Shown here piece by piece: positions 1 to 64,000 of a stretch of DNA of 64,000 bases. The position numbers and the translations under genes are program-made. The DNA is from a virus. The DNA lies in the IMG/VR virus record IMGVR_UViG_3300042402_001868, positions 32,001-96,000 of that record. One strand, written 5' to 3'. Each line of letters begins with the position of its first letter. The stretch's first letter is position 1. The notes under the pieces are model-generated. The model searched no databases. It saw nothing but the letters and a program-made list of their open reading frames with translations, and was not told the origin of the DNA.

Positions 1-2
1 TT

Positions 3-935
3 CCTGATATTCCTAGCACAGGACCCTGGGTGTTCTTACAACAAACTGTGGACTTTGACAATTTACAACGTTACTTGCTAGTTGAAGAAGGCGTAGTCAA
101 TTCTGACTATGCCACACTTGATGACATTGAGTTGGTAAAAGCTGAATGGAGTCCTGGACAAGTATTCTATGCCTACGGAACCTACAACAGCAGTGGCGAA
201 ATAATTGTTGCACCGGCATTTTATCTACTGAGCATTAATGTTGCCGGAGCCAGAACATTGGTTGAACAGTCAGGATGGATTGCAAGATCAGGTCGACAAA
301 ACTTGTACTTCCAATACCGCCACAACTCACCGCTGACCAATCGTATTGACCCAGGTACCACCAACATCATTGACCTGTATGTGGTAACACAAGCATATTA
401 TACTTCTTACCAGAACTGGATCAAAGACACCACTGGCACAGTTACACAACCTGATGTTCCTACAATTGACGAGTTGTCAACTGCTTACCAAGGTCTACAA
501 GATTACAAAATGATATCAGACAACATTGTGTTGAACTCTGTGAACTTCAAACCATTGTTTGGTGCCAAGGCTGCACAGCAATTGAGAGCCACAATCAAAG
601 TGATCAAGGCACAAGGATCTACAGCAAGCACCAGCGAAATCAAGAGCAGTGTGGTGGCAGCAATGAACACCTACTTCAGTATTGACAAGTGGAACTTTGG
701 TGACACCTTCTACTTCTCAGAACTGGCAGGATACTTGCACAGAACACTTGGCAGTATCATCAGTTCAGTGGTGCTAGTACCATTAAACAGTCAGAAGAGC
801 TTTGGTGACTTGTATGAGATTAGATCCGAACCCAACGAAATCTTTGTGAATGCCGCAGACATAACTAATATAGAGGTGATTGAAGCATTGACCAGCACCA
901 ATCTTAGAACAGCACCCGGCAGTGGAGTCATTTAA
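3..935 (+). CDS. Baseplate wedge-like structural protein, C-terminal part (5'-truncated by window)
   Basis: The frame is open from the window start. The C-terminus (IKSSVVAAMNTYFSIDKWNFGDTFYFSEL...ISSVVLVP) resembles gp6/baseplate-J-like wedge proteins. Its stop overlaps the ATG of the giant gene (TAATG). Confidence 0.6.
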   Translation, partial: PDIPSTGPWVFLQQTVDFDNLQRYLLVEEGVVNSDYATLDDIELVKAEWSPGQVFYAYGTYNSSGEIIVAPAFYLLSINVAGARTLVEQSGWIARSGRQNLYFQYRHNSPLTNRIDPGTTNIIDLYVVTQAYYTSYQNWIKDTTGTVTQPDVPTIDELSTAYQGLQDYKMISDNIVLNSVNFKPLFGAKAAQQLRATIKVIKAQGSTASTSEIKSSVVAAMNTYFSIDKWNFGDTFYFSELAGYLHRTLGSIISSVVLVPLNSQKSFGDLYEIRSEPNEIFVNAADITNIEVIEALTSTNLRTAPGSGVI

Positions 936-3900
936 TGGCAAAAGTACGAAGCGTAGATTTTTTACCTGAAATTTTTCAGACTGACGTAAACAAACAGTTC
1001 CTAGCGGCCACGCTGGATCAGTTGATACAAGAGCCCAAGTTTAAAAAGACTCAAGGATTCATTGGACGCACAGTAGGCCCAGGTGTGAACCCCAATGAAA
1101 AATATGTTGTAGAGCCAACCAAGGTTCGTGCTGACTATCAACTCGAGCCAGGAATCGTCAGCCTCAAGCCAGATACCAATACCATTGAAGATGTCATCAC
1201 ATACCCCGGATTGCTTGATTCGATTGACTATCAAGGTGGCAGCTCAGCCCGTCCAGACAGACTGTTTGAAAGCGAATACTATACCTGGGATCCGTTTGTT
1301 GACTGGGATACCTTTATTAACTTCAGTCAGTACTTCTGGTTGCCGGGTGGTCCGGGTGCGGTTGATGTGGCTGCCACAGGTGTACCAGCAACTGATAATT
1401 TTGTAGTAACCAGAGCCAATGGCGTTTATACGTTTTCTGGGTTGAATGGGGACAACCCCACAGTTGATCTAGTACGCGGCGGCAGTTATACTTTTCAAGT
1501 TGCACAAAACGACAAAGAAACAGTAAATTATCGTGTGACCAATTCTGGGACCAGTGCGTATGTTATTGATTATGTTAACAATCCTACACTGACACTAACA
1601 CGTGGTAACACGTATGTGTTTAATTTAAACTTGAATGGAGTATATCCATTCTATATTAAAACAGCCGCCACCACAGGGTTAAACAATGTTTACAGTTCAG
1701 GCGTGACCAATAATGGTGCAGTCACAGGACTTGTGACATTTGTAGTTCCACAAGATGCACCAGATACGCTGTACTATTCTAGTGCCACGCAATCAAACAT
1801 GCGTGGGCAAATTAATATTATTGACGGCACCGCAGGCACCGGAGCAGGTTTTTGGATACAGGCTGCACCAGGCATCAGTGGCAAAATACCTGCCACCCCA
1901 AACATCAGTTCTAGAGATGTGTACGGTGTAACCAACAATGGCGAAGACCTAGGTACCATTACATTTAACGTTCCTACCAAAACTGCACAACAGTTCTATT
2001 ATGACCTGCCTAGCCTTGGATCCGTTGATTTATTGACTGATTTACGATTTGATCAAATCAATAATATCACTGTGGCGGACTTTATTGCTACCTATGGTGG
2101 TATTGATGGCATCACAGCACTTGACGGCAGAACATTGGTATTTGAAGGTACATCAATAGACACTGATCAAGGCGGCTGGACCAAAACAACTTTTTTTGAT
2201 CCCTTGACACAAAGTGATAGTTTTACAGGACAACCGGGCAGTTATGACAGCTTGTTGTATGCACAACAACTTGAAGTGCCTGTATCTCAACGTCGTGGAA
2301 TTTGGCAAATTAACTATGTCAACAATGCTGGATTTGTTTACATCAGCCTGACCAATGTGGGCAATATCAACGACTTGGAAAAGTTTACTATCTTGTATGG
2401 CAACGTTTATGCAAGCACAGGATGGTTCAAGAACGATGCAGGAGTGTTTAAACAAATACCTTTGTTGACAGCTTCGCAAGATACGCTGTATTACCAAGAT
2501 GGCACAGACCCAGGTATATTTGGTCGAATCAGATTGATTGACCAAACACAAAGTTCCACATTGTACATTGACGAAATTATTGGTAAAAAAAATTACACCA
2601 GTCCCAACGGTGTGGCATTTACTAATGGACTTAAAGTTGTGTTCCGTGGAGATGTTGTTCCGTCTAGCTATATTAATACAGAATATTACATCAGTGGTGT
2701 TGGTGTTGCTATACGGCTGTTGCCAGTATCAAATTTTGTCTGTCCAGAAACTTATGTAGTAGATGCTGATACCAGTACTATTGACACAGAACCATCCACA
2801 TTAGATTACCTGACTATTGATCGTGCAAGTCTAGATCTCAATGCATGGTCCAGAAGCAATCGATGGTTCCACGTTGACGTTATCAATGCCACAGCAAAAT
2901 ACAACAACACTGAAGTTACTATTGACAACCAATATCGTGCCAAACGTCCAATCATTCAATTCCGCGCAGGAATACGTTTGTTCAACATGGGCACTGAAGG
3001 TAAACAGCCTGTTAATGTCATTGACTTTGCAGAATCTGATGCATTTAGCAATGTAGAAGGCAGCACTGGTTACACAGTAGATGGATACAACTTTGTCCAA
3101 GGCAGTCGGGTTATTTTTGCCAAAGATGCTGATGCCAATGTACGCAACAAAATTTGGATAGTTAATTTTGTATCGCCAGATTCGATATCACCAGTGATTT
3201 CTCAACCTATTATCAATTTAACACTGGCCGCTGACGGTGACGTGCTAATTGATCAAAGTACTGTGTGCCTGGATGGTGATACACTTACCGGTGTTACCTT
3301 TTGGTACAACGGAGTTGAATGGACTGAAGCACAATTAAAAACCAAAGTTCAACAAGCACCGTTGTTTAACGTGTATGATGCTGATAGTATAAGTTTTGGG
3401 AACAAGGTAACGTATCCGTCGACTACATTTGTTGGATCAAAATTATTCAGTTATGCCCAAGGAACAACTGGTATCTTGGATCCTATTTTGCAATTCCCGT
3501 TGCAATATTTAAATTTAAACAACGTTGGTGACATTGTATTTGAAAACAACTTGTACAAAGATACATTTTTGTATGTGCGTGATAACGTTAGTACAACATC
3601 ATTGATCAGTTCAGGATTTCCCAGAGAATACGCCACACGATTGTTGTATAATCGACTGCTGGGATGGAACACAGCAATCACGCCATCTCAAGTTAGACAA
3701 CAGTTTAAGTTCACATACGACGGCCGCCCACTACTGTTGGATATTCAAGCACAAAGCGATGGCATTGTTCCTGCGGTAAAAATTTATGTTGGTAGCAAAT
3801 TCAAAGATCCAGGAACGTATACACTTGCAACTACCTCTAACTCATCTACCATCACACTGGATGATACCTATGTGATTGGTGATATTGTTGAGATATTGGT

Positions 3901-6900
3901 ATTGAGTGATCAAACAAGCCAGGCAGCATTTTACCAAGTTCCAATCAACATAGAGAACAATCCGTTAAATGGCAATAGTGATGCATTTACCCTGGGTACT
4001 ATTCGCACACACTACGAATCAATCTGCGAAAATTTAATCACGTTAACTGGCACAATTAACGGTGCAAACAACACACGTGACCTAGGCGCAATTGGACCCT
4101 ACGGGTTAATTATTCTGCAACAAAGTAGTCCGTTGACCTTGGCAGGATATTTTAACCGTAGCAAAGAATACAATATTTTTGCTTCATTACAATATAACTC
4201 ACGCGAATATCAAAAGTTCAAAGACCTGTTGATGAACGAAGTTACTAACTTAACTTTATACACAGAAACTCCTGCAGAGATATTGGTAGAAGCAATGGCC
4301 AACATCACACTGGGACGACTAGAATCTAATCCATTCTACTGGTCAGACATGGTGCCATCTGGATCAGTATACATTGAAAACAAATACACAGTGAGTTTGA
4401 TCACGACTAATGTATTTGATACTGTGCAAGTTTACAATTACACGTCGTCTAACTATCTAGGATTGTTGGTTTACAAAAACAATGAGTTGTTGACTCGTGG
4501 GTTTGACTATACAGTGGCTACAGATGGCCCGCGAATCACAATACTAACACCATTGGCTGTTGGTGATGTCATTGCCATCCAAGAATATTCAGCCACCTAT
4601 GGCAACTTTGTTCCTAACACTCCTACCAAGATGGGATTGTACCCGTCTTTCCGTCCAGTAATAACCACAATTAATGCCACATCTGGTCCCCGACTGGTTA
4701 TTGTTGGCCATGACGGCAGCCAAACTCCGGTTTTTGGCGATGTTCGAGATCAAGTATTACTTGAATTTGAAACACGTATTTTTAATAATTTAAAACTAGA
4801 TGGTAATCCTGTGCCAATTAACGTCAGTGACGTAATACCAGGACAGTTCCGTAGCACTGGATATTCGTCGGCAGAAATTAATGATATATTAAATGTAGAT
4901 TTCTTAAGCTATGTTGGATGGAACAAGTTAGATTACAACACACAAAATTACATTGCAAGCAATGAGTTCTCGTGGAACTACAGCGGCTCTCAAAACAAAT
5001 TGACCACAAGTCAAAATCTAATTGGATCTTGGCGCGGCATCTACAAATATTTTTATGACACCCAAGACCCTGCTAAAACTCCGTGGGAGATGTTGGGATT
5101 CAGTATTAGACCATCATGGTGGAATGATGTTTACGGGCCAGGGCCATACACATCAGAAAACATGGTGTTATGGGATGACCTAGAAGCAGGTATTGTAGCT
5201 AACCCACAGGGATCGTATGTACTTCCAGCATATATTCGTCCTAATCTTACGCAAGTAATACCAGTTGATAGTGAGGGTAATTTAGTAAGTCCATTTGAGT
5301 GTGTGGTCAGCAACTACAACGAAACAACATTTCAAAAGAGCTGGAGCACCGGGGACGGCAGTCCAGTTGAAGCGTCGTGGTGGAATTCAAGTGCATACCC
5401 GTTTGCTATCATGCGATTGTATGCATTAACTATTCCTGCTAAGTTTTACGCATTATACGCAGACAGAGACTTATATCGCTACCAAGCTGAGTTTGGGCAA
5501 TTTCTTTACAATGATCGATATCGTCTAGATGCCAATGGTATACAAGTATATGGTAATGGCACAAGCAAAGCCAGTTTTATCAACTGGATTGTGGACTATA
5601 ATCGTGTTACTGGCATAAACAGTACCACGGCTCTTGAAGCAAATCTTGCTAGCATTGACGTTCGCTTGTGCTATAGGTTAGCTAGTTTTACTGACAAACA
5701 GTATATTAAATTATACACTGAAAAATCTAGCCCTAATAGCTTGAATGCAACATTGATGATTCCCGATGAAAGTTATGATCTGTTGTTGTACAAAAATCAA
5801 CCGTTTGATCGGTTGATTTACAGTTCAGTTGTGATACAAATTGTTGAAGGCGGCTATGCTGTTTACGGATATTCAACTACCCAACCTTACTTTGATATTT
5901 TAGTAAGTCAATCAGCTGGCAGATTAAAACCATACACCGTCGGCGATGTTACTGTAAGGGTGCCCACAACATACACCAACACTGTGGCACAAGTTCCGTA
6001 TGGATATGTGTTTACAAATCAAACCAGCGTGTGTGATTTCTTGTTGAGTTACGGAAAACTATTAAATGAACAAGGGCTGGTATTTGATGATAGAGTCAAC
6101 GGTTACCAACTGGACTGGGATCAAATGGTTGTTGAGTTCTTGTACTGGAGTCAGCAAGGATGGGAAAACAATTGTTTGATCAATCTCAACCCATTGGCCA
6201 GTGCGTTAACAATTACAAAACCAGGCGCGGTAGTTGACAGCATTATTACACAAACTAGTGAAAATGTTATATTAGACCAAAACAAGCGTGAGTTGCCTAC
6301 TCGCAATATCAATATTGTGCGACTAGAGAACACATTGACGCTACAACCGCTAACCGACCAAAGTCTAAGTTTTGCTGATTTGCGTTTTACAAACTTTGAA
6401 CACATGATTGTGTTAAACAATCAAAGTGTGTTTGGAGATTTGATTTATGAACCTATTACCGGCGCTCGTCAGAGCAGATTGAACTTTGTTGGCATAACCA
6501 GCACCGAATGGAATGGAACTGTTGATGCCCAAGGCTTTATCTTGAACCAAGATAATGTTGAAGAATGGTCTGGGCTTAAAAAATACAGCAAAGGCCAAAT
6601 TGTCAAGTACAAGGATCAGTATTGGAGTGCCATGGTCATTGTTGATCCTAGCACGGAGTTTGATTTCAACAAGTGGTCCAAGAGCGACTATAGTCAAATT
6701 GAGTTAGGGTTGTTACCAAATATTGCTAACAAGGCAAATCAACTACAAAATTCATACAGTGTTAACACTGCCAATCTAGAAGGCGACAACGACTTGTTGA
6801 GTTATGGATTAATTGGATTCCGTCCACGTGAATACATGGCAGCATTGAATCTGGATGATGTTAGTCAGGTAAATGTTTACTCACAGTTCCTGGGCAGTAA

Positions 6901-9900
6901 AGGAACAATTCTTTCAGCAGAGCTGTTGAGCAATGCCAACCTTGGTAAAGAATCTGCAGACTATCAAATTTACGAAAACTGGGCAGTACAACGTGCAGTA
7001 TACGGCGCCAATGCTAACCGTAGCTTTGTTGAACTAAAATTAAATCGCGCACTACTAAGTGCCAACCCAAGTCTAGTACAGGTTATCCAACCCCAAGAAC
7101 AAAGCCAAGCTGATCAAACTATTTTCTTGAGCAATGTATGGCGACAGAGTTACAAGCTAACTTCGCCAGACTTCTTACCTACCACAATGACCGAAGTCAC
7201 AGACACCGCCTTACCAAGTGCGGGATATGTTAACCTTGAAGATGCTGATATCACCACATTTGATCTTGGCACAAGATCTACTATTGCTGCCAACTTAGGA
7301 TTGGTAAGTGTTGGTGCCACTGTTTGGGTAGCCAAAGTCAACAACTACGACTGGGACATTTATCGTTGTGTTAATATTCCTGGATTTATTGACCACGTGT
7401 GTGACAATTTGGATGGAACATCAATTGTAAACTTTACAAAACCACACGGCTTGTCTGTAGGCGATCGACTGATTATCAAGCAGTTTGATGTGAGAATTGA
7501 TGGCGTATATCGTGTGCTAACTGTTCAGGGCATTAACCGTGTTACTATTGCTTATACATTTACACCTGGAGGCCAAACAGTCATCAACGGCGTTGGCATT
7601 GGATTTACACTGCAAACTCAACGTGTTGCACAAGCCAGCGACATTATAAATTTACCTTACACAGATGATATTCAAACAGGTGCCAAAGTATGGGTAGACA
7701 ACGACGGCACGGGACATTGGCAAGTTTTACAAAAAGAAAACCAGTTCTCGGATGTTATTGAACTAGCACCAGTACTGCTAGATGCAACTGAAGCATATGG
7801 GCAAAGTGTTACCCAAGCTCGTAATCGTTTTGCCGCATTGGTAGGTAGTCCACGTTATGGATTCCCAACAGGTGCAGAGCAAGGTGCTGTGTATGTGTAT
7901 GTTAAAAACTACAGTGATCAATACGCACCAGTGAGTCCAGTGGCCAATGGCGATGCTATTTTAACACTTGACATAACTGGTGTGCGGGGATATGGTAATG
8001 CAGTAGACTTTGGCAATCAAACATGGGCAGTAGCAGGTGCCAGCAAAAGTCTAGGCCCGGCCAGCGAAGTTGATGTAGGATACGCCGCAGTAATTTACCG
8101 TGATCCAAGTCTTGGTGAGCCCGGTGTGATTCCTTATGTACAGTGGCAGTTGTTGATATCTCCTAACAATATCGAACCAGGCTTGTTTGGACACAGTGTG
8201 GCAATCAGCACAGACGAACGTTGGTTGTATGTTGGTGCTCCTGCTGCCAACAAAGTTTATGCATATGGACAGGTTGACTGGCAAGATCAGTTTGTCAAAG
8301 TAAGAGGCGACGGTGTTACCAAGACCTTTAACATATCTCAAACCATACAAATTAATGCTGCCACTCAGTTGCTTGTGACAGTAGACGGAACAGAGCAGGC
8401 TCTTGGTACAGACTATACAGTTGACAGCAGCCTGGCTGTAGTGACTTTTGCAACTGCACCAGCAGTTGGTGTTTTAGTTGACATTCATCGCTACAATCGT
8501 AAAAACATTGACGGCGGCAATTACTACAACGTTACAACTCCAACTACCTCTGGAGCAGGATCAGGTGCTGAGTTTACTATTAGACGAGTTCGAAATGAAG
8601 TAGGACAACCAGGTAGTGTTTCTGGCGGTGTAGGCGTCACATTTGGTGGTACCGGATATGCCGGCGGCGATACTATAACATTTGCACCAAGCAAATTTGG
8701 CGGTCAGGTAAACTTGATTTTAACCGTTAGCACGGTTGGATCAGGTGGATCAGTTGAGACCTTTACTATTGCATACGGCCCAGGGGGACTAACACTAACA
8801 ACTGTATTCTCATTAAACGAATTCTTCTTCACAGTTGATAACATTTATTCATTCTCTGTATATGTCAATGAGGTGTTGTATCGACCAGGTATTGATTATA
8901 CATTTAATACTGGAACTAAAGACATAACATTTGTAACAGTTCCTGCTGCCGGTACTTTAATCACAGTGCAAGCTCAGAGTTATTATGAATATGTTGACAC
9001 ACTAACCATTGCTGGACTGGCAGCCGATGCGCAATTTGGTTACAGCGTGACCACCACAGTTGATGGCCGCCAGGTCATGGTTGGTTGCAAAGACGAAGAC
9101 ATTGATGGCAAAGTTGATGCTGGCAGTGTGTATGTGTTTGATCGTAATGTCCAACGTTTCATATACGGAACTGATCCTAGTTCAACCATGTTCACAGTGT
9201 TAGGCACAGTGACTGCACCTGTGAGTGTTATAGTAAACAATGTGTTTTTGATAAACCAAACAGATAGCATTATTGGAGCACCAAACAGTTTCACAGTTGC
9301 TGGTAATGACATTACGATCAACTCGGATTTGCAAATTGGCGATGTAATTGATATTGAAACAAATCAATTTTCATTGATGCAACAAGTTATACAACAGACT
9401 GTGAATTCGTCTAGTGCGGTTGTTGACAACCCAATGGAGTTTACTAATTTTGGCCATGCTGTAGATATCTGTACATACAGTTGTAGTTTGTACATTGGTG
9501 CACCACAAGACAGTACCAACGGCTGGAAAGCTGGTAGTGTTCAACGCAACGTGAATCAAAGTAGAATATATGGCAGCACGGTAACATTAACCAAAGATCC
9601 TGTATTAACTCCTGGCGATACGTTACGAGTTAATAATCAAGATATTGAAATTTTATTCCCCACTGCTGAACAGACCAGTCTTCAGCGCCTGGCACAGTCT
9701 ATTACAGAAACTGTGCCAAACGTCGTGGCCAGTGTAGCCAATGGGTATTTGACCATTGCTGTGGCCAACACCACAGCCGCAGCCCCCACTAATAAACTTC
9801 AGGTGGCACCGGGTTCAGTGGGATCTGCGTTTGATGACATTGGATTTACTACATTTGTTTACACACAAAGTATTTACAGTCCTTACCCAGTAGATTTTGC

Positions 9901-12900
9901 AGGGTTTGGATCAAGTCTCAGCATAGATGATTCGGCTGTTAACCTAGTGGTAGGAGCACCTCGTGGTACATTATATTTGATCACAATCTTTGATGATGGC
10001 ACGACAGACTTTGATGAGAACAGCACAATCTTCTTCTCAGAAGTGGTACAAAGTGGAGCGGTGTACACATATGACTATCTGCGCAGTGCAAACGAAAGCG
10101 CAACCAATCCAGGCAAGTTTGTGTTTGGTTTACAAATAACTGACAGCAACATTTATTCATATGATGTGTTTGGCGCATCGGTAAGCTATGTTGACGGAGT
10201 GTTAATGGTTGGTGCATCAGGAAACGATGCTACGGCTGCCGACAGTTCGGGTTCTAATTATGGTCGTGTGTTTGTGTTTGAAAATGCCACTCGTACACCA
10301 GCTTGGACACCAATAAGAGTACAACAGCCAGTGGTAGATATTCGTCTGTTAAATTCAGTGTTCACATACGATGTACTAACCAGTGCAAGAACACAGCAAT
10401 TTGATTTCTTCGACCCACTACAAGGAAAAATCCTTGGAGCAGCCAAACAAAATATCAATTACATAAGTGCAATTGATCCAGCAGGGTATAATGTTGGCCC
10501 AGTTAACAATTTGGGCAATACTTGGCTGGGCGAACATGTAGGTCAAGTTTGGTGGGATATTAGCACAGTGAGATTTATTGATCCCAACCAAGATGATATC
10601 GTGTATGCAAGTCGTCGTTGGGGACAAGTGTTTCCGGGCAGTTCCATTGACATGTATCAATGGATTCAATCTAGTGTGCCGCCAGCAACATATACCGGCG
10701 AAGGTACACCGTTGAATGTTTACTCGTATACGGTGAGTACAAGATTAGGTATTGACGGTACGTTTAATACCTATTACTATTTCTGGGTCAAAGGACTTAC
10801 AACTGTTGCTACTCAACAAGGCAAGACGTTGTCTCCACAGACTGTGGCCAACTATATTGAAAATCCCAAAGCCAGTGGAATTGCATACATTGCTCCGGTG
10901 AATGCAAGTACTATAGCAATTTACAATGCCACGACAATCATTGAAGCAGAAGACACAGTGATCAGTGTTGAATTTGATCGCGAATATACCGATAATAATG
11001 TTCACGTTGAGTATGAGTTGATTGCTCAAGGCAAGTCGGATGCATTCCTGAGCACCAACTTGTACCGCAAACTGCAAGATAGTTTCTGTGGTGTTGACAC
11101 TGCTGGCAATTTAGTCCCAGATCCTACATTAAATGCCGCTGAACGTTACGGAGTACAGTTCCGTCCACGCCAGTCAATGTTTGTGGATCGCTTTGAAGCT
11201 CTAAAAAACTACATTGTGCGCACAAACAATGTGTTATCATTGTACCCAATTGTTGAGAATCGCAGTTTTGTGCTGTTAAATTCTAGCGAACCAGAGCCGC
11301 CATCAACGGCTGTTGGCGTTACGAATTGGAACATGCGTGTGGCCAACTTGGAAATTTTAAGTTTCCAAGATATCAATGCGGTGCCAATTGGTTACAAATA
11401 TTTGGTTGCCAGTGACAGCCGAAATAACGGACTATGGACCATTTACACAGTGCAATATGGCCAAGGTGTGTTGATCGGTGTAAAAGAGCTGGTGTTAACT
11501 CGTGTGCAAAACTACGACACTCGTAGATACTGGAGTTATGTCAATTGGTATCGACCAGGATATAACTCAAGTACCAAAATTATTGCTGAAGTTCCTAACT
11601 ACAGTGCATTGGCAGCAGTTAGTGTACCAATCGGATCTAGTGTAGAAGTTATTTCTAACGCTCAGGGTAAGTTTGAAATTTACTTGTTTACTGAACTTGG
11701 CTGGGAACGTGTGGGATTACAAGACGGCACAATTGAAATTTCTGCAGAAATTTATAACTATGCCCTGGGACGATTTGGATTTGACGTTGAAGTATTTGAT
11801 GCACAGTACTACGATCAAGAACCTGTGATTGAAACACGCAAGATTATTCAAGCCATCAATGAAGAATTGTTTATCGACGAACTTGCAATTGAACGTAACA
11901 AAGCATTGACCCTGATGTTTAACTTTGTGTTGAGTGAATTCTCTGCGCCTGAATGGTTGGTTAAAACATCACTGATTGATGTGGATCACAATATTCGTAA
12001 CCTAGAACCATTCCAAAACTATCGCCAGGACAATCAAGAGTTTGTGCTTGACTACATCCAAGAAGTCAAACCTTATCACGTGCAAATTCGTGAATTTAAC
12101 TTGTTGTACAACGGTCAAGATGCATACGCTGGCGACATAACTGACTTTGATGTGCCAGCATACTATAACACCAGTTTGGTTGTGCCACAATACACCAGTC
12201 CAATTTTGAATATTGATGATACTACTGATCCTCGTTATCAACAACCGTACTTGCATAGCACACATCAACAGGACAACACATTAAGTGATACGCCACCATC
12301 AAGCCTAGTATGGCAAGCATGGCCATATAGCCAATGGATCAACAATTACTTGTTGAATTTGCAAAGTATCAAGATGGTCACTGGCGGTAGCGGCTACACT
12401 GAAGCACCCACAGTCACACTCGATGGTGATGCAACAACACCGGCGATACTGCAAGCATTCCTAGGCCCAGTTACTGAGTCAGGCACAGCATCGGTATTGT
12501 ACATTGCAATCATCGATGCAGGTTCAGGATATTATGCAACACCCACTGTGGTGTTTAGCGGAGGCAATGGATCTGGTGCACAAGCATATGCAGTGATAGG
12601 TAATGATCTTGTTCGTAGTTTCCGCACAGTTATCAAATACGACCGATATCAATACCAAACAAATATTCTAACCTGGAACACAAACGGCACCTACGAAGAT
12701 GGTACGCTGGTTAGATATGACGATCAAGTTTGGAGAGCTGCCAGTACTGACTCAACAGCAGTAGTTGGGCCAACATTTAATTTAGATCAATGGCAATTGG
12801 TTCCTGCTAATGATCTTAGCGGTGTTGATCGTACCATGGGTTACTATGTGCCAGGTGTGAACGAGCCTGGAGTTGATTTACCTCTGCTGATTGACGGCAT

Positions 12901-15784
12901 TGGTTATCCCGGGGTTCAGGTATGGGGCGATTACTTCTTGGGTAGCAATCCCAATAGTACACAACTTGAATGCACTGCAACCTCAGCAACCAACAATCAA
13001 ATTACCTGCGCCAACACTCTAGGACTACAAGCAACTGCACCAATCAAGTTTTTGGGCACTACGTTTGGTGGAATACAACAAGATGTTAACTATTTTGTAA
13101 AAGACATTGTTGATCAAACGCATTTTACTATTTGTACAGATGTAGGTGGATTTGCACTTGATTTAACAACAGCAACCGGCTCCATGCAAGCCATCAGCTT
13201 GCAAATTTTAGACGCTGTATACTCCAGCAGTTTTGGTGACATTTATCTAGGCACTAGATATTCGGATATCAACATTGATGGTGGTGAATTCATTGGATTG
13301 TACGAAGGACATGCACCCGAAGAATTAGTCAATGGTGCTGAATTTGATACCCTGGACATGCGTGTGTACACACGCCCGGGATCAGACTGGTCGTTATACA
13401 ATAACATTGCCGGCGCAGACGGACACGGCTTCCAAATTTCCAGCCGTCGATATGTCTACGAAACAGACCAATTGTTAAACTGGGATGGCCTAGTAGAAAA
13501 CCCAGTGCACCTTGAAGTTAGTAATGTTAATACAGGACTAGATCTTGTGCCCGATGTAGACTTTGTTGTTGATTGGGTTAACCGCACTGTTGATATGATT
13601 GCTAGAGTTTCTGTTGGTGAAATTGTAAATATCTCAGCGTACGAACTAGGTGGCGGAAGTCAATTGTATCGACAAAATTATGTTGGTAGTGATGTTTTGG
13701 ATACACTGATAGTTCCGGTAAATTCTACCGAAATTTATCAAGCTGTATTATTCGTCAATGGCGTTCTTACTCCAGTAGATAGTTGGGAACCATACTATCC
13801 AGGAACAGAGTGGGATCAGTTGATTGCTTACAACAAACTTGATGTAGTGTATACTACTGGACCTACAACTTATTATCGAGCATTACAAAATGTCATTGCT
13901 GGAATTGATATTACCAATGCCGCATACTGGCAAGAGTTTGTACCAGTAACACTGAGTAAAATCACACTGGATCAAGAGTACTCTAGTACCGATGCTCTCA
14001 ATATCACAATACTTGGATTCACAACTCCAGTACAATATTCCTGGAGTACTCTGCAAACTGAATATTTTGCAGTTACACCGGCAATCAATACTAGTAAAAC
14101 TGTGAATTTAACCAATTCAGTTGCTGGCACAAACATACCTAACATGATTGTGGAAATTGATGGCATTAGATTGCGCCCATATGAAGGCATTGAGTGGATT
14201 GGAGATAACAGTTCCACCAGCTTTGGGTTGCCACAACGAGGTGGCTATCCGCAATCAATTATCAATCCCATCATTGACGTTACGGTTTTTGTGGACGACG
14301 TGTTGCAAACACAAAGTTTTGGTGCATTCACTGGAGACTACAGCGTGAGCAACTGGGATGGTTCTAACACGCCAGGTCGTCAGGTACAGTTTATAACCGC
14401 TCCTGATTATGGTGCTAGAATTTTAATATCAGTAAGTGTTGCGGCATCGTACTTTGTGTCAGGCTCGCAATTGCAGTTGATTAGTCCTCCGCCTGTCGGA
14501 GCCACTATCTCTGTGGGTACATTTAATGATACATCACAACAAAATATATTGACTCAAGTTTATCAAGGTCCTATTGTAGGAGGTGTTGTAATTGATGAAC
14601 CATATGATACTACTGCATTTGACACCGGAGTAGTTAACAATGATCCAGGATCATACGACTACTCTGAAGGTATTCCTTTGCTATCAAATCAATTTGACCT
14701 TGGCAGACCCGGTGTTGACGCAAGCCGACTTTGGGTAACACTCAATGGTTATAGATTATTTGATGGTCAAGACTACACAGTACAAGGACAATACGTAATT
14801 TTTGCTGGCGGAGCAATTGCTTCTAGTGATATTGCAGTAATCCAACAATTTACCAATAGTGTTGTTCCAGAAGCTATGGCTTTCCGTGTGTTCCAGGACA
14901 TGCGTGGAGTACAGGCAACTTATAGAATTACACCCAGCACAACTACAGAGTTAGTACAAAGCATGTCCGCAACAGCTGACATTGCATATGTGCGTGATGC
15001 GACTCACCTAACAGAACCTGATTTAATAAACGGGATATTTGGTGTATGCACTATTGGCGGTGAACGCATCATGTATCGTACTCGTAACACTGCTATGAAT
15101 ACTATTTCAGGACTCATGAGAGGTACTGCTGGTACTGGTGCTGACAACCATATTGTTGGTGACCCAGTGTATGACATGGGTCGTGGCAATTTGTTAGGCG
15201 AAGAATACCAAGATCGAATCATCAAAGATGACACATTAGCAGACGGATCAACCACTATATTCTATGCCCCTAGCATCTATCTACCTATTGTGGATCCTAA
15301 AGATTCTAGTACTGTGTACATTGATCACAGCATCGAAGTGTATGTTGGTGGTATTCGTCAGTATCCCATAACAGAAGTTGATACACCTAGTCAATATCGC
15401 TACACCATCTTTACTGTAGATCCATTGGTACCTGGTAACCCCTACACAATTGGCGTAGAATTTATCACTGATAATGATCCGTACAATCCGTTAGTGGCTC
15501 CAGCCGCTGGATCTGCTGTTACTATTGCACAACGTCGTGGATATTTCTGGTACAACAACGGTGCTGTTCGTCCAGTAACCACAGCAATTGCCAGCGATAG
15601 CTACTTTATTAATGCGTTAGGAAATACTGATTTTACCCTAATTGGCGCACCAGAAAACACCGTGGGAATATTGTTTGTTGCCACCGGACCAGGCACTGGA
15701 ACTGGCACAATAAGCACTGTTTCGGATGGTGTTGCTTTACAAGAAACTAACACACAAGCCGCAAGGTTCTTGCGTGGTTTATAA
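935..15784 (+). CDS. Giant (4949 aa) virion structural protein, baseplate/tail-associated, multi-domain adhesin-like
   Basis: Uninterrupted 14.85-kb ORF, Thr/Val/Gly/Asn-rich. It contains seven FG-GAP-like motifs, cupredoxin-like segments, three CBM5/12-like W-x5-Y motifs and repeated G.DY.v beta-sandwich units, and sits between baseplate-like and tail genes. Confidence 0.75.
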   Translation: MAKVRSVDFLPEIFQTDVNKQFLAATLDQLIQEPKFKKTQGFIGRTVGPGVNPNEKYVVEPTKVRADYQLEPGIVSLKPDTNTIEDVITYPGLLDSIDYQGGSSARPDRLFESEYYTWDPFVDWDTFINFSQYFWLPGGPGAVDVAATGVPATDNFVVTRANGVYTFSGLNGDNPTVDLVRGGSYTFQVAQNDKETVNYRVTNSGTSAYVIDYVNNPTLTLTRGNTYVFNLNLNGVYPFYIKTAATTGLNNVYSSGVTNNGAVTGLVTFVVPQDAPDTLYYSSATQSNMRGQINIIDGTAGTGAGFWIQAAPGISGKIPATPNISSRDVYGVTNNGEDLGTITFNVPTKTAQQFYYDLPSLGSVDLLTDLRFDQINNITVADFIATYGGIDGITALDGRTLVFEGTSIDTDQGGWTKTTFFDPLTQSDSFTGQPGSYDSLLYAQQLEVPVSQRRGIWQINYVNNAGFVYISLTNVGNINDLEKFTILYGNVYASTGWFKNDAGVFKQIPLLTASQDTLYYQDGTDPGIFGRIRLIDQTQSSTLYIDEIIGKKNYTSPNGVAFTNGLKVVFRGDVVPSSYINTEYYISGVGVAIRLLPVSNFVCPETYVVDADTSTIDTEPSTLDYLTIDRASLDLNAWSRSNRWFHVDVINATAKYNNTEVTIDNQYRAKRPIIQFRAGIRLFNMGTEGKQPVNVIDFAESDAFSNVEGSTGYTVDGYNFVQGSRVIFAKDADANVRNKIWIVNFVSPDSISPVISQPIINLTLAADGDVLIDQSTVCLDGDTLTGVTFWYNGVEWTEAQLKTKVQQAPLFNVYDADSISFGNKVTYPSTTFVGSKLFSYAQGTTGILDPILQFPLQYLNLNNVGDIVFENNLYKDTFLYVRDNVSTTSLISSGFPREYATRLLYNRLLGWNTAITPSQVRQQFKFTYDGRPLLLDIQAQSDGIVPAVKIYVGSKFKDPGTYTLATTSNSSTITLDDTYVIGDIVEILVLSDQTSQAAFYQVPINIENNPLNGNSDAFTLGTIRTHYESICENLITLTGTINGANNTRDLGAIGPYGLIILQQSSPLTLAGYFNRSKEYNIFASLQYNSREYQKFKDLLMNEVTNLTLYTETPAEILVEAMANITLGRLESNPFYWSDMVPSGSVYIENKYTVSLITTNVFDTVQVYNYTSSNYLGLLVYKNNELLTRGFDYTVATDGPRITILTPLAVGDVIAIQEYSATYGNFVPNTPTKMGLYPSFRPVITTINATSGPRLVIVGHDGSQTPVFGDVRDQVLLEFETRIFNNLKLDGNPVPINVSDVIPGQFRSTGYSSAEINDILNVDFLSYVGWNKLDYNTQNYIASNEFSWNYSGSQNKLTTSQNLIGSWRGIYKYFYDTQDPAKTPWEMLGFSIRPSWWNDVYGPGPYTSENMVLWDDLEAGIVANPQGSYVLPAYIRPNLTQVIPVDSEGNLVSPFECVVSNYNETTFQKSWSTGDGSPVEASWWNSSAYPFAIMRLYALTIPAKFYALYADRDLYRYQAEFGQFLYNDRYRLDANGIQVYGNGTSKASFINWIVDYNRVTGINSTTALEANLASIDVRLCYRLASFTDKQYIKLYTEKSSPNSLNATLMIPDESYDLLLYKNQPFDRLIYSSVVIQIVEGGYAVYGYSTTQPYFDILVSQSAGRLKPYTVGDVTVRVPTTYTNTVAQVPYGYVFTNQTSVCDFLLSYGKLLNEQGLVFDDRVNGYQLDWDQMVVEFLYWSQQGWENNCLINLNPLASALTITKPGAVVDSIITQTSENVILDQNKRELPTRNINIVRLENTLTLQPLTDQSLSFADLRFTNFEHMIVLNNQSVFGDLIYEPITGARQSRLNFVGITSTEWNGTVDAQGFILNQDNVEEWSGLKKYSKGQIVKYKDQYWSAMVIVDPSTEFDFNKWSKSDYSQIELGLLPNIANKANQLQNSYSVNTANLEGDNDLLSYGLIGFRPREYMAALNLDDVSQVNVYSQFLGSKGTILSAELLSNANLGKESADYQIYENWAVQRAVYGANANRSFVELKLNRALLSANPSLVQVIQPQEQSQADQTIFLSNVWRQSYKLTSPDFLPTTMTEVTDTALPSAGYVNLEDADITTFDLGTRSTIAANLGLVSVGATVWVAKVNNYDWDIYRCVNIPGFIDHVCDNLDGTSIVNFTKPHGLSVGDRLIIKQFDVRIDGVYRVLTVQGINRVTIAYTFTPGGQTVINGVGIGFTLQTQRVAQASDIINLPYTDDIQTGAKVWVDNDGTGHWQVLQKENQFSDVIELAPVLLDATEAYGQSVTQARNRFAALVGSPRYGFPTGAEQGAVYVYVKNYSDQYAPVSPVANGDAILTLDITGVRGYGNAVDFGNQTWAVAGASKSLGPASEVDVGYAAVIYRDPSLGEPGVIPYVQWQLLISPNNIEPGLFGHSVAISTDERWLYVGAPAANKVYAYGQVDWQDQFVKVRGDGVTKTFNISQTIQINAATQLLVTVDGTEQALGTDYTVDSSLAVVTFATAPAVGVLVDIHRYNRKNIDGGNYYNVTTPTTSGAGSGAEFTIRRVRNEVGQPGSVSGGVGVTFGGTGYAGGDTITFAPSKFGGQVNLILTVSTVGSGGSVETFTIAYGPGGLTLTTVFSLNEFFFTVDNIYSFSVYVNEVLYRPGIDYTFNTGTKDITFVTVPAAGTLITVQAQSYYEYVDTLTIAGLAADAQFGYSVTTTVDGRQVMVGCKDEDIDGKVDAGSVYVFDRNVQRFIYGTDPSSTMFTVLGTVTAPVSVIVNNVFLINQTDSIIGAPNSFTVAGNDITINSDLQIGDVIDIETNQFSLMQQVIQQTVNSSSAVVDNPMEFTNFGHAVDICTYSCSLYIGAPQDSTNGWKAGSVQRNVNQSRIYGSTVTLTKDPVLTPGDTLRVNNQDIEILFPTAEQTSLQRLAQSITETVPNVVASVANGYLTIAVANTTAAAPTNKLQVAPGSVGSAFDDIGFTTFVYTQSIYSPYPVDFAGFGSSLSIDDSAVNLVVGAPRGTLYLITIFDDGTTDFDENSTIFFSEVVQSGAVYTYDYLRSANESATNPGKFVFGLQITDSNIYSYDVFGASVSYVDGVLMVGASGNDATAADSSGSNYGRVFVFENATRTPAWTPIRVQQPVVDIRLLNSVFTYDVLTSARTQQFDFFDPLQGKILGAAKQNINYISAIDPAGYNVGPVNNLGNTWLGEHVGQVWWDISTVRFIDPNQDDIVYASRRWGQVFPGSSIDMYQWIQSSVPPATYTGEGTPLNVYSYTVSTRLGIDGTFNTYYYFWVKGLTTVATQQGKTLSPQTVANYIENPKASGIAYIAPVNASTIAIYNATTIIEAEDTVISVEFDREYTDNNVHVEYELIAQGKSDAFLSTNLYRKLQDSFCGVDTAGNLVPDPTLNAAERYGVQFRPRQSMFVDRFEALKNYIVRTNNVLSLYPIVENRSFVLLNSSEPEPPSTAVGVTNWNMRVANLEILSFQDINAVPIGYKYLVASDSRNNGLWTIYTVQYGQGVLIGVKELVLTRVQNYDTRRYWSYVNWYRPGYNSSTKIIAEVPNYSALAAVSVPIGSSVEVISNAQGKFEIYLFTELGWERVGLQDGTIEISAEIYNYALGRFGFDVEVFDAQYYDQEPVIETRKIIQAINEELFIDELAIERNKALTLMFNFVLSEFSAPEWLVKTSLIDVDHNIRNLEPFQNYRQDNQEFVLDYIQEVKPYHVQIREFNLLYNGQDAYAGDITDFDVPAYYNTSLVVPQYTSPILNIDDTTDPRYQQPYLHSTHQQDNTLSDTPPSSLVWQAWPYSQWINNYLLNLQSIKMVTGGSGYTEAPTVTLDGDATTPAILQAFLGPVTESGTASVLYIAIIDAGSGYYATPTVVFSGGNGSGAQAYAVIGNDLVRSFRTVIKYDRYQYQTNILTWNTNGTYEDGTLVRYDDQVWRAASTDSTAVVGPTFNLDQWQLVPANDLSGVDRTMGYYVPGVNEPGVDLPLLIDGIGYPGVQVWGDYFLGSNPNSTQLECTATSATNNQITCANTLGLQATAPIKFLGTTFGGIQQDVNYFVKDIVDQTHFTICTDVGGFALDLTTATGSMQAISLQILDAVYSSSFGDIYLGTRYSDINIDGGEFIGLYEGHAPEELVNGAEFDTLDMRVYTRPGSDWSLYNNIAGADGHGFQISSRRYVYETDQLLNWDGLVENPVHLEVSNVNTGLDLVPDVDFVVDWVNRTVDMIARVSVGEIVNISAYELGGGSQLYRQNYVGSDVLDTLIVPVNSTEIYQAVLFVNGVLTPVDSWEPYYPGTEWDQLIAYNKLDVVYTTGPTTYYRALQNVIAGIDITNAAYWQEFVPVTLSKITLDQEYSSTDALNITILGFTTPVQYSWSTLQTEYFAVTPAINTSKTVNLTNSVAGTNIPNMIVEIDGIRLRPYEGIEWIGDNSSTSFGLPQRGGYPQSIINPIIDVTVFVDDVLQTQSFGAFTGDYSVSNWDGSNTPGRQVQFITAPDYGARILISVSVAASYFVSGSQLQLISPPPVGATISVGTFNDTSQQNILTQVYQGPIVGGVVIDEPYDTTAFDTGVVNNDPGSYDYSEGIPLLSNQFDLGRPGVDASRLWVTLNGYRLFDGQDYTVQGQYVIFAGGAIASSDIAVIQQFTNSVVPEAMAFRVFQDMRGVQATYRITPSTTTELVQSMSATADIAYVRDATHLTEPDLINGIFGVCTIGGERIMYRTRNTAMNTISGLMRGTAGTGADNHIVGDPVYDMGRGNLLGEEYQDRIIKDDTLADGSTTIFYAPSIYLPIVDPKDSSTVYIDHSIEVYVGGIRQYPITEVDTPSQYRYTIFTVDPLVPGNPYTIGVEFITDNDPYNPLVAPAAGSAVTIAQRRGYFWYNNGAVRPVTTAIASDSYFINALGNTDFTLIGAPENTVGILFVATGPGTGTGTISTVSDGVALQETNTQAARFLRGL

Positions 15785-15790
15785 CACGCA

Positions 15791-15796
15791 TAAATA
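15791..15796 (+). promoter_or_regulatory. T4-like late promoter core (TAAATA)
   Basis: CATAAATA lies in the short gap after the giant gene, 7 nt before the ATG at 15804. Confidence 0.55.
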
Positions 15797-15803
15797 AAAG
15801 ACC

Positions 15804-15956
15804 ATGTCAAACACAACGCCAAACAAGCCCGTAGCTACTGCTCCACAGCAGGAACGCCCACGTCGTCCAAACGAAATGGGCACAATCAGTGTACAGGCAC
15901 ATTTTAGAATCAGTGATCCAGTAACACAGAAAACCATTGTGGAGGGACGAGGATGA
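15804..15956 (+). CDS. Small 50-aa protein (not in ORF track)
   Basis: Reads MSNTTPNKPVATAPQQERPRRPNEMGTISVQAHFRISDPVTQKTIVEGRG*. It fills the gap exactly and has an ATGA overlap with the next gene. Confidence 0.7.
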   Translation: MSNTTPNKPVATAPQQERPRRPNEMGTISVQAHFRISDPVTQKTIVEGRG

Positions 15957-16558
15957 TAACTCCCGGGCTTGCTAAGATCACAGGGCACGTTAAAATACAT
16001 GACCCTGCTAGCGGTGAGATTTTTTACAATGATCACAACGCTATTCACTACGAAAACATTTCAATTGCCATGGCACAAACCCTGGCAGATCGTAATACAG
16101 GATACATCTATCAAATGGCGTTTGGCAACGGAGGATCTAGTGTGGATCCCACAGGCGTTATTACCTATTTGCCCCCAAACACCACAGGTCAAAATGCTGA
16201 CCTGTACAATCAAACCTATGCCAAAGTAGTCAACGACAACTCGGCAGCAGACACAGATCCAGAAAATAACAAAATGACAGTGTTGCACACGTCTGGAAAC
16301 GTTTACACAGATATTTTGGTAAGTTGTTTGCTGGACTACGGCGAGCCACCCGAACAACAGGCATTTGATAACAGCACAAATTACAATGGTGAATATGTGT
16401 TTGACGAATTAGGGCTGAAAGCCTGGAACGGAAGTGCAGATAATCTGCGGTTAATTACGCACGTGATCTTCCACCCAGTGCAAAAGAGTTTGAATCGACA
16501 GATTCAAATCGACTATACATTGCGTATACAGACATTAAGCAATATTAATGCTGTATAA
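15953..16558 (+). CDS. Virion structural protein (baseplate/tail-fibre attachment-like)
   Basis: Motifs MAFGNGG, FDELGL and HPVQKSLNRQIQIDYTLRI resemble phage tail-collar/baseplate-linked proteins. It lies in the structural module. Confidence 0.55.
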   Translation: MITPGLAKITGHVKIHDPASGEIFYNDHNAIHYENISIAMAQTLADRNTGYIYQMAFGNGGSSVDPTGVITYLPPNTTGQNADLYNQTYAKVVNDNSAADTDPENNKMTVLHTSGNVYTDILVSCLLDYGEPPEQQAFDNSTNYNGEYVFDELGLKAWNGSADNLRLITHVIFHPVQKSLNRQIQIDYTLRIQTLSNINAV

Positions 16559-16561
16559 ATA
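16554..16561 (+). promoter_or_regulatory. T4-type late promoter TATAAATA
   Basis: Exact T4 gp55 late consensus, overlapping the upstream stop, 25 nt before the ATG at 16587. Confidence 0.65.
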
Positions 16562-16586
16562 TTGATAACAGGAACAGGTAACTGAC

Positions 16587-18329
16587 ATGGCATATACAAT
16601 TAATCTTACTGATGGTGCAGTTTTTGCAACAATAGCAGACGGCACAATCAATACATCTAGTAGCATGACGCTAGTAGGTAAGAACTATGCTGGCTATGGT
16701 GAATTCTTAGACGAAAACTTTATCCACTTGCTAGAAAATGGTTCTAACACCACAGCACCCAGTGCTCCATTAACAGGACAACTTTGGTGGGATAAAACCA
16801 ATAACTTGCTCAAAGTTTATAACGGTTCTATCTTTAAAACTATCAGTGCTGCCACTGCCAGCAGTACAGCACCTACATCAAACGTCACTGGCGACTTGTG
16901 GTACGACACAACTAACCAACAGTTAAAAGTATACACTGGTTCAAGTTTTATTGTGGTTGGTCCTGCTTATACCAGCAGTGAAGGCACCGCCGGTGCTATT
17001 CCAGGCACAGTTAATGATTCTGGTGGCTCGCCACACTTTATTACCAGCCTGTTTGTAAATAATCAGCAAATTGCCATTGTTAGTGTTGATAGTGCATTCA
17101 CTCCTGCTGCCCCTACAAATACAAATTTTCCAACAATCTATCCAGGTATCACAGTTACCAAGAGTGCTTCTAGCACACTAGCCGGTAACGTAACCAACAC
17201 TGGCAACTTGACATTAAGTGCAGGCGGAGCAACTACTGTTAATGTAACATCAACTGGTGCCAATATTGCTGGTTACTTAACTGGCACAGGTAATATCACG
17301 GGTGGTAACCTATTGTCTGGTGGTACTGCGGTTGTCACTGGCACAATTGTTGGCGGTAATCTGGGCACAGGTGGTATCATAACTGCTACAGGTAACATCA
17401 CTGGCGGCAACATTATCACTGCAGGTTCATTCCAGTCAGCCAGCATTAGCTCGTCTGGCAACATTGATGGCGGCAACCTTCGCACAGTAGGATTGGTTAC
17501 TGCTACAGGTAACGTCACTGGCGGTAACGTTATTTCAGGCGCACTAGTACAAGGTACTAACATGAGCGCAACAGCTAACGTGCAGGGCGGAAATCTACGT
17601 ACAACCGGACTGATCAGTTCTACAGGTAATATCACAAGTTCTGGCAACGTTGATGCTGTTTACTTTATTGGTAACGGGTCTGCGCTAACAGGTATCAGTG
17701 CTGCCGTTTCTGTAACAAAGATTCAAAACGGCACATCAGAAGCCAACGTTGGCGCAAGCGGTGGTAACATCAACTTCAACATTGGTGGCACATCAAACGT
17801 CGTGGTAGTATCTGGTTCAGGTATTATTGTACAAGGATTAACAACCCCAAGTATCGCCAAATCAGGTTCAAATGCTGTGGGTAATATCGGATCGGACGTT
17901 AACTACTTCAACCAAGTGTTTGCCACTGCTACCACAGCATTATACGCTGACGTTGCAGAACGATTTGAAGCAGACGAAGTCATGGACCCAGGAACTGTGG
18001 TAGAACTTGGTGGAGCCAAAGAAATCACTAGATCTCGCACAGATTTAAGCGAAAATGTGTTCGGAGTAATAAGTACAAGACCAGCGTTCACTATGAATGG
18101 TGGTGCCGGCCAAAACGATACACACCCGCCAGTTGCAATGACTGGGCGTGTACCAGTTAAAGTCGTAGGACGAGTTACCAAAGGCGACCGATTGGTCAGT
18201 GCCGGCAATGGTATTGCCCGTGCCGCACTAGCCGGCGAACCAACCCCATTTAACGTGATCGGAAGATCATTAGTGGATAAAACAACTGATGATCTAGGCA
18301 CAGTTGAAGCCATTGTAAGCATAAATTAA
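16587..18329 (+). CDS. Tail fibre/spike-like protein with TGNITGGN repeats and C-terminal intramolecular-chaperone (peptidase G2-like) domain
   Basis: N-terminal GQLWWD/GDLWYD repeats, a central ~17-aa GNI/VxGGN repeat array, and C-terminal YADVAERF...GVIST.P...PVAMTGRVPVKV.G...GD.LVS. Confidence 0.65.
   Translation: MAYTINLTDGAVFATIADGTINTSSSMTLVGKNYAGYGEFLDENFIHLLENGSNTTAPSAPLTGQLWWDKTNNLLKVYNGSIFKTISAATASSTAPTSNVTGDLWYDTTNQQLKVYTGSSFIVVGPAYTSSEGTAGAIPGTVNDSGGSPHFITSLFVNNQQIAIVSVDSAFTPAAPTNTNFPTIYPGITVTKSASSTLAGNVTNTGNLTLSAGGATTVNVTSTGANIAGYLTGTGNITGGNLLSGGTAVVTGTIVGGNLGTGGIITATGNITGGNIITAGSFQSASISSSGNIDGGNLRTVGLVTATGNVTGGNVISGALVQGTNMSATANVQGGNLRTTGLISSTGNITSSGNVDAVYFIGNGSALTGISAAVSVTKIQNGTSEANVGASGGNINFNIGGTSNVVVVSGSGIIVQGLTTPSIAKSGSNAVGNIGSDVNYFNQVFATATTALYADVAERFEADEVMDPGTVVELGGAKEITRSRTDLSENVFGVISTRPAFTMNGGAGQNDTHPPVAMTGRVPVKVVGRVTKGDRLVSAGNGIARAALAGEPTPFNVIGRSLVDKTTDDLGTVEAIVSIN
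17280..17665 (+). repeat. Coding tandem repeat (T/S-G-N-I/V-x-G-G-N-L/I, ~17-aa period)
   Basis: Successive units TGNITGGNL, TGTIVGGNL, TGNITGGNI, SGNIDGGNL, TGNVTGGNV, TANVQGGNL. Confidence 0.75.
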
Positions 18330-18342
18330 TTAGGATAAGAAA

Positions 18343-19311
18343 ATGACATATTCAGTAGGTGGACTAATACAAGCAACAGACTATAATGGTTTTGCTAATG
18401 ACACAGGCGGCGCCAACGCCAACGCCATATGGGCAACAGGCTCCACAGATAGAGGATATGGGCAGTCGGCACTGGGTACAGTAGCCGCTACAAACACTGT
18501 TACTGCCACTCAGTGGGCCAGCTTGGTCAACACCATCAGTTCAATTGCCAGCCATCAAGGCACAACAATTACTGCCAGAACCGCACCAACTGCTGGTAAT
18601 CTTATTAATATTCTGGCAGCACTAAGCACTGACCTAACAAATTGCACTACCAACCGCGGAAATGCAGTAGCAAACGGTACACAATTTACTGGATGGACTG
18701 GTACTAACTCTAAGACTGCTACTACATCTGGTGCAAGTTGGACAATTACATTTACTAATACTGTGACATTTGCGTCAGCTGATGCCGCACGTTATTTCTT
18801 CAACGCAGGTGGCCGTATTAAAATTGACGTGGCAAAATCGTCAACTGGTAACACCGGAGATCCCGAATGGAATGACTTGGCAACTACATTGTGCGGAGAC
18901 ATTTTTATTACTGGTGGCACAGCAACTCAAACAATCGCTGGAGCATCATATACAGGTACAACCAAAGTTGGTGGTACAGGCACCCCAACCACATTGACTA
19001 CCACAACCGGTTGGTACGACTTGACTGCTGGCGCAGCCGCTACCATTGTTTACAAACAGTTTGCCGACACTGCTCCATACACAGCCAATTTTATCCAACA
19101 CTCGCTTGCAAAAGGTGCAAGTTCTAACACCTTGGTAATCACAACACTTTGGCAAAACACTGACAGCGACCCAATTACTGGTGGCACAGCTTCAAGTGGC
19201 GCAACACCTGGTACAGCCCCAACAACTATTGTAACCTATTTCCCACCAAGTTCAACATACTTGACAACTGCTGCCTGGGGCACACCCACAGTGGCAGCCA
19301 CAACAGCTTAA
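18343..19311 (+). CDS. Thr/Ala/Gly-rich virion structural protein
   Basis: 322-aa ORF with very high Thr content and motif ARYFFNAGG; last gene before the terminator. Confidence 0.55.
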   Translation: MTYSVGGLIQATDYNGFANDTGGANANAIWATGSTDRGYGQSALGTVAATNTVTATQWASLVNTISSIASHQGTTITARTAPTAGNLINILAALSTDLTNCTTNRGNAVANGTQFTGWTGTNSKTATTSGASWTITFTNTVTFASADAARYFFNAGGRIKIDVAKSSTGNTGDPEWNDLATTLCGDIFITGGTATQTIAGASYTGTTKVGGTGTPTTLTTTTGWYDLTAGAAATIVYKQFADTAPYTANFIQHSLAKGASSNTLVITTLWQNTDSDPITGGTASSGATPGTAPTTIVTYFPPSSTYLTTAAWGTPTVAATTA

Positions 19312-19329
19312 TAGCACTGTACTTCACCA

Positions 19330-19356
19330 AAAGGGGCAATTGCCCCTTTACTTTTA
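19330..19356 (+). terminator. Intrinsic terminator closing the structural module
   Basis: Perfect palindrome AAAGGGGCAATTGCCCCTTT (19330-19349) followed by ACTTTT. Confidence 0.75.
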
Positions 19357-19375
19357 TCTAAAACTAGCGTATACT
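19347..19375 (+). promoter_or_regulatory. Putative sigma70-like promoter (TTTACT-17-TATACT), likely leaderless transcript
   Basis: -10 TATACT at 19370-19375, 17-nt spacer, ATG at 19382 only 6 nt downstream, no SD. Confidence 0.45.
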
Positions 19376-19381
19376 ATCACT

Positions 19382-19687
19382 ATGGATACTGATGACTTGA
19401 TTGCTCATGCACGAGCACGGTTTGATCACGTTGCCGCAAAACGTGTACTTAAAGAAAAATACGAAGCTCGTATGTTGTTTGCCTTGGCCGGAGGTATGTG
19501 GCGAGCAGGACCTGAACTACTGAATACATTGGCTACATGTCCTGACGAATCAGCTGTACTATTAGATCTGTATGAAACTCCAGTAAAGATCAATGTACGA
19601 GAACTTGAACTGGCAGCACAACAACGTTGGCAAGAGCAAATGAACGGCTGGCTTGCGGAACACGAAGAACTTAGAAAACAACGATGA
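19382..19687 (+). CDS. Hypothetical protein (first gene of the modification island)
   Basis: Start moved to the ATG at 19382 (MDTDDL...) because the track's TTG start lies inside the terminator. ATGA overlap with the next gene. Confidence 0.65.
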   Translation: MDTDDLIAHARARFDHVAAKRVLKEKYEARMLFALAGGMWRAGPELLNTLATCPDESAVLLDLYETPVKINVRELELAAQQRWQEQMNGWLAEHEELRKQR

Positions 19688-20514
19688 CCCAGGGTGTGCT
19701 AATATTTGCTTTCAACAACGAGGAAACTGATTACCTTGCAATGGCCGAATGGAGTGCTGATAATATTCGTCGTCATTTAAATCTTCCTGTTAGTGTGGTT
19801 ACCAATAACAAATACACAGGTACTGCATTTGATCGTGTGATACTTGCCGATGCTGAGTCAGGCGGCACACGTTATTTCGAGGACTACAACAGCACGGTAA
19901 CCTGGCACAATGCCGGACGTGTGGATGCATATAATCTAACACCTTATGCCCAAACCATTGTGCTTGATGCAGACTATGTTGTAGCCAGCAACAACTTAAA
20001 ACGCCTGTTAAATGCATCACAAGACTTCTTGTGTCATAGAATAGCATTTGACATGGCTGGACAAACAGACATGCGTGGTCTAAACTCATTTGGCAAATAC
20101 GACATGCCCATGTGGTGGGCCACTGTAATGATGTTCCGTAAGAGCAACACTGCACAGTACATCTTTGATTCTATGCAAATGGTGCGTGACAACTGGCAGC
20201 ACTATAGAGACTTATACAACATTGATCGTGCTACATACCGCAACGACTTTGCACTCAGCATTGCTTTAGGCATTGTGAGCGGGCACACAATGAAAGTGGA
20301 TGAAATACCCTGGGCTTTAGCCAGTGTTATGCCCAACACAAAATTATTAAGGAATCTGGATCTAGATTCGTACACGATAGAATACACTGATAGTGATCAA
20401 AAACTCAAGCACATGGGCTTTGAAGGCCTGGACTTTCATGCCATGGGTAAAAAACATCTAGGAGACATTGTTGAAACCGATCGCCGAACAAGGCTACCTG
20501 ATAGTAGCAATTAA
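19684..20514 (+). CDS. GT-A fold glycosyltransferase-like protein (GT8-like)
   Basis: DxD motif in TIVLDADY after LTPY, plus RNDFALSIA and a C-terminal H (DFHAMGK). Confidence 0.55.
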   Translation: MTQGVLIFAFNNEETDYLAMAEWSADNIRRHLNLPVSVVTNNKYTGTAFDRVILADAESGGTRYFEDYNSTVTWHNAGRVDAYNLTPYAQTIVLDADYVVASNNLKRLLNASQDFLCHRIAFDMAGQTDMRGLNSFGKYDMPMWWATVMMFRKSNTAQYIFDSMQMVRDNWQHYRDLYNIDRATYRNDFALSIALGIVSGHTMKVDEIPWALASVMPNTKLLRNLDLDSYTIEYTDSDQKLKHMGFEGLDFHAMGKKHLGDIVETDRRTRLPDSSN

Positions 20515-21256
20515 CACTCCAGGTACCAACTATGTAGGTTGTGCCGAGACGTTGGCTAAGACCATCAAGTACTGGCATCCAGATGCTGAAATTTGCTTGT
20601 TAACCAATGCCACAGATGCTAGTAATCCGCCATTGTTTGATTATGTGCGTGAGTTTCCTTATCCAGTAGACCTGGACAACCCTTGGGCAAACGACTGGCA
20701 AATATTTAAAGCAACCCCATTTCGTGAAACAATCAAACTAGAAGCAGACATGCTGATTACTAGCCCTATTGATCACTGGTGGACCTTGTTGCGCAATCGT
20801 GATGTGGTTGTTTCAACAGGTTGCAGAGATTGGCGAGACCAGCAGTCAGTAAGCAGATACTACCGCAAGGTGTTTGATGCCAATAACTTACCAGATGTGT
20901 ACAACGCCATCACATACTGGAGACTTAGCGAAACAGCCAAGGAATTCTTTGATACTGTGCGTGTGATATTTGAGAACTGGGCAGACTATCGTAAACTCAT
21001 AAAGTTTCCCGAAGATGTACCTTCGACTGATCTAGTGTATGCTATGGCAGCCAACGTCATTGGCTCAGAACGTTGTACCATGCCGTTCGCTGGCTATCCA
21101 CAGATTGTACACATGAAACGGCACCATGCAGGTAGTCAAACTGAATCATGGTTGGATGAGTTTGTGCTTGAATACCAAAACTATCTAGCTAGAATCAATA
21201 CCATTGCGCAGTGGGGAGCCTTACACTACAGAGTCAAGGAGTGGACACATGACTGA
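20468..21256 (+). CDS. GT-A fold glycosyltransferase-like protein, paralog of the preceding gene
   Basis: TPFRETIKLEADM aligns with TPYAQTIVLDADY; also STDLVYAMA and IVHMK. GGAG SD upstream. Confidence 0.5.
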   Translation: MLKPIAEQGYLIVAINTPGTNYVGCAETLAKTIKYWHPDAEICLLTNATDASNPPLFDYVREFPYPVDLDNPWANDWQIFKATPFRETIKLEADMLITSPIDHWWTLLRNRDVVVSTGCRDWRDQQSVSRYYRKVFDANNLPDVYNAITYWRLSETAKEFFDTVRVIFENWADYRKLIKFPEDVPSTDLVYAMAANVIGSERCTMPFAGYPQIVHMKRHHAGSQTESWLDEFVLEYQNYLARINTIAQWGALHYRVKEWTHD

Positions 21257-21590
21257 TGAAGAATTTTGGCAAGTTCTAAGAGACATGCCCGAACCCAAGC
21301 CTGTATTCTATCGACTGTATTACAACGAACAAGGCGAGCCCTTATTCTACAGCATGGAAGATGTTCCAGGTACATACTTGACCATTGATGCAGATGCATT
21401 TACTCGTAGTGCAACCAATGTTGTGGTGCAGGATGGCCAACTGTTTGAAATTGTCAACACCACCACTGTTAAATTATACCCCGGCGATACGGGCACACCA
21501 TGCCACCCCGATGATGTGTGCATAGTAGTACCTGAAACACACGAACACCAAAGATGGAGCAAACAAAGACATGGCCTTAAACCAAATTGA
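21249..21590 (+). CDS. Hypothetical protein
   Basis: ATG at 21249 (MTDEEF...) overlaps the upstream gene end; tightly packed in the operon. Confidence 0.6.
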   Translation: MTDEEFWQVLRDMPEPKPVFYRLYYNEQGEPLFYSMEDVPGTYLTIDADAFTRSATNVVVQDGQLFEIVNTTTVKLYPGDTGTPCHPDDVCIVVPETHEHQRWSKQRHGLKPN

Positions 21591-22503
21591 TGTAGCAGAT
21601 CTAGACTGCATTTACTTGACTTATGATGAACCACAGAAAGAAGAATTCTGGGTAAAGATACGCAACATGGTACCCTGGGCCAAACGTGTGGATGGAGTCA
21701 AGGGATCGGATGCCGCACACAAGGCAGCCGCTGCCGCTAGCGATACAGAACGGTTTATATTGATTGACGGCGACAACATGCCCGATCCAGAGTTTTTCAA
21801 TCAAACCATAACATTTCCCACAGCAGATTATGAACAAGCTGTGTTTCGCTGGAGAGCTCGCAATCATATCAATGGACTCATGTACGGCAATGGCGGTTTG
21901 AGCTCATGGACACGTGAATTTGTCAACAACATGCGCACACACGAAGCCACAGATGGGCGCACAGAAACCGAAGTAGAGTTTTGTTTTGATCCATTGTACT
22001 GGCCCATGTACGACTGCTATTCAACAACATATCCCAACGGTGATGCATTCCACGCCTGGCGTGCCGGCTTTCGTGAAGGTGTGAAGATGTGCCTAAACAA
22101 AGGCGCCAAGCCCACAGTGGAAGACTTCAAAGAACAAGCACACCGAAAGAATCTAGAGAACTTGACCATCTGGCACAACGTGGGCACAGATGTTGAGTAT
22201 GGTGAATGGGCCATTGCCGGAGCACGACAAGGCACCTACATGACCATGCTCACAAACTGGGATCATAAACAAGTACAATGGTTTGATGCGCTAGAAGAAT
22301 TATGGGCCACAGTTAAAGATAGCCAGCCAAGACTGATCAGCAACCAACTTGGTGTTGATCTAGGCACACAGTTAGATCTACCCATGGCCATACTAGAACA
22401 AGAACAAAGTGCATTCTTCAAACGTCACTATCGTAGCAATTGGCACAACCAAGGCGTCATGGTCAGAGAAATTGATGTGATACGCCGTCAAGAAGGTTGG
22501 TAA
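21571..22503 (+). CDS. Glycosyltransferase-like protein (GT-A, DxD)
   Basis: Motifs YDEP, GVKGSDAAH, FILIDGDN and AWRAGFREGVKM. Homologous to the C-terminal domain of 44317..47928. Confidence 0.5.
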   Translation: MALNQIDVADLDCIYLTYDEPQKEEFWVKIRNMVPWAKRVDGVKGSDAAHKAAAAASDTERFILIDGDNMPDPEFFNQTITFPTADYEQAVFRWRARNHINGLMYGNGGLSSWTREFVNNMRTHEATDGRTETEVEFCFDPLYWPMYDCYSTTYPNGDAFHAWRAGFREGVKMCLNKGAKPTVEDFKEQAHRKNLENLTIWHNVGTDVEYGEWAIAGARQGTYMTMLTNWDHKQVQWFDALEELWATVKDSQPRLISNQLGVDLGTQLDLPMAILEQEQSAFFKRHYRSNWHNQGVMVREIDVIRRQEGW

Positions 22504-23888
22504 TGAGCAAAGGTGATCAGAGCCGATTCATGACATCGGCAGAGCAAATGAAACAGGATCTTGGTCCTGCACTATGCTTGGCAAAATGGAAACAGGTTAG
22601 TTTTCACTTGCCCACAGGACTGAACAATAGCTGTTATCACCCGCCCTTGCATCAGATCAACGCAGATGATCTTGCTCGCACAGGTGGCCTACACAACACT
22701 GCACATAAAAAACAACAGCGTGTGATGATGTTGCAAGGTGAAAAGCCCGCAGAGTGTCAGTACTGCTGGAACATGGAAAGCCTGGACAAGCTGAGTGATC
22801 GTCATTATAGATCAGGAGAACCCTGGGCAGCCGTGGACCTTGAACGCATAAAGAACTACTCGGGACAGGAAGATGATGTTGTGCCTAGTTATGTAGAAGT
22901 CAATTTCAATCATGCCTGTAATCTAAAGTGTAGCTATTGTAGTCCACAGTTTAGTTCAAGTTGGGGCGATGAAATAGAACGGCAGGGTGCTTATCCTACA
23001 TCAAAGCCGCACAATGCTCCTGAACACTTTGTGGGCAATCGTAAGCCTATTCCTGCTCGCGAAGCCAATCCTTATGTGGATGCATTTTGGGAATGGTGGC
23101 CCACGCTGTATCCACAACTAGAACACTTCCGTATGACTGGCGGCGAACCTTTAATGGACCGGAACACCTACAGAGTATTTGACTATGTGTTAGAGAATGA
23201 CAATCCCAAACTACATTTAAATGTAACATCAAACTTTTCAGTAGAAGACGCATTGTTTGAAAAGTACATGGATTATGCAAAAAAACTATGCACACCACGT
23301 ATTGAACACTTCATGCAGTATGTTAGTTTGGATTCAGGTATTGCCGCTCAGGCAGAGTACATACGCCACGGATTGGACTATGCACGTATGGCTCGTAATG
23401 TTGAAAGATTTCTTCATGAGATACCGCATCGTAACAGTCTGACATTTATCATCACCATGAACAATCTTGGTGTCACTGGATTACCGGCATTTCTAGAGTG
23501 GATATTAGAACTACGTAAAAAATATTCAACAACATATCAGCGTGTGTGGTTTGACACTCCTGTGCTTAGAGAACCTGCTTGGCAAAGCCTACAACTCTTG
23601 CCCGAAAGCTATGCTATACAACTGGAACGAGCAAGAGACTTCATGCTGGCCAACATGGTTACAGAAGAAAATTCATTGCATGGATTTAAAGACTACGAAG
23701 TACAACGACTAGAGCGTGACATTGCTTGGATGCGTGAAGGACAGAGTCAAAACTTGTCAGCGGCCAAAGCTGACTTTTATAGATTTTTCAACGAGCACGA
23801 CCGTCGTAGAGATACTAACTTCCTGAAAACGTTTCCTGAAATGCGCTCCTGGTGGGCAGAATGTGAGTACCATGCTAGGAACACATAA
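22503..23888 (+). CDS. Radical SAM protein with N-terminal twitch-like domain
   Basis: CNLKCSYC and TGGEP; N-terminal CLAKW..SCYH..CQYCW. Confidence 0.85.
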   Translation: MSKGDQSRFMTSAEQMKQDLGPALCLAKWKQVSFHLPTGLNNSCYHPPLHQINADDLARTGGLHNTAHKKQQRVMMLQGEKPAECQYCWNMESLDKLSDRHYRSGEPWAAVDLERIKNYSGQEDDVVPSYVEVNFNHACNLKCSYCSPQFSSSWGDEIERQGAYPTSKPHNAPEHFVGNRKPIPAREANPYVDAFWEWWPTLYPQLEHFRMTGGEPLMDRNTYRVFDYVLENDNPKLHLNVTSNFSVEDALFEKYMDYAKKLCTPRIEHFMQYVSLDSGIAAQAEYIRHGLDYARMARNVERFLHEIPHRNSLTFIITMNNLGVTGLPAFLEWILELRKKYSTTYQRVWFDTPVLREPAWQSLQLLPESYAIQLERARDFMLANMVTEENSLHGFKDYEVQRLERDIAWMREGQSQNLSAAKADFYRFFNEHDRRRDTNFLKTFPEMRSWWAECEYHARNT

Positions 23889-24996
23889 GATTGTTGTCGA
23901 CGAATGGTCCGAAGTGTGGGACCTGCTCAAACCCTATGCAGATGAATCGTTTTGGCAACTACCTGATTTAAATCCTGAAAACATTTACATTGTTGGCCGT
24001 TTGCTGTTAAAAGACAACTGGACAACAATAACCACCTGGGCCACAGAACATCCAGGACGAATTGTGTTTTGCAATCCAGCAGAAGGCAGCGAAACAGTGT
24101 TGCTACAGCTACGTCGGTTGCGAATTGCAGATCATGTGCGTGATGGTCGCATATTGTTAATGACATCTGGTGACCTAGAACCTGGATGGAATCATTTCAG
24201 TACAGATTGTTACTTTTCAAACATTGTTGAATACCAGGAAAACAGGTCAGCACAGATACAAGCATTGTGGGAGTACTCTGATCAACGACCCTACGAGTTT
24301 TTGTTTTTAAATGGCCGCTTACGACCGCACCGTAAATGCTTAATTGACGGTCTTCGTGAGCGCAAACTGCTGGATCATGCATTGTGGTCCAATCTAGGCA
24401 GCCAAGTAGAAATGGAATTTACATCCAAGCTCGAGCCTGACAAACAAGAGTCCATAAGACTATTGCCTCCTGATTATGAAATAGAACGTGCTGTGACACA
24501 ATTAAATACTGTGAGCACATCGGGTTTTGTCAAGCATGAGCTGTTTGGTAACACCTGGGGAGATGCCATAGTCAATCATCGTTGCTATACAGACACCTGG
24601 TTCAGTTTAGTGTCTGAAACCATATTTGATTATCCATATTCATTTAGAACAGAAAAGATCTACAAGCCCATTTTAATGGCACACCCGTTTGTGGTTGCTG
24701 CCAATTGTGGCTACTTACGAGATCTACAAAACGCAGGCTTCCAAACATTTGACAGTATCATAGATGAATCGTACGACCAAATTGATTGCCCACATGCCAG
24801 GATCAAGCGTATAATAGAAACAGTGCGTTATCTTGTGAAGGGCGGCCCCGAACATTTCTGGGAGGCCAGCCGCGCCATCTGTAAATACAATCAGCAACAT
24901 CTTGTGGAGTACAATCTCGAACAACGTGCTCGACTTCCATTACTATTAGAGCAATTTTTAAATGAACGATCTAGAATTTCGTCAACAACAACTTGA
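23872..24996 (+). CDS. Putative glycosyltransferase (GT10/GT-B-like 'ET..TEK' family), copy 1
   Basis: FSLVSET...RTEKIYKPILMAHPFVV...GFQTFD..IDESYD. Confidence 0.45.
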   Translation: MLGTHKIVVDEWSEVWDLLKPYADESFWQLPDLNPENIYIVGRLLLKDNWTTITTWATEHPGRIVFCNPAEGSETVLLQLRRLRIADHVRDGRILLMTSGDLEPGWNHFSTDCYFSNIVEYQENRSAQIQALWEYSDQRPYEFLFLNGRLRPHRKCLIDGLRERKLLDHALWSNLGSQVEMEFTSKLEPDKQESIRLLPPDYEIERAVTQLNTVSTSGFVKHELFGNTWGDAIVNHRCYTDTWFSLVSETIFDYPYSFRTEKIYKPILMAHPFVVAANCGYLRDLQNAGFQTFDSIIDESYDQIDCPHARIKRIIETVRYLVKGGPEHFWEASRAICKYNQQHLVEYNLEQRARLPLLLEQFLNERSRISSTTT

Positions 24997-26296
24997 CACC
25001 AAGTCAGCTAGCTTTTGTGCCGCTAAATGGTACAATGCTACCATATGGCTGGGCTCAGGGCAGACCACAAGCTGCCACCATCCTCCAGCACATCACGTTA
25101 CTGAAAAAGAAGTAATTATTAATCCTGCTGCCTTGCACAACACACGACAAAAACGTGATGACCGTGCAAAAATGCTAGCAGGCGAACGTCCAGCAGGCTG
25201 TGAATACTGCTGGAAGATTGAAGACATGGGCCGCGACGCCATCAGTGACCGTGTGTATAAATCACGAATATATCCTATAGAATCATTAAATGAAGCATTT
25301 AACACACCTGTACATGAAGATGTCAACCTACGCACCTTGGAAATTGCTTTTGATCGCACTTGTCAGCTTGCTTGCAGTTATTGTAATCCTGCATTTTCAA
25401 GCACCTGGGTCAATGACATCAAGCGAAATGGACCTTATGTCAAGCTGGAGTCAGATGGTCGTAACCACTTTACTCATGAGCATAATAGTGCTCAACTTTA
25501 TAAATTCGGTGAGGATAATCCTTATGTCAACGCCTTCTTTGAATGGTGGGAAACAGACCTCCATCGAACCTTACAAGAACTAAGAATCACAGGCGGAGAG
25601 CCACTAATGTCAGGCTACACCTGGAAGCTGATTGACTGGTTCAAATTGAATCAAGGCAAGTCCAATACAAAACTGGCTATTAACTCAAATCTCAGTTTTG
25701 AAACTGAAAAACTCCAGGAGTTTATTGATGCCATCAGCTCACTTCCACATGTGGAACTGTACACCAGCATGGAAGCCACAGGTGCATCAGCAGAGTACAT
25801 ACGTGATGGCCTGGACTATGCACAATGGCTGTCAAATGTAAATTTGTTGTTGCAGAGTAACACAGTAAAAGCACTACACGTGATGTGTACAATCAATGCT
25901 CTGTGCTTGACCACACTGCCTGCACTGCTGGATCAACTGCTGGAACTAAAACGCACATACGGCCGCGAGCGGGTGAACTTTACGTTAAATATATTGCGAT
26001 TTCCTAGCTTTCAATCAGCCTTGGTTTTACCTGACGACCTACGCAATCAATTCCGCAATGATCTGGCTACGTGGCTTGCAACCAATATCACCAATCCTTT
26101 ACTGCAAGAACACGAAGTAAATCACACGCAGAGATTAATAGACTATTTGGATGTGGTCAAAACTCCACACTCAGACACATTTGAAATGCCCAAGTTACAC
26201 AATGACTTCAGTGAATTTTACACACAGTACGATGTACGTAGAAACAAAAACTTTGAACTGACATTTCCCAAATTAAAGAAACTCTTAAACAAATGA
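24962..26296 (+). CDS. Radical SAM protein with N-terminal twitch-like domain
   Basis: CQLACSYC and TGGEP; N-terminal CAAKW..SCHH..CEYCW. Paralog of 22503..23888. Confidence 0.85.
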   Translation: MNDLEFRQQQLDTKSASFCAAKWYNATIWLGSGQTTSCHHPPAHHVTEKEVIINPAALHNTRQKRDDRAKMLAGERPAGCEYCWKIEDMGRDAISDRVYKSRIYPIESLNEAFNTPVHEDVNLRTLEIAFDRTCQLACSYCNPAFSSTWVNDIKRNGPYVKLESDGRNHFTHEHNSAQLYKFGEDNPYVNAFFEWWETDLHRTLQELRITGGEPLMSGYTWKLIDWFKLNQGKSNTKLAINSNLSFETEKLQEFIDAISSLPHVELYTSMEATGASAEYIRDGLDYAQWLSNVNLLLQSNTVKALHVMCTINALCLTTLPALLDQLLELKRTYGRERVNFTLNILRFPSFQSALVLPDDLRNQFRNDLATWLATNITNPLLQEHEVNHTQRLIDYLDVVKTPHSDTFEMPKLHNDFSEFYTQYDVRRNKNFELTFPKLKKLLNK

Positions 26297-27981
26297 CACT
26301 AGATGAACTAAAAAAACAATACGATGTTGTTGGCGTAATTGATTTATCAGCTTGGACTAACAACTACGAGAACAGTACTCAGTGGCTGCGCAAACAATGC
26401 GAAGCTGTGTACCAAGCGGCCTACGCAGAAAATCAACGCATTGTATTTGTACATTCACATGATTACTATATAAAGAACGCCCACTCGGCAGGAATCATTT
26501 TAAAGAACATACAAGTGGCATTAAATGAAACTGATATTTCAAATTACTTTGCTGTGGTTCTTAGTACAAATCCCAATATTGAACAAGAAGTAGCCTATAT
26601 CAATTCACAGAGCTCTGATCCTGTGCCTGTAAAATTTGAATACATGTTGGGAAAATTTTCTACAACAGAGTTGCCCCAGCATCCTTACAGTAGAAAAGAA
26701 CAGTATCAATATGGATCAGCTAACCCTATTAAAATCAGCTTGAACGAAGTCAGTAATCAAGACAAGTTTTTACTCAGCGAAAGCAAAAACTTCTGTATAT
26801 ACCCTTGGATTCACATGCACGCCTGGCCCACAGGCGAGGCATATCCTTGCTGCCATGCCACCCATTCACCTGTTTATGGCAACACACGCAAAGAAACTCT
26901 GTTAGATGTATGGAATGGCACACGCATGCGACAACTCAGACAAGACATGTTAAACAACACTGCCAATGAAACTTGCCGTAAGTGTCACGAGCAAGAAGAT
27001 TCAGGATTCTTTTCAGGGCGACAAAGTGCCAACAAGCATCACGGGCACCATATTGATCGTGTGCATAGAACCCAGCCCAATGGCACATTTGATGAGTTTG
27101 AAATGACTTACTGGGACATTCGTTTCAGTAATCTTTGCAATTTAAGTTGCCGCAGTTGTGGACATATTTTTAGCTCAAGCTGGTATCAAGACCAAGCCAA
27201 ATTAGCCGGCGGCGATTGGAAGCAAAAAAATCCTGTGCTTAATTATGCTGGACGTACTGAAACTGACATGTGGGAACAGTTGATTCCTCACCTGGACTAC
27301 GTAGAACAGATTTACTTTGCTGGCGGTGAGCCGTTATTAATGGAAGAACACTATCGCATCTTAGACGAGTTAGTAAAACGCAAAAGATTTGATGTACGAT
27401 TGATATATAACACAAACTTCACACATACTGATTTAAAAGGTAATAGTGTATTTGAATATTGGAAACAATTTGATAGTGTGGCAGTGGGCGCAAGTTTAGA
27501 TGCAAGTGGCGCACGTGGTGAATACATACGCAAAGGCACAGACTGGGCAGTGGTAGAACAAAACCGCAGAGACATGCTGGCAATTTGTCCAGGGGTAGAC
27601 TTTTATATTTCTCCCACACTCAGCATTATGAATGCTCTACACCTACCGGACTTTCACAGAGATTGGGTGGAAAAAGGACTGTTAAAACCACAGGATCTAA
27701 ATGTAAATATATTGCAGGATCCTGTGCAATATAGACTGGACATTGCCCCATTGGCCTACAAGCAACAGGTCAAACAAAAGTTTGAAGAACACCTGGAGTG
27801 GTTGCGGGTGCAAGATCCCTTGCACAGAGCCACAGTGGGCTTTGAGTCAGCAATCAACTACATGATGAGCACCGACAACACACACCTGATTCCTAAATTT
27901 TGGAGCACAACTGATCGATTAGATGAAATTAGACGAGAAAACATCTTGGACGTGATTCCAGAATTAACGGCATTAAAATGA
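26293..27981 (+). CDS. Radical SAM protein with twitch-like domain and extra ~160-aa N-terminal domain
   Basis: CNLSCRSC and AGGEP; CIYPW..PCC..CRKC upstream of the core. Confidence 0.85.
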   Translation: MTLDELKKQYDVVGVIDLSAWTNNYENSTQWLRKQCEAVYQAAYAENQRIVFVHSHDYYIKNAHSAGIILKNIQVALNETDISNYFAVVLSTNPNIEQEVAYINSQSSDPVPVKFEYMLGKFSTTELPQHPYSRKEQYQYGSANPIKISLNEVSNQDKFLLSESKNFCIYPWIHMHAWPTGEAYPCCHATHSPVYGNTRKETLLDVWNGTRMRQLRQDMLNNTANETCRKCHEQEDSGFFSGRQSANKHHGHHIDRVHRTQPNGTFDEFEMTYWDIRFSNLCNLSCRSCGHIFSSSWYQDQAKLAGGDWKQKNPVLNYAGRTETDMWEQLIPHLDYVEQIYFAGGEPLLMEEHYRILDELVKRKRFDVRLIYNTNFTHTDLKGNSVFEYWKQFDSVAVGASLDASGARGEYIRKGTDWAVVEQNRRDMLAICPGVDFYISPTLSIMNALHLPDFHRDWVEKGLLKPQDLNVNILQDPVQYRLDIAPLAYKQQVKQKFEEHLEWLRVQDPLHRATVGFESAINYMMSTDNTHLIPKFWSTTDRLDEIRRENILDVIPELTALK

Positions 27982-29192
27982 ACATACCACACGATAAATT
28001 TTGCGTTTTGCCTTGGGTCAGCTTAGAAGCCAGTCCCATTGGTACAGTACGCCCTTGTTGTTTAGCTGATGATGAAATAGTTGACAACACAGGCAACAAG
28101 TTTGAACTCAGCACAGCTAACTTTGGGGACATACAAAATAGCAATCACATGCGTGAATTGCGACAACAGTTTCTAGCAGGAGAAAAACCGCAAACATGCC
28201 GCAAGTGCTGGAATGAAGAACGTAGCAATCGCACCAGCAAACGCATGCACACACTTAACAGACTCAAACATGTGTTGCCTGAAGGTGAATGGACTGCTGA
28301 CGCTAAACCTCTAATGTTCCTGGATCTCAAGCTGGGCAATATCTGCAATTTAAAATGCCGCATTTGCGGATCCTGGTCCAGTTCTCAGTTTGCCACAGAA
28401 GAACTAAACCAATTGCGTGGCGAAGACAAAAAAGCCAGCTTTCATTATCAGATGTTAAAACAAGGTGCCTGGCCTAAAGAAAACCTATCATTCTGGGATC
28501 AAATTGATCATATGCTAACGGACATTCGTTACATTGAATTTACTGGTGGCGAACCATTCATGATTGAAGAACACTTTGACATGCTACAGGGCATTGTTGA
28601 CCGTGGTATTGCAAATCAAGTTGAAATACACTACAACACAAATGGTACACAATTCCCCGAAAAGGCTCCAGCTATTTGGAAACATTTTAAAACAGTAGAA
28701 ATAGCATTTTCAATTGATGACATAGGAGATCGCTTTGAATATCAACGCACTAATGCTGTGTGGGCGGATGTGGTGTTCAATATTGATCGTTTCCGTTTAC
28801 TCCGGGAAGACTATCCAAATATTCAACTACAGATCTGCACCACTGTGAACGTGTTTAATGTACGTTATCTAGGCGAAGTTGCTGCCTGGATAGAACGCAA
28901 CCGTAACGCATTTAACTTTGTGTACTGGAACATGATGCACGACGCCTGGTACTTCTCTATTGCCACCTTGCCAGACACAGCCAAAACAGCCATTACAGAA
29001 TACTTAGACTCAGTTGAAACCATTTACCGAGATGAATTTGATCGCATAAGAGACTTTATGAATCGTGGCGCTTCAACAGATGGTGGCATACTGCGTATGC
29101 GTGTGCGAGATCTAGATCGTAAACGTGAACAAGATTTATCAGTTGTAGAACCTGAATTTGCCGCACTGATTAACTACACCTATGCCACTTAA
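27978..29192 (+). CDS. Radical SAM protein with N-terminal twitch-like domain
   Basis: CNLKCRIC and TGGEP; CVLPW..PCC..CRKCW. Confidence 0.85.
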   Translation: MNIPHDKFCVLPWVSLEASPIGTVRPCCLADDEIVDNTGNKFELSTANFGDIQNSNHMRELRQQFLAGEKPQTCRKCWNEERSNRTSKRMHTLNRLKHVLPEGEWTADAKPLMFLDLKLGNICNLKCRICGSWSSSQFATEELNQLRGEDKKASFHYQMLKQGAWPKENLSFWDQIDHMLTDIRYIEFTGGEPFMIEEHFDMLQGIVDRGIANQVEIHYNTNGTQFPEKAPAIWKHFKTVEIAFSIDDIGDRFEYQRTNAVWADVVFNIDRFRLLREDYPNIQLQICTTVNVFNVRYLGEVAAWIERNRNAFNFVYWNMMHDAWYFSIATLPDTAKTAITEYLDSVETIYRDEFDRIRDFMNRGASTDGGILRMRVRDLDRKREQDLSVVEPEFAALINYTYAT

Positions 29193-30120
29193 ACTGCTGT
29201 TGCATAACAATGATCGTAATTCGTTTTCTCATGGACACATTCAGTCATTGTTGCGACAGTATTTTGACATTGTGATCTGGCAGCCAAATACCATGTACAG
29301 TCAAGATCATGTGTTGGTAGTAGATTCATTTAAACTACATCGTGTTGATCCTAATTATTGGTACATATCTTATCTCAGAGATGGATACAAAGTACTGGTA
29401 GATAATATGTGGGAAATACCAAATTTTATAAACACTCATTTCCCCAAGGATGACCCTGGTTACCACGTGATGCAAAACACCAATTGGTTTTGGTACAACG
29501 AATCCTTGATGTATACCCAACAAGGATTTGATCAATATCAGCCAAATAAAACATATGATCGCCTGGCTCTCATGCCCATGCGCATTGGTCGCGGTCACCG
29601 CCGTGATCTTGTGATTGAACTAAGTAGTGTTCTGGACAATTTAATCTGGAGTTTGAATTCACATGGCCGTCAATTGCCCGACGATTTACCACAAGACCAT
29701 CCAGACTATCAGAGACATTTCAATCCTACCTGGTATGACCGCACACATTTCAGCATAGTGGCAGAAAGTCAAATTAGCAATCCAGAAATGTTTGTTACAG
29801 AAAAAATATTCAAACCCATGGCATTTTATCATCCATTTGTTGTGATGGGACAATCGGGGATATTGAATTACCTGCACACACAAGGATTTGAAACATTTAA
29901 CAATCTATTTGATGAAAATTATGACACCATTGCAGACTATTACACTAGGTTATTGGCAGTAACAGATGCAGTTAAACGCTATGCTTGTGTGCCTTATGAT
30001 ACATTAACACAACAAAAACTCGCGCACAATCACAATCGTTTCTTTGATCAAACTTTAGTAAGTACAATGTTCGTCAGAGAAATTATTGACCCTATTAAAG
30101 AATATGTTGAATCATTATGA
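29182..30120 (+). CDS. Putative glycosyltransferase ('ES..TEK' family), copy 2
   Basis: FSIVAES...VTEKIFKPMAFYHPFVV.G..G...GFETF..LFDENYD. Confidence 0.45.
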   Translation: MPLKLLLHNNDRNSFSHGHIQSLLRQYFDIVIWQPNTMYSQDHVLVVDSFKLHRVDPNYWYISYLRDGYKVLVDNMWEIPNFINTHFPKDDPGYHVMQNTNWFWYNESLMYTQQGFDQYQPNKTYDRLALMPMRIGRGHRRDLVIELSSVLDNLIWSLNSHGRQLPDDLPQDHPDYQRHFNPTWYDRTHFSIVAESQISNPEMFVTEKIFKPMAFYHPFVVMGQSGILNYLHTQGFETFNNLFDENYDTIADYYTRLLAVTDAVKRYACVPYDTLTQQKLAHNHNRFFDQTLVSTMFVREIIDPIKEYVESL

Positions 30121-31337
30121 TAATACCAAGTGAAAATTTTTGCATTGTGCCCTGGTTTGGAATTGAAACCACACCTGTTGGCACAGTGAGACCGTGTTGT
30201 ATTGCCCGTGATGAAATTGTGGACGACAACGGTGTTGCATTTAATCTGCATTCAAGTACATTTGACCAGATTCTGAACAGTCAGTCCATGAAAGAACTAC
30301 GTCAACAATTCCTGGACAACAACCGTCCTGCGACGTGTAACAGTTGCTGGAATGTTGAAGTTGCTGGTCACAAGAGCAAGCGTTTACAAACCTTGGAATC
30401 TGACCTGGCAAAAAATCTTGACAACCAGTCTTATACTACAGATCCTATACCATTGAAATACATTGATCTTAAACTGGGCAACATCTGCAACTTAAAATGT
30501 CGTATATGTGGTGCATTTAGCAGTAGCCAGATAGCGTCGGAAAAGGTGGCAACATTGCCACCTGACCGTAAAAAACACAGCTACGAATACAAAATGTTAC
30601 GTGATGGGGCCTGGCCAAGAGAAAGCCCTGCGTTCTGGACCGAGTTAGAAAAAGTTCTGGGCCAAATCAAAAAGTTTGACATATCAGGCGGAGAACCGTT
30701 CTTGATCGAAGAGCACTTTGATATGTTACGCAACATGGTTGCTAAAGGATATTCGCATGACACAGAAATATATTACAACTCAAATGGCACAGTATATCCC
30801 GAGTCTGCAGAAGAAATTTGGAAAGATTTTCAGACTATTAAAATAGCTCTAAGCCTAGATGATATTGGATCCAGATATGAATATCAAAGATCCAACGGAA
30901 ATTGGGGGATGGTATTAACCAATTTGGAAAAGTTCAGACAACTGCGTTCAAGACACAGCAATATCATTCTAGAAGCATGTTGCACTGTGAGTGTTTATAC
31001 TGTGTTATATCTGGCAGAAATACTAGATTGGTTACATACGCAACAGCTAGATTATGTAAACATAAATTTTTTACATTATAATCCAGCATTGAGCGTTGCT
31101 AATTTGCCACAAGGGATCAAAGATCAAATAATACATCATTTAATCAGTGCGAACCAGACTGCAAATTATGAAGAAATCTCTGTTGTGATCGATTTCATGC
31201 GTCACGGAAACAGCAACAATGATCTATCAGCTACTCTGGAATTAATAACCCATTATGATCAACTAAGGTCAACTGATCTCAGAGATTCTTCTCCTGAGCT
31301 TGCAAAAATACTAAATTACCAGTATAATAAACAATGA
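30117..31337 (+). CDS. Radical SAM protein with N-terminal twitch-like domain (close paralog of 27978..29192)
   Basis: Shares DLKLGNICNLKCRICG, GTVRPCC..DEIVD and GAWP with 27978..29192. Confidence 0.85.
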   Translation: MIIPSENFCIVPWFGIETTPVGTVRPCCIARDEIVDDNGVAFNLHSSTFDQILNSQSMKELRQQFLDNNRPATCNSCWNVEVAGHKSKRLQTLESDLAKNLDNQSYTTDPIPLKYIDLKLGNICNLKCRICGAFSSSQIASEKVATLPPDRKKHSYEYKMLRDGAWPRESPAFWTELEKVLGQIKKFDISGGEPFLIEEHFDMLRNMVAKGYSHDTEIYYNSNGTVYPESAEEIWKDFQTIKIALSLDDIGSRYEYQRSNGNWGMVLTNLEKFRQLRSRHSNIILEACCTVSVYTVLYLAEILDWLHTQQLDYVNINFLHYNPALSVANLPQGIKDQIIHHLISANQTANYEEISVVIDFMRHGNSNNDLSATLELITHYDQLRSTDLRDSSPELAKILNYQYNKQ

Positions 31338-33790
31338 GTGATTCTTTAAATAAACCCCTGTGTGTTTTGCCATTTATACATGGTCTAATGGAAACAACCG
31401 ATCAACTGTTGCCGTGTTGTGCGTATGACCACCGTTATGGCAAACAATATCAAGTACATGAGTTTGATACCTGGTGGGAGTCTGGACTGACCGAGATTAG
31501 ACAAGACATGCTGGCCGGGCGAAAACACGAAGGCTGCAATCGTTGTTGGAAAGAAGAAGAACAAGGAATATCAAGTTACCGCCAGCGTCAGAATGAACAC
31601 TGGGCTCAATATCAAAATATCCAACAGCCTCTACCCAAGCCTGTATTTTTAATGATGGGAATTGGAAACTATTGTAATATCAAGTGTATCATGTGCTCCC
31701 CACAAAAAAGTAGTTTATGGGCTGACGAATACGAAAAGAATCAAAAAACATTTAACAAAATTGACATACGCTTTAATAACTACAGCAACGGTGCCTGGAG
31801 TGAACCGGAAAAAATTGAACGTCTACTAGATCGTGTGGCCACCAATGTAGAGATGTTGCACTTCAGCGGTGGAGAACCACTAATTACTCCGGAGTACAAA
31901 CAAGTACTACGTTCAGTGATCAATCCCGGCAATGTAGAATTACATATCAATACCAATTTGACCATGCTTAGTGAAGACTGGATCACATTATTAAAACAGT
32001 TTAAAACAAAAATTAATGTGAGCCTTGAGGGTGTGGGCAAGAAAAATGACTACATCAGAGAAGGATCAGACTGGTCCGTATTGGTACGCAACATAGCCCG
32101 TCTTAAAGAGGCAGGAATAGAAGTTTTTGTTAATCATGCGTTCAGCAGAACCAGTTTGTTGGCCTTGCCTGAATTGATAGAGTTTTGCACTGCTAACAAT
32201 ATATACATTAGTTTTACTCAGTTGACATTACCGACTCATTTGCTGGTGGCTGGTGCGCCAGAATCTGAAAAACAACAATTTTTAACAGCACTAGAAGGCA
32301 TGGTAAACCCGCAACATAGAGCATCAGAAATTTTTGTTTACGCAGACATTGTAAAGACAACCAAGTATGATGCAGAAAAAGATGTTGCATTTTGGAAATA
32401 CATAGACACCATGGATCAATTACATGATAAAAATTATCAAGAAATCTTCAATGTTAAACCTGATCTGAGCCAACTGTCGGACAAACCGTCAGACCGAACA
32501 CCTGAAACATTGTGTTTGGCACCATGGACTCATACTTACTTGAGTCCGCAAACTGAACGCAGAATGTGCTGTGCGTCGAGAGAACCTGCACAGAGCTTTG
32601 AACAGTATATTGATACCGCAGCCGGCACAGGCAAATACCTGCCTATCACACTAGAACAACACTGGAATGGCGATCACATGCGTAGTGTACGCACACGCAT
32701 GATGGCCGGCGAAACTCTGCCTGAGTGCGAGGTATGCAATAACAAACTATTGAATACTGATGTGTACAGAAGTTATTTTTCGCATCTATTCAAACACAAA
32801 ATTGATGAGGTATACAATACAACTGACGAAACTGGTTATACCACAATGAAGCCAGTGAGTTGGGATTATCGTTTCAGCAATCTCTGCAACTTCAAATGCA
32901 GAACCTGCGGGGACATGTTGTCAAGTGCCTGGGAAACAGAACAAAAACAAACCAATATGACTGACTGGAGCAAACCCAGAAACAACTGGATGCGTCCCGA
33001 AATAAGAACACAAATATCAGCATTTCAAGACAGTCAAATTGAACAAGAATTTTCAGACGCTGTGGAAGAACACCGTGTGGAGGAAATATACTGGGTAGGC
33101 GGGGAACCCTTGATGTTTGAACAGCACTGGCGCTACATGAAACGCATAGTAGATTTGAGAGACGGACCACGGGTATATGCACGATATAACACAAATCTCA
33201 GCAGGGTAGATTATAAAGGCGTGAATCTTTATCGAGACATTCTTACTCATATCCGTGACTGGCAGATTTGTGCTAGTTTGGATGGTACAGGTGTCACCGG
33301 TGAGTACATACGCACAGGATTAAATTATGAAGAATTCTGTAGAAACTTTGAACAAGGTATTGCTATAAAACAACACAAGAGACAAATGCGACTGGACTTT
33401 ACACTCACACTGCCGGGAATGACAGAAATTTTGGCAATGGAACAGTTGGCAGCATCATATGGGGTGGAGTTATTGGCCAAAGTAATCTTTAGTTTTACTC
33501 CTGATATCATAATGAGTCCATTGGCTCTGCCCAGACCGTTGTTAACGGATTGGATCAACGAATTAATGCCCAAATGCCAAACACAAGTCATGCGTGATAT
33601 GCTGTTGCAATTGCAGTCTAGACCAACGTTTGAAGAACAATGGCCCAGCGAGTATCAAGCAGGATTACGTAAAGGAAAGAATCGTGTGCTACAAATAGAA
33701 CGCATACGAACAGCGCCAACAGATATGGCTACAATATTGAATGCAAGACCTGATGTTAAAGAATGGTGGGACCAAATTGGAACAGATTGA
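31334..33790 (+). CDS. Tandem double twitch-radical SAM fusion protein (818 aa)
   Basis: Two complete modules, CNIKCIMC+SGGEP and CNFKCRTC+VGGEP, each preceded by its own C..P(F/W)..CC..CxxC segment. Confidence 0.8.
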   Translation: MSDSLNKPLCVLPFIHGLMETTDQLLPCCAYDHRYGKQYQVHEFDTWWESGLTEIRQDMLAGRKHEGCNRCWKEEEQGISSYRQRQNEHWAQYQNIQQPLPKPVFLMMGIGNYCNIKCIMCSPQKSSLWADEYEKNQKTFNKIDIRFNNYSNGAWSEPEKIERLLDRVATNVEMLHFSGGEPLITPEYKQVLRSVINPGNVELHINTNLTMLSEDWITLLKQFKTKINVSLEGVGKKNDYIREGSDWSVLVRNIARLKEAGIEVFVNHAFSRTSLLALPELIEFCTANNIYISFTQLTLPTHLLVAGAPESEKQQFLTALEGMVNPQHRASEIFVYADIVKTTKYDAEKDVAFWKYIDTMDQLHDKNYQEIFNVKPDLSQLSDKPSDRTPETLCLAPWTHTYLSPQTERRMCCASREPAQSFEQYIDTAAGTGKYLPITLEQHWNGDHMRSVRTRMMAGETLPECEVCNNKLLNTDVYRSYFSHLFKHKIDEVYNTTDETGYTTMKPVSWDYRFSNLCNFKCRTCGDMLSSAWETEQKQTNMTDWSKPRNNWMRPEIRTQISAFQDSQIEQEFSDAVEEHRVEEIYWVGGEPLMFEQHWRYMKRIVDLRDGPRVYARYNTNLSRVDYKGVNLYRDILTHIRDWQICASLDGTGVTGEYIRTGLNYEEFCRNFEQGIAIKQHKRQMRLDFTLTLPGMTEILAMEQLAASYGVELLAKVIFSFTPDIIMSPLALPRPLLTDWINELMPKCQTQVMRDMLLQLQSRPTFEEQWPSEYQAGLRKGKNRVLQIERIRTAPTDMATILNARPDVKEWWDQIGTD

Positions 33791-34847
33791 AATAACTTTA
33801 AGAAATACACAAACAGGCAAGTTATTGTCGGTGTATGTGGATGTTGAAGACAATAGTCTGAGTCGACGTTGGCTTGGGGCATTAAATCACTTGCTGGAAA
33901 AGAATCTTCATTTAGAAAAGAACTACTGCTGGTTTGGATGGCATGCAGGACCTAGAACAGCAGAATACATATGTGATCAAATTAATCAGTCAATCGCAGC
34001 CATCAATGCAGCCGACATGGGCTATCAAATTACAGATCATTTTGATACCATGAATACCATCACTGCAGGTGCTGTAGGCGATGGCTTGCCTGGTGGCAAG
34101 CTAGTACACCACAAGCTGAATCAACTGCATCGTTACTTTGAAGACCTGCAAGGAGTATCGGGAGCAATGAGTCCATTTTATACTCGTGCAGATGCTGCCA
34201 CTCGCTGGCATATTAGACAATTAAACTTGCTGTGTCACGAATACGAAAGCCTAGTACTGAGCATGCGAAAAGCACAACATGCCCCAGAATGGGTGCGGCC
34301 TAGTCAACTCATGTGTTGGTTAAATGCACCACGTTTTGAACTAGAATCTGAAGATTATGATCTGTTTGGTATAGAAACAATCAATCGCAGTCTAGGCGGT
34401 GTGTATGTGGGTGTGAACAAAGCAGTGGGCAAGCATCATTGGGAAGTGTTTCACGATGAGGGGCGCGATAGTCGCATGGATGAATTAACTACCACAACAC
34501 TACGATCACAAACAGAAGCCGCAGGAGACTTTGATATAGAGTGGGCGCGAGATCCAGGCGCCTATCCCTGGCAGATCAACCAGTTAGCAGAGTTCCGCGA
34601 ATGGTTGGTGGCCAATGGGTTTGATCCTGACAACAAAGCACTCACTATAGGTCACCCCAAGATTGCACAAGTAAACCTGCTCAAGACATTTGGCACAACG
34701 GATGCTGCCACAATCTGGACCATTTTAAATGACTATTTAGATGTGTATAAAATAACAACTAGCCAAGCTAGTGCTATATACAGCTATCACTGGAGCGATG
34801 CAGACTTTGTTGATCGTCAAATACAGTGTATTACACAAGGACCATAA
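33741..34847 (+). CDS. Hypothetical protein (His/Glu-containing helical motifs)
   Basis: 368-aa ORF inside the operon; the start may be the TTG at 33777. No family recognised. Confidence 0.6.
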   Translation: MQDLMLKNGGTKLEQIEITLRNTQTGKLLSVYVDVEDNSLSRRWLGALNHLLEKNLHLEKNYCWFGWHAGPRTAEYICDQINQSIAAINAADMGYQITDHFDTMNTITAGAVGDGLPGGKLVHHKLNQLHRYFEDLQGVSGAMSPFYTRADAATRWHIRQLNLLCHEYESLVLSMRKAQHAPEWVRPSQLMCWLNAPRFELESEDYDLFGIETINRSLGGVYVGVNKAVGKHHWEVFHDEGRDSRMDELTTTTLRSQTEAAGDFDIEWARDPGAYPWQINQLAEFREWLVANGFDPDNKALTIGHPKIAQVNLLKTFGTTDAATIWTILNDYLDVYKITTSQASAIYSYHWSDADFVDRQIQCITQGP

Positions 34848-34848
34848 T

Positions 34849-34950
34849 ATGAACTGGCTTAAAAACTTATACAATAGAATTCGATTAGAAATTCGCTATC
34901 GCCGAAAACTAAAAGAACTGCGCAAAAGAGATCCATTTATCTACAAATGA
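34849..34950 (+). CDS. 33-aa basic peptide coupled to the carbamoyltransferase (not in ORF track)
   Basis: Reads MNWLKNLYNRIRLEIRYRRKLKELRKRDPFIYK*. It starts 1 nt after the upstream stop and has an ATGA overlap with 34947. Confidence 0.65.
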   Translation: MNWLKNLYNRIRLEIRYRRKLKELRKRDPFIYK

Positions 34951-36422
34951 AAATACTAGGAATTTCAGCAGGGTTTCACGACGCTGCCGTTACTGTAATT
35001 CATAATGGCGATATTCTTTTTGCTGGACATAGCGAGCGGTATTCAAAGCAAAAGAATGATGCCAACATCTGCTCTGAACTGTTACAGGATGCTGTCAACG
35101 GCACAGTAGATCATGTGGCTTACTATGAGCGTCCGTGGTTGAAACAACTGCGACAATGGTATGCTGGCCAAGGCATTGAGTGGAACAAATTCACTCTAAA
35201 ACAAGTGCTGGAGCAACAGGTGCCCGAAGTAATGCAGGCAGCACCCAGCACAAGCACACACAATCATCATGCTTGCCATGCGGCAGCAGGATTCCAAACA
35301 AGCCCGTATGATCGTGCCACTGTAGTAGTAATAGATGCAGTGGGCGAGTTTGACACAATAACAATTTGGGCGGCAGAATATGATTCTAAAGGCATGGCAA
35401 AGTATCAAAAACTTTGGGCACAACATTATCCACATTCAATTGGACTGTTCTACAGTGCGGCTACTAGCAGTGTTGGCCTACGCCCACTAGACGAAGAATA
35501 CATCTTAATGGGTATGGCCGCTTATGGCAATGCTACGCAAGCGGTTAGCATGCAAAAACTAGTAAAAGACTCAGACAAAATTCAATTCCGTGACAATCTG
35601 CACACGGGCATTGACAGTCGATATCTACAGGATCTTGAAGAATTTGACATTGCTGCCGGGGCACAAGCCATTGCAGAACAATTAATTAACTCAGTCATGC
35701 GCAGAGCACGTGACTTCAACTTCAGTACTAATTTAGTCTACATGGGCGGTGTGGCTCTTAACTGTAGTGCTAATCGTAATTTAGGAAAATACTTTGATAA
35801 CATTTGGATTATGCCTTGCCCCAGCGACGCTGGTTCTAGCCTGGGCGCGGCAGCACTAGCTTACAGGAAACAAATACATTGGACCAATGCCTATCTGGGC
35901 CATGATATCTCTGGTGATTATCCTGTCACTGATGTTATGGACAACCTGTTACGGGATAAAATTGTGGGGGTGGCCAGCGGTCGTGCTGAATTTGGACCCA
36001 GGGCTCTGGGCAATAGATCACTATTGGCAGACCCACGTGGCGCAGACATAAAAGATCGTGTGAATGAAATCAAGCGCAGACAGCAATTCAGACCGTTTGC
36101 ACCTGTGATTCTTGAAGAGCATGTGGATATGTATTTTGACATGCCCCGGGGTTTCTCTGACAGTAGATATATGCAAGTGATTGCTCGCTGTAGGCATCCT
36201 CACATATTTCCTGCCATTGTTCATCGCGACGGAACTAGTCGTGTACAAACAGTTCCCCGAGATGGCTCGGGAATTCGACTGCTACTAGAAGCATGGTACG
36301 CAAAAACAGGCTGTCCTATGTTGCTTAACACAAGTTTAAACATACGTGGAGAACCCATGGTAAATGATCGTGCAGATGCCGACCGATTTGAAGAGTTATA
36401 CAATGTAAAGGTATGTTCATAA
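34947..36422 (+). CDS. Carbamoyltransferase, NodU/CmcH/TobZ family
   Basis: ILGISAGFHDAA, HHACHAAAG, DAVGE, GGVALN, DAGSSLG, EFGPRALGNRS, RPFAP, HRDGTSRVQTV, LNTSLN. Confidence 0.93.
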   Translation: MKILGISAGFHDAAVTVIHNGDILFAGHSERYSKQKNDANICSELLQDAVNGTVDHVAYYERPWLKQLRQWYAGQGIEWNKFTLKQVLEQQVPEVMQAAPSTSTHNHHACHAAAGFQTSPYDRATVVVIDAVGEFDTITIWAAEYDSKGMAKYQKLWAQHYPHSIGLFYSAATSSVGLRPLDEEYILMGMAAYGNATQAVSMQKLVKDSDKIQFRDNLHTGIDSRYLQDLEEFDIAAGAQAIAEQLINSVMRRARDFNFSTNLVYMGGVALNCSANRNLGKYFDNIWIMPCPSDAGSSLGAAALAYRKQIHWTNAYLGHDISGDYPVTDVMDNLLRDKIVGVASGRAEFGPRALGNRSLLADPRGADIKDRVNEIKRRQQFRPFAPVILEEHVDMYFDMPRGFSDSRYMQVIARCRHPHIFPAIVHRDGTSRVQTVPRDGSGIRLLLEAWYAKTGCPMLLNTSLNIRGEPMVNDRADADRFEELYNVKVCS

Positions 36423-36423
36423 T

Positions 36424-37704
36424 ATGGACAATAAAAGAGTTTTCCCGATCAACACCGACACTGGGTGTTTGTTAAAATGGGCATGGTCAACTGTGTTTCT
36501 TCGTCAAGGCACAAGTTCCAGCTGTCATAGAACAGATCAAGCACCAATACCCCCGGGAGATTTTGCAAGTTTTCATAACTTACCTAACAAAGTTGCCGCA
36601 CGTGAATTGATGTTGCAGGGCGGTTGGCCACAAGGCGGATGTCAGTACTGCGAAAAGATTGAAGCAGCCGGGGGCATGAGCGATCGTCAGTATCAACTGC
36701 ATGCTGGACATGATCATGATCGTACTCCTAGAGAACTGTTGCAAGACCCCACGCAAACAGAAGTTGTGCCCACCATACTAGAAGTGTATTTTAACAATAC
36801 CTGTAACATGAGTTGCTTGTACTGCGGTAGTCATTTCAGTTCAAAGTGGGAAGAAGAAAACAAACGGTTTGGCATGTACGAGAACACTCCCAAGACAGTG
36901 GCATTTGGCTGGGACACCAAACAACCAGACCTAGACTATGATAAAATGCTGGCTGATTTCTGGAAATATCTCCACGACAAAGATAGATATCTACACATTA
37001 GACAATATCAAATTGCCGGAGGCGAGCCATTCCATCAGGTAGAACTGGAAGCCAGTATAGACTTTTGGGATAACCATCCCAATCCTGAACTAACATTTAA
37101 TTTTATTACCAATTTAAAAGTCACCCCCAAGAAGTTTCAATCCACTATTGACCGCTTGGGTCGCATGGTAGATCAAGGCAAACTCAAACGTGTACAAATT
37201 AGTTCAAGCCTGGATGCCTGGGGACCGCAACAGGAGTATGTGCGGTGGGGACTAGACTTGGCAGAGTGGCAGGAAAACTTTGAATATTGCCTGGACAAAC
37301 CATTTATTCAACAGTGTATCAATTCAGCAATCAATCCCTTGACTGTGAAGACCATGCCAGAATTGATTCACAGAATGAATGATTGGAATGATCGCTGTTC
37401 ACCCAACAAGCAAATTGCCTACAGCTTTATGACAGTGATGGCACCAAACTGGATGGATCCTGCTATCTTTGGTGCAGGCGTGTTTGAACAAGACTTTGAA
37501 AAAATACTTGCAGCCATGCGGGAAAACACCGACATGGAACGCAGTGCCAAGCATCACATGGAAGGCATTGGGCGACAAATTGCTGCCGCACCACGCAACA
37601 TTGAACTAATCAATGGACTTAAAGATTATGTTACTGAACTTGATCGCCGTAGAGGAACACAATGGCAGGAACTATTTCCCTGGCTTGATCAGGACTGGAA
37701 ATAA
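36424..37704 (+). CDS. Radical SAM protein with N-terminal twitch-like domain
   Basis: CNMSCLYC and AGGEP; CLLKW..SCHR..CQYCE. Confidence 0.85.
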   Translation: MDNKRVFPINTDTGCLLKWAWSTVFLRQGTSSSCHRTDQAPIPPGDFASFHNLPNKVAARELMLQGGWPQGGCQYCEKIEAAGGMSDRQYQLHAGHDHDRTPRELLQDPTQTEVVPTILEVYFNNTCNMSCLYCGSHFSSKWEEENKRFGMYENTPKTVAFGWDTKQPDLDYDKMLADFWKYLHDKDRYLHIRQYQIAGGEPFHQVELEASIDFWDNHPNPELTFNFITNLKVTPKKFQSTIDRLGRMVDQGKLKRVQISSSLDAWGPQQEYVRWGLDLAEWQENFEYCLDKPFIQQCINSAINPLTVKTMPELIHRMNDWNDRCSPNKQIAYSFMTVMAPNWMDPAIFGAGVFEQDFEKILAAMRENTDMERSAKHHMEGIGRQIAAAPRNIELINGLKDYVTELDRRRGTQWQELFPWLDQDWK

Positions 37705-38972
37705 GGCGCCCACTCGGGTACAACATCTACTAACTTCTTTTTGCTCACAGTGTCTTCGAGTCGAATATGCTCAATGAACTGTGGTAGATAAGCAGGGTCG
37801 TATGGTGTTGATTCTATCACACTGATCACACGATCCACCAGCTGTGTGTAGTAAGTTTCGTATATGGCTGTGTTGTTTGCAAAACGTTCACGACCTGACC
37901 GCAATCTGCTCAATGCAATTTCACGTAGTTCAGGCGGCACAGCACCTTGCCCCAGGTGATCAACTCGGAACACAGGACTGATGTTGATAAAGCTACCAGC
38001 TACATCTTCAGGATTGTGCGGCCCAAACCCGGACTCGTAACACCAGTTGATAAAATCCATTGCACTGAATACATTTATACCAGTTAACACATAGTTAACA
38101 ACTGTGCTGATATATTCATGATCCATTAGTTCCAGTGCATTTGCACTTAGACTGGCCCATTTAGCACCTCTACGTTGATATTCAATCACATCACCCACAC
38201 CATCAACACTGACATTGTAGATAACCTGTTTGAATTTACGGAACTTTTCGTCCAGTGCAGATGCGCTACTACTGGCATTGGTCAACAGTGTGATAAGAAT
38301 ATTTTTGGCTAGATCTTTTTCTATTAGATAATCCATTATTTCATGCACCTGGCTTTGCAGTGCAGTCTCGCCACCAGTGAAGTTGATCAATTGCACTTTG
38401 TCCAGTACTGAATAAAAGTCGGGATCAGCGGCGTTGAGTACAATTTTTTCTTGTTTCTTCATTACCTGTACTTCAAATGTTTGACGCTTGCTAGATGCAC
38501 CACCAGCACACATCACACAAGAATAGTTGCAGTAGTTGCTGGGATAATAGTCTAGAGTAATAATATCGTGAACATTGTAATCGTCGTTGATAATTTGTTT
38601 AACTTCAGACACAATGTCTGACTGCAAAAACTGTGCAAGAAATTTATTATTCTGTTGTCTAGGACTTGATACACCAGACTTTTCGTTATAGCTACAAGAT
38701 CTGCAGTCATAGATGTCGTGAAACTTGTCCTGAACAAAATCTTGTCGCATTTGTTTCCATACCGGTGCATTGCGTGTGTTGTGTATGCTGTTGTTTGTGA
38801 TGTTCCATTTGTTCATGTCGTCAGACATGACAATACTGCAAGGACGCACACTGTTGGGCATGCCTTGTTGAGCAATGGGAATAACATTGTTGGTTTGATA
38901 AAATGCCCCAAAGAATGGATACAAACAGATGTGCTTGCCTAGTTCTTGATATATGTTATCTAAATTGTTCAT
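37689..38972 (-). CDS. Radical SAM protein with N-terminal twitch-like domain
   Basis: CNYSCVMC and TGGET; CLYPF..RPC..CRSC. ATG at 38972 overlaps the upstream TGA. Converges on and overlaps 36424..37704. Confidence 0.8.
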   Translation of the reverse strand: MNNLDNIYQELGKHICLYPFFGAFYQTNNVIPIAQQGMPNSVRPCSIVMSDDMNKWNITNNSIHNTRNAPVWKQMRQDFVQDKFHDIYDCRSCSYNEKSGVSSPRQQNNKFLAQFLQSDIVSEVKQIINDDYNVHDIITLDYYPSNYCNYSCVMCAGGASSKRQTFEVQVMKKQEKIVLNAADPDFYSVLDKVQLINFTGGETALQSQVHEIMDYLIEKDLAKNILITLLTNASSSASALDEKFRKFKQVIYNVSVDGVGDVIEYQRRGAKWASLSANALELMDHEYISTVVNYVLTGINVFSAMDFINWCYESGFGPHNPEDVAGSFINISPVFRVDHLGQGAVPPELREIALSRLRSGRERFANNTAIYETYYTQLVDRVISVIESTPYDPAYLPQFIEHIRLEDTVSKKKLVDVVPEWAPYFQS

Positions 38973-40027
38973 CAAATTCTTTCTTTACAAAGAGCAATCA
39001 AGCTAGGGTTGAAATTGATTGTGCTGTCGGGTATGTCTACATGTTGTTTATAAATTGCCACTAGATTATTCACAGTAACGTCATGAAGTTCATGCCCAGC
39101 GTTGCCAATTACATCATGCTCGGTATAGCTACTCCAGGTGCCCCAGTCTTCTAGTCTATTGATCACCCCACGGAACTGGTATCGATAGCACAAGTCTACA
39201 AAATTTTGCATGTCACTGTAGTTGTCTTTTTGCAGTACAAACTTTAACAGTACTTCGGATTTGGTTTGATCGCACAATGCTCGCAAATAATCAAAGTTCT
39301 TGATCAGTTGTGTAAATGTTCCGCCGAGTCTAACTTTCTCGTATACCTCGGCTGAGCCTGCATCTATGCTGATAAAATACTGTGTGATGTTGTTGATAAT
39401 AGGAGAATCGGTTAATTGCTTTTCTAACAACAGCCCGTTTGTAAACAGTCTTATGGTTTGATTTTTCTTGGGTACAAATCTATGTATCAATGGGCGCATG
39501 ATGTGGCTGGCCAATGGGTCACCATTTCCAGACATTACTATGTGTATCGGATGCTCAAACTTTTCCAGCATGTCCACCAGGTGATTGACCTGTGCTAGTT
39601 TACGATCAAAATCGCTGCCACTGCTGAGCATTACAGCAGATGGTCTGCAACTGGGACATCTTAGATTACAACTTTCATCTATGTTGATTGAAAGATAATA
39701 TCCTTGTTGATGCACAGATTTATCCAACACACCACACCGGTCCACAGCACAGTGAGTAAACTCTCCAGAATCTATGTCTTGTTGTAGTAGTTTAGCAGAT
39801 GGACTGGACCATACTTGATTTAAGTTAGTAAAATCGGATATGTTGCCCACTGATATTGGCAGCCAAGCTTCACATGAACACACAAAGCATTCGCCAGTCC
39901 AGTCTACCACAAGTTGTGTCGACGGAGCATTGCAATAATTGTTGATTTTTAATTTTAAATCTTTGTTTCGCAGTATTGATTTGTAACTGTGTTGATTCTG
40001 TATGGGAATAGTAAATTGATAACTCAT
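38972..40027 (-). CDS. Radical SAM protein with N-terminal Cys-rich module
   Basis: CNLRCPSC, GNGDP, FTNG, SIDA. Start at the ATG at 40027 (ATGA overlap). Confidence 0.8.
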   Translation of the reverse strand: MSYQFTIPIQNQHSYKSILRNKDLKLKINNYCNAPSTQLVVDWTGECFVCSCEAWLPISVGNISDFTNLNQVWSSPSAKLLQQDIDSGEFTHCAVDRCGVLDKSVHQQGYYLSINIDESCNLRCPSCRPSAVMLSSGSDFDRKLAQVNHLVDMLEKFEHPIHIVMSGNGDPLASHIMRPLIHRFVPKKNQTIRLFTNGLLLEKQLTDSPIINNITQYFISIDAGSAEVYEKVRLGGTFTQLIKNFDYLRALCDQTKSEVLLKFVLQKDNYSDMQNFVDLCYRYQFRGVINRLEDWGTWSSYTEHDVIGNAGHELHDVTVNNLVAIYKQHVDIPDSTINFNPSLIALCKERI

Positions 40028-41043
40028 TTGCATCCTCCGCACATGTTGTTACATGCTACCAGTCTGCCTTCAGCATACGTGGGCTTGTCCCAGGTCCGTT
40101 CCACTTGATCAAACCATTCTAAACATTCAGCCATGGTGTACTCCAATGCACTGTTACGTGATATCAGCGGACGCAGTTGTGTGTTGACCACATTGAGATA
40201 GTTGGCACTACCGTGCCCGTAAGTCTTAGGGTTGAACCCAAGATAGCAACAAGGATACACTTCTCCAATGCTGTTGATGTAAACTGTTTTGGTTTCAATG
40301 GCTTCACAAGAAATAGGAGTTTTAATTGGCTCAGGACATCCTGCAACATCTGCTATTGCATCAGGTCTGGCATAGCGTTCATAAATGGTGTCAAAGTTTG
40401 TGAGATCTGTTGTGCCCATCACAAACACCAGCTTCTTATCTGCATCAAACACAGGTCCCACATTGCGCTTGTGATCAATCAATTCAAACCGTTCAAACCC
40501 TATGTCTATACTGAGTTGTTCAGCTTGAGTTTGCTGATGCCTGTTGTGATCAAAATCAATCATTTTCCAAATAGCATGCCCGCCGGCAGCAATGAAAGTC
40601 TGTGCATTTCGAATCACAGTTGAATACATGGTGTTGCGTCTGTATATGCTGTGAGTATCTTCTAATCCGTCTAGGCAAAAATGCACCACAACGTCTAGTT
40701 TGGCCAGCTGTGTCCAGAACACACGGTCTCTGGCGCCACCGTTGGTGTTTATAGTTATGAGAGCCTGATTGCCAAGATGTTGTTTGAAATATTCAAGTAT
40801 TGGTATGGCGTCAAAGTTCATCACAATATCGCCAAAGTTACCATTTATTGTTATTTTATCAAGATGATTTAAAAACGCAGGAGTGAATATCTTTTGCGCT
40901 TCTGCCAAGGTCATTGAATGTTCTTCGTAGCCATCATTGTGCGGATACCCACACAAGTTACGAGGACACTTGGGGCAGGCAGCATTGCACTCGCTGGATA
41001 TTTCCAGGTGTACTTTCCTAATGTCCTCTACTGCGTACAACAT
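40024..41043 (-). CDS. Radical SAM protein with C-terminal SPASM/twitch domain
   Basis: CNAACPKC near the N-terminus, GNFGD, NTNG; C-terminal SC..GEVYPCC..CNNMC. Confidence 0.85.
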   Translation of the reverse strand: MLYAVEDIRKVHLEISSECNAACPKCPRNLCGYPHNDGYEEHSMTLAEAQKIFTPAFLNHLDKITINGNFGDIVMNFDAIPILEYFKQHLGNQALITINTNGGARDRVFWTQLAKLDVVVHFCLDGLEDTHSIYRRNTMYSTVIRNAQTFIAAGGHAIWKMIDFDHNRHQQTQAEQLSIDIGFERFELIDHKRNVGPVFDADKKLVFVMGTTDLTNFDTIYERYARPDAIADVAGCPEPIKTPISCEAIETKTVYINSIGEVYPCCYLGFNPKTYGHGSANYLNVVNTQLRPLISRNSALEYTMAECLEWFDQVERTWDKPTYAEGRLVACNNMCGGCK

Positions 41044-41046
41044 ACT

Positions 41047-42072
41047 TTACAAGTACGTTTCCAGGCCGCCACGACGTGTTAGGTCTTGTGTACAACATGA
41101 GATGCCGCCGTCCCAGAAATAGCTGTGACGCAGTTCACTGATGATGGGATTGATACGATGCTTCTTACAATAGTCAAACACTTCTTTGTTGTAGGCACTA
41201 AAGATAACGTTCTCTTCATCCAGTACCAGGCAGTTGACATCAAACACAGTTTCGGCAACAAAGCCAGTCCACTTGTTTAGATACTTGTCCACAAAGTCTG
41301 TGAACTCAGGTGTAGGTGTTTGTCCTTGTACATACCAAGCACCTGGTGATTGCTCGTACTTGAACTTGCCCACTTCCATAGCGGCCCAAATTGAACTATC
41401 CCAGATCTTGCATACGTCCCATCCTGGAAAGTCTTTGCCTAGATCTAAGTTGACATCGTGTTTGGAACTTAGTAGCACACCAGGCTTGAGAATAGCAAAC
41501 ACAGCATCACCGTGTCCGTCTGTGATGGCTTCGTGAATACGATAACCTTCTCCTAGTACATTGTCCACAATCCAACGAGTTTGATCAGGACGCAAGAAAT
41601 CTGAGTTATCAAAGAACACATCTCGCCCCACACGCACAATACAGCTGGCACTTGCACCATTTAAGATACAATCTTCGTCCCATCGTGATTTGTGCGGGTT
41701 AACAACTTGATCGCCAAAGTCAGCACAGATATCATCCAGCTCTTCCATGTTCAGCACACGTAGAAGTTTGTCGCCTAGGGTGATTTGCCAGTCGCGTGGG
41801 GTCAGTGGCGGCAGCGGAGCACCTCCTCCTTCAGTTTGATGCCAGATAAACGAGTCTTTACCAGGCAAGTTAGGGCGACGAACTCGAGCACCGTACTTCT
41901 CAATGGTCTTTTGCAAGCCGTCAAGATCCTCTTCGGTTTCGTGTAGAATCTGTTGCAGTTGGTTACGCACTTGTGGATTGTCAATAAAGTCAAAGTAATC
42001 AGGTGAGTAGGCACGACCCACAATGACCTCTTCAAGAGGTTGCCAGCTGGTATAGGAGTTGATTTTGTTCAT
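41047..42072 (-). CDS. Amidinotransferase (glycine/inosamine-phosphate amidinotransferase, pentein fold)
   Basis: NSYTSWQPLEEVIVG, PRD, HGD, DVN and C-terminal GGISCCT containing the catalytic Cys. Confidence 0.8.
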   Translation of the reverse strand: MNKINSYTSWQPLEEVIVGRAYSPDYFDFIDNPQVRNQLQQILHETEEDLDGLQKTIEKYGARVRRPNLPGKDSFIWHQTEGGGAPLPPLTPRDWQITLGDKLLRVLNMEELDDICADFGDQVVNPHKSRWDEDCILNGASASCIVRVGRDVFFDNSDFLRPDQTRWIVDNVLGEGYRIHEAITDGHGDAVFAILKPGVLLSSKHDVNLDLGKDFPGWDVCKIWDSSIWAAMEVGKFKYEQSPGAWYVQGQTPTPEFTDFVDKYLNKWTGFVAETVFDVNCLVLDEENVIFSAYNKEVFDYCKKHRINPIISELRHSYFWDGGISCCTQDLTRRGGLETYL

Positions 42073-43213
42073 AAAGGTTCTTTAGTAAAGTATTTAATCT
42101 GTCTAGTTTAGTGGATTGAAATAACTGCTGGTTGTGCAGTATGTCATCGCGGCATCGTAAAAATATGCTGTGCGGGTCTTGTTGTATGAGTTCAAGTGTG
42201 TGTTTTATTTTGAGCCAACGCTGAGTGTTGTCAGTTTCTAAATCGTATGTGTTGTCCAATACGCTATCAAATGTTCTGTACCCTAGCTCACGCAAACATT
42301 GCAAACTACCTGCAGGAGCAACTAGCACAAATGGTTGTGCATTCTTTATGGGTTTGAATGTTTTTTCTGTCAAGAACGCACCGCCTGAGCCGTCGGCATC
42401 AAAGTGTGTTTCGATTACAACATTAAAGTATGCATCTGTGTAGTGTTCAGGGACTACTAATGCATGATTGTTGTGCTCATCAACTGTTAAGGTATCGCAG
42501 CGATAAGGACCATTTTGCATGAATACATCAATTGCAACATTGGGCAATTGTTCTATGGGATTGTGTGTAGGATCATCGCCAAGCGGTAGTTCAGTGTTGT
42601 AACTCCACAAACTCTGTGACAGCATGTTGCTCTGTAACAAGTCTGCCATTATGGCTGCTCGCCACCATTTGTGTGTTCTGCTGAGTGCAACAAATGTGTA
42701 TGGTCGGTGTCTGGCATGAAACTCAACAGGTGCTACATCTTGATTCCTGCGCCAGAACAACAGTTCATGATCAGGAAAGTACACAAAGCCTGGGATTGAT
42801 TTGGCTGCGGTATTGCCTGAAACAAATCTATAACAGCTAGTAGATAATCCATGTTGTTGGCACAATGAATCTAGACGTTGTTTGATGTTATGCGGATTGT
42901 CGCCTTCGTGATAGTAAAATATCACTGTGATTAGTCCTTGCTGAATTCTTTGCAGTAATGAATCAGCAACAAGAGCAAAATAATCAATGGCAAAATCAAA
43001 AAAGCCCAAGCCAATCACGTAGTAGCCATTGCCTTCAGTGGTTAAATTATACTGGTACCCATGATCGTCCATGTGTCCAAACAATTCTGCAGGAGTGGTG
43101 TGCGGCCAATGTTGCCCAAACTCTCTCCAGGCCTGTGTGTACGGTCTAGCTTGGTGTTGTGCCAGTGCAGGATATGGACGGCCCTTAATAATTGAATCAG
43201 TTACGAAGTTCAT
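42032..43213 (-). CDS. Putative glycosyltransferase ('ET..TEK' family), copy 3
   Basis: FNVVIET...FLTEKTFKPIKNAQPFVL...GYRTFD..LDNTYD. Confidence 0.45.
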   Translation of the reverse strand: MNFVTDSIIKGRPYPALAQHQARPYTQAWREFGQHWPHTTPAELFGHMDDHGYQYNLTTEGNGYYVIGLGFFDFAIDYFALVADSLLQRIQQGLITVIFYYHEGDNPHNIKQRLDSLCQQHGLSTSCYRFVSGNTAAKSIPGFVYFPDHELLFWRRNQDVAPVEFHARHRPYTFVALSRTHKWWRAAIMADLLQSNMLSQSLWSYNTELPLGDDPTHNPIEQLPNVAIDVFMQNGPYRCDTLTVDEHNNHALVVPEHYTDAYFNVVIETHFDADGSGGAFLTEKTFKPIKNAQPFVLVAPAGSLQCLRELGYRTFDSVLDNTYDLETDNTQRWLKIKHTLELIQQDPHSIFLRCRDDILHNQQLFQSTKLDRLNTLLKNLYEQNQLLYQLATS

Positions 43214-44318
43214 TCAACATGTTAATCAGTTCAGGCCACAGGATGTTTTCCAACCCAGTGCCATAAAAGTGTTCAAAGTTGTGTTCTACAATGGGCAAGC
43301 AAGCACGATGTATTTGTTGACGTTCTGCTACACTAAGGTTATCTAGATCTTTTAGTAGCCCGGTAATCTTTTCGATCCGCTTGACATCATCTGTTTCCTC
43401 ATCATAACTTTCGTCAAATATGCCATCAAATGTTCGGAATCCGTAACTACGCATGTACTCCAAACTATGTGCAGGTGCTACCAACACAAACGGCATCTCT
43501 AATGCAATTGCCTTGAATGTTTTTTCGGTAATGTGCAACCGTCGACCAAAGTACACAGTCTCTGTGGGAACATACACCAAACTATCCTGCGCTTCTGCAT
43601 AATTGCCTAGCCAACAACTGGTCATGATTTGAGTTTCTTCGCCTGCAAACAATCTAGGCAACTCTGCTGCCAAGAACACTTGCTCTATGTCAGGATATAT
43701 GTTATTATACTTGAGTGCTATTTGTGAAATGTCCACGTGCTCATAAGGACATATTCTAGGAGCCGAAATATAATTATGATCCAATCCATGCCGGAATACA
43801 TTGTACAGAAACAACACCCTGTGATCTCGTTTGCCGGCAACAATTCTGTTTGGACTCATGAATGTGCGGGTGGGTGCTCTATCGGCAGCCCGGGGAATCA
43901 GGAACGTTTTATCGTAGCCACGGAACCAGTCTTTGCAAGCCCATCCATGATAAAAATAGTAATGCGGTTTCCAGCCATATATATCTGTAAGTTTTTTAAC
44001 GTACTCTCCGTGTTCGCTAACAATAACATGTCCATTAACACTTCTGCTACGTGCCTCAGGCGGCTTGCCCCAATACTGAATATCTTCAGTTCTAACTTTG
44101 ACATCGTCAAATAACAATTTGTGCAAATCTAAATGCACAGGCTCTTGATCATGCAAAAAAATAAAATCAGTTTCAGGAATATCATCCCTACCAAAATTAA
44201 ACAATGCTTCGGGATCGCTACGTCCTGGAGGATCACAGAAAAATGTTCTAGTACCGGGGATGTGTTGATCTATCCAGGGCCAAAAAGTGTTGTTGTAAAT
44301 TTCGTCTATTCTAATCAT
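43197..44318 (-). CDS. Putative glycosyltransferase ('ET..TEK' family), copy 4
   Basis: VPTET...ITEKTFKAIALEMPFVL...GFRTFD.IFDESYD. Confidence 0.45.
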   Translation of the reverse strand: MIRIDEIYNNTFWPWIDQHIPGTRTFFCDPPGRSDPEALFNFGRDDIPETDFIFLHDQEPVHLDLHKLLFDDVKVRTEDIQYWGKPPEARSRSVNGHVIVSEHGEYVKKLTDIYGWKPHYYFYHGWACKDWFRGYDKTFLIPRAADRAPTRTFMSPNRIVAGKRDHRVLFLYNVFRHGLDHNYISAPRICPYEHVDISQIALKYNNIYPDIEQVFLAAELPRLFAGEETQIMTSCWLGNYAEAQDSLVYVPTETVYFGRRLHITEKTFKAIALEMPFVLVAPAHSLEYMRSYGFRTFDGIFDESYDEETDDVKRIEKITGLLKDLDNLSVAERQQIHRACLPIVEHNFEHFYGTGLENILWPELINMLNELRN

Positions 44319-47300
44319 GTTTGATATTTTTTATTCGGGTAAGAAGCCAGGTTTATTTGCACATGAACGTGCGGCAGATAGTATTGAGCATGCACAAAGT
44401 TTGAGTCGCACAAGGTTCTTTTGGTGGGTGTCATACTTATGTGACTATAGTGACTGGGATTGGTTTTACGAGCCAGTGCCCTGGCAAACACATCAACGTC
44501 ATGCATGGCTAGATCAATATCACATCGATGCAGGTGTTTATCTTGTTCCTAAAAACGGATATGCAGAAACAAATTATCATGCAGAGCGTCAAGTACACAG
44601 ATTGCCTGACATTGATTATTGGCACATACCCAACTGGATTAATCCTGCTAGTATAGATTTTAGGTGGGCACCTAATCCTACCGATCCTCCTTACATATAC
44701 GAGTTTCCTGTAGAATGGGATTGGAATAGAATAGGCGGTCCAGAATACAGAATCCCAGGAGCAACTGACCGCAAGTACATGGATGCATTTGTTACTCGTA
44801 CACAGTCTGACAGAGACATGTGGAAAGTATACGACAATGTAGCTGACACTGATGCAGTGTTTGCCTGGCATCCAAATCCATTTGATCCACCAATGATTTA
44901 TGTGTTTGGCAATCAACATTGGCCAGCAGAAGTGCGGGCCAGTGTAGAATATCATGTACCGGGTGCTACTGTAAAAAAATACATGGACAATATACGCACA
45001 GTACGACTGCCAGACAAGAGTAAATTTACTTGTTTGTATCCTTGTGAGTTTGATTGGTCGTGGGAACCAGATCCAGGAGATCCTCCTTACATATATGTGT
45101 TTGGTAATCAGTGGTGGCCTGCAGAAAAGATGGCCACAGTTGAATATCATGTGCCGGGTGCAATAGAGCGTAAGTTCATGGATCAGCCTGCGACCTTACT
45201 AAGCAACAAAAACAATTGGTCGGTGCCCGATAATGTTGATCCATTAAGTATTGATTATTCATGGGTACCTGATCCTGGAGATCCACCTTATACCTATGTG
45301 TTTGGTAACCAGCACTGGCCTGGAGAAATAATGCCTACTGTGGAATATCATGTTCCAGGCGCAACTGAATGCAAGTACATAGATTATATTCGGGTAACAC
45401 TTACAGAATGCATGGATAACTGGGAAATACTGGAAGAAATTGCACATGATGAATGGGACTGGAGTTGGATACCAAATCCTTTAGATCCTCCTTACATATA
45501 TGTGTTTGGCAACCAATGGAACCCACCAGAATTCAAAGCCAGTGTCAAGTATGTTGCCCCAGGCGCCTCAGAAGTCAAGTACATGGATCGTCGAACACGT
45601 AGACTTCCGACTCCAAAATTGTTCAGACATAATCTAGCTGTGAGCAAGTTTGATTATTCCTGGGAACCAAATCCGTTTGATCCTCCCATGATGTATGTGT
45701 TTGGTAATCAGTGGAACTCAGCTGTACTAGAACCCACAGTGGTGTACAATGCAGGAGGCAACGAAATCAAATATGTAGATGACATCATTGCCACAGTAGC
45801 ACAAGATGTCAGCGCCTGGGAGTTGTTGGATGACATTGAATCATTTGATTACTCATGGAGACCCAATCCTACAGATCCTCCTTACATATACGTGTTTGGT
45901 AATCAATGGCTTACCCCCGAACAGCGTCCTGCACTAAGATACTGTATACCAGACGCAACTGATATCAAGTACATGGATCATCCGCGAGCACAACGTCGTG
46001 GTGATCACACACGCTTTGTTCAACACTATCCAGCATCGTTTAACTGGTCCTGGGAACCTGAACCTGGTAGCCCACCTTATAACTATGTGTTTGGCAATCA
46101 GTATTATTCTGCAGAAGTCATGCCCACGATAGAATATCGCATGAGTGGCGCAACAGAACGCAAGTACATGGATATTCCTGCACAGCTATTACCGCATCAC
46201 AGTAATCATTGGCACACACTTGTGGACTGTGAGTGGGACTATACATGGCGTCCAGAACCAGGATCGCCTCCTTACATTTATGTGTTTGGTAATCAATGGT
46301 GGTCAGCAGAAAAGATGCCTACATTAGAGTACCATATGGCCGGTGCCACTGAACGCAAGTACATAGAAGGCCCATTGGCTACACTACCAATAGACATGGT
46401 TAATTGGAGTATCCCAAAACATATTGATTTGACTGATATGGACTTTAGTTGGGTGCCTGACCCTGGCGAACCTCCTTATATCTATCAGTTTGCTACACAG
46501 CACCAAAAGACCGGCGGCCCACAGTATCGTATGCCTGGTGCAACAGAGTTCAAGTATGTGGACATGATGCGAGCTGAAGTAAAAAAAGAAGCCGCTCCTA
46601 TATTTGAAATTGATCACTTGGATGGTGCCGCAGGACAGATACCTGATGTAGTTAAGCGAGTGCGTTACTTTGACAACTATCGTGATACGCTAATACGCTT
46701 GGCCAAGAGCCTAGTAGGTGAATATGAACATGTATGGGTGTGTAGCAGTATATGTGATTACACTGACTTTGACTTTTCATGGCATCCAGAAACATGGCAA
46801 TCAACAATGTTGCATGTGTTTGCATCAGACAAAGAAAAGTTCGGGGACACATTCTACATGCATGTGCCTACCTTTGCTGAACGTGCTGAGAAAAAAGCCC
46901 TGTTAGAATGGTACAGTGTAAACTATGTGCCACGTCGGAGTGTGCCACGTAGACCCATGCCTGTAATCCATCACGCAGGTGACAGCCATGTAGATGCAGT
47001 TAAAACTACAACATGGGCAGGACCGCTTGCTACATTTACCACAACAGATTCAGCGCCGACTAACACAGTTACCGTTCCGCTATGGCGCAAAGAAACCAAA
47101 ACTATTGTGCCACTAAGTGCTGGAGCAACAAGTGTGATTGTGCCAAGGGTGGCCGTAGCCGACGTCCGTACACAACTATATGACTATGCCTACATAGACA
47201 AAACACACCGGACGGTTAAAGACTATCCCTTGGACATTGTGTTTATTTCAAATGGTGAACCCTACGCTGAATTTAACTTTGAGCATCTAAAGTGGGCAGT

Positions 47301-47928
47301 ACAAATGGAAGGCTTGGATTGCAATCACATTCATCACTCAAAAGGAGTAAACGGTCGTGTGGCAGCATATCAAGCAGCCGCCAGATTAAGCACAACACCT
47401 TGGTTCTTTGCTGTGTTTGCCAAGCTAGAAGTTGATCACAGATTTGATTGGACATGGCAACCTGATCGCATGCAACAACCCAAGCACTATATCTTCCATG
47501 CACACAATCCTGTGAATGGGTTGGTATATGGTCACCAGGCCATGATTGCTTACAACAAGCAAATGACACTGGAGAATACCGGAGGCGGCCTAGACTTTAC
47601 CATGGACCAACCACACGAAGTTGTGCCTATCATATCAGGCACAGCCAACTACACTGAATCTCCTTGGATGGCCTGGCGCACTGCATTCCGTGAAGTGCTA
47701 AAGCTCAAGCACAGCCTGCCCGATGTGGAAAATGAGTACAGACTCAACATGTGGCTCAGCAATGCTGGTGAAGTCAAGAACGCAGAGTGGAGCCAATTTG
47801 GCGCAGAAGATGCTGTAGAGTACTACAACGAAGTGGGTGGGAATTTTGCAGCCTTGAAGAAAAGCTATGAGTGGGAATGGTTGGCTAGTTATGCGTTTAT
47901 GCGACGCAGTCTAGCACCTGATCGCTGA
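44317..47928 (+). CDS. 1203-aa protein: ten W/P/Y-rich ~66-aa repeats plus C-terminal glycosyltransferase-like domain
   Basis: Repeat consensus D(W/Y)SWxPxPxDPPYIYVFGNQxW...EY..PGATE.KYMD. The C-terminus (DIVFIS.GEP, GVNGRVAAY, AWRTAFREVLKL) is homologous to 21571..22503. Confidence 0.7.
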   Translation: MFDIFYSGKKPGLFAHERAADSIEHAQSLSRTRFFWWVSYLCDYSDWDWFYEPVPWQTHQRHAWLDQYHIDAGVYLVPKNGYAETNYHAERQVHRLPDIDYWHIPNWINPASIDFRWAPNPTDPPYIYEFPVEWDWNRIGGPEYRIPGATDRKYMDAFVTRTQSDRDMWKVYDNVADTDAVFAWHPNPFDPPMIYVFGNQHWPAEVRASVEYHVPGATVKKYMDNIRTVRLPDKSKFTCLYPCEFDWSWEPDPGDPPYIYVFGNQWWPAEKMATVEYHVPGAIERKFMDQPATLLSNKNNWSVPDNVDPLSIDYSWVPDPGDPPYTYVFGNQHWPGEIMPTVEYHVPGATECKYIDYIRVTLTECMDNWEILEEIAHDEWDWSWIPNPLDPPYIYVFGNQWNPPEFKASVKYVAPGASEVKYMDRRTRRLPTPKLFRHNLAVSKFDYSWEPNPFDPPMMYVFGNQWNSAVLEPTVVYNAGGNEIKYVDDIIATVAQDVSAWELLDDIESFDYSWRPNPTDPPYIYVFGNQWLTPEQRPALRYCIPDATDIKYMDHPRAQRRGDHTRFVQHYPASFNWSWEPEPGSPPYNYVFGNQYYSAEVMPTIEYRMSGATERKYMDIPAQLLPHHSNHWHTLVDCEWDYTWRPEPGSPPYIYVFGNQWWSAEKMPTLEYHMAGATERKYIEGPLATLPIDMVNWSIPKHIDLTDMDFSWVPDPGEPPYIYQFATQHQKTGGPQYRMPGATEFKYVDMMRAEVKKEAAPIFEIDHLDGAAGQIPDVVKRVRYFDNYRDTLIRLAKSLVGEYEHVWVCSSICDYTDFDFSWHPETWQSTMLHVFASDKEKFGDTFYMHVPTFAERAEKKALLEWYSVNYVPRRSVPRRPMPVIHHAGDSHVDAVKTTTWAGPLATFTTTDSAPTNTVTVPLWRKETKTIVPLSAGATSVIVPRVAVADVRTQLYDYAYIDKTHRTVKDYPLDIVFISNGEPYAEFNFEHLKWAVQMEGLDCNHIHHSKGVNGRVAAYQAAARLSTTPWFFAVFAKLEVDHRFDWTWQPDRMQQPKHYIFHAHNPVNGLVYGHQAMIAYNKQMTLENTGGGLDFTMDQPHEVVPIISGTANYTESPWMAWRTAFREVLKLKHSLPDVENEYRLNMWLSNAGEVKNAEWSQFGAEDAVEYYNEVGGNFAALKKSYEWEWLASYAFMRRSLAPDR
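44650..46563 (+). repeat. Ten coding tandem repeats (~200 nt period)
   Basis: Recurrent DNA motif (gatcctcc)ttacatatatgtgtttgg(t/c)aa(t/c)ca and recurrent protein motif PPYIYVFGNQ. Confidence 0.85.
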
Positions 47929-49006
47929 TGTATTCAACTTCTAGGTCTGTTAGTTCAGGGTAGATAGGCAGGCTGAGTACACGACGAGCAAGACTAGAAC
48001 TTGCGGCCAACATGTCTGGACCAGGATATGCACGATACAAACTCATTTCGTGTAGAGGATTTGCATAGTGTACTCGTGTGTCAATTTTGCGCAGTGCAAG
48101 ATTATCTCGTAGTGTATCGCGACCATCAACATCTATCACAAACTTATGCACAGCATGATTGTGTGCGTTAGAGTCGTTGATCAAACAGCGTATGTTTGCG
48201 TCTTTGAACCGATCACACCAGTGATCAGAAATCTTTTGTCTACGTGCCTGCCATATATCAATATGTTTTGCTTTGACCAGCATGTGAGCACAGTCTAGTT
48301 CACTCATGCGGCTGTTGGTGCCTGGATTGTGATGGGTGGGTTTGCCATTGTCACGCCAAGCTCTAGCATATTCTGCTAGATCTAAATCGTCTGTTACTAC
48401 AGCACCACCGTTGCCATAACAAGCCAAGTTTTTCATAGGATCAAAACTGATGGCAGCACCACCACGGCCAGTGCGGTAGCCATCTGCGGCCAACCAGTGT
48501 TGTGCGGCATCTTCAATTATGAGTGTTTCACGTTGCACCCAATGATTCCATGCACGAACATTGCCGTGATGGGTAACGGCCGCACCATACAGTCCGACCA
48601 TTACTATGGCTTGATAACTCAAGTTCTCGGGTATTTTGTTGACATCTATTAGGCCATGTATGTCTGTGTCAATAATGTGTATATCCCAGCCTGCACGTAT
48701 AAATGCATTGGCAGTGGCCACGTAGGTCATTGACGGAATCAACACCGTAGGAGGATGCGGCCCCAAGTGGTCCATCATAGCCCAGTAGCTGGCTAGAATT
48801 TCAAGTGCATGTGTGCCTGAGTGACAGGTCACGGCATAACGCACATGATTCTTTCGAGCAAGCCAAGATTCAAACTCAACGGTGTTGTTGCCGTTCATGA
48901 GTTGACCACTACGAAGAACCTCGTCAGTAGCGTCTAATATCTCTGTGCGGAGATTGTTATACTGCTTTTTTAAGCCCGTAAAGGGAATTGTAAGTCCAGT
49001 GTTCAT
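47897..49006 (-). CDS. DegT/DnrJ/EryC1/StrS family PLP-dependent sugar aminotransferase
   Basis: SGTHAL, TYVATANA, IEDAAQ, SFDPMKNLACYGNGG (PLP Lys), NSRMSE, LSLPIYP. Confidence 0.9.
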   Translation of the reverse strand: MNTGLTIPFTGLKKQYNNLRTEILDATDEVLRSGQLMNGNNTVEFESWLARKNHVRYAVTCHSGTHALEILASYWAMMDHLGPHPPTVLIPSMTYVATANAFIRAGWDIHIIDTDIHGLIDVNKIPENLSYQAIVMVGLYGAAVTHHGNVRAWNHWVQRETLIIEDAAQHWLAADGYRTGRGGAAISFDPMKNLACYGNGGAVVTDDLDLAEYARAWRDNGKPTHHNPGTNSRMSELDCAHMLVKAKHIDIWQARRQKISDHWCDRFKDANIRCLINDSNAHNHAVHKFVIDVDGRDTLRDNLALRKIDTRVHYANPLHEMSLYRAYPGPDMLAASSSLARRVLSLPIYPELTDLEVEYISDQVLDCVA

Positions 49007-49683
49007 AATAAAACACCGTAATTAGATGGCACAATTGATTTTAACACAGTAACGTAAAGTTGATCAATTGCTGTAGTATTGTATACATCAACAATGGACC
49101 AAAATCTATGTTCTTCTTTTAATCCTAATTTTTGTTCTTGTGCAAGACAAAGTTTTAGAATTGAACAAGCATGATTTTGATCAATAGGAATACAATTTAA
49201 CTCATTGGTCTTGGTTAACATATCAATCATGTCACTAGTTGGGTCAGTACCTACAACTTTTTTGTACAATGCAACCATGAAGTCATTATCAAATGTGTCA
49301 GCAAAGTCCATTACAATATCATACAAATTGTAATCTAGCTCTTGATCCCATTCAAAAATTTCTTGTGAAAAATGTGTTAGCTTGGTAAATGTTTCTAAAG
49401 AAAATTCGTCTTGTGTAAAATCTGGAATCTGTAGATAGACATTTTTGCGTAAAAACAACAACGAATGTAAATCAATAGAATCTATTTTAGGTCGCACTCT
49501 TATCTTTGTGCCTACAAAGTTTTTGATATCGTTGACATTTTCTAACTTATGTATTTTAATATACGGCGGCCGTAGACTTGCACCACTATCAAACGCTAAT
49601 TTTGATAATCGATTTGTTAACCAGGCAGCAACAAATCCGCTACGAGCGCCTGGATCAGCGTGAATTAGTAAGTTCTGCCGCAT
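49003..49683 (-). CDS. Hypothetical protein (AT-rich; N-terminal PGARSGF loop, weakly sulfotransferase-like)
   Basis: 226-aa ORF overlapping the start of the DegT gene by 4 nt. Function uncertain. Confidence 0.5.
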   Translation of the reverse strand: MRQNLLIHADPGARSGFVAAWLTNRLSKLAFDSGASLRPPYIKIHKLENVNDIKNFVGTKIRVRPKIDSIDLHSLLFLRKNVYLQIPDFTQDEFSLETFTKLTHFSQEIFEWDQELDYNLYDIVMDFADTFDNDFMVALYKKVVGTDPTSDMIDMLTKTNELNCIPIDQNHACSILKLCLAQEQKLGLKEEHRFWSIVDVYNTTAIDQLYVTVLKSIVPSNYGVLL

Positions 49684-49717
49684 TGGTCATTCATCTATTC
49701 TTTGTCAGTCATTACGC

Positions 49718-50689
49718 TTATTCTGAAAGAGTGTATTGCCAGTATGAAGATTCACTTAACCAGTTGAAGTAATTTTGAAATCCTTCTTGTACATCTACTT
49801 TGGGGTCGTAACCTAGAATTGTTCTAGCACGATCAATGTTTAGTGCACCACGTGACGGAAAGTCTGCATCTTTGTCCTTGCACTCAATAGAGCCTTTGCC
49901 CACAATCTTAACAATCATTTCAGCGGCTTCTAACAAGCTCACTGAGTGTGATTTGGTGATATTGTAGGTGCCATTGCGACTCATGATGCGAATAGCAGCC
50001 GCCACAATACCATCGGCAGCATCGTCCACATAGGTAAAGTCTAGCGTCTCCCCTGCCCCATTAACTTTGAGAACGCCTCCTCGCATGGCGCCGAGCATAA
50101 ATTTTGCCACGACTCGGTCTTCCACGTCCAAGGGGCCGTATACAGCACTAGGCCTAATAACAGCGTAATCGAAAGCGCCGCGGCGATGGTAGTCTTTGAC
50201 AATGTCTTCTCCAGTTAATTTCATAATGCCATATTGGCCAATAGGTCGGCAGTCGTAGTCTTCTTCCACTTGATCATCAAAGTCGCCATACACCATTGAA
50301 CTTGAAATGTACACCACACGTTCTACACCGTGCTTTTTGGCACTCTCGCAAACATTGATCAAGCCTTCCATCATCACACGACTGCCCCAGGCAGGATTGG
50401 CATTGACAACTTTCTGTCGTGGAAAACTGGCCATGTGAATAATCACTTCAGGCTTGTGTTTATTTACTAGCCAATCAAAGTTGTCAGCATCTGTAATATC
50501 GATGTGATAGATGTTGTTGCCTGATATCTTTTTTAATCGTTCAGTCATCAAATAGTCAAGTTCCGCTTGTGGGATAATTCCGTAGTTGGTACGAGTGTCT
50601 GTGATGATTACTTCGTGCTCTAGAGCCTCTAATCGTTGCACAACATTGTGTCCAATTAGACCTAGTCCGCCTGTTACTAATATTTTCAT
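49718..50689 (-). CDS. NAD-dependent epimerase/dehydratase (extended SDR, NDP-sugar)
   Basis: MKILVTGGLGLIG, SSSMVYG, YGIMK (YxxxK), DFTYVDD. Start set at the ATG at 50689. Confidence 0.9.
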   Translation of the reverse strand: MKILVTGGLGLIGHNVVQRLEALEHEVIITDTRTNYGIIPQAELDYLMTERLKKISGNNIYHIDITDADNFDWLVNKHKPEVIIHMASFPRQKVVNANPAWGSRVMMEGLINVCESAKKHGVERVVYISSSMVYGDFDDQVEEDYDCRPIGQYGIMKLTGEDIVKDYHRRGAFDYAVIRPSAVYGPLDVEDRVVAKFMLGAMRGGVLKVNGAGETLDFTYVDDAADGIVAAAIRIMSRNGTYNITKSHSVSLLEAAEMIVKIVGKGSIECKDKDADFPSRGALNIDRARTILGYDPKVDVQEGFQNYFNWLSESSYWQYTLSE

Positions 50690-51015
50690 TTGTTGCCCCA
50701 TTTCAATGTCCAAAAGATTTGATCCTGTTCGCTTAGTCTTGCCATGATACGATACAAGTGTCCATAACTAGAAATATCTGCTTGACGAGTCCAGTAAGGT
50801 TTCTCTACGGCATGTTCCATAATAAATTTACCAGCATCGCTTTCCTGCCATTTCCATATGGGATCAGCAACAAATAAATCAGGATCTTCAACATCTCCCA
50901 TGCGTATCTGGTGTACACACACATCACGGAATGTTACAGCCCGGTCTCCAACAATTTCAGTCCGTTCGGGTTTCCATTGCTGGTATTCGTCTGGGCGAGT
51001 GCTTGTTATTGCCAT
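50686..51015 (-). CDS. Hypothetical protein
   Basis: 109-aa ORF with ATGA overlap to the epimerase; promoter immediately upstream. Confidence 0.6.
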   Translation of the reverse strand: MAITSTRPDEYQQWKPERTEIVGDRAVTFRDVCVHQIRMGDVEDPDLFVADPIWKWQESDAGKFIMEHAVEKPYWTRQADISSYGHLYRIMARLSEQDQIFWTLKWGNK

Positions 51016-51020
51016 GCGCT

Positions 51021-51049
51021 AGTATAGCATGAGGATTAGTCTTTAGCAA
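51021..51049 (-). promoter_or_regulatory. sigma70-like promoter TTGCTA-17-TATACT (extended TGn), likely leaderless
   Basis: Minus strand reads gTTGCTAaagactaatcctcatgcTATACTagcgcATG. Confidence 0.5.
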
Positions 51050-51707
51050 CCAAGTCGGCTGCCAGTGGGAAGATTGCTGTGATAGCTTTGGCACATGCCC
51101 TTGCAATCTCTTGGTGTTCTTTTTGTGTGCCGTTAGCACTACGCAATTCAATAAAGTGAATCCATGAGCGCAAGGTACCATTCATGTACAGTCTACTTTC
51201 AATCAGGCCTTCGGGCAACACGGCTCGGGCTTGTTCTTTAGCAATGCCATTTTTGATTGCCCATTCGTATTCACGTTGGGCCGCATAGATCACTCGTTGT
51301 TGCGCACGGAACCATTCGTTTTGTAGCAATACATCATCTGTCTCTACACTGTTTTGTCTATTCTTTGTGTCTTGCAGTCTAGCTTCTCTTGTAACAAAGT
51401 TGAGATCCTTTGTTGGGTCAGCATAGCGTTGAGAGAACTCTTGGAAACTAAAGCTTCTGTGTCTAAGGATTTGTCTTGCAATGTCTCTTGTGGTTGTAAT
51501 TTCCATGCAGGCTGACACCATTTCGAGTGGGCTCCAGTGCTGGTGTTTGACCAAGTATCGGATAAGTTTGTCTGATGTATCTGTGTTGAGCTGATTGGAG
51601 GGATTGCTGACACGGGCGCAATACGCAATGAGTTCCTGCGCATCGCCGATGCCCATATCTGCAAATCTCTCTGTTGGCTGTGAATAGGATAGTAATTGAA
51701 CATCCAT
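51036..51707 (-). CDS. thyX: FAD-dependent thymidylate synthase
   Basis: ThyX motif RHRSFSFQEFSQRY, plus ARVS, HWSPLE, EQARAVLP, LRSWIHF, QKEH. Confidence 0.95.
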   Translation of the reverse strand: MDVQLLSYSQPTERFADMGIGDAQELIAYCARVSNPSNQLNTDTSDKLIRYLVKHQHWSPLEMVSACMEITTTRDIARQILRHRSFSFQEFSQRYADPTKDLNFVTREARLQDTKNRQNSVETDDVLLQNEWFRAQQRVIYAAQREYEWAIKNGIAKEQARAVLPEGLIESRLYMNGTLRSWIHFIELRSANGTQKEHQEIARACAKAITAIFPLAADLVAKD

Positions 51708-51709
51708 GT

Positions 51710-51717
51710 TATTTATA
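51710..51717 (-). promoter_or_regulatory. T4-type late promoter TATAAATA
   Basis: Exact consensus 2 nt upstream of the thyX ATG. Confidence 0.55.
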
Positions 51718-52015
51718 GTCCGTTAAGGAGTTTATCAGTTTCGGGTTGTAAAAGTTTGGCTACTTCGCTGACATCAACAACAAAGTCAATGTCTTTGACT
51801 TCGTCGCCAAATTCAGTTAGTGTACGGGTCAAGACAATTTCTAATTCGTCCATGTCAAGACCTTGTTTTTTAAGTGTAGCCAGATTGATGGTCCGTTGTT
51901 TCTTGCCATGCAATCTAATTACAACTTTTTTAATGCACTCAAGTGGGATTTCAGTCTTGTTTACTTCTTCAATGATGTGTTCCCACTTGGCCAGGAACTC
52001 ATCACTGAACTGCAT
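51713..52015 (-). CDS. Hypothetical protein
   Basis: 100-aa ORF overlapping its upstream neighbour. Confidence 0.6.
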   Translation of the reverse strand: MQFSDEFLAKWEHIIEEVNKTEIPLECIKKVVIRLHGKKQRTINLATLKKQGLDMDELEIVLTRTLTEFGDEVKDIDFVVDVSEVAKLLQPETDKLLNGL

Positions 52016-52736
52016 CAGCTGATACTACCTTGGCCTTGGGAGGACGACCACGACGTGTGGCAGCGGTAGTAGGCTGTGCCTGTTCTTGTACCACTGGCGC
52101 CATGTTGTTTAATTTCACAGCCGGGTACATGCGCTGGGCATCCTTCTTCATTCTGGCAGCTTCGGCAATCATGCCTTTGGCTTCTGATTCCATTCGCTTG
52201 GCCTGCGACAACATGTTCATGGCCAGTGACTTGTCGTCAAGGGCACCATCCACACTTGCAAGCAGTGGTTCGGGTTGTGCATTACGCTCTTGCAGACGTT
52301 TGAATTCTGCTTCAGCTTTGCGCTTCACAGCAGGATCAACCAGTCCGGTACTCTTGTCAATTTCACGCAGGCGATTGATAGCAGCCTCACCTGTTTCCAT
52401 CTCTTTGATGATACGGTTGAGTTCGTCTAGCTTGACATTGCTTTGGGCGTTGGGTGTCACAATAACTTGATTGCTAGGAATCTTCTTAATCATACCCTCG
52501 CGGTGCAAGGCCTCCAGCTGTGGGCGACCATCTGGCAGTACTCCACGATGCAAAGCATCTGCCAAGTTAGTGGCCTGTTGCCCCACTGGGCTTTCCAATG
52601 TCTTCATGATTGAATCATGAATGTGTGTTGGCAAAGTCTCTGGATAAATCACAAGGCACATATGATCCTCGCCAGGTACTTCTCTAAATAAAATTGCAAC
52701 CTTGCGGTCTCCGTGTCTTCCGATGTGTTTAAGCAT
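52002..52736 (-). CDS. Hypothetical protein with coiled coil and C-terminal AT-hook-like RRGRPPK
   Basis: 244-aa ORF with GGAG SD. Confidence 0.65.
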   Translation of the reverse strand: MLKHIGRHGDRKVAILFREVPGEDHMCLVIYPETLPTHIHDSIMKTLESPVGQQATNLADALHRGVLPDGRPQLEALHREGMIKKIPSNQVIVTPNAQSNVKLDELNRIIKEMETGEAAINRLREIDKSTGLVDPAVKRKAEAEFKRLQERNAQPEPLLASVDGALDDKSLAMNMLSQAKRMESEAKGMIAEAARMKKDAQRMYPAVKLNNMAPVVQEQAQPTTAATRRGRPPKAKVVSADAVQ

Positions 52737-52929
52737 TTGCTTCTCCTTGAGTGTTTGCAGATTGTTCTACTGCCTGAGCCTGAACGGATTCGATAAAGAG
52801 TCCGAGTTTTTCATACAACTCACCAACCTGCTTCATTTCGGATGCTTTGAATGCACCGCGAGTACAAGCCGCGTCAATGATGCTCTTGAGAGAAACCATA
52901 TCAGTGATTGTTAGTTGAGTATTTTCCAT
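52729..52929 (-). CDS. Small conserved-type phage protein (IIDAACTRGAFKASEM)
   Basis: 66 aa, preceded by a TAAATA motif. Confidence 0.6.
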   Translation of the reverse strand: MENTQLTITDMVSLKSIIDAACTRGAFKASEMKQVGELYEKLGLFIESVQAQAVEQSANTQGEANA

Positions 52930-52934
52930 ACAAA

Positions 52935-52940
52935 TATTTA
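52935..52940 (-). promoter_or_regulatory. Late promoter core TAAATA
   Basis: Lies 5 nt upstream of the ATG at 52929 in an intergenic gap. Confidence 0.45.
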
Positions 52941-52965
52941 ACGAGAAAATACTTGATGGTAATTT

Positions 52966-53148
52966 TTATTTGATCCCAAAATGTTCTTTGATCTGATTCA
53001 TTGCATCATCGTATCCGTTTAGATACAGATTATACATGCACTCTCTCACAATCAAATCAGCCAGTTGATCAATTTTATCAACTGCAATCCACTTACCGCT
53101 TACGTCGGTTCCTATTTGGTTTACTAATTCCTGTAGCTTGGGTTCCAT
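52966..53148 (-). CDS. Hypothetical protein
   Basis: 60-aa ORF ending ADLIVREC...IKEHFG, in a run of small same-strand genes. Confidence 0.55.
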   Translation of the reverse strand: MEPKLQELVNQIGTDVSGKWIAVDKIDQLADLIVRECMYNLYLNGYDDAMNQIKEHFGIK

Positions 53149-53332
53149 ATTTCTTTTCCAAAACTGGTTTAATATTAATATCGTAAATTTGTTCCATCAC
53201 ACGCCATAATCCCCGGCGTTCTAGTGCGGTCATGCCACGAACCCAAGGCGGGTCTGTGGCTAATTTTGGCACTTCATAATCTTCTCTATACATTACGCAC
53301 ATGGAGTGAATGATCTCTTCAGGAGTTTTCAC
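53093..53332 (-). CDS. Hypothetical protein
   Basis: 79 aa; GTGA overlap with the upstream gene. Confidence 0.5.
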   Translation of the reverse strand: MKTPEEIIHSMCVMYREDYEVPKLATDPPWVRGMTALERRGLWRVMEQIYDINIKPVLEKKYGTQATGISKPNRNRRKR

Positions 53333-53568
53333 TTGTATTCCTTGATATCCTTATGCGTGACCACAACAACATGATGTACCTGGCCGTTGTGCTTGATGGG
53401 TAAATCTAAATGCACAGTGATACGTGGACCTTCGGTGTAATTGATCACAGTATCGTTGCCTACAGTTCCAACAAAGGGGATCTTGTTCCAATGTCCAAAC
53501 ACACGATCACCAATGTACCATATCGGCTGATAGCCAATACGATTAAAGTAATCTGATTGATTGCCCAT
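53329..53568 (-). CDS. Hypothetical protein (SH3-like small beta domain)
   Basis: 79 aa with IGDRVFG...VGTV; coupled to both neighbours. Confidence 0.55.
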   Translation of the reverse strand: MGNQSDYFNRIGYQPIWYIGDRVFGHWNKIPFVGTVGNDTVINYTEGPRITVHLDLPIKHNGQVHHVVVVTHKDIKEYK

Positions 53569-53747
53569 TACATTTTCATCTTGTGACCTGACAGGAAGAA
53601 ATTAACACCAGCAATAGCAAAATTAATTGCGGCGTTAACATAGTTTCCAACCGCTAGTGAACTCAACCCTGCCATAACGCAGATACCAATAACAAACCAA
53701 GTAATAGCAATTTGGTGTGTGATATACCATGTTCTAAAAGCACTCAT
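53568..53747 (-). CDS. 59-aa membrane protein, two hydrophobic helices (not in ORF track)
   Basis: Reads MSAFRTWYITHQIAITWFVIGICVMAGLSSLAVGNYVNAAINFAIAGVNFFLSGHKMKM*, with ATGA and TAATG overlaps. Confidence 0.6.
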   Translation of the reverse strand: MSAFRTWYITHQIAITWFVIGICVMAGLSSLAVGNYVNAAINFAIAGVNFFLSGHKMKM

Positions 53748-53932
53748 GTTAGTTTCCTTTCGTGTACAAGAGTTTCAAACTGTTCAAACAGTTCTTCAAA
53801 CTTATGATGATAAACAGCAGACAATGCCTCAAAATCGGCACTCCCTGCATTCCGCTTGGCCAACAACTTGACGTCATCAACCATGCCCCAGCAACTCATA
53901 ATCTGTTGCTCAAAATCAAAACGGTCTGTCAT
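53744..53932 (-). CDS. Hypothetical protein (MTDRFDFEQQIMSCW...)
   Basis: Start set at the ATG at 53932 (ATGA overlap). Confidence 0.6.
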   Translation of the reverse strand: MTDRFDFEQQIMSCWGMVDDVKLLAKRNAGSADFEALSAVYHHKFEELFEQFETLVHERKLT

Positions 53933-54063
53933 TGCTTCCATTCCTGTCTGGCCTTAAGGGCCTCTATAAAAATTTTCTTACCTATTTCCCATAGTGGATG
54001 CCAAACGTATCCTACCACTGCACCCAAGGCAAACCAATTTAATGCGTTGAGAAAGTCTTGCAT
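53929..54063 (-). CDS. 44-aa single-TM protein (not in ORF track)
   Basis: Reads MQDFLNALNWFALGAVVGYVWHPLWEIGKKIFIEALKARQEWKQ*; overlaps both neighbours. Confidence 0.55.
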   Translation of the reverse strand: MQDFLNALNWFALGAVVGYVWHPLWEIGKKIFIEALKARQEWKQ

Positions 54064-54260
54064 TAGGCCATCCTATCTACGTTTTGTCCCGGACGATTCA
54101 TGTACCGGTTCATTTCAATACGCTTCAACTCGTCCTGTTCTCGACGTGCCTTGGTCTGTTGTTGCTCAACCACTGCCTCGTTGTGACGTTGGTCTGCTTT
54201 CTTTACCTCAGTGCGCTGATAGACTTGGTTGTTCCACTCAGCAACCTTATCAACGCCCAC
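54063..54260 (-). CDS. 65-aa coiled-coil protein ending GQNVDRMA
   Basis: GTG start at 54260 with GAGGAG SD; the longer track ORF would lie within the VWA gene. Confidence 0.5.
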   Translation of the reverse strand: MGVDKVAEWNNQVYQRTEVKKADQRHNEAVVEQQQTKARREQDELKRIEMNRYMNRPGQNVDRMA

Positions 54261-55542
54261 TTGCCTTCTCCTCGTCATAGTAAGCATATTGACCCCATGG
54301 TGGCTCAATAGTTGTGGTGCCATGCAAGATCCAAACTGTATCTGCATAGTTCTCGTCACCCCAAGATCCAAATGGGTATCCGTCTGTAAACACTACAAGA
54401 CGCTTGGGCTCAATCTCGTTCTCTTTTAAGTAACTGTAGATGGCGTCAAAGTCTGTACCACCACCACCTTTGACCTCGTAGTCGCAAATGTCATCCAAGT
54501 TGTCACTGTCGTATTGTGCAGGGTTATATGCTTCTGTGTCAAAAGTAAACACATGGATCTTGTATGCAGGAAACGAGTCCATGATACCCTGTATCTCGCC
54601 CAGGAAGTCTTTGAGCATGGTCTCACTAATAGAACCTGAAGCGTCCAGTGCCACAGCAATATCAATCATGGGATCCACCTTCATGCCAGGCATGACAGCA
54701 TCCATGTGCCAGCCCTTGCGGCTTGCTCTCATCCAAGTGTAGTCACTCTTAATTGTGCTCTCTAATTGCATACGGAGCAGTTCTCGCCAGTTCATCTGGG
54801 GCTCTGTGAGCTCTTGGATAAGACGCTTGACACCTGCGGGCAAGTTACCTGCGCCATCTACTGTAGCGGCTGCCGCCAACATGGCTTCTTTAATCTCGTC
54901 TTTAATAGCTTGACGCTCTTCTGCCGACAGTTTGGGACGACCTTTGCCTTCTTTCTCGTTGCCACCGTCGCCACCATCTTCATCCTCGTCGCCTTCTCCA
55001 TCCAAGTGCTCGTCAATCATCTGGTCCAACAACTTGCCAATGTCAATTTTCTCTGCCTTCTCGTACAACAGGTCATAGATCTCTTCCGAGCTCATGCCGT
55101 CATACTTGGGATCATGTAAACAAGGCACTGTAGTAATTTTCTCGCCCACACGATGTTTAATTAAATCTGCGTTGACACAATAGTCATTGGCAATGTTAAA
55201 CAACTGGTGGTCTCGCTCACCTCTGCGTCCAAAGTGGTCATACACACAATGTAGCACCTCGTGTCCAAACAAGAATTCGATTTCTTTGGGACGCAACATT
55301 TTAATGAAGCGGCTATTGTAGTAAAAGTTTCTGCCATCTGTTGCGGCAGTTGAGCACCACTCGTCTGCGTTGACCAGTTTCAAACGAGTTGCCAAGTTAC
55401 CAAAGAAACTTGCCTTAAGCAAAAGGCCCACACGAGCAGTGATAAGCATCTCGCGTACTTCTCTGTCAAGTTTGGGATCTGTCTTGCCCAGAAGATTAGC
55501 AAACTTCTTTTTGTCTTCTTTTGTTGCAGTAGTAGATGTCAT
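54250..55542 (-). CDS. Putative metallopeptidase (HExxH) plus VWA domain protein (DUF2201-like)
   Basis: TAATDG, HEVLH, NIANDY.VN, an acidic linker, MIDAS DASGS, GGGGTDF, FTDG. Start set at the ATG at 55542 with AAAGG SD. Confidence 0.85.
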   Translation of the reverse strand: MTSTTATKEDKKKFANLLGKTDPKLDREVREMLITARVGLLLKASFFGNLATRLKLVNADEWCSTAATDGRNFYYNSRFIKMLRPKEIEFLFGHEVLHCVYDHFGRRGERDHQLFNIANDYCVNADLIKHRVGEKITTVPCLHDPKYDGMSSEEIYDLLYEKAEKIDIGKLLDQMIDEHLDGEGDEDEDGGDGGNEKEGKGRPKLSAEERQAIKDEIKEAMLAAAATVDGAGNLPAGVKRLIQELTEPQMNWRELLRMQLESTIKSDYTWMRASRKGWHMDAVMPGMKVDPMIDIAVALDASGSISETMLKDFLGEIQGIMDSFPAYKIHVFTFDTEAYNPAQYDSDNLDDICDYEVKGGGGTDFDAIYSYLKENEIEPKRLVVFTDGYPFGSWGDENYADTVWILHGTTTIEPPWGQYAYYDEEKASGR

Positions 55543-55568
55543 ATATGCCTTTCTAATTTGTATAACGT

Positions 55569-55597
55569 ATTGTAGCAAAGAGCAATTTATTGGTCAA
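55569..55597 (-). promoter_or_regulatory. sigma70 early promoter TTGACC-17-TACAAT
   Basis: TTGACCaataaattgctctttgcTACAAT, nearly identical to the promoter at 57027-57055. Confidence 0.75.
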
Positions 55598-55605
55598 GTT
55601 AAAGA

Positions 55606-55651
55606 GGAGGGCAGTGCGACACAGCCCTGTGTTTTTTGAACACCACCCTCC
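55606..55651 (-). terminator. Long stem-loop after the AAA ATPase gene (terminator/processing site)
   Basis: On the minus-strand RNA, GGAGGGUGGUG pairs with CACUGCCCUCC, with an inner ACACA/UGUGU stem, followed by UCUUU. Confidence 0.5.
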
Positions 55652-55658
55652 CGATTAA

Positions 55659-56741
55659 TTAAGCGGATGCCTGCAAAATGTACTTACCAAAACGCTGGTG
55701 GAACTCATCAAAGTTCTTGAGCTTAGTGGGCAAGAAGGGCAAGTCGTATGTGGTAAGAGCAATACGAGCACCCATAACTGTCAACTCTGTCTCAAAGTTC
55801 TTCATCATATAGCCCAGGAAGTTGTCTGCCATGTCGTGGAACTCTTTGTCTGCTGTCTTGTTCTCCACAGCGGCCTTGAGCTCATAGCACATGGAGATCA
55901 CCAAACTGTACATGGCACTGACCTCTTTGACATTCAAGTCCTTGACCTTGCCCTTAAGGATGTCTAAAGGATTAGGCATCTTGCTGGCAACCTTGCGGTG
56001 AGCCATAAACTTAACAGCAAGACCTTCGCCTACTGTACCAGCAATTAAGTTGGTCAGGGTGTCGTTGTCGCACTCGTCATCCAAAAGCTCGCTTACAAAA
56101 CTCCATGAGCGCGGTGTAGCAAAGGCACGACTGGCACTCTTAGCATCGAAGTCGTATAAGTCTTGCTTGGCAAAACTCAAATAACCCACAACATCTTTGT
56201 GAATCTTGTTTAGAACAGCCCACTCTTGCCAAGACGCAAAGTCCACTTTCATCTCTTGGTGGATGAAACGATTAGCAAGCGGAGTGGGCATACGATAGGT
56301 AACGCCTTTGTCGCTTTCTCTGTTGCCTGCGGCTACCATAACAACATTGTCTGGCAATTTGTATTTGCCAATACGACGATTCAAAATAAGCTGATAGGCG
56401 GCACTCTGAACACTGGGTGCGGCACTGTTCAACTCGTCTAAGAACAAGACCACAACAGGATACTGGCTGGCCAGTTCGTCATCGGGTAGTTCTACTGGGG
56501 GAGCCCAATCCATCTTGCCCGAGTCCTTGTTATAGAACGGGATGCCACGAATGTCTGTGGGCTCCATCTGACCCAAGCGCAGGTCAATCATGTAGCCACC
56601 AAGATCTCGGGTGATATTCTCCACAAGCTCAGATTTACCGATGCCGGGAGGACCCCACAAGAACAAGGGACGCTGAACTTTAAATGCTTTAAGCAGGGAT
56701 TTACGAGCCTGTACGGCTGTGACGGTGCGGGTATCTGACAT
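55659..56741 (-). CDS. AAA+ ATPase (MoxR/dynein-related AAA_5-like)
   Basis: Walker A GPPGIGKS, Walker B LFLDE, AAGN, LANRF, TPRSW. Confidence 0.88.
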   Translation of the reverse strand: MSDTRTVTAVQARKSLLKAFKVQRPLFLWGPPGIGKSELVENITRDLGGYMIDLRLGQMEPTDIRGIPFYNKDSGKMDWAPPVELPDDELASQYPVVVLFLDELNSAAPSVQSAAYQLILNRRIGKYKLPDNVVMVAAGNRESDKGVTYRMPTPLANRFIHQEMKVDFASWQEWAVLNKIHKDVVGYLSFAKQDLYDFDAKSASRAFATPRSWSFVSELLDDECDNDTLTNLIAGTVGEGLAVKFMAHRKVASKMPNPLDILKGKVKDLNVKEVSAMYSLVISMCYELKAAVENKTADKEFHDMADNFLGYMMKNFETELTVMGARIALTTYDLPFLPTKLKNFDEFHQRFGKYILQASA

Positions 56742-56785
56742 GGGCTGTGCCTTTCTAGGGTTGAAATTTAACTAACTAAGCTTCT

Positions 56786-56814
56786 ATTGTAACAAAACAC
56801 GATTTTCGTGTCAA
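56786..56814 (-). promoter_or_regulatory. sigma70 early promoter TTGACA-17-TACAAT
   Basis: TTGACAcgaaaatcgtgttttgtTACAAT upstream of the AAA gene. Confidence 0.8.
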
Positions 56815-56996
56815 CTGTTAACTGTTGCAAAAGGGCTACAGTCTTCTTGATTCTGATTGACAGGATCTTCAGAAGGGTCCGCAACTTCATACACCCAATT
56901 GATGGGCACATCGAGAAGTCGTGCAATAGTAACGGGCAAGTAGCCCTCAACTAACATACCGTCGATTTCCACGGCAAGATTGCTCATAGCACTCAT
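56811..56996 (-). CDS. Small hypothetical protein (HTH-like segment TIARLLDVPINWV)
   Basis: 61 aa with AAGGAG SD and its own promoter. Confidence 0.55.
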   Translation of the reverse strand: MSAMSNLAVEIDGMLVEGYLPVTIARLLDVPINWVYEVADPSEDPVNQNQEDCSPFATVNS

Positions 56997-57026
56997 AACT
57001 AACTCCTTTTTAACTACAATACACGT

Positions 57027-57055
57027 ATTATAGCAAAAAGCAATTTAATGGTCAA
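57027..57055 (-). promoter_or_regulatory. sigma70 early promoter TTGACC-17-TATAAT
   Basis: TTGACCattaaattgctttttgcTATAAT. Confidence 0.8.
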
Positions 57056-58211
57056 CCAGGGAAATATCCTTGGGCAGTTGTGGGGTAAAATCTTTGATGT
57101 AAATGGCTGAACTCATACAGGCCTTGAATCCGTCATGTAGTGTCCAAATGTCAGGATATTTGTTGTGTAGGTATTGCAACCCATGCAGCCAATGGTTATA
57201 AACCGTTGGATTGGTTTTTTCGGCTAGATCTTTAAGTACTGCACTGTCGGGGTTGACAATACTGCTGACGCCGTTATCGGCAATGGTAGTATACCAATGT
57301 TTATTGTATCCAGATGCAGACACTACATCAGCTACTCTACTACGACCAAAACTTTTGTTCCATTCGGCATATAAATCACCACGCTCACGTAGACTACGAT
57401 TGGATTTTTTACCCTGCACTTCATGCACAAAGTCATGGCTACATTCTGGATGACTTTCCAGCCATTTGATAATCATCCATACTTGCTTGATATACAATCT
57501 TGTGGCTTCGGGACACAAATAAAACAAGTGTCTAGGACTATTTAAATGAGCTGTGAGAGCAACGTCGGGCATTTGCGCATACCACTTACCGTTGTGCAAA
57601 CTAACTCTTGGCTTGTCCACTCCATTGATATCGCACCTACCAATGATATGATCTAGTCCTATAAAATCTTTATGGTGTACCGCTGTATTATATCTATAAG
57701 TTTTAGTAAAATTATGATTTTCTCCAGGCCCATGATAGATCCAGTCAGATCCATGCTCTTGATAAAATTTAAATGTGGTGTCTTGATCGTATTCAATATA
57801 CCTAATGTTTAACCAAGGCTGTAGATGATTTTTAATCAGATGAGCCTGTTGTAGCGCAACCTGAGCTTCAATGTTGTCATGAGTTTTGATATAAGGCTTA
57901 TGGAATATTAGTATTTCGTCTAATCGAGTGTTAGTACGTAAAATACTATCCAGGATAGTGTGACTATCGTACCCAGCACTATACCAAAGAGCTAGATATT
58001 GATACTCTTCTCGCAGTATTCTAACACGTTGATCAATAAGATCATAAACTGATTCTTCTGGCTCAGTAGTCCAGTCATGCTGGCGGTGAGCATCGTCTGC
58101 AAAATAAAAATGCACACGACTCAGGTCACCGCCAGCTGCCTCTACTGCCAAAAGTTTGTTGGTAGTTTTATAGTCACCGACTTGATAGTAAAGGTATTGA
58201 CTTGAATTCAT
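57045..58211 (-). CDS. PP-loop (adenine nucleotide alpha-hydrolase-like) protein
   Basis: LWYSAGYDS, a variant of SGGxDS; overlaps the end of the tctC-like gene by 4 nt. Confidence 0.5.
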   Translation of the reverse strand: MNSSQYLYYQVGDYKTTNKLLAVEAAGGDLSRVHFYFADDAHRQHDWTTEPEESVYDLIDQRVRILREEYQYLALWYSAGYDSHTILDSILRTNTRLDEILIFHKPYIKTHDNIEAQVALQQAHLIKNHLQPWLNIRYIEYDQDTTFKFYQEHGSDWIYHGPGENHNFTKTYRYNTAVHHKDFIGLDHIIGRCDINGVDKPRVSLHNGKWYAQMPDVALTAHLNSPRHLFYLCPEATRLYIKQVWMIIKWLESHPECSHDFVHEVQGKKSNRSLRERGDLYAEWNKSFGRSRVADVVSASGYNKHWYTTIADNGVSSIVNPDSAVLKDLAEKTNPTVYNHWLHGLQYLHNKYPDIWTLHDGFKACMSSAIYIKDFTPQLPKDISLVDH

Positions 58212-59122
58212 AGATCAATTTTTTGCAAACTTGTTCTGAGTTGATCAATGAATTGTGTGTAAGACTGGACATCGTTTCCAATGTTAATTTGGTTTCTTTT
58301 GGTCAGGCTTTCTACCACTGCAGGGTCTTTCAACACGTTAAGAATGTCTTGACGAAGTTGTTTAAGTTCTTCCTGATCTATTTTTGGACTCGCAGCAATC
58401 AGTATTCCGCCACTGACTTGGCCCACGCCTAACTGTTTCCGAACTGACGGAACAGACTGTCCGGCAATTGTCAGTGACTGATCAGTTGTATTTCCTAATA
58501 TACGAAATTTGCCAGCTTTGACGTACTCTTCGACTACAGGAGTGTAAGACATAATTGCTACATTAATGTCGTTGGCCAATAACGCTGTAATAATATCCGT
58601 CGGGCCTTTATATCTAACTGGTTCAACGGCTTTAGCTTCCCAATTGTAGTGTTGAGATAACAGTTGCAAGTTGACTACTTCTACAGAGACAGCATAACCT
58701 ACAAAATTTTTAGTACTGTTTGGCAACGTTTTGATCAGATCGTTCATGTTTTTATACGGTGCATCGGCTCGTATTACCCAGGCCTGCGGAGTCAATCCCA
58801 CAGGGCTAATTGGAATAAAGTCATCGTCCTTGTAAGGTAAGTCTTTTATGGTCTTGGGATTGAAGGCCAGCATGGTAGTAGAAGTCAAAATTAAGCCAGG
58901 TTTGGCTATATTTTTAAAACGTACAACTGCAGGCACATGATTTCCGCCGCCTACACTCTCAACTACCAGTGTATTTCCAGTTTGTTTTTTATAAGCTTCG
59001 GCAATTACTCTTGCAGTAATTTCACTAGACGATCCTGGTGCATTAGGATTGATTAGCACATACTCTTTGGCCGTGGCCACGTTAATAAACATTGCAAAAA
59101 GCAATGAAACAATAAATTTCAT
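58208..59122 (-). CDS. Tripartite tricarboxylate transporter substrate-binding protein (TctC/Bug family)
   Basis: Signal peptide MKFIVSLLFAMFINVATA; PNAPGSSSEITAR, VESVGGG, PYKDDDFIPI, VRYKG, ALLANDI. Confidence 0.75.
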   Translation of the reverse strand: MKFIVSLLFAMFINVATAKEYVLINPNAPGSSSEITARVIAEAYKKQTGNTLVVESVGGGNHVPAVVRFKNIAKPGLILTSTTMLAFNPKTIKDLPYKDDDFIPISPVGLTPQAWVIRADAPYKNMNDLIKTLPNSTKNFVGYAVSVEVVNLQLLSQHYNWEAKAVEPVRYKGPTDIITALLANDINVAIMSYTPVVEEYVKAGKFRILGNTTDQSLTIAGQSVPSVRKQLGVGQVSGGILIAASPKIDQEELKQLRQDILNVLKDPAVVESLTKRNQINIGNDVQSYTQFIDQLRTSLQKIDL

Positions 59123-59150
59123 AATTTCCTCGATAAGTTTAAAAGTACTA

Positions 59151-59255
59151 GTAGATGAATTCTACGTACGGAAGGCGTTCTGTAGTATAGTCCACAGTAA
59201 AGACATCTCTATGTCAAGCGTCAAATTGATCCGACGTCGGCCCTTGCCGGCGCTG
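59151..59255 (-). ncRNA. Candidate structured cis-regulatory RNA leader (riboswitch-like)
   Basis: Five adjacent hairpins in a GC-richer ~140-nt intergenic leader between a TAAATA motif and the tctC-like SD. Family not recognised. Confidence 0.45.
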
Positions 59256-59261
59256 TAATAA

Positions 59262-59267
59262 TATTTA
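59262..59267 (-). promoter_or_regulatory. Late promoter core TAAATA
   Basis: Overlaps the stop of 59265..60344 and directly precedes the structured leader. Confidence 0.4.
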
Positions 59268-60344
59268 TTTTACAAAACAATCATTTAAAATTTTGTTATG
59301 TACACGTAGTCCTAGAGCATATCGAGGTTGATTGCTAGTATTAACTGCACCATGTGTAAACGTGTCGTTGTTAACAACCATTAACTCATTGCCTGTTGGC
59401 AATATGCCAGCACCAGCAAATTTAATAAAACTACCCTCAGGCCACACTAGTGGAACATATAGTTGCGTACACCCTTTATAATTTACATACTCGGGTTTTG
59501 ATTTATTTGTATCATCAGTATGAGGATAGATAAAATCCCCAGGAGATAATTTTCCTATAAAAACTGACCAGCAGTCAAGGTCCAATAGATCTATTATTGA
59601 TTTAATATGCGGGTAGTTGTCTGCTATTGGCAACCGATTGCCGTACTTGTACAACCATGTGACATTCCAATTTGAATTGAATTTGTCTCCAAACTCTTTC
59701 TGATTGGCTATACGTTGAGTGTAGGATTCTGTTGTGCTACCATCAATGTTTTTTACTACTTCTTGAGCTGCAAGTTCTATCAGTTCATGAGATATACTTT
59801 TTTTATACCACATATATGGTATTTGTTCGGCTGTTGCTGTCTCTTTTGAAATTACTGTGAAATTAAAGTTGTGTAAGAAAAAATCTGTGATAATTTTAGG
59901 AAATTTACTTGAGTCAACAGTCAATCTGTCTGGATAGTAAATCCAATATTTTTCATATAAGTTTGTCCCAAACACACCGTTTGGAAATTTAGATTCTACA
60001 AGCTCAAGCCAATAGCTAACAGGATATCCAAATGGCAGGTGCCAGGTCTGGTTTGCTTCCCATATCACTGCACCTGGCTGAAGTTTTTGATGATCAGAAT
60101 TTTCAATCCATCCCAAATACAACATTTTTCTTAGACTAGATTCGTTCACAAAAACTTGTAAGATTTCTAATCTAATAGAATTGAGACTAGTTATACTCAG
60201 TTTGTGTAAACCAAATTCACTGTTGGTATATATAAAAATTCCAGTGTCGTTGACGTTAAACTCAACTATTTGATTGTCTAGTTTAACACATATATCATTA
60301 GGAGTTATTTTTCCAGATGTTTCAATAAAAATAAATGGTGTCAT
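59265..60344 (-). CDS. Protein with C-terminal Asp/Asn beta-hydroxylase-like 2OG-Fe(II) domain
   Basis: KLSPGDFIYPHTD (HxD) ... THGAVNTSNQPRY (distal H, R). AT-rich. Confidence 0.6.
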   Translation of the reverse strand: MTPFIFIETSGKITPNDICVKLDNQIVEFNVNDTGIFIYTNSEFGLHKLSITSLNSIRLEILQVFVNESSLRKMLYLGWIENSDHQKLQPGAVIWEANQTWHLPFGYPVSYWLELVESKFPNGVFGTNLYEKYWIYYPDRLTVDSSKFPKIITDFFLHNFNFTVISKETATAEQIPYMWYKKSISHELIELAAQEVVKNIDGSTTESYTQRIANQKEFGDKFNSNWNVTWLYKYGNRLPIADNYPHIKSIIDLLDLDCWSVFIGKLSPGDFIYPHTDDTNKSKPEYVNYKGCTQLYVPLVWPEGSFIKFAGAGILPTGNELMVVNNDTFTHGAVNTSNQPRYALGLRVHNKILNDCFVK

Positions 60345-60369
60345 TGCTTGAACTAACTTTCTGTAATCA

Positions 60370-60377
60370 TATTTATA
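60370..60377 (-). promoter_or_regulatory. T4-type late promoter TATAAATA
   Basis: Exact consensus 25 nt upstream of the ATG at 60344. Confidence 0.55.
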
Positions 60378-60418
60378 TTATAAAACATATGACTGACATG
60401 TAACAGTCTTGTGAGCTA

Positions 60419-61006
60419 TTACATATCAGGGCCGTTGCCGTTTTTGAAACCTACTGTGCCACCTTCTGCTTGGATGCGTTTGATTACATCTTCAAACAAG
60501 ATGGGGGCAAAATCTGTTTGTTCCACGCAAACACAATGATATCGAGGATCAATTACAGGAATGCCATACTTGCCCACAGGTTCCATCTTCACACGACTAG
60601 CATGCAAGTGACCGTGAATGTTAACTCCAAAACGACCTAATGATTCAGGATGGATCGGGATATGACTCAAAATCATTCCGTTCATCACATGGTATGCTCG
60701 CAACTCACGAAAGTATTCACGATACTCCACATCAGGAAAGATGTCATGGTTGCCACGGATCAACACCTTGTCTCCGTTCAATCGATGCAATGTCTTCAAG
60801 GCCCGGCGGTTGATAACAACATCGCCCAAGTGGTAGACCTTGTCGCTAGGACGCACACGGTCGTTCCATCGCCGAACCATTTCCTCGTCCATCTCATCTG
60901 GATCAGTCCATGGACGCAATTTTACCTCAGGGTCGTCTGGGTGTGTGAAGCGACAGACACCGGCGTGTCCAAAGTGTGTGTCGCTTGTTAAAAATACTGA
61001 TGGCAT
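60419..61006 (-). CDS. Calcineurin-like metallophosphoesterase
   Basis: SDTHFGH, HLGD, GNHD, SHIP, HGHLH. Confidence 0.9.
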   Translation of the reverse strand: MPSVFLTSDTHFGHAGVCRFTHPDDPEVKLRPWTDPDEMDEEMVRRWNDRVRPSDKVYHLGDVVINRRALKTLHRLNGDKVLIRGNHDIFPDVEYREYFRELRAYHVMNGMILSHIPIHPESLGRFGVNIHGHLHASRVKMEPVGKYGIPVIDPRYHCVCVEQTDFAPILFEDVIKRIQAEGGTVGFKNGNGPDM

Positions 61007-61031
61007 CTTGTGCTCCTTTCCTTAATCAAGT

Positions 61032-61060
61032 ATTATAGCACAACAATCAATATTAGTCAA
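61032..61060 (-). promoter_or_regulatory. sigma70 early promoter TTGACT-17-TATAAT
   Basis: TTGACTaatattgattgttgtgcTATAAT, followed by an AAGGAG SD. Confidence 0.8.
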
Positions 61061-61064
61061 TGTG

Positions 61065-61790
61065 CTATTTTAGTTCCACATCGGTTAAATCAGGAATCAG
61101 TTCGCCTTTTTGCATCTGAGTTTGGTCGCTATAGCTATTTGATGAACGTTTTCCAACATGGATTTGAACAAGGTCTCTGCTTTGAAACTCTGGATACTTG
61201 TTCCAGTAACTGGTAACATGAATTTGATTTGTATCAAACAACACCGCATCACCTGCTTTGTAGGTAAAGATACCCTCTAGCTCAAGCCAATCGCAATAAT
61301 TTCTAGTGAGATCGCGCCAGTCGGCACAATGGTCCAGGTCTTCAATTTCAGATATGTTTGAAATTTTTGGACCTTTTAACTTTTGTTCCATGTATGGCTC
61401 GATATCTTGGCACGAATTAAAAAGCTCTTTGAAAATAATTGCTTTAAACTTTGGTTGGTCATCTAATGCAAAAATTATAGTATAAGTCAGGTCAAATCGA
61501 TCCTTGCCAAACTCGTCCACATGAAGAGAATGGGAAGTGACTTGCCGTTGATAGTTTCCCCAAAAATAGTTCTCGTTAGGAAAATGCGTCTTGACAATTT
61601 TTTCTAAAATAGAGTAGGCTGGCGTATTCTCTTTGATCAGCAATCTACGATCAATGTGATCATGCACACCTATACCTGGATGTACTCCCTCAGGTTTGCC
61701 ATTGACATAGGCATGTTGATGATTGTCAATCCAGTATTTTTTAAATACCTGAATGTCTTCGGGGCTCAGTATATTTTCTAATAGTTTCAT
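61065..61790 (-). CDS. Putative 2OG-Fe(II) oxygenase-like protein
   Basis: SLHVD (HxD) ... GDAVLFDTNQIH. Confidence 0.5.
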   Translation of the reverse strand: MKLLENILSPEDIQVFKKYWIDNHQHAYVNGKPEGVHPGIGVHDHIDRRLLIKENTPAYSILEKIVKTHFPNENYFWGNYQRQVTSHSLHVDEFGKDRFDLTYTIIFALDDQPKFKAIIFKELFNSCQDIEPYMEQKLKGPKISNISEIEDLDHCADWRDLTRNYCDWLELEGIFTYKAGDAVLFDTNQIHVTSYWNKYPEFQSRDLVQIHVGKRSSNSYSDQTQMQKGELIPDLTDVELK

Positions 61791-62056
61791 AGTTGCAATC
61801 CTTTATTTTTTTTGTTTGTGTTTGCAATTCGATGAAGATAGTCATTTCCGACATGACCCTCTTCAATTTCTAATATAGCGGTAACCATTGCACCATACTT
61901 GGTAACAATCTTTGGGGCATGCCCACGACGCAGTTCTCTTGCTCGTTGCGCGGCAACCAGTACCAAATCATATCTGTTACCTAATGCCTCTACTGCATAT
62001 TCGCTTGTAAGGCCAGCGGTTCTACCACTTACGTCATGTTTAATTTTCATCTTCAT
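61787..62056 (-). CDS. rpoZ: RNA polymerase omega subunit-like protein
   Basis: NRYDLVLVAAQRAREL..GHAPKI...VTAILEIEEG matches the omega signature. Confidence 0.8.
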   Translation of the reverse strand: MKMKIKHDVSGRTAGLTSEYAVEALGNRYDLVLVAAQRARELRRGHAPKIVTKYGAMVTAILEIEEGHVGNDYLHRIANTNKKNKGLQL

Positions 62057-62351
62057 CTTTCGTTGTCAAACCATTTGAATGTTTATCTGTGACTTGTTCT
62101 AAGTCTTGAAACAAACGCTTTTCTTGCGCTGTGAGTCGATCCTTGTGAGTCTTGCGTGGGTTACCACACAAGTAACAGCCAGGGTTTCCACAATCCATCA
62201 CATGATGTTTGGCAGTACGATGAGGTTGTTTCATCACCTGATCATGAAACCCTAAACCATGTGTTTTGGCAATTTTTACTTGCCTAGCAATCTTGACATC
62301 AGTTTTGTGCCGACGTCGTGAATTCATAAATTTGGCTAATTCGTTACTCAC
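62040..62351 (-). CDS. Basic hypothetical protein with Cys/His cluster (HH..DCGNPGCYLCGNPRK)
   Basis: GTG start at 62351 with GAGGA SD, downstream of a consensus promoter. Confidence 0.6.
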   Translation of the reverse strand: MSNELAKFMNSRRRHKTDVKIARQVKIAKTHGLGFHDQVMKQPHRTAKHHVMDCGNPGCYLCGNPRKTHKDRLTAQEKRLFQDLEQVTDKHSNGLTTKDEDEN

Positions 62352-62369
62352 ATTGTTCCTCTCTTGACT

Positions 62370-62398
62370 ATTATATAACAATACAACATTGTTGTCAA
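62370..62398 (-). promoter_or_regulatory. Perfect sigma70 consensus promoter TTGACA-17-TATAAT
   Basis: TTGACAacaatgttgtattgttaTATAAT. Confidence 0.85.
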
Positions 62399-63171
62399 CT
62401 TGCTAATGCTCGATCTGTACGTGTCATATCAGCACAGGTATAAGTTTGGTAACTTTGCTTTAGGTGTTCAGGCATGGGAATCTCTTCAATTGGTACTCCA
62501 AACCGTTCTGCAACTTCATAGAAGCTGTGTGTTTTACCTGTGCCTACATTAAACACACCTGACTGTTTGATATTTAAGAAAGCTAAATGTGTGTTGATAA
62601 CTTGGCTCACGGGCACAAAATCTCTGCGGTATTCTCTACTGCCTTCAAACACACGTATGCGTCCTGTTTCCCTGGCTTGTTTTTCAAACTGATGATATGG
62701 ACTAGCCTGCCCACCTTTGTGATCTTCGCCGGAACCATACACATTAAAATACCGAAATCCTTGTATGCGATCACCGTTATGGTCAGCAAACTCTTGACGC
62801 TTGAGAGCATAGCGTTCAAACATGTATTTTGACCAAGCATAAGGTGTTCGCGGATCCACAGGCGAGTCTTCGCGGAACTCTTGGTTTAATCCATACACGC
62901 TAGCACTGCTGGAATACTGAAAGTGTGTGCCAGTGTTCATGCAACGATCCAACAGTCGACAACTGAAGTCATAGTTTTGTCGCATGACTTTGTCTACATC
63001 ACGTTCGGTGGTGCTAGATATGCCACCAATGTGAATACACACATCTCGATCTCTAGTATCTAGATTGTCTTCATCTTCGCCCCAGTCATATGTTCTAACA
63101 TCATGCCCTGCTAGGGCTTTGAGCATGTTGGAACCGATAAAGCCCCTGTGGCCTGTAAGTAAAATTCTCAT
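62395..63171 (-). CDS. hldD: ADP-L-glycero-D-manno-heptose-6-epimerase-like SDR
   Basis: TGHRGFIGS, ISSTTE, YSSSASVYG, YAWSK, FRYFNVYG..EDHKG.QAS, RDFV, YQTYTCAD. Confidence 0.75.
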   Translation of the reverse strand: MRILLTGHRGFIGSNMLKALAGHDVRTYDWGEDEDNLDTRDRDVCIHIGGISSTTERDVDKVMRQNYDFSCRLLDRCMNTGTHFQYSSSASVYGLNQEFREDSPVDPRTPYAWSKYMFERYALKRQEFADHNGDRIQGFRYFNVYGSGEDHKGGQASPYHQFEKQARETGRIRVFEGSREYRRDFVPVSQVINTHLAFLNIKQSGVFNVGTGKTHSFYEVAERFGVPIEEIPMPEHLKQSYQTYTCADMTRTDRALAS

Positions 63172-63524
63172 TTTTGACTGTCTCCTTTGCCCACACGATA
63201 GTTATCTTCTACTGAATCTGGTGTGCTAACTTCGATGATAGTGCCAGCTTCTATACAAACCAATTGATGTGGCTGCAATGGCCGATTACGCCATGTGGTG
63301 CCCGGTTTAAGTATTGCGTCATGCTGACTAGCATCCGTGGTTTCAATGAATACAACTTGAAACAACCCATCCAACACATACCATGTTTCGTCTTTTTCAG
63401 CATGGAAGTGCATGCTGAATCGAGCACCCTCGTTAAACTTCATAAGTTTGCCACAGTACTTGTCATTGGTAGCCCAGATCAATTCTGAGCCCCACCCTTT
63501 TTCTACAAAGCCTTCTAGTCTCAT
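63168..63524 (-). CDS. Cupin (mannose-6-phosphate isomerase/sugar isomerase-like)
   Basis: KGWGSE, SMHFHAEKDETW, PHQL, EVST. Start set at the ATG at 63524. Confidence 0.75.
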   Translation of the reverse strand: MRLEGFVEKGWGSELIWATNDKYCGKLMKFNEGARFSMHFHAEKDETWYVLDGLFQVVFIETTDASQHDAILKPGTTWRNRPLQPHQLVCIEAGTIIEVSTPDSVEDNYRVGKGDSQK

Positions 63525-64000
63525 TTGATTTCCTCTAGTGTAGGAGCATACACACCTATGTGTTGCACAGTAACGGCGCTGGCTCGGATTGCAAATTCTA
63601 TTGCAAGATCCATACTCTGAGATTTTAAATATTCGTAGCACAGGGCCGCAAGAAATGTGTCCCCGGCACCACACACATCTGTCACTGCTATTTCCACAGC
63701 AGGATATGTTCGGTCCTTGTACACAGCACCGTTCCTGCCGTGTGTGACAACAAGATCATCGCATATGGTCTTGGCATCGTTGTATTCTTTATTGTTGATC
63801 TTAACAACACACCCGGCTAGTCTTGCTAGATCAGTTTTCTTTGTATCCACAAATATCGGGCCAGAATATGTTTTGCGTAAATTTTCAATTAACTCGTAAG
63901 TGACATTGCCTTTGTTGTAGTCGCTGATCACAATGGCATTGCATATGGAGAGATCTATACCATCCAATGGGTAAGGCTCGTTGATGTAGTCATTGTCGAT
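63521..64000 (-). CDS. PfkB-family kinase, HldE/RfaE domain I-like (heptose-7-phosphate kinase); 5'-truncated
   Basis: ISDYNKG, VDTK, KIN..E, DVCGAGDTFLAAL; the frame is open to the window edge. Confidence 0.8.
   Translation of the reverse strand: MDNDYINEPYPLDGIDLSICNAIVISDYNKGNVTYELIENLRKTYSGPIFVDTKKTDLARLAGCVVKINNKEYNDAKTICDDLVVTHGRNGAVYKDRTYPAVEIAVTDVCGAGDTFLAALCYEYLKSQSMDLAIEFAIRASAVTVQHIGVYAPTLEEIK

Follow-up and report, generated by a model that had tools for sequence, protein, structure and literature searches.

The gap upstream of a tctC-like gene in a jumbo phage fragment probably encodes a cis-acting, structured 5′ leader RNA of approximately 115 nt, which would be recognized by an effector and set the expression of an uptake gene. 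Judged by the compensatory changes among its homologs, the element is a real, previously undescribed and intricately folded RNA of uncultured lake jumbo phages, whose most likely role is to regulate the nutrient-uptake genes that follow it. It was found in about 100 IMG/VR viral contigs and in at least 120 lake metagenome contigs, amounting to 165–171 distinct copies. The original prediction that a structured and conserved RNA occupies the sense strand of the leader of a solute-binding-protein gene was upheld by strong covariation and by the lack of any match in Rfam.

The DNA analyzed (hereafter the window, 64,000 nt) covers bases 32001–96000 of a 155,922-b IMG/VR virus record; given this length and an estimated completeness of 45%, the record is a fragment of a jumbo phage. 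The gap before the tctC-like gene measures 142 nt (59123–59264, minus strand). It had been described as the longest non-coding gap, which is roughly true locally, with the qualification that neighboring gaps contain small ORFs, and the minus-strand sequence from 59151 to 59255 reads as it had been written, with all five of the proposed hairpins drawable. The phage TctC proteins form a clade of 46–100% identity, and their bacterial relatives are at most 33% identical. The gene next after tctC in the window encodes 388 aa and is a member of a PP-loop-like family (26% identity, E = 8e-18). Coordinates of the genes, the signals, and the parts of the proposed fold are given in Table 1.

Table 1. 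Features of the tctC leader and its flanks in the window; RNA strands are written in the sense direction.
Feature	Position	Strand	Remarks
Asp/Arg-hydroxylase-like (AspH-like) gene	59265–60344	−	Flanks the gap upstream; TAA stop 59265–59267
TAAATA promoter-like motif	59262–59267	−	Overlaps the TAA stop (59265–59267) of the AspH-like gene
P0, 5′ strand UAC	59255–59257	−	Pairs with GUA 59146–59148
P1 hairpin GCG-C-CGGC / loop AAGG / GCCG-A-CGU	59234–59253	−	Conserved C.A mismatch; inner part is hairpin 1 of the original prediction
P2a, 5′ strand CGG	59231–59233	−	Pairs with CCG 59169–59171; encloses P2b, P3, and P4
Variable linker AUCAAUUU	59223–59230	−	Loop and part of the stem of hairpin 2 of the original prediction
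P2b, 5′ strand GACG	59219–59222	−	Proposed partner CGCC 59174–59177, A.C mismatch
Sigma-70-like promoter over P3/P4	59189–59217	−	TTGACA 59217–59212, 17-nt spacer, TGGACT 59194–59189
P3 hairpin GACAU / AGAG / AUGUC	59202–59215	−	Double changes in 4/5 pairs; 99% of cells paired
P4 hairpin CUGUGG / ACUAUA / CUACAG	59180–59197	−	One G-U pair; double changes in 5/6 pairs
Junction AA-CGCC-UU, then CCG	59169–59179	−	CGCC is the P2b 3′ strand; CCG is the P2a 3′ strand
P5 hairpin GUAGA / AUUCA / UCUAC	59151–59165	−	Double changes in all pairs (GCGG/CCGC, GCAG/CUGC, GUGG/CCAC)
P5 extension, window clade	59141–59169	−	GUAC 59169–59166 with GUAC 59148–59145, plus U4 59144–59141; read from the sequence
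Shine-Dalgarno (SD) GAGGA and ATG of the tctC-like gene	59120–59131	−	GAGGA 59131–59127, ATG 59122–59120; read from the sequence
TctC/Bug-family solute-binding protein gene	58208–59122	−	304 aa, signal peptide; Pfam PF03401, E = 1.3e-25; downstream of the leader

Taken singly, the window copy folds only marginally better than chance. The minimum free energy of its sense strand is −32.7 kcal/mol (z = −1.70, with 15 of 200 shuffled sequences folding equally well; z = −0.81 for the opposite, plus strand), so that the comparison of folding energy with shuffled controls, which had been named as a possible refutation, gave a marginal outcome only. The consensus fold described below comes to −20.9 kcal/mol in this copy, and the junction is therefore not preferred by nearest-neighbor energy alone; junction helices of such marginal stability are expected where a fold depends on tertiary contacts or on the binding of an effector. 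An extended form of P5 in the same copy is calculated at −26.6 kcal/mol. This extension uses the 3′ strand of P0 together with one base of P2a, and the junction and the terminator-like hairpin are therefore mutually exclusive. Relatives in the window clade carry U5–U7, the extension is invariant within the clade, and the terminator scan does not call the hairpin of the window.

The case for the fold comes from homologous leaders. RNAalifold recovered P1, P3, and P4 unaided from 123 copies. In a plain MAFFT alignment of 112 copies sharing less than 62% of their 6-mers (A3), 94.7% of the cells were paired, against 80.1% in shuffled controls and 30–52% when partners were slid, and both sides had changed in 22 of the 26 pairs (409 cells); none of 500 shuffles reached any of these measures. 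An alignment fitted to covariance model R1 gave 98.1% of cells paired, a value that includes the leaning of such an alignment toward its model. Compensatory change in the homologous leaders is thus strong and far above both the shuffled and the slid controls, and it supports, as predicted pairings, P1, P3, P4, P5, the long-range CGG:CCG helix P2a and the short closing helix P0. A conserved, structured domain with covariation, as a riboswitch aptamer would have, is present in the form of five helices with 94.7–98.1% of cells paired.

Given these counts, we attach practically no probability to an ordinary spacer, whether with hairpins arisen by chance or with an upstream terminator followed by a tctC promoter. 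The z of only −1.70 for the single sequence would suit such a spacer, but more than 160 distinct copies exist, their covariation lies far beyond that of the controls, and in relatives (L006 and L014) the element is preceded by a canonical terminator, distinct from it, and by an AT-rich spacer. Two coding readings were rejected as well: an AUG in P3 opens a possible leader peptide of 14 codons in the window and of 4–6 codons in relatives, with no SD, and the plus-strand 69-aa ORF at 59049–59258 shows loop indels of lengths not divisible by three, together with substitutions that preserve pairing.

The predicted shape, as outlined by covariation, is a four-way junction of P0, P1, P2, and P5, the P2 arm of which leads into a second, three-way junction formed by P3, P4, and P2b, the last being a proposed helix. 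In the sense direction the consensus opens with TAAATA, 5–6 nt, (N)GC-A (P0), and P1 in the form (A/G)CG-C-NNN, loop, NNN-A-CG(U/C); continues with CGG (P2a), a linker of 8–13 nt, GACG-C-YU (P2b), P3, UUUAC, and P4; and closes with A-R-AA-CGCC (P2b), NN, CCG (P2a), UA, P5, A-GC(N) (P0), about 20 nt, the SD and the start codon. The junction bases GACGCYU, UUUAC, and AACGCC are nearly invariant, and an octamer of the same type, R-S-AACGCC, also stands at the opening of the element. The P3–P4 module (GACGC...AACGCC) is tandemly duplicated in four contigs (L023, L034, L073, and L078) and inserted in the P1 loop in another (L114).

The helices differ in how they are supported. The RNA probably begins with the 5′ strand of P0, a weak helix of just 2–3 bp (the third pair weakly supported). 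P0 is 98% paired in the covariance model (CM) alignment, and its pair at columns 1 and 152 of A3 is G-C in 102 copies, U-A in L088, and A-U in both the window clade and L209. Double changes were found in 6 of the 7 pairs of P1 (A-U/G-C/G-U, G-C/A-U/C-G, and others). P2a reads CGG:CCG in about 105 copies, CAG:CUG in five, and GGG:CCC in two, with 97.6–99.2% of cells paired and no violations when misparsed rows are set aside. The linker has no conserved sequence or pairing in the A1 and A3 alignments, and in one subclass (L064, L090, L097, and L121) a local covarying hairpin takes its place. The P2b pairing GACG/CGCC is proposed by analogy with the base of P1, where covariation supports the same duplex with its A.C mismatch; P2b is invariant, so covariation cannot bear on it, and this invariance is partly imposed by the search patterns (one G-U variant was seen). 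Two further pairings were tried and rejected: a mini-hairpin ACG-CCUAC-CGU at the second AACGCC is broken by the GGG:CCC variants, and pairing of AGC with the GCU of GACGCUU shows no covariation (class II, described below, has GCC and still AGC).

Set beside this fold, four of the five hairpins first drawn (hairpin 1, the inner part of P1; hairpin 3, P3; hairpin 4, P4; and hairpin 5, P5) are conserved via compensatory changes in more than 100 non-redundant homologs. Hairpin 2 (CGUCGGA/UUUGACG) is not conserved, since its arms belong to P1/P2a and P2b; what lies between them is a linker variable in length and sequence, and changes in the arms (GACGCCGG, GACGUGGG) disrupt hairpin 2 yet are compensated in P1 and P2a. 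The alternative pairing of CGG(C)AAGG with CCUUCCG, which was to close a four-way junction, had taken the wrong CGG: it is the second CGG that pairs with CCG and covaries with it. The statement that G-U pairs favor the sense strand holds; in 49 of 112 copies, for example, such a pair closes the loop of P1.

The TAAATA motif right after which the element had been said to start is real and stands at a fixed distance from it, ending 5–6 nt before the G/A of GCA in 143 of 165 distinct copies and 4–7 nt before it in 160. In the phage genome of the window, 30 of 73 TAAATA and 12 of 15 ATAAATA occurrences fall in the 7.7% of the DNA outside long ORFs, and the non-coding TAAATA occurrences lie mostly 10–40 nt ahead of start codons. 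The late promoter of T4-type phages is TATAAATA/NATAAATA, and from this match we infer by analogy that TAAATA acts as a promoter.

Two classes of the element can be told apart. Class I comprises about 134 distinct copies, that of the window included; its P3 sequence is invariant, and TTGACA-N17/18-TAnnnT lies within P3/P4 in 128 of the 134 (−10 hexamers TATTAT, TATAAT, and TAGAAT), a near-consensus sigma-70 promoter with its predicted start at AGAACGCC. The window copy is among the six exceptions because its −10 hexamer, TGGACT, is without the A at position 2, and it goes uncalled in the promoter scan. The original prediction had missed the sigma-70-like promoter that most copies contain within P3/P4. 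Class II accounts for 27 of 116 non-redundant copies. Its P3 is AGGG/CCCU, GGAG/CUCC, GAGG/CCUC, GUGG/CCAC, ACAG/CUGU, or similar, its P4 is different and GC-richer, its conserved loops are UAGNGAAA and UGAUA, and its junction bases are the same as those of class I. No promoter hexamers were found within P3/P4 of class II. Class II thus keeps both helices with entirely different sequences and no promoter hexamers, which argues that the fold and not the promoter has been selected; a sigma-70 promoter as the whole explanation was rejected on the same ground, and the fold appears to be what all copies have in common, with the promoter an overlay. In about 9–10 of 27–32 class II copies, approximately one third, a strong sigma-70 promoter follows directly after P0 (after AGC), so the element is probably genuinely linked to a host-type promoter.

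With sigma-70 promoters inside or just after the element, some transcripts may lack the fold. One account built on this, which we consider unlikely although deserving of some weight, is a ligand-free device of two promoters and two isoforms, in which TAAATA would give a long transcript with the fold and sigma-70 a short transcript, from about AGAACGCC, without the 5′ half. The fold would make the isoforms differ in termination, translation, or stability, and the active form of the polymerase would time expression. Early and late transcripts of the T4 genes e, soc, and 49 differ in the masking of the ribosome binding site and provide a parallel. The promoter frequencies of both classes speak for such a device, as does R-S-AACGCC, which is common to both predicted starts, and in the window clade a short transcript without P0 and P2a would default to the terminator-like P5 extension. 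Yet about two thirds of class II have no sigma-70 promoter and keep all helices and junction bases, the −10 hexamer of the window copy is defective, and the device does not need near-invariant junction nucleotides across very different phages. Predicted SD accessibility is equal for the two forms, with no systematic difference found between long and short transcripts.

The core pattern GACGCYTGACAT-N4-ATGTCTTTACT matched 73 viral contigs and at least 120 metagenome contigs, nearly all of them from lake samples. Invariance of the core bases is partly forced by such collecting patterns, and searches were therefore also made with two independent anchors outside the core: of 30 matches to a P1 anchor and a 3′ anchor, 26 contained the class I core in its exact form, and a looser gapped pattern with P3 left free uncovered the second class. 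In three related viral contigs the leader is about 95% identical to that of the window and TctC is 71–73% identical, and two of the three have a different upstream gene; conservation of the leader exceeds that of its flanks. Farther away (TctC identity of 46–51%), two contigs (L008 and L010) keep the element with both sides of the hairpin stems changed. One TctC homolog with 57% identity (L012) has TAAATA and one 11-bp hairpin in place of the element, which the TctC gene family therefore does not strictly require.

Among 185,579 species genomes the core pattern matched one contig only, a 6,987-b piece of a Polynucleobacter metagenome-assembled genome (MAG). A CM search of 121 genomes of this genus, the sole host group searched in this way, returned the same MAG contig, and model R1 did not find the element in the other 120. 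No match was obtained among GenBank phages by BLAST with a 2.4-kb region and a 163-nt copy. An element borrowed from the host would be expected before homologous genes in host genomes, where the single MAG contig was the only match of the class I core pattern in 185,579 species genomes. Hosts among the Betaproteobacteria are indicated by the tRNA arrays and the tmRNA genes of betaproteobacterial type found on the element-bearing contigs. Model R1 found one copy in the 156-kb record of the window and one or two in each of five genomes of 317–354 kb (89–98% complete); in five contigs (L051, L079, L177, L210, and L214) two copies stand before neighboring genes.

Copy number bears on a DNA-level interpretation. 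PeSL cassettes are about 50 bp long, consist of a terminator and a promoter, and reportedly recur at many sites within the variable regions of one genome. As a documented precedent (PMC2839356, PMC4122927), T4-type phages, which are large myoviruses, have variable accessory genes flanked by these conserved non-coding cassettes of stem-loop(s) and a sigma-70-type early promoter. That our element is likewise a mobile cassette, a PeSL-like promoter with stem-loops for the recombination that shuffles accessory genes, or else a folded single-stranded DNA site, with no function as RNA, seems to us very unlikely. It shares with PeSLs the combination of promoter and stem-loop and the accessory-gene context, it stands before unrelated genes and after unrelated genes, and promoter hexamers are present. 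In contrast to PeSLs it is about 115 nt long, keeps six helices by compensatory change, and occurs only once or twice per genome of 317–354 kb instead of many times flanking the ORFs of hyperplastic regions; the promoter that 128 of 134 class I copies possess sits within covarying helices of the 115-nt fold, and class II is without it. Compensatory change in five helices would moreover lower the homology available for recombination, the G-U pairs are strand-specific, and orientation and spacing to the SD are fixed.

The genes that follow the element are a restricted set. It always lies on the sense strand, usually 40–70 nt before the start codon (69% of copies; median 58 nt). The 108 non-redundant downstream proteins include 45 TctC, eight DctP, eight TauD-family, seven TctA, six to nine porins, and four DUF2061, the remaining ones including two ABC binding proteins, two AspH-like proteins, and one halogenase; about 10 more proteins belong to the PP-loop-like family, which has no Pfam match and carries an SGGxDS-type motif. 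Class II goes with DctP and ABC binding proteins and class I with TctC, TctA, porins, and the PP-loop-like family. The element thus occupies, as a riboswitch would, a sense-strand 5′ UTR before functionally related genes, where the status as 5′ UTR rests on the predicted promoter, and its tie to transport genes fits a cis-regulator.

The same relations weigh on a reading as an independent small RNA gene that would run from TAAATA to P5 and the U-run and act in trans, or on RNA polymerase or the ribosome, the uptake genes having a promoter of their own. We regard this as unlikely and give it little weight: most copies are without a terminator between P5 and the SD (a run of at least five U is found in the tail of 34 of 143 copies), the distance to the start codon is tight, SD-sequestering hairpins adjoin the element in several clades, and cis elements are typically tied, as this one strictly is, to downstream genes of a single functional class. 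A small RNA gene would nonetheless suit the promoter motif at fixed distance, the terminator-like hairpin with U4–U7 in the window clade, the sigma-70 promoters inside or just after the element, and the P3–P4 modules that are duplicated or inserted in the P1 loop.

For the cis-acting leader that we favor, transcription would start a few bases past TAAATA, at about 59256, and the RNA would begin at P0. The fold would be recognized by a small molecule, as in a riboswitch, or by a host or phage factor, and this recognition would set the expression of the nutrient-uptake gene 40–70 nt further on. In the window copy, with the junction (P0 and P2a) formed, P5 would stay a 5-bp hairpin and transcription would read into tctC; with the junction absent, P5 would extend to 9 bp followed by U4 and attenuate transcription. 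The layout of the window clade would be that of an ON switch working by anti-termination, with the folded state ON. In other clades an SD-sequestering hairpin placed right after P0 would act instead, with the anti-SD/SD pairs CUCUUAAA/UUUAGGAG and CUCCU/AGGAG and the anti-SD directly after P0; these clades show no clear competition with the junction, and the logic of the platform differs between clades. To judge from their sequences, the variable 3′ ends resemble expression platforms. The ligand- or protein-responsive switch first proposed is right in kind, as a conserved cis leader of transport genes, but was wrong in the details of hairpin 2 and the four-way closure, and the switching itself we only infer.

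The gene set suggests carboxylates, 2-oxoglutarate, or sulfonates as the effector, which may equally be a protein or the transcription or translation machinery. We entertain tentatively, as a possibility short of our expectation, a new riboswitch class confined to lake jumbo phages, whose double-junction aptamer would sense a metabolite or nutrient of the host and switch on phage uptake proteins, most versions having a working sigma-70 promoter inside two of the aptamer helices. If so, carboxylates (citrate, 2-oxoglutarate) or sulfonates would be sensed, in line with the TctC, DctP, and TauD genes, and one stretch of DNA would encode both a promoter and, at a second level, a ligand sensor.

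To our knowledge, few structured regulatory RNAs are specific to phages, and hardly any of these has a known effector. The element described here is abundant in lakes, very strongly conserved, and gene-specific, with one or two copies per genome of about 340 kb always placed before nutrient-uptake or related auxiliary genes, and it is a well-defined candidate for a sensor that connects the physiology of the host with the auxiliary metabolism of the phage. It marks, as a coherent ‘regulon’, the phage-borne TctC, DctP, TctA, porin, TauD, and PP-loop genes, and in the near-consensus promoter laid over two covarying RNA helices, non-coding DNA shows a dual coding that is unusual. For these uncultured phages of Betaproteobacteria, the covariance model also provides a marker.

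Searches among known RNA families gave no relevant match. Rfam 15 (4227 covariance models, gathering thresholds) gave no matches in the 64-kb window and only tRNA and tmRNA matches on 18 diverse element-bearing loci; at E ≤ 10, the region 59050–59350 gave three chance-level matches on the plus strand. ARAGORN found 0 tRNA or tmRNA genes in the window, and RF00005 did not match at the element. The Polynucleobacter-1 motif (RF01718), likewise a freshwater and estuary metagenome motif that is also found in a Polynucleobacter genome, was considered and rejected: its model matched neither the window nor the 18 loci, nor 59050–59350 at E ≤ 10, its seed sequences are unrelated, and it sits downstream of GOS11034-family genes, whereas our element sits upstream of transport genes. 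The text of Weinberg 2017 contains no freshwater, TctC, or porin motif.

Riboswitches resemble the element in having a junction with near-invariant bases, covarying stems, a place in the 5′ UTR of related genes, and variable 3′ ends. The element differs from them in its closing P0 of 2–3 bp, an inconsistent platform logic, a P3–P4 module that can be duplicated, and a promoter inside the putative aptamer. Another phage-encoded, folded cis-RNA is put of phage HK022, which acts on RNA polymerase and consists of two stem-loops upstream of long early operons. Both RNAs are folded, lie at or near the 5′ end of the transcript, and are highly conserved, as expected for a conserved partner in the host machinery, but the operons behind our element comprise one to three genes and its fold is a double junction.

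The closest analogs are the orphan phage-borne leader motifs of marine cyanophages (PMC2864571). The manA, wcaG, PhotoRC-II, and glnA/glutamine riboswitch motifs were found by metagenome comparison as phage-borne, cis-regulatory motifs before auxiliary genes (Weinberg et al., 2010, PMC2864571). Like our element, the cyanophage motifs are structured and covarying, occupy the 5′ UTRs of phage-borne auxiliary genes that resemble those of hosts, and are mostly without a known effector. The element differs from them in its sequence and fold, which are unrelated, and in its hosts, freshwater Betaproteobacteria as opposed to marine cyanobacteria, and it is distinguished by its tie to TctC, DctP, TctA, porin, and TauD genes, its fixed spacing to TAAATA, and the sigma-70 promoter embedded in most copies.

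Tandem duplications of the P3-P4 module of the leader element (GACGC...AACGCC, ~54 nt) lay inside P2 in four contigs (L023, L034, L073 and L078/L130), and in L114 a copy of the module was placed within the P1 loop. The P3-P4 module behaves as a self-contained unit. In nine class II copies, which have the same fold and no promoter inside P3/P4, the element's closing AGC is followed within 0-15 nt by the start of a near-consensus sigma-70 promoter (TTGACA-N17-TAnnnT; copies listed in the table); in L223 the promoter's -35 hexamer sits in the P5 loop. An open reading frame crossing the element on the opposite strand was rejected as spurious because variation in the element preserves base pairs and loop indels do not come in threes.

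Coordinates of features in the window and in related loci
Feature	Position	Strand	Remarks
4,949-aa ORF	window 935-15784	+	single open reading frame
Tailoring-enzyme block	window 22497-37704	+	at least four radical-SAM-domain genes in a run plus a Nol-like carbamoyltransferase; PHROG matches
388-aa gene	window 57045-58211	-	overlaps end of tctC
69-aa ORF	window 59049-59258	+	TTG start; spans element and tctC start
Small gene with RNA polymerase omega (RNA_pol_Rpb6) domain	window 61787-62056	-	
RNA_pol_Rpb6-domain gene in relatives	L010:1003-1236; L014:676-942		
tmRNA genes/tRNA arrays	L184:8021-8368; L082:2694-3059; L202:1135-1492; L023; L019; L036; L117		
Class II copies with sigma-70 promoter	L215, L216, L221, L223, L228, L232, L233, L236, L238		
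TAAATA/ATAAATA examples	window 16556, 60370, 59262		

The product of the 388-aa gene had no match in Pfam, NCBIfam or PHROG and carries a WYSAGYDS motif (SGGxDS-like, PP-loop); in ~10 other phage contigs the leader element has homologues of this gene (26% identity) as its direct targets. Several relatives keep the RNA_pol_Rpb6-domain gene two to three genes 5' of their tctC leader. Betaproteobacterial-type (two-piece, permuted) tmRNA genes and large tRNA arrays were also encoded on element-bearing phage contigs recovered by core-pattern searches for the element, and in L184, L082 and L202 the element starts ~50-250 nt 3' of the tmRNA gene. Elsewhere in the window, the gene following the 4,949-aa ORF, at 16587, showed weak similarity to virion structural proteins, and the tailoring-enzyme block is unusually large for a phage.

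The element was absent 5' of a TctC homologue (57% identity) in a related locus (L012:2380-2500), where the leader instead consists of TAAATA, 3 nt, one perfect 11-bp hairpin (GCAAUGCUGAG...CUCAGCAUUGC) and then a Shine-Dalgarno sequence.

Across the whole viral record, TAAATA and ATAAATA were strongly enriched in non-coding DNA, which makes up 7.7% of the sequence and holds 30 of the 73 occurrences of TAAATA and 12 of the 15 of ATAAATA. Many start codons have one of these motifs 10-40 nt upstream. This enrichment and spacing suggest that TAAATA/ATAAATA is the phage's own promoter motif, resembling the late promoters of T4.
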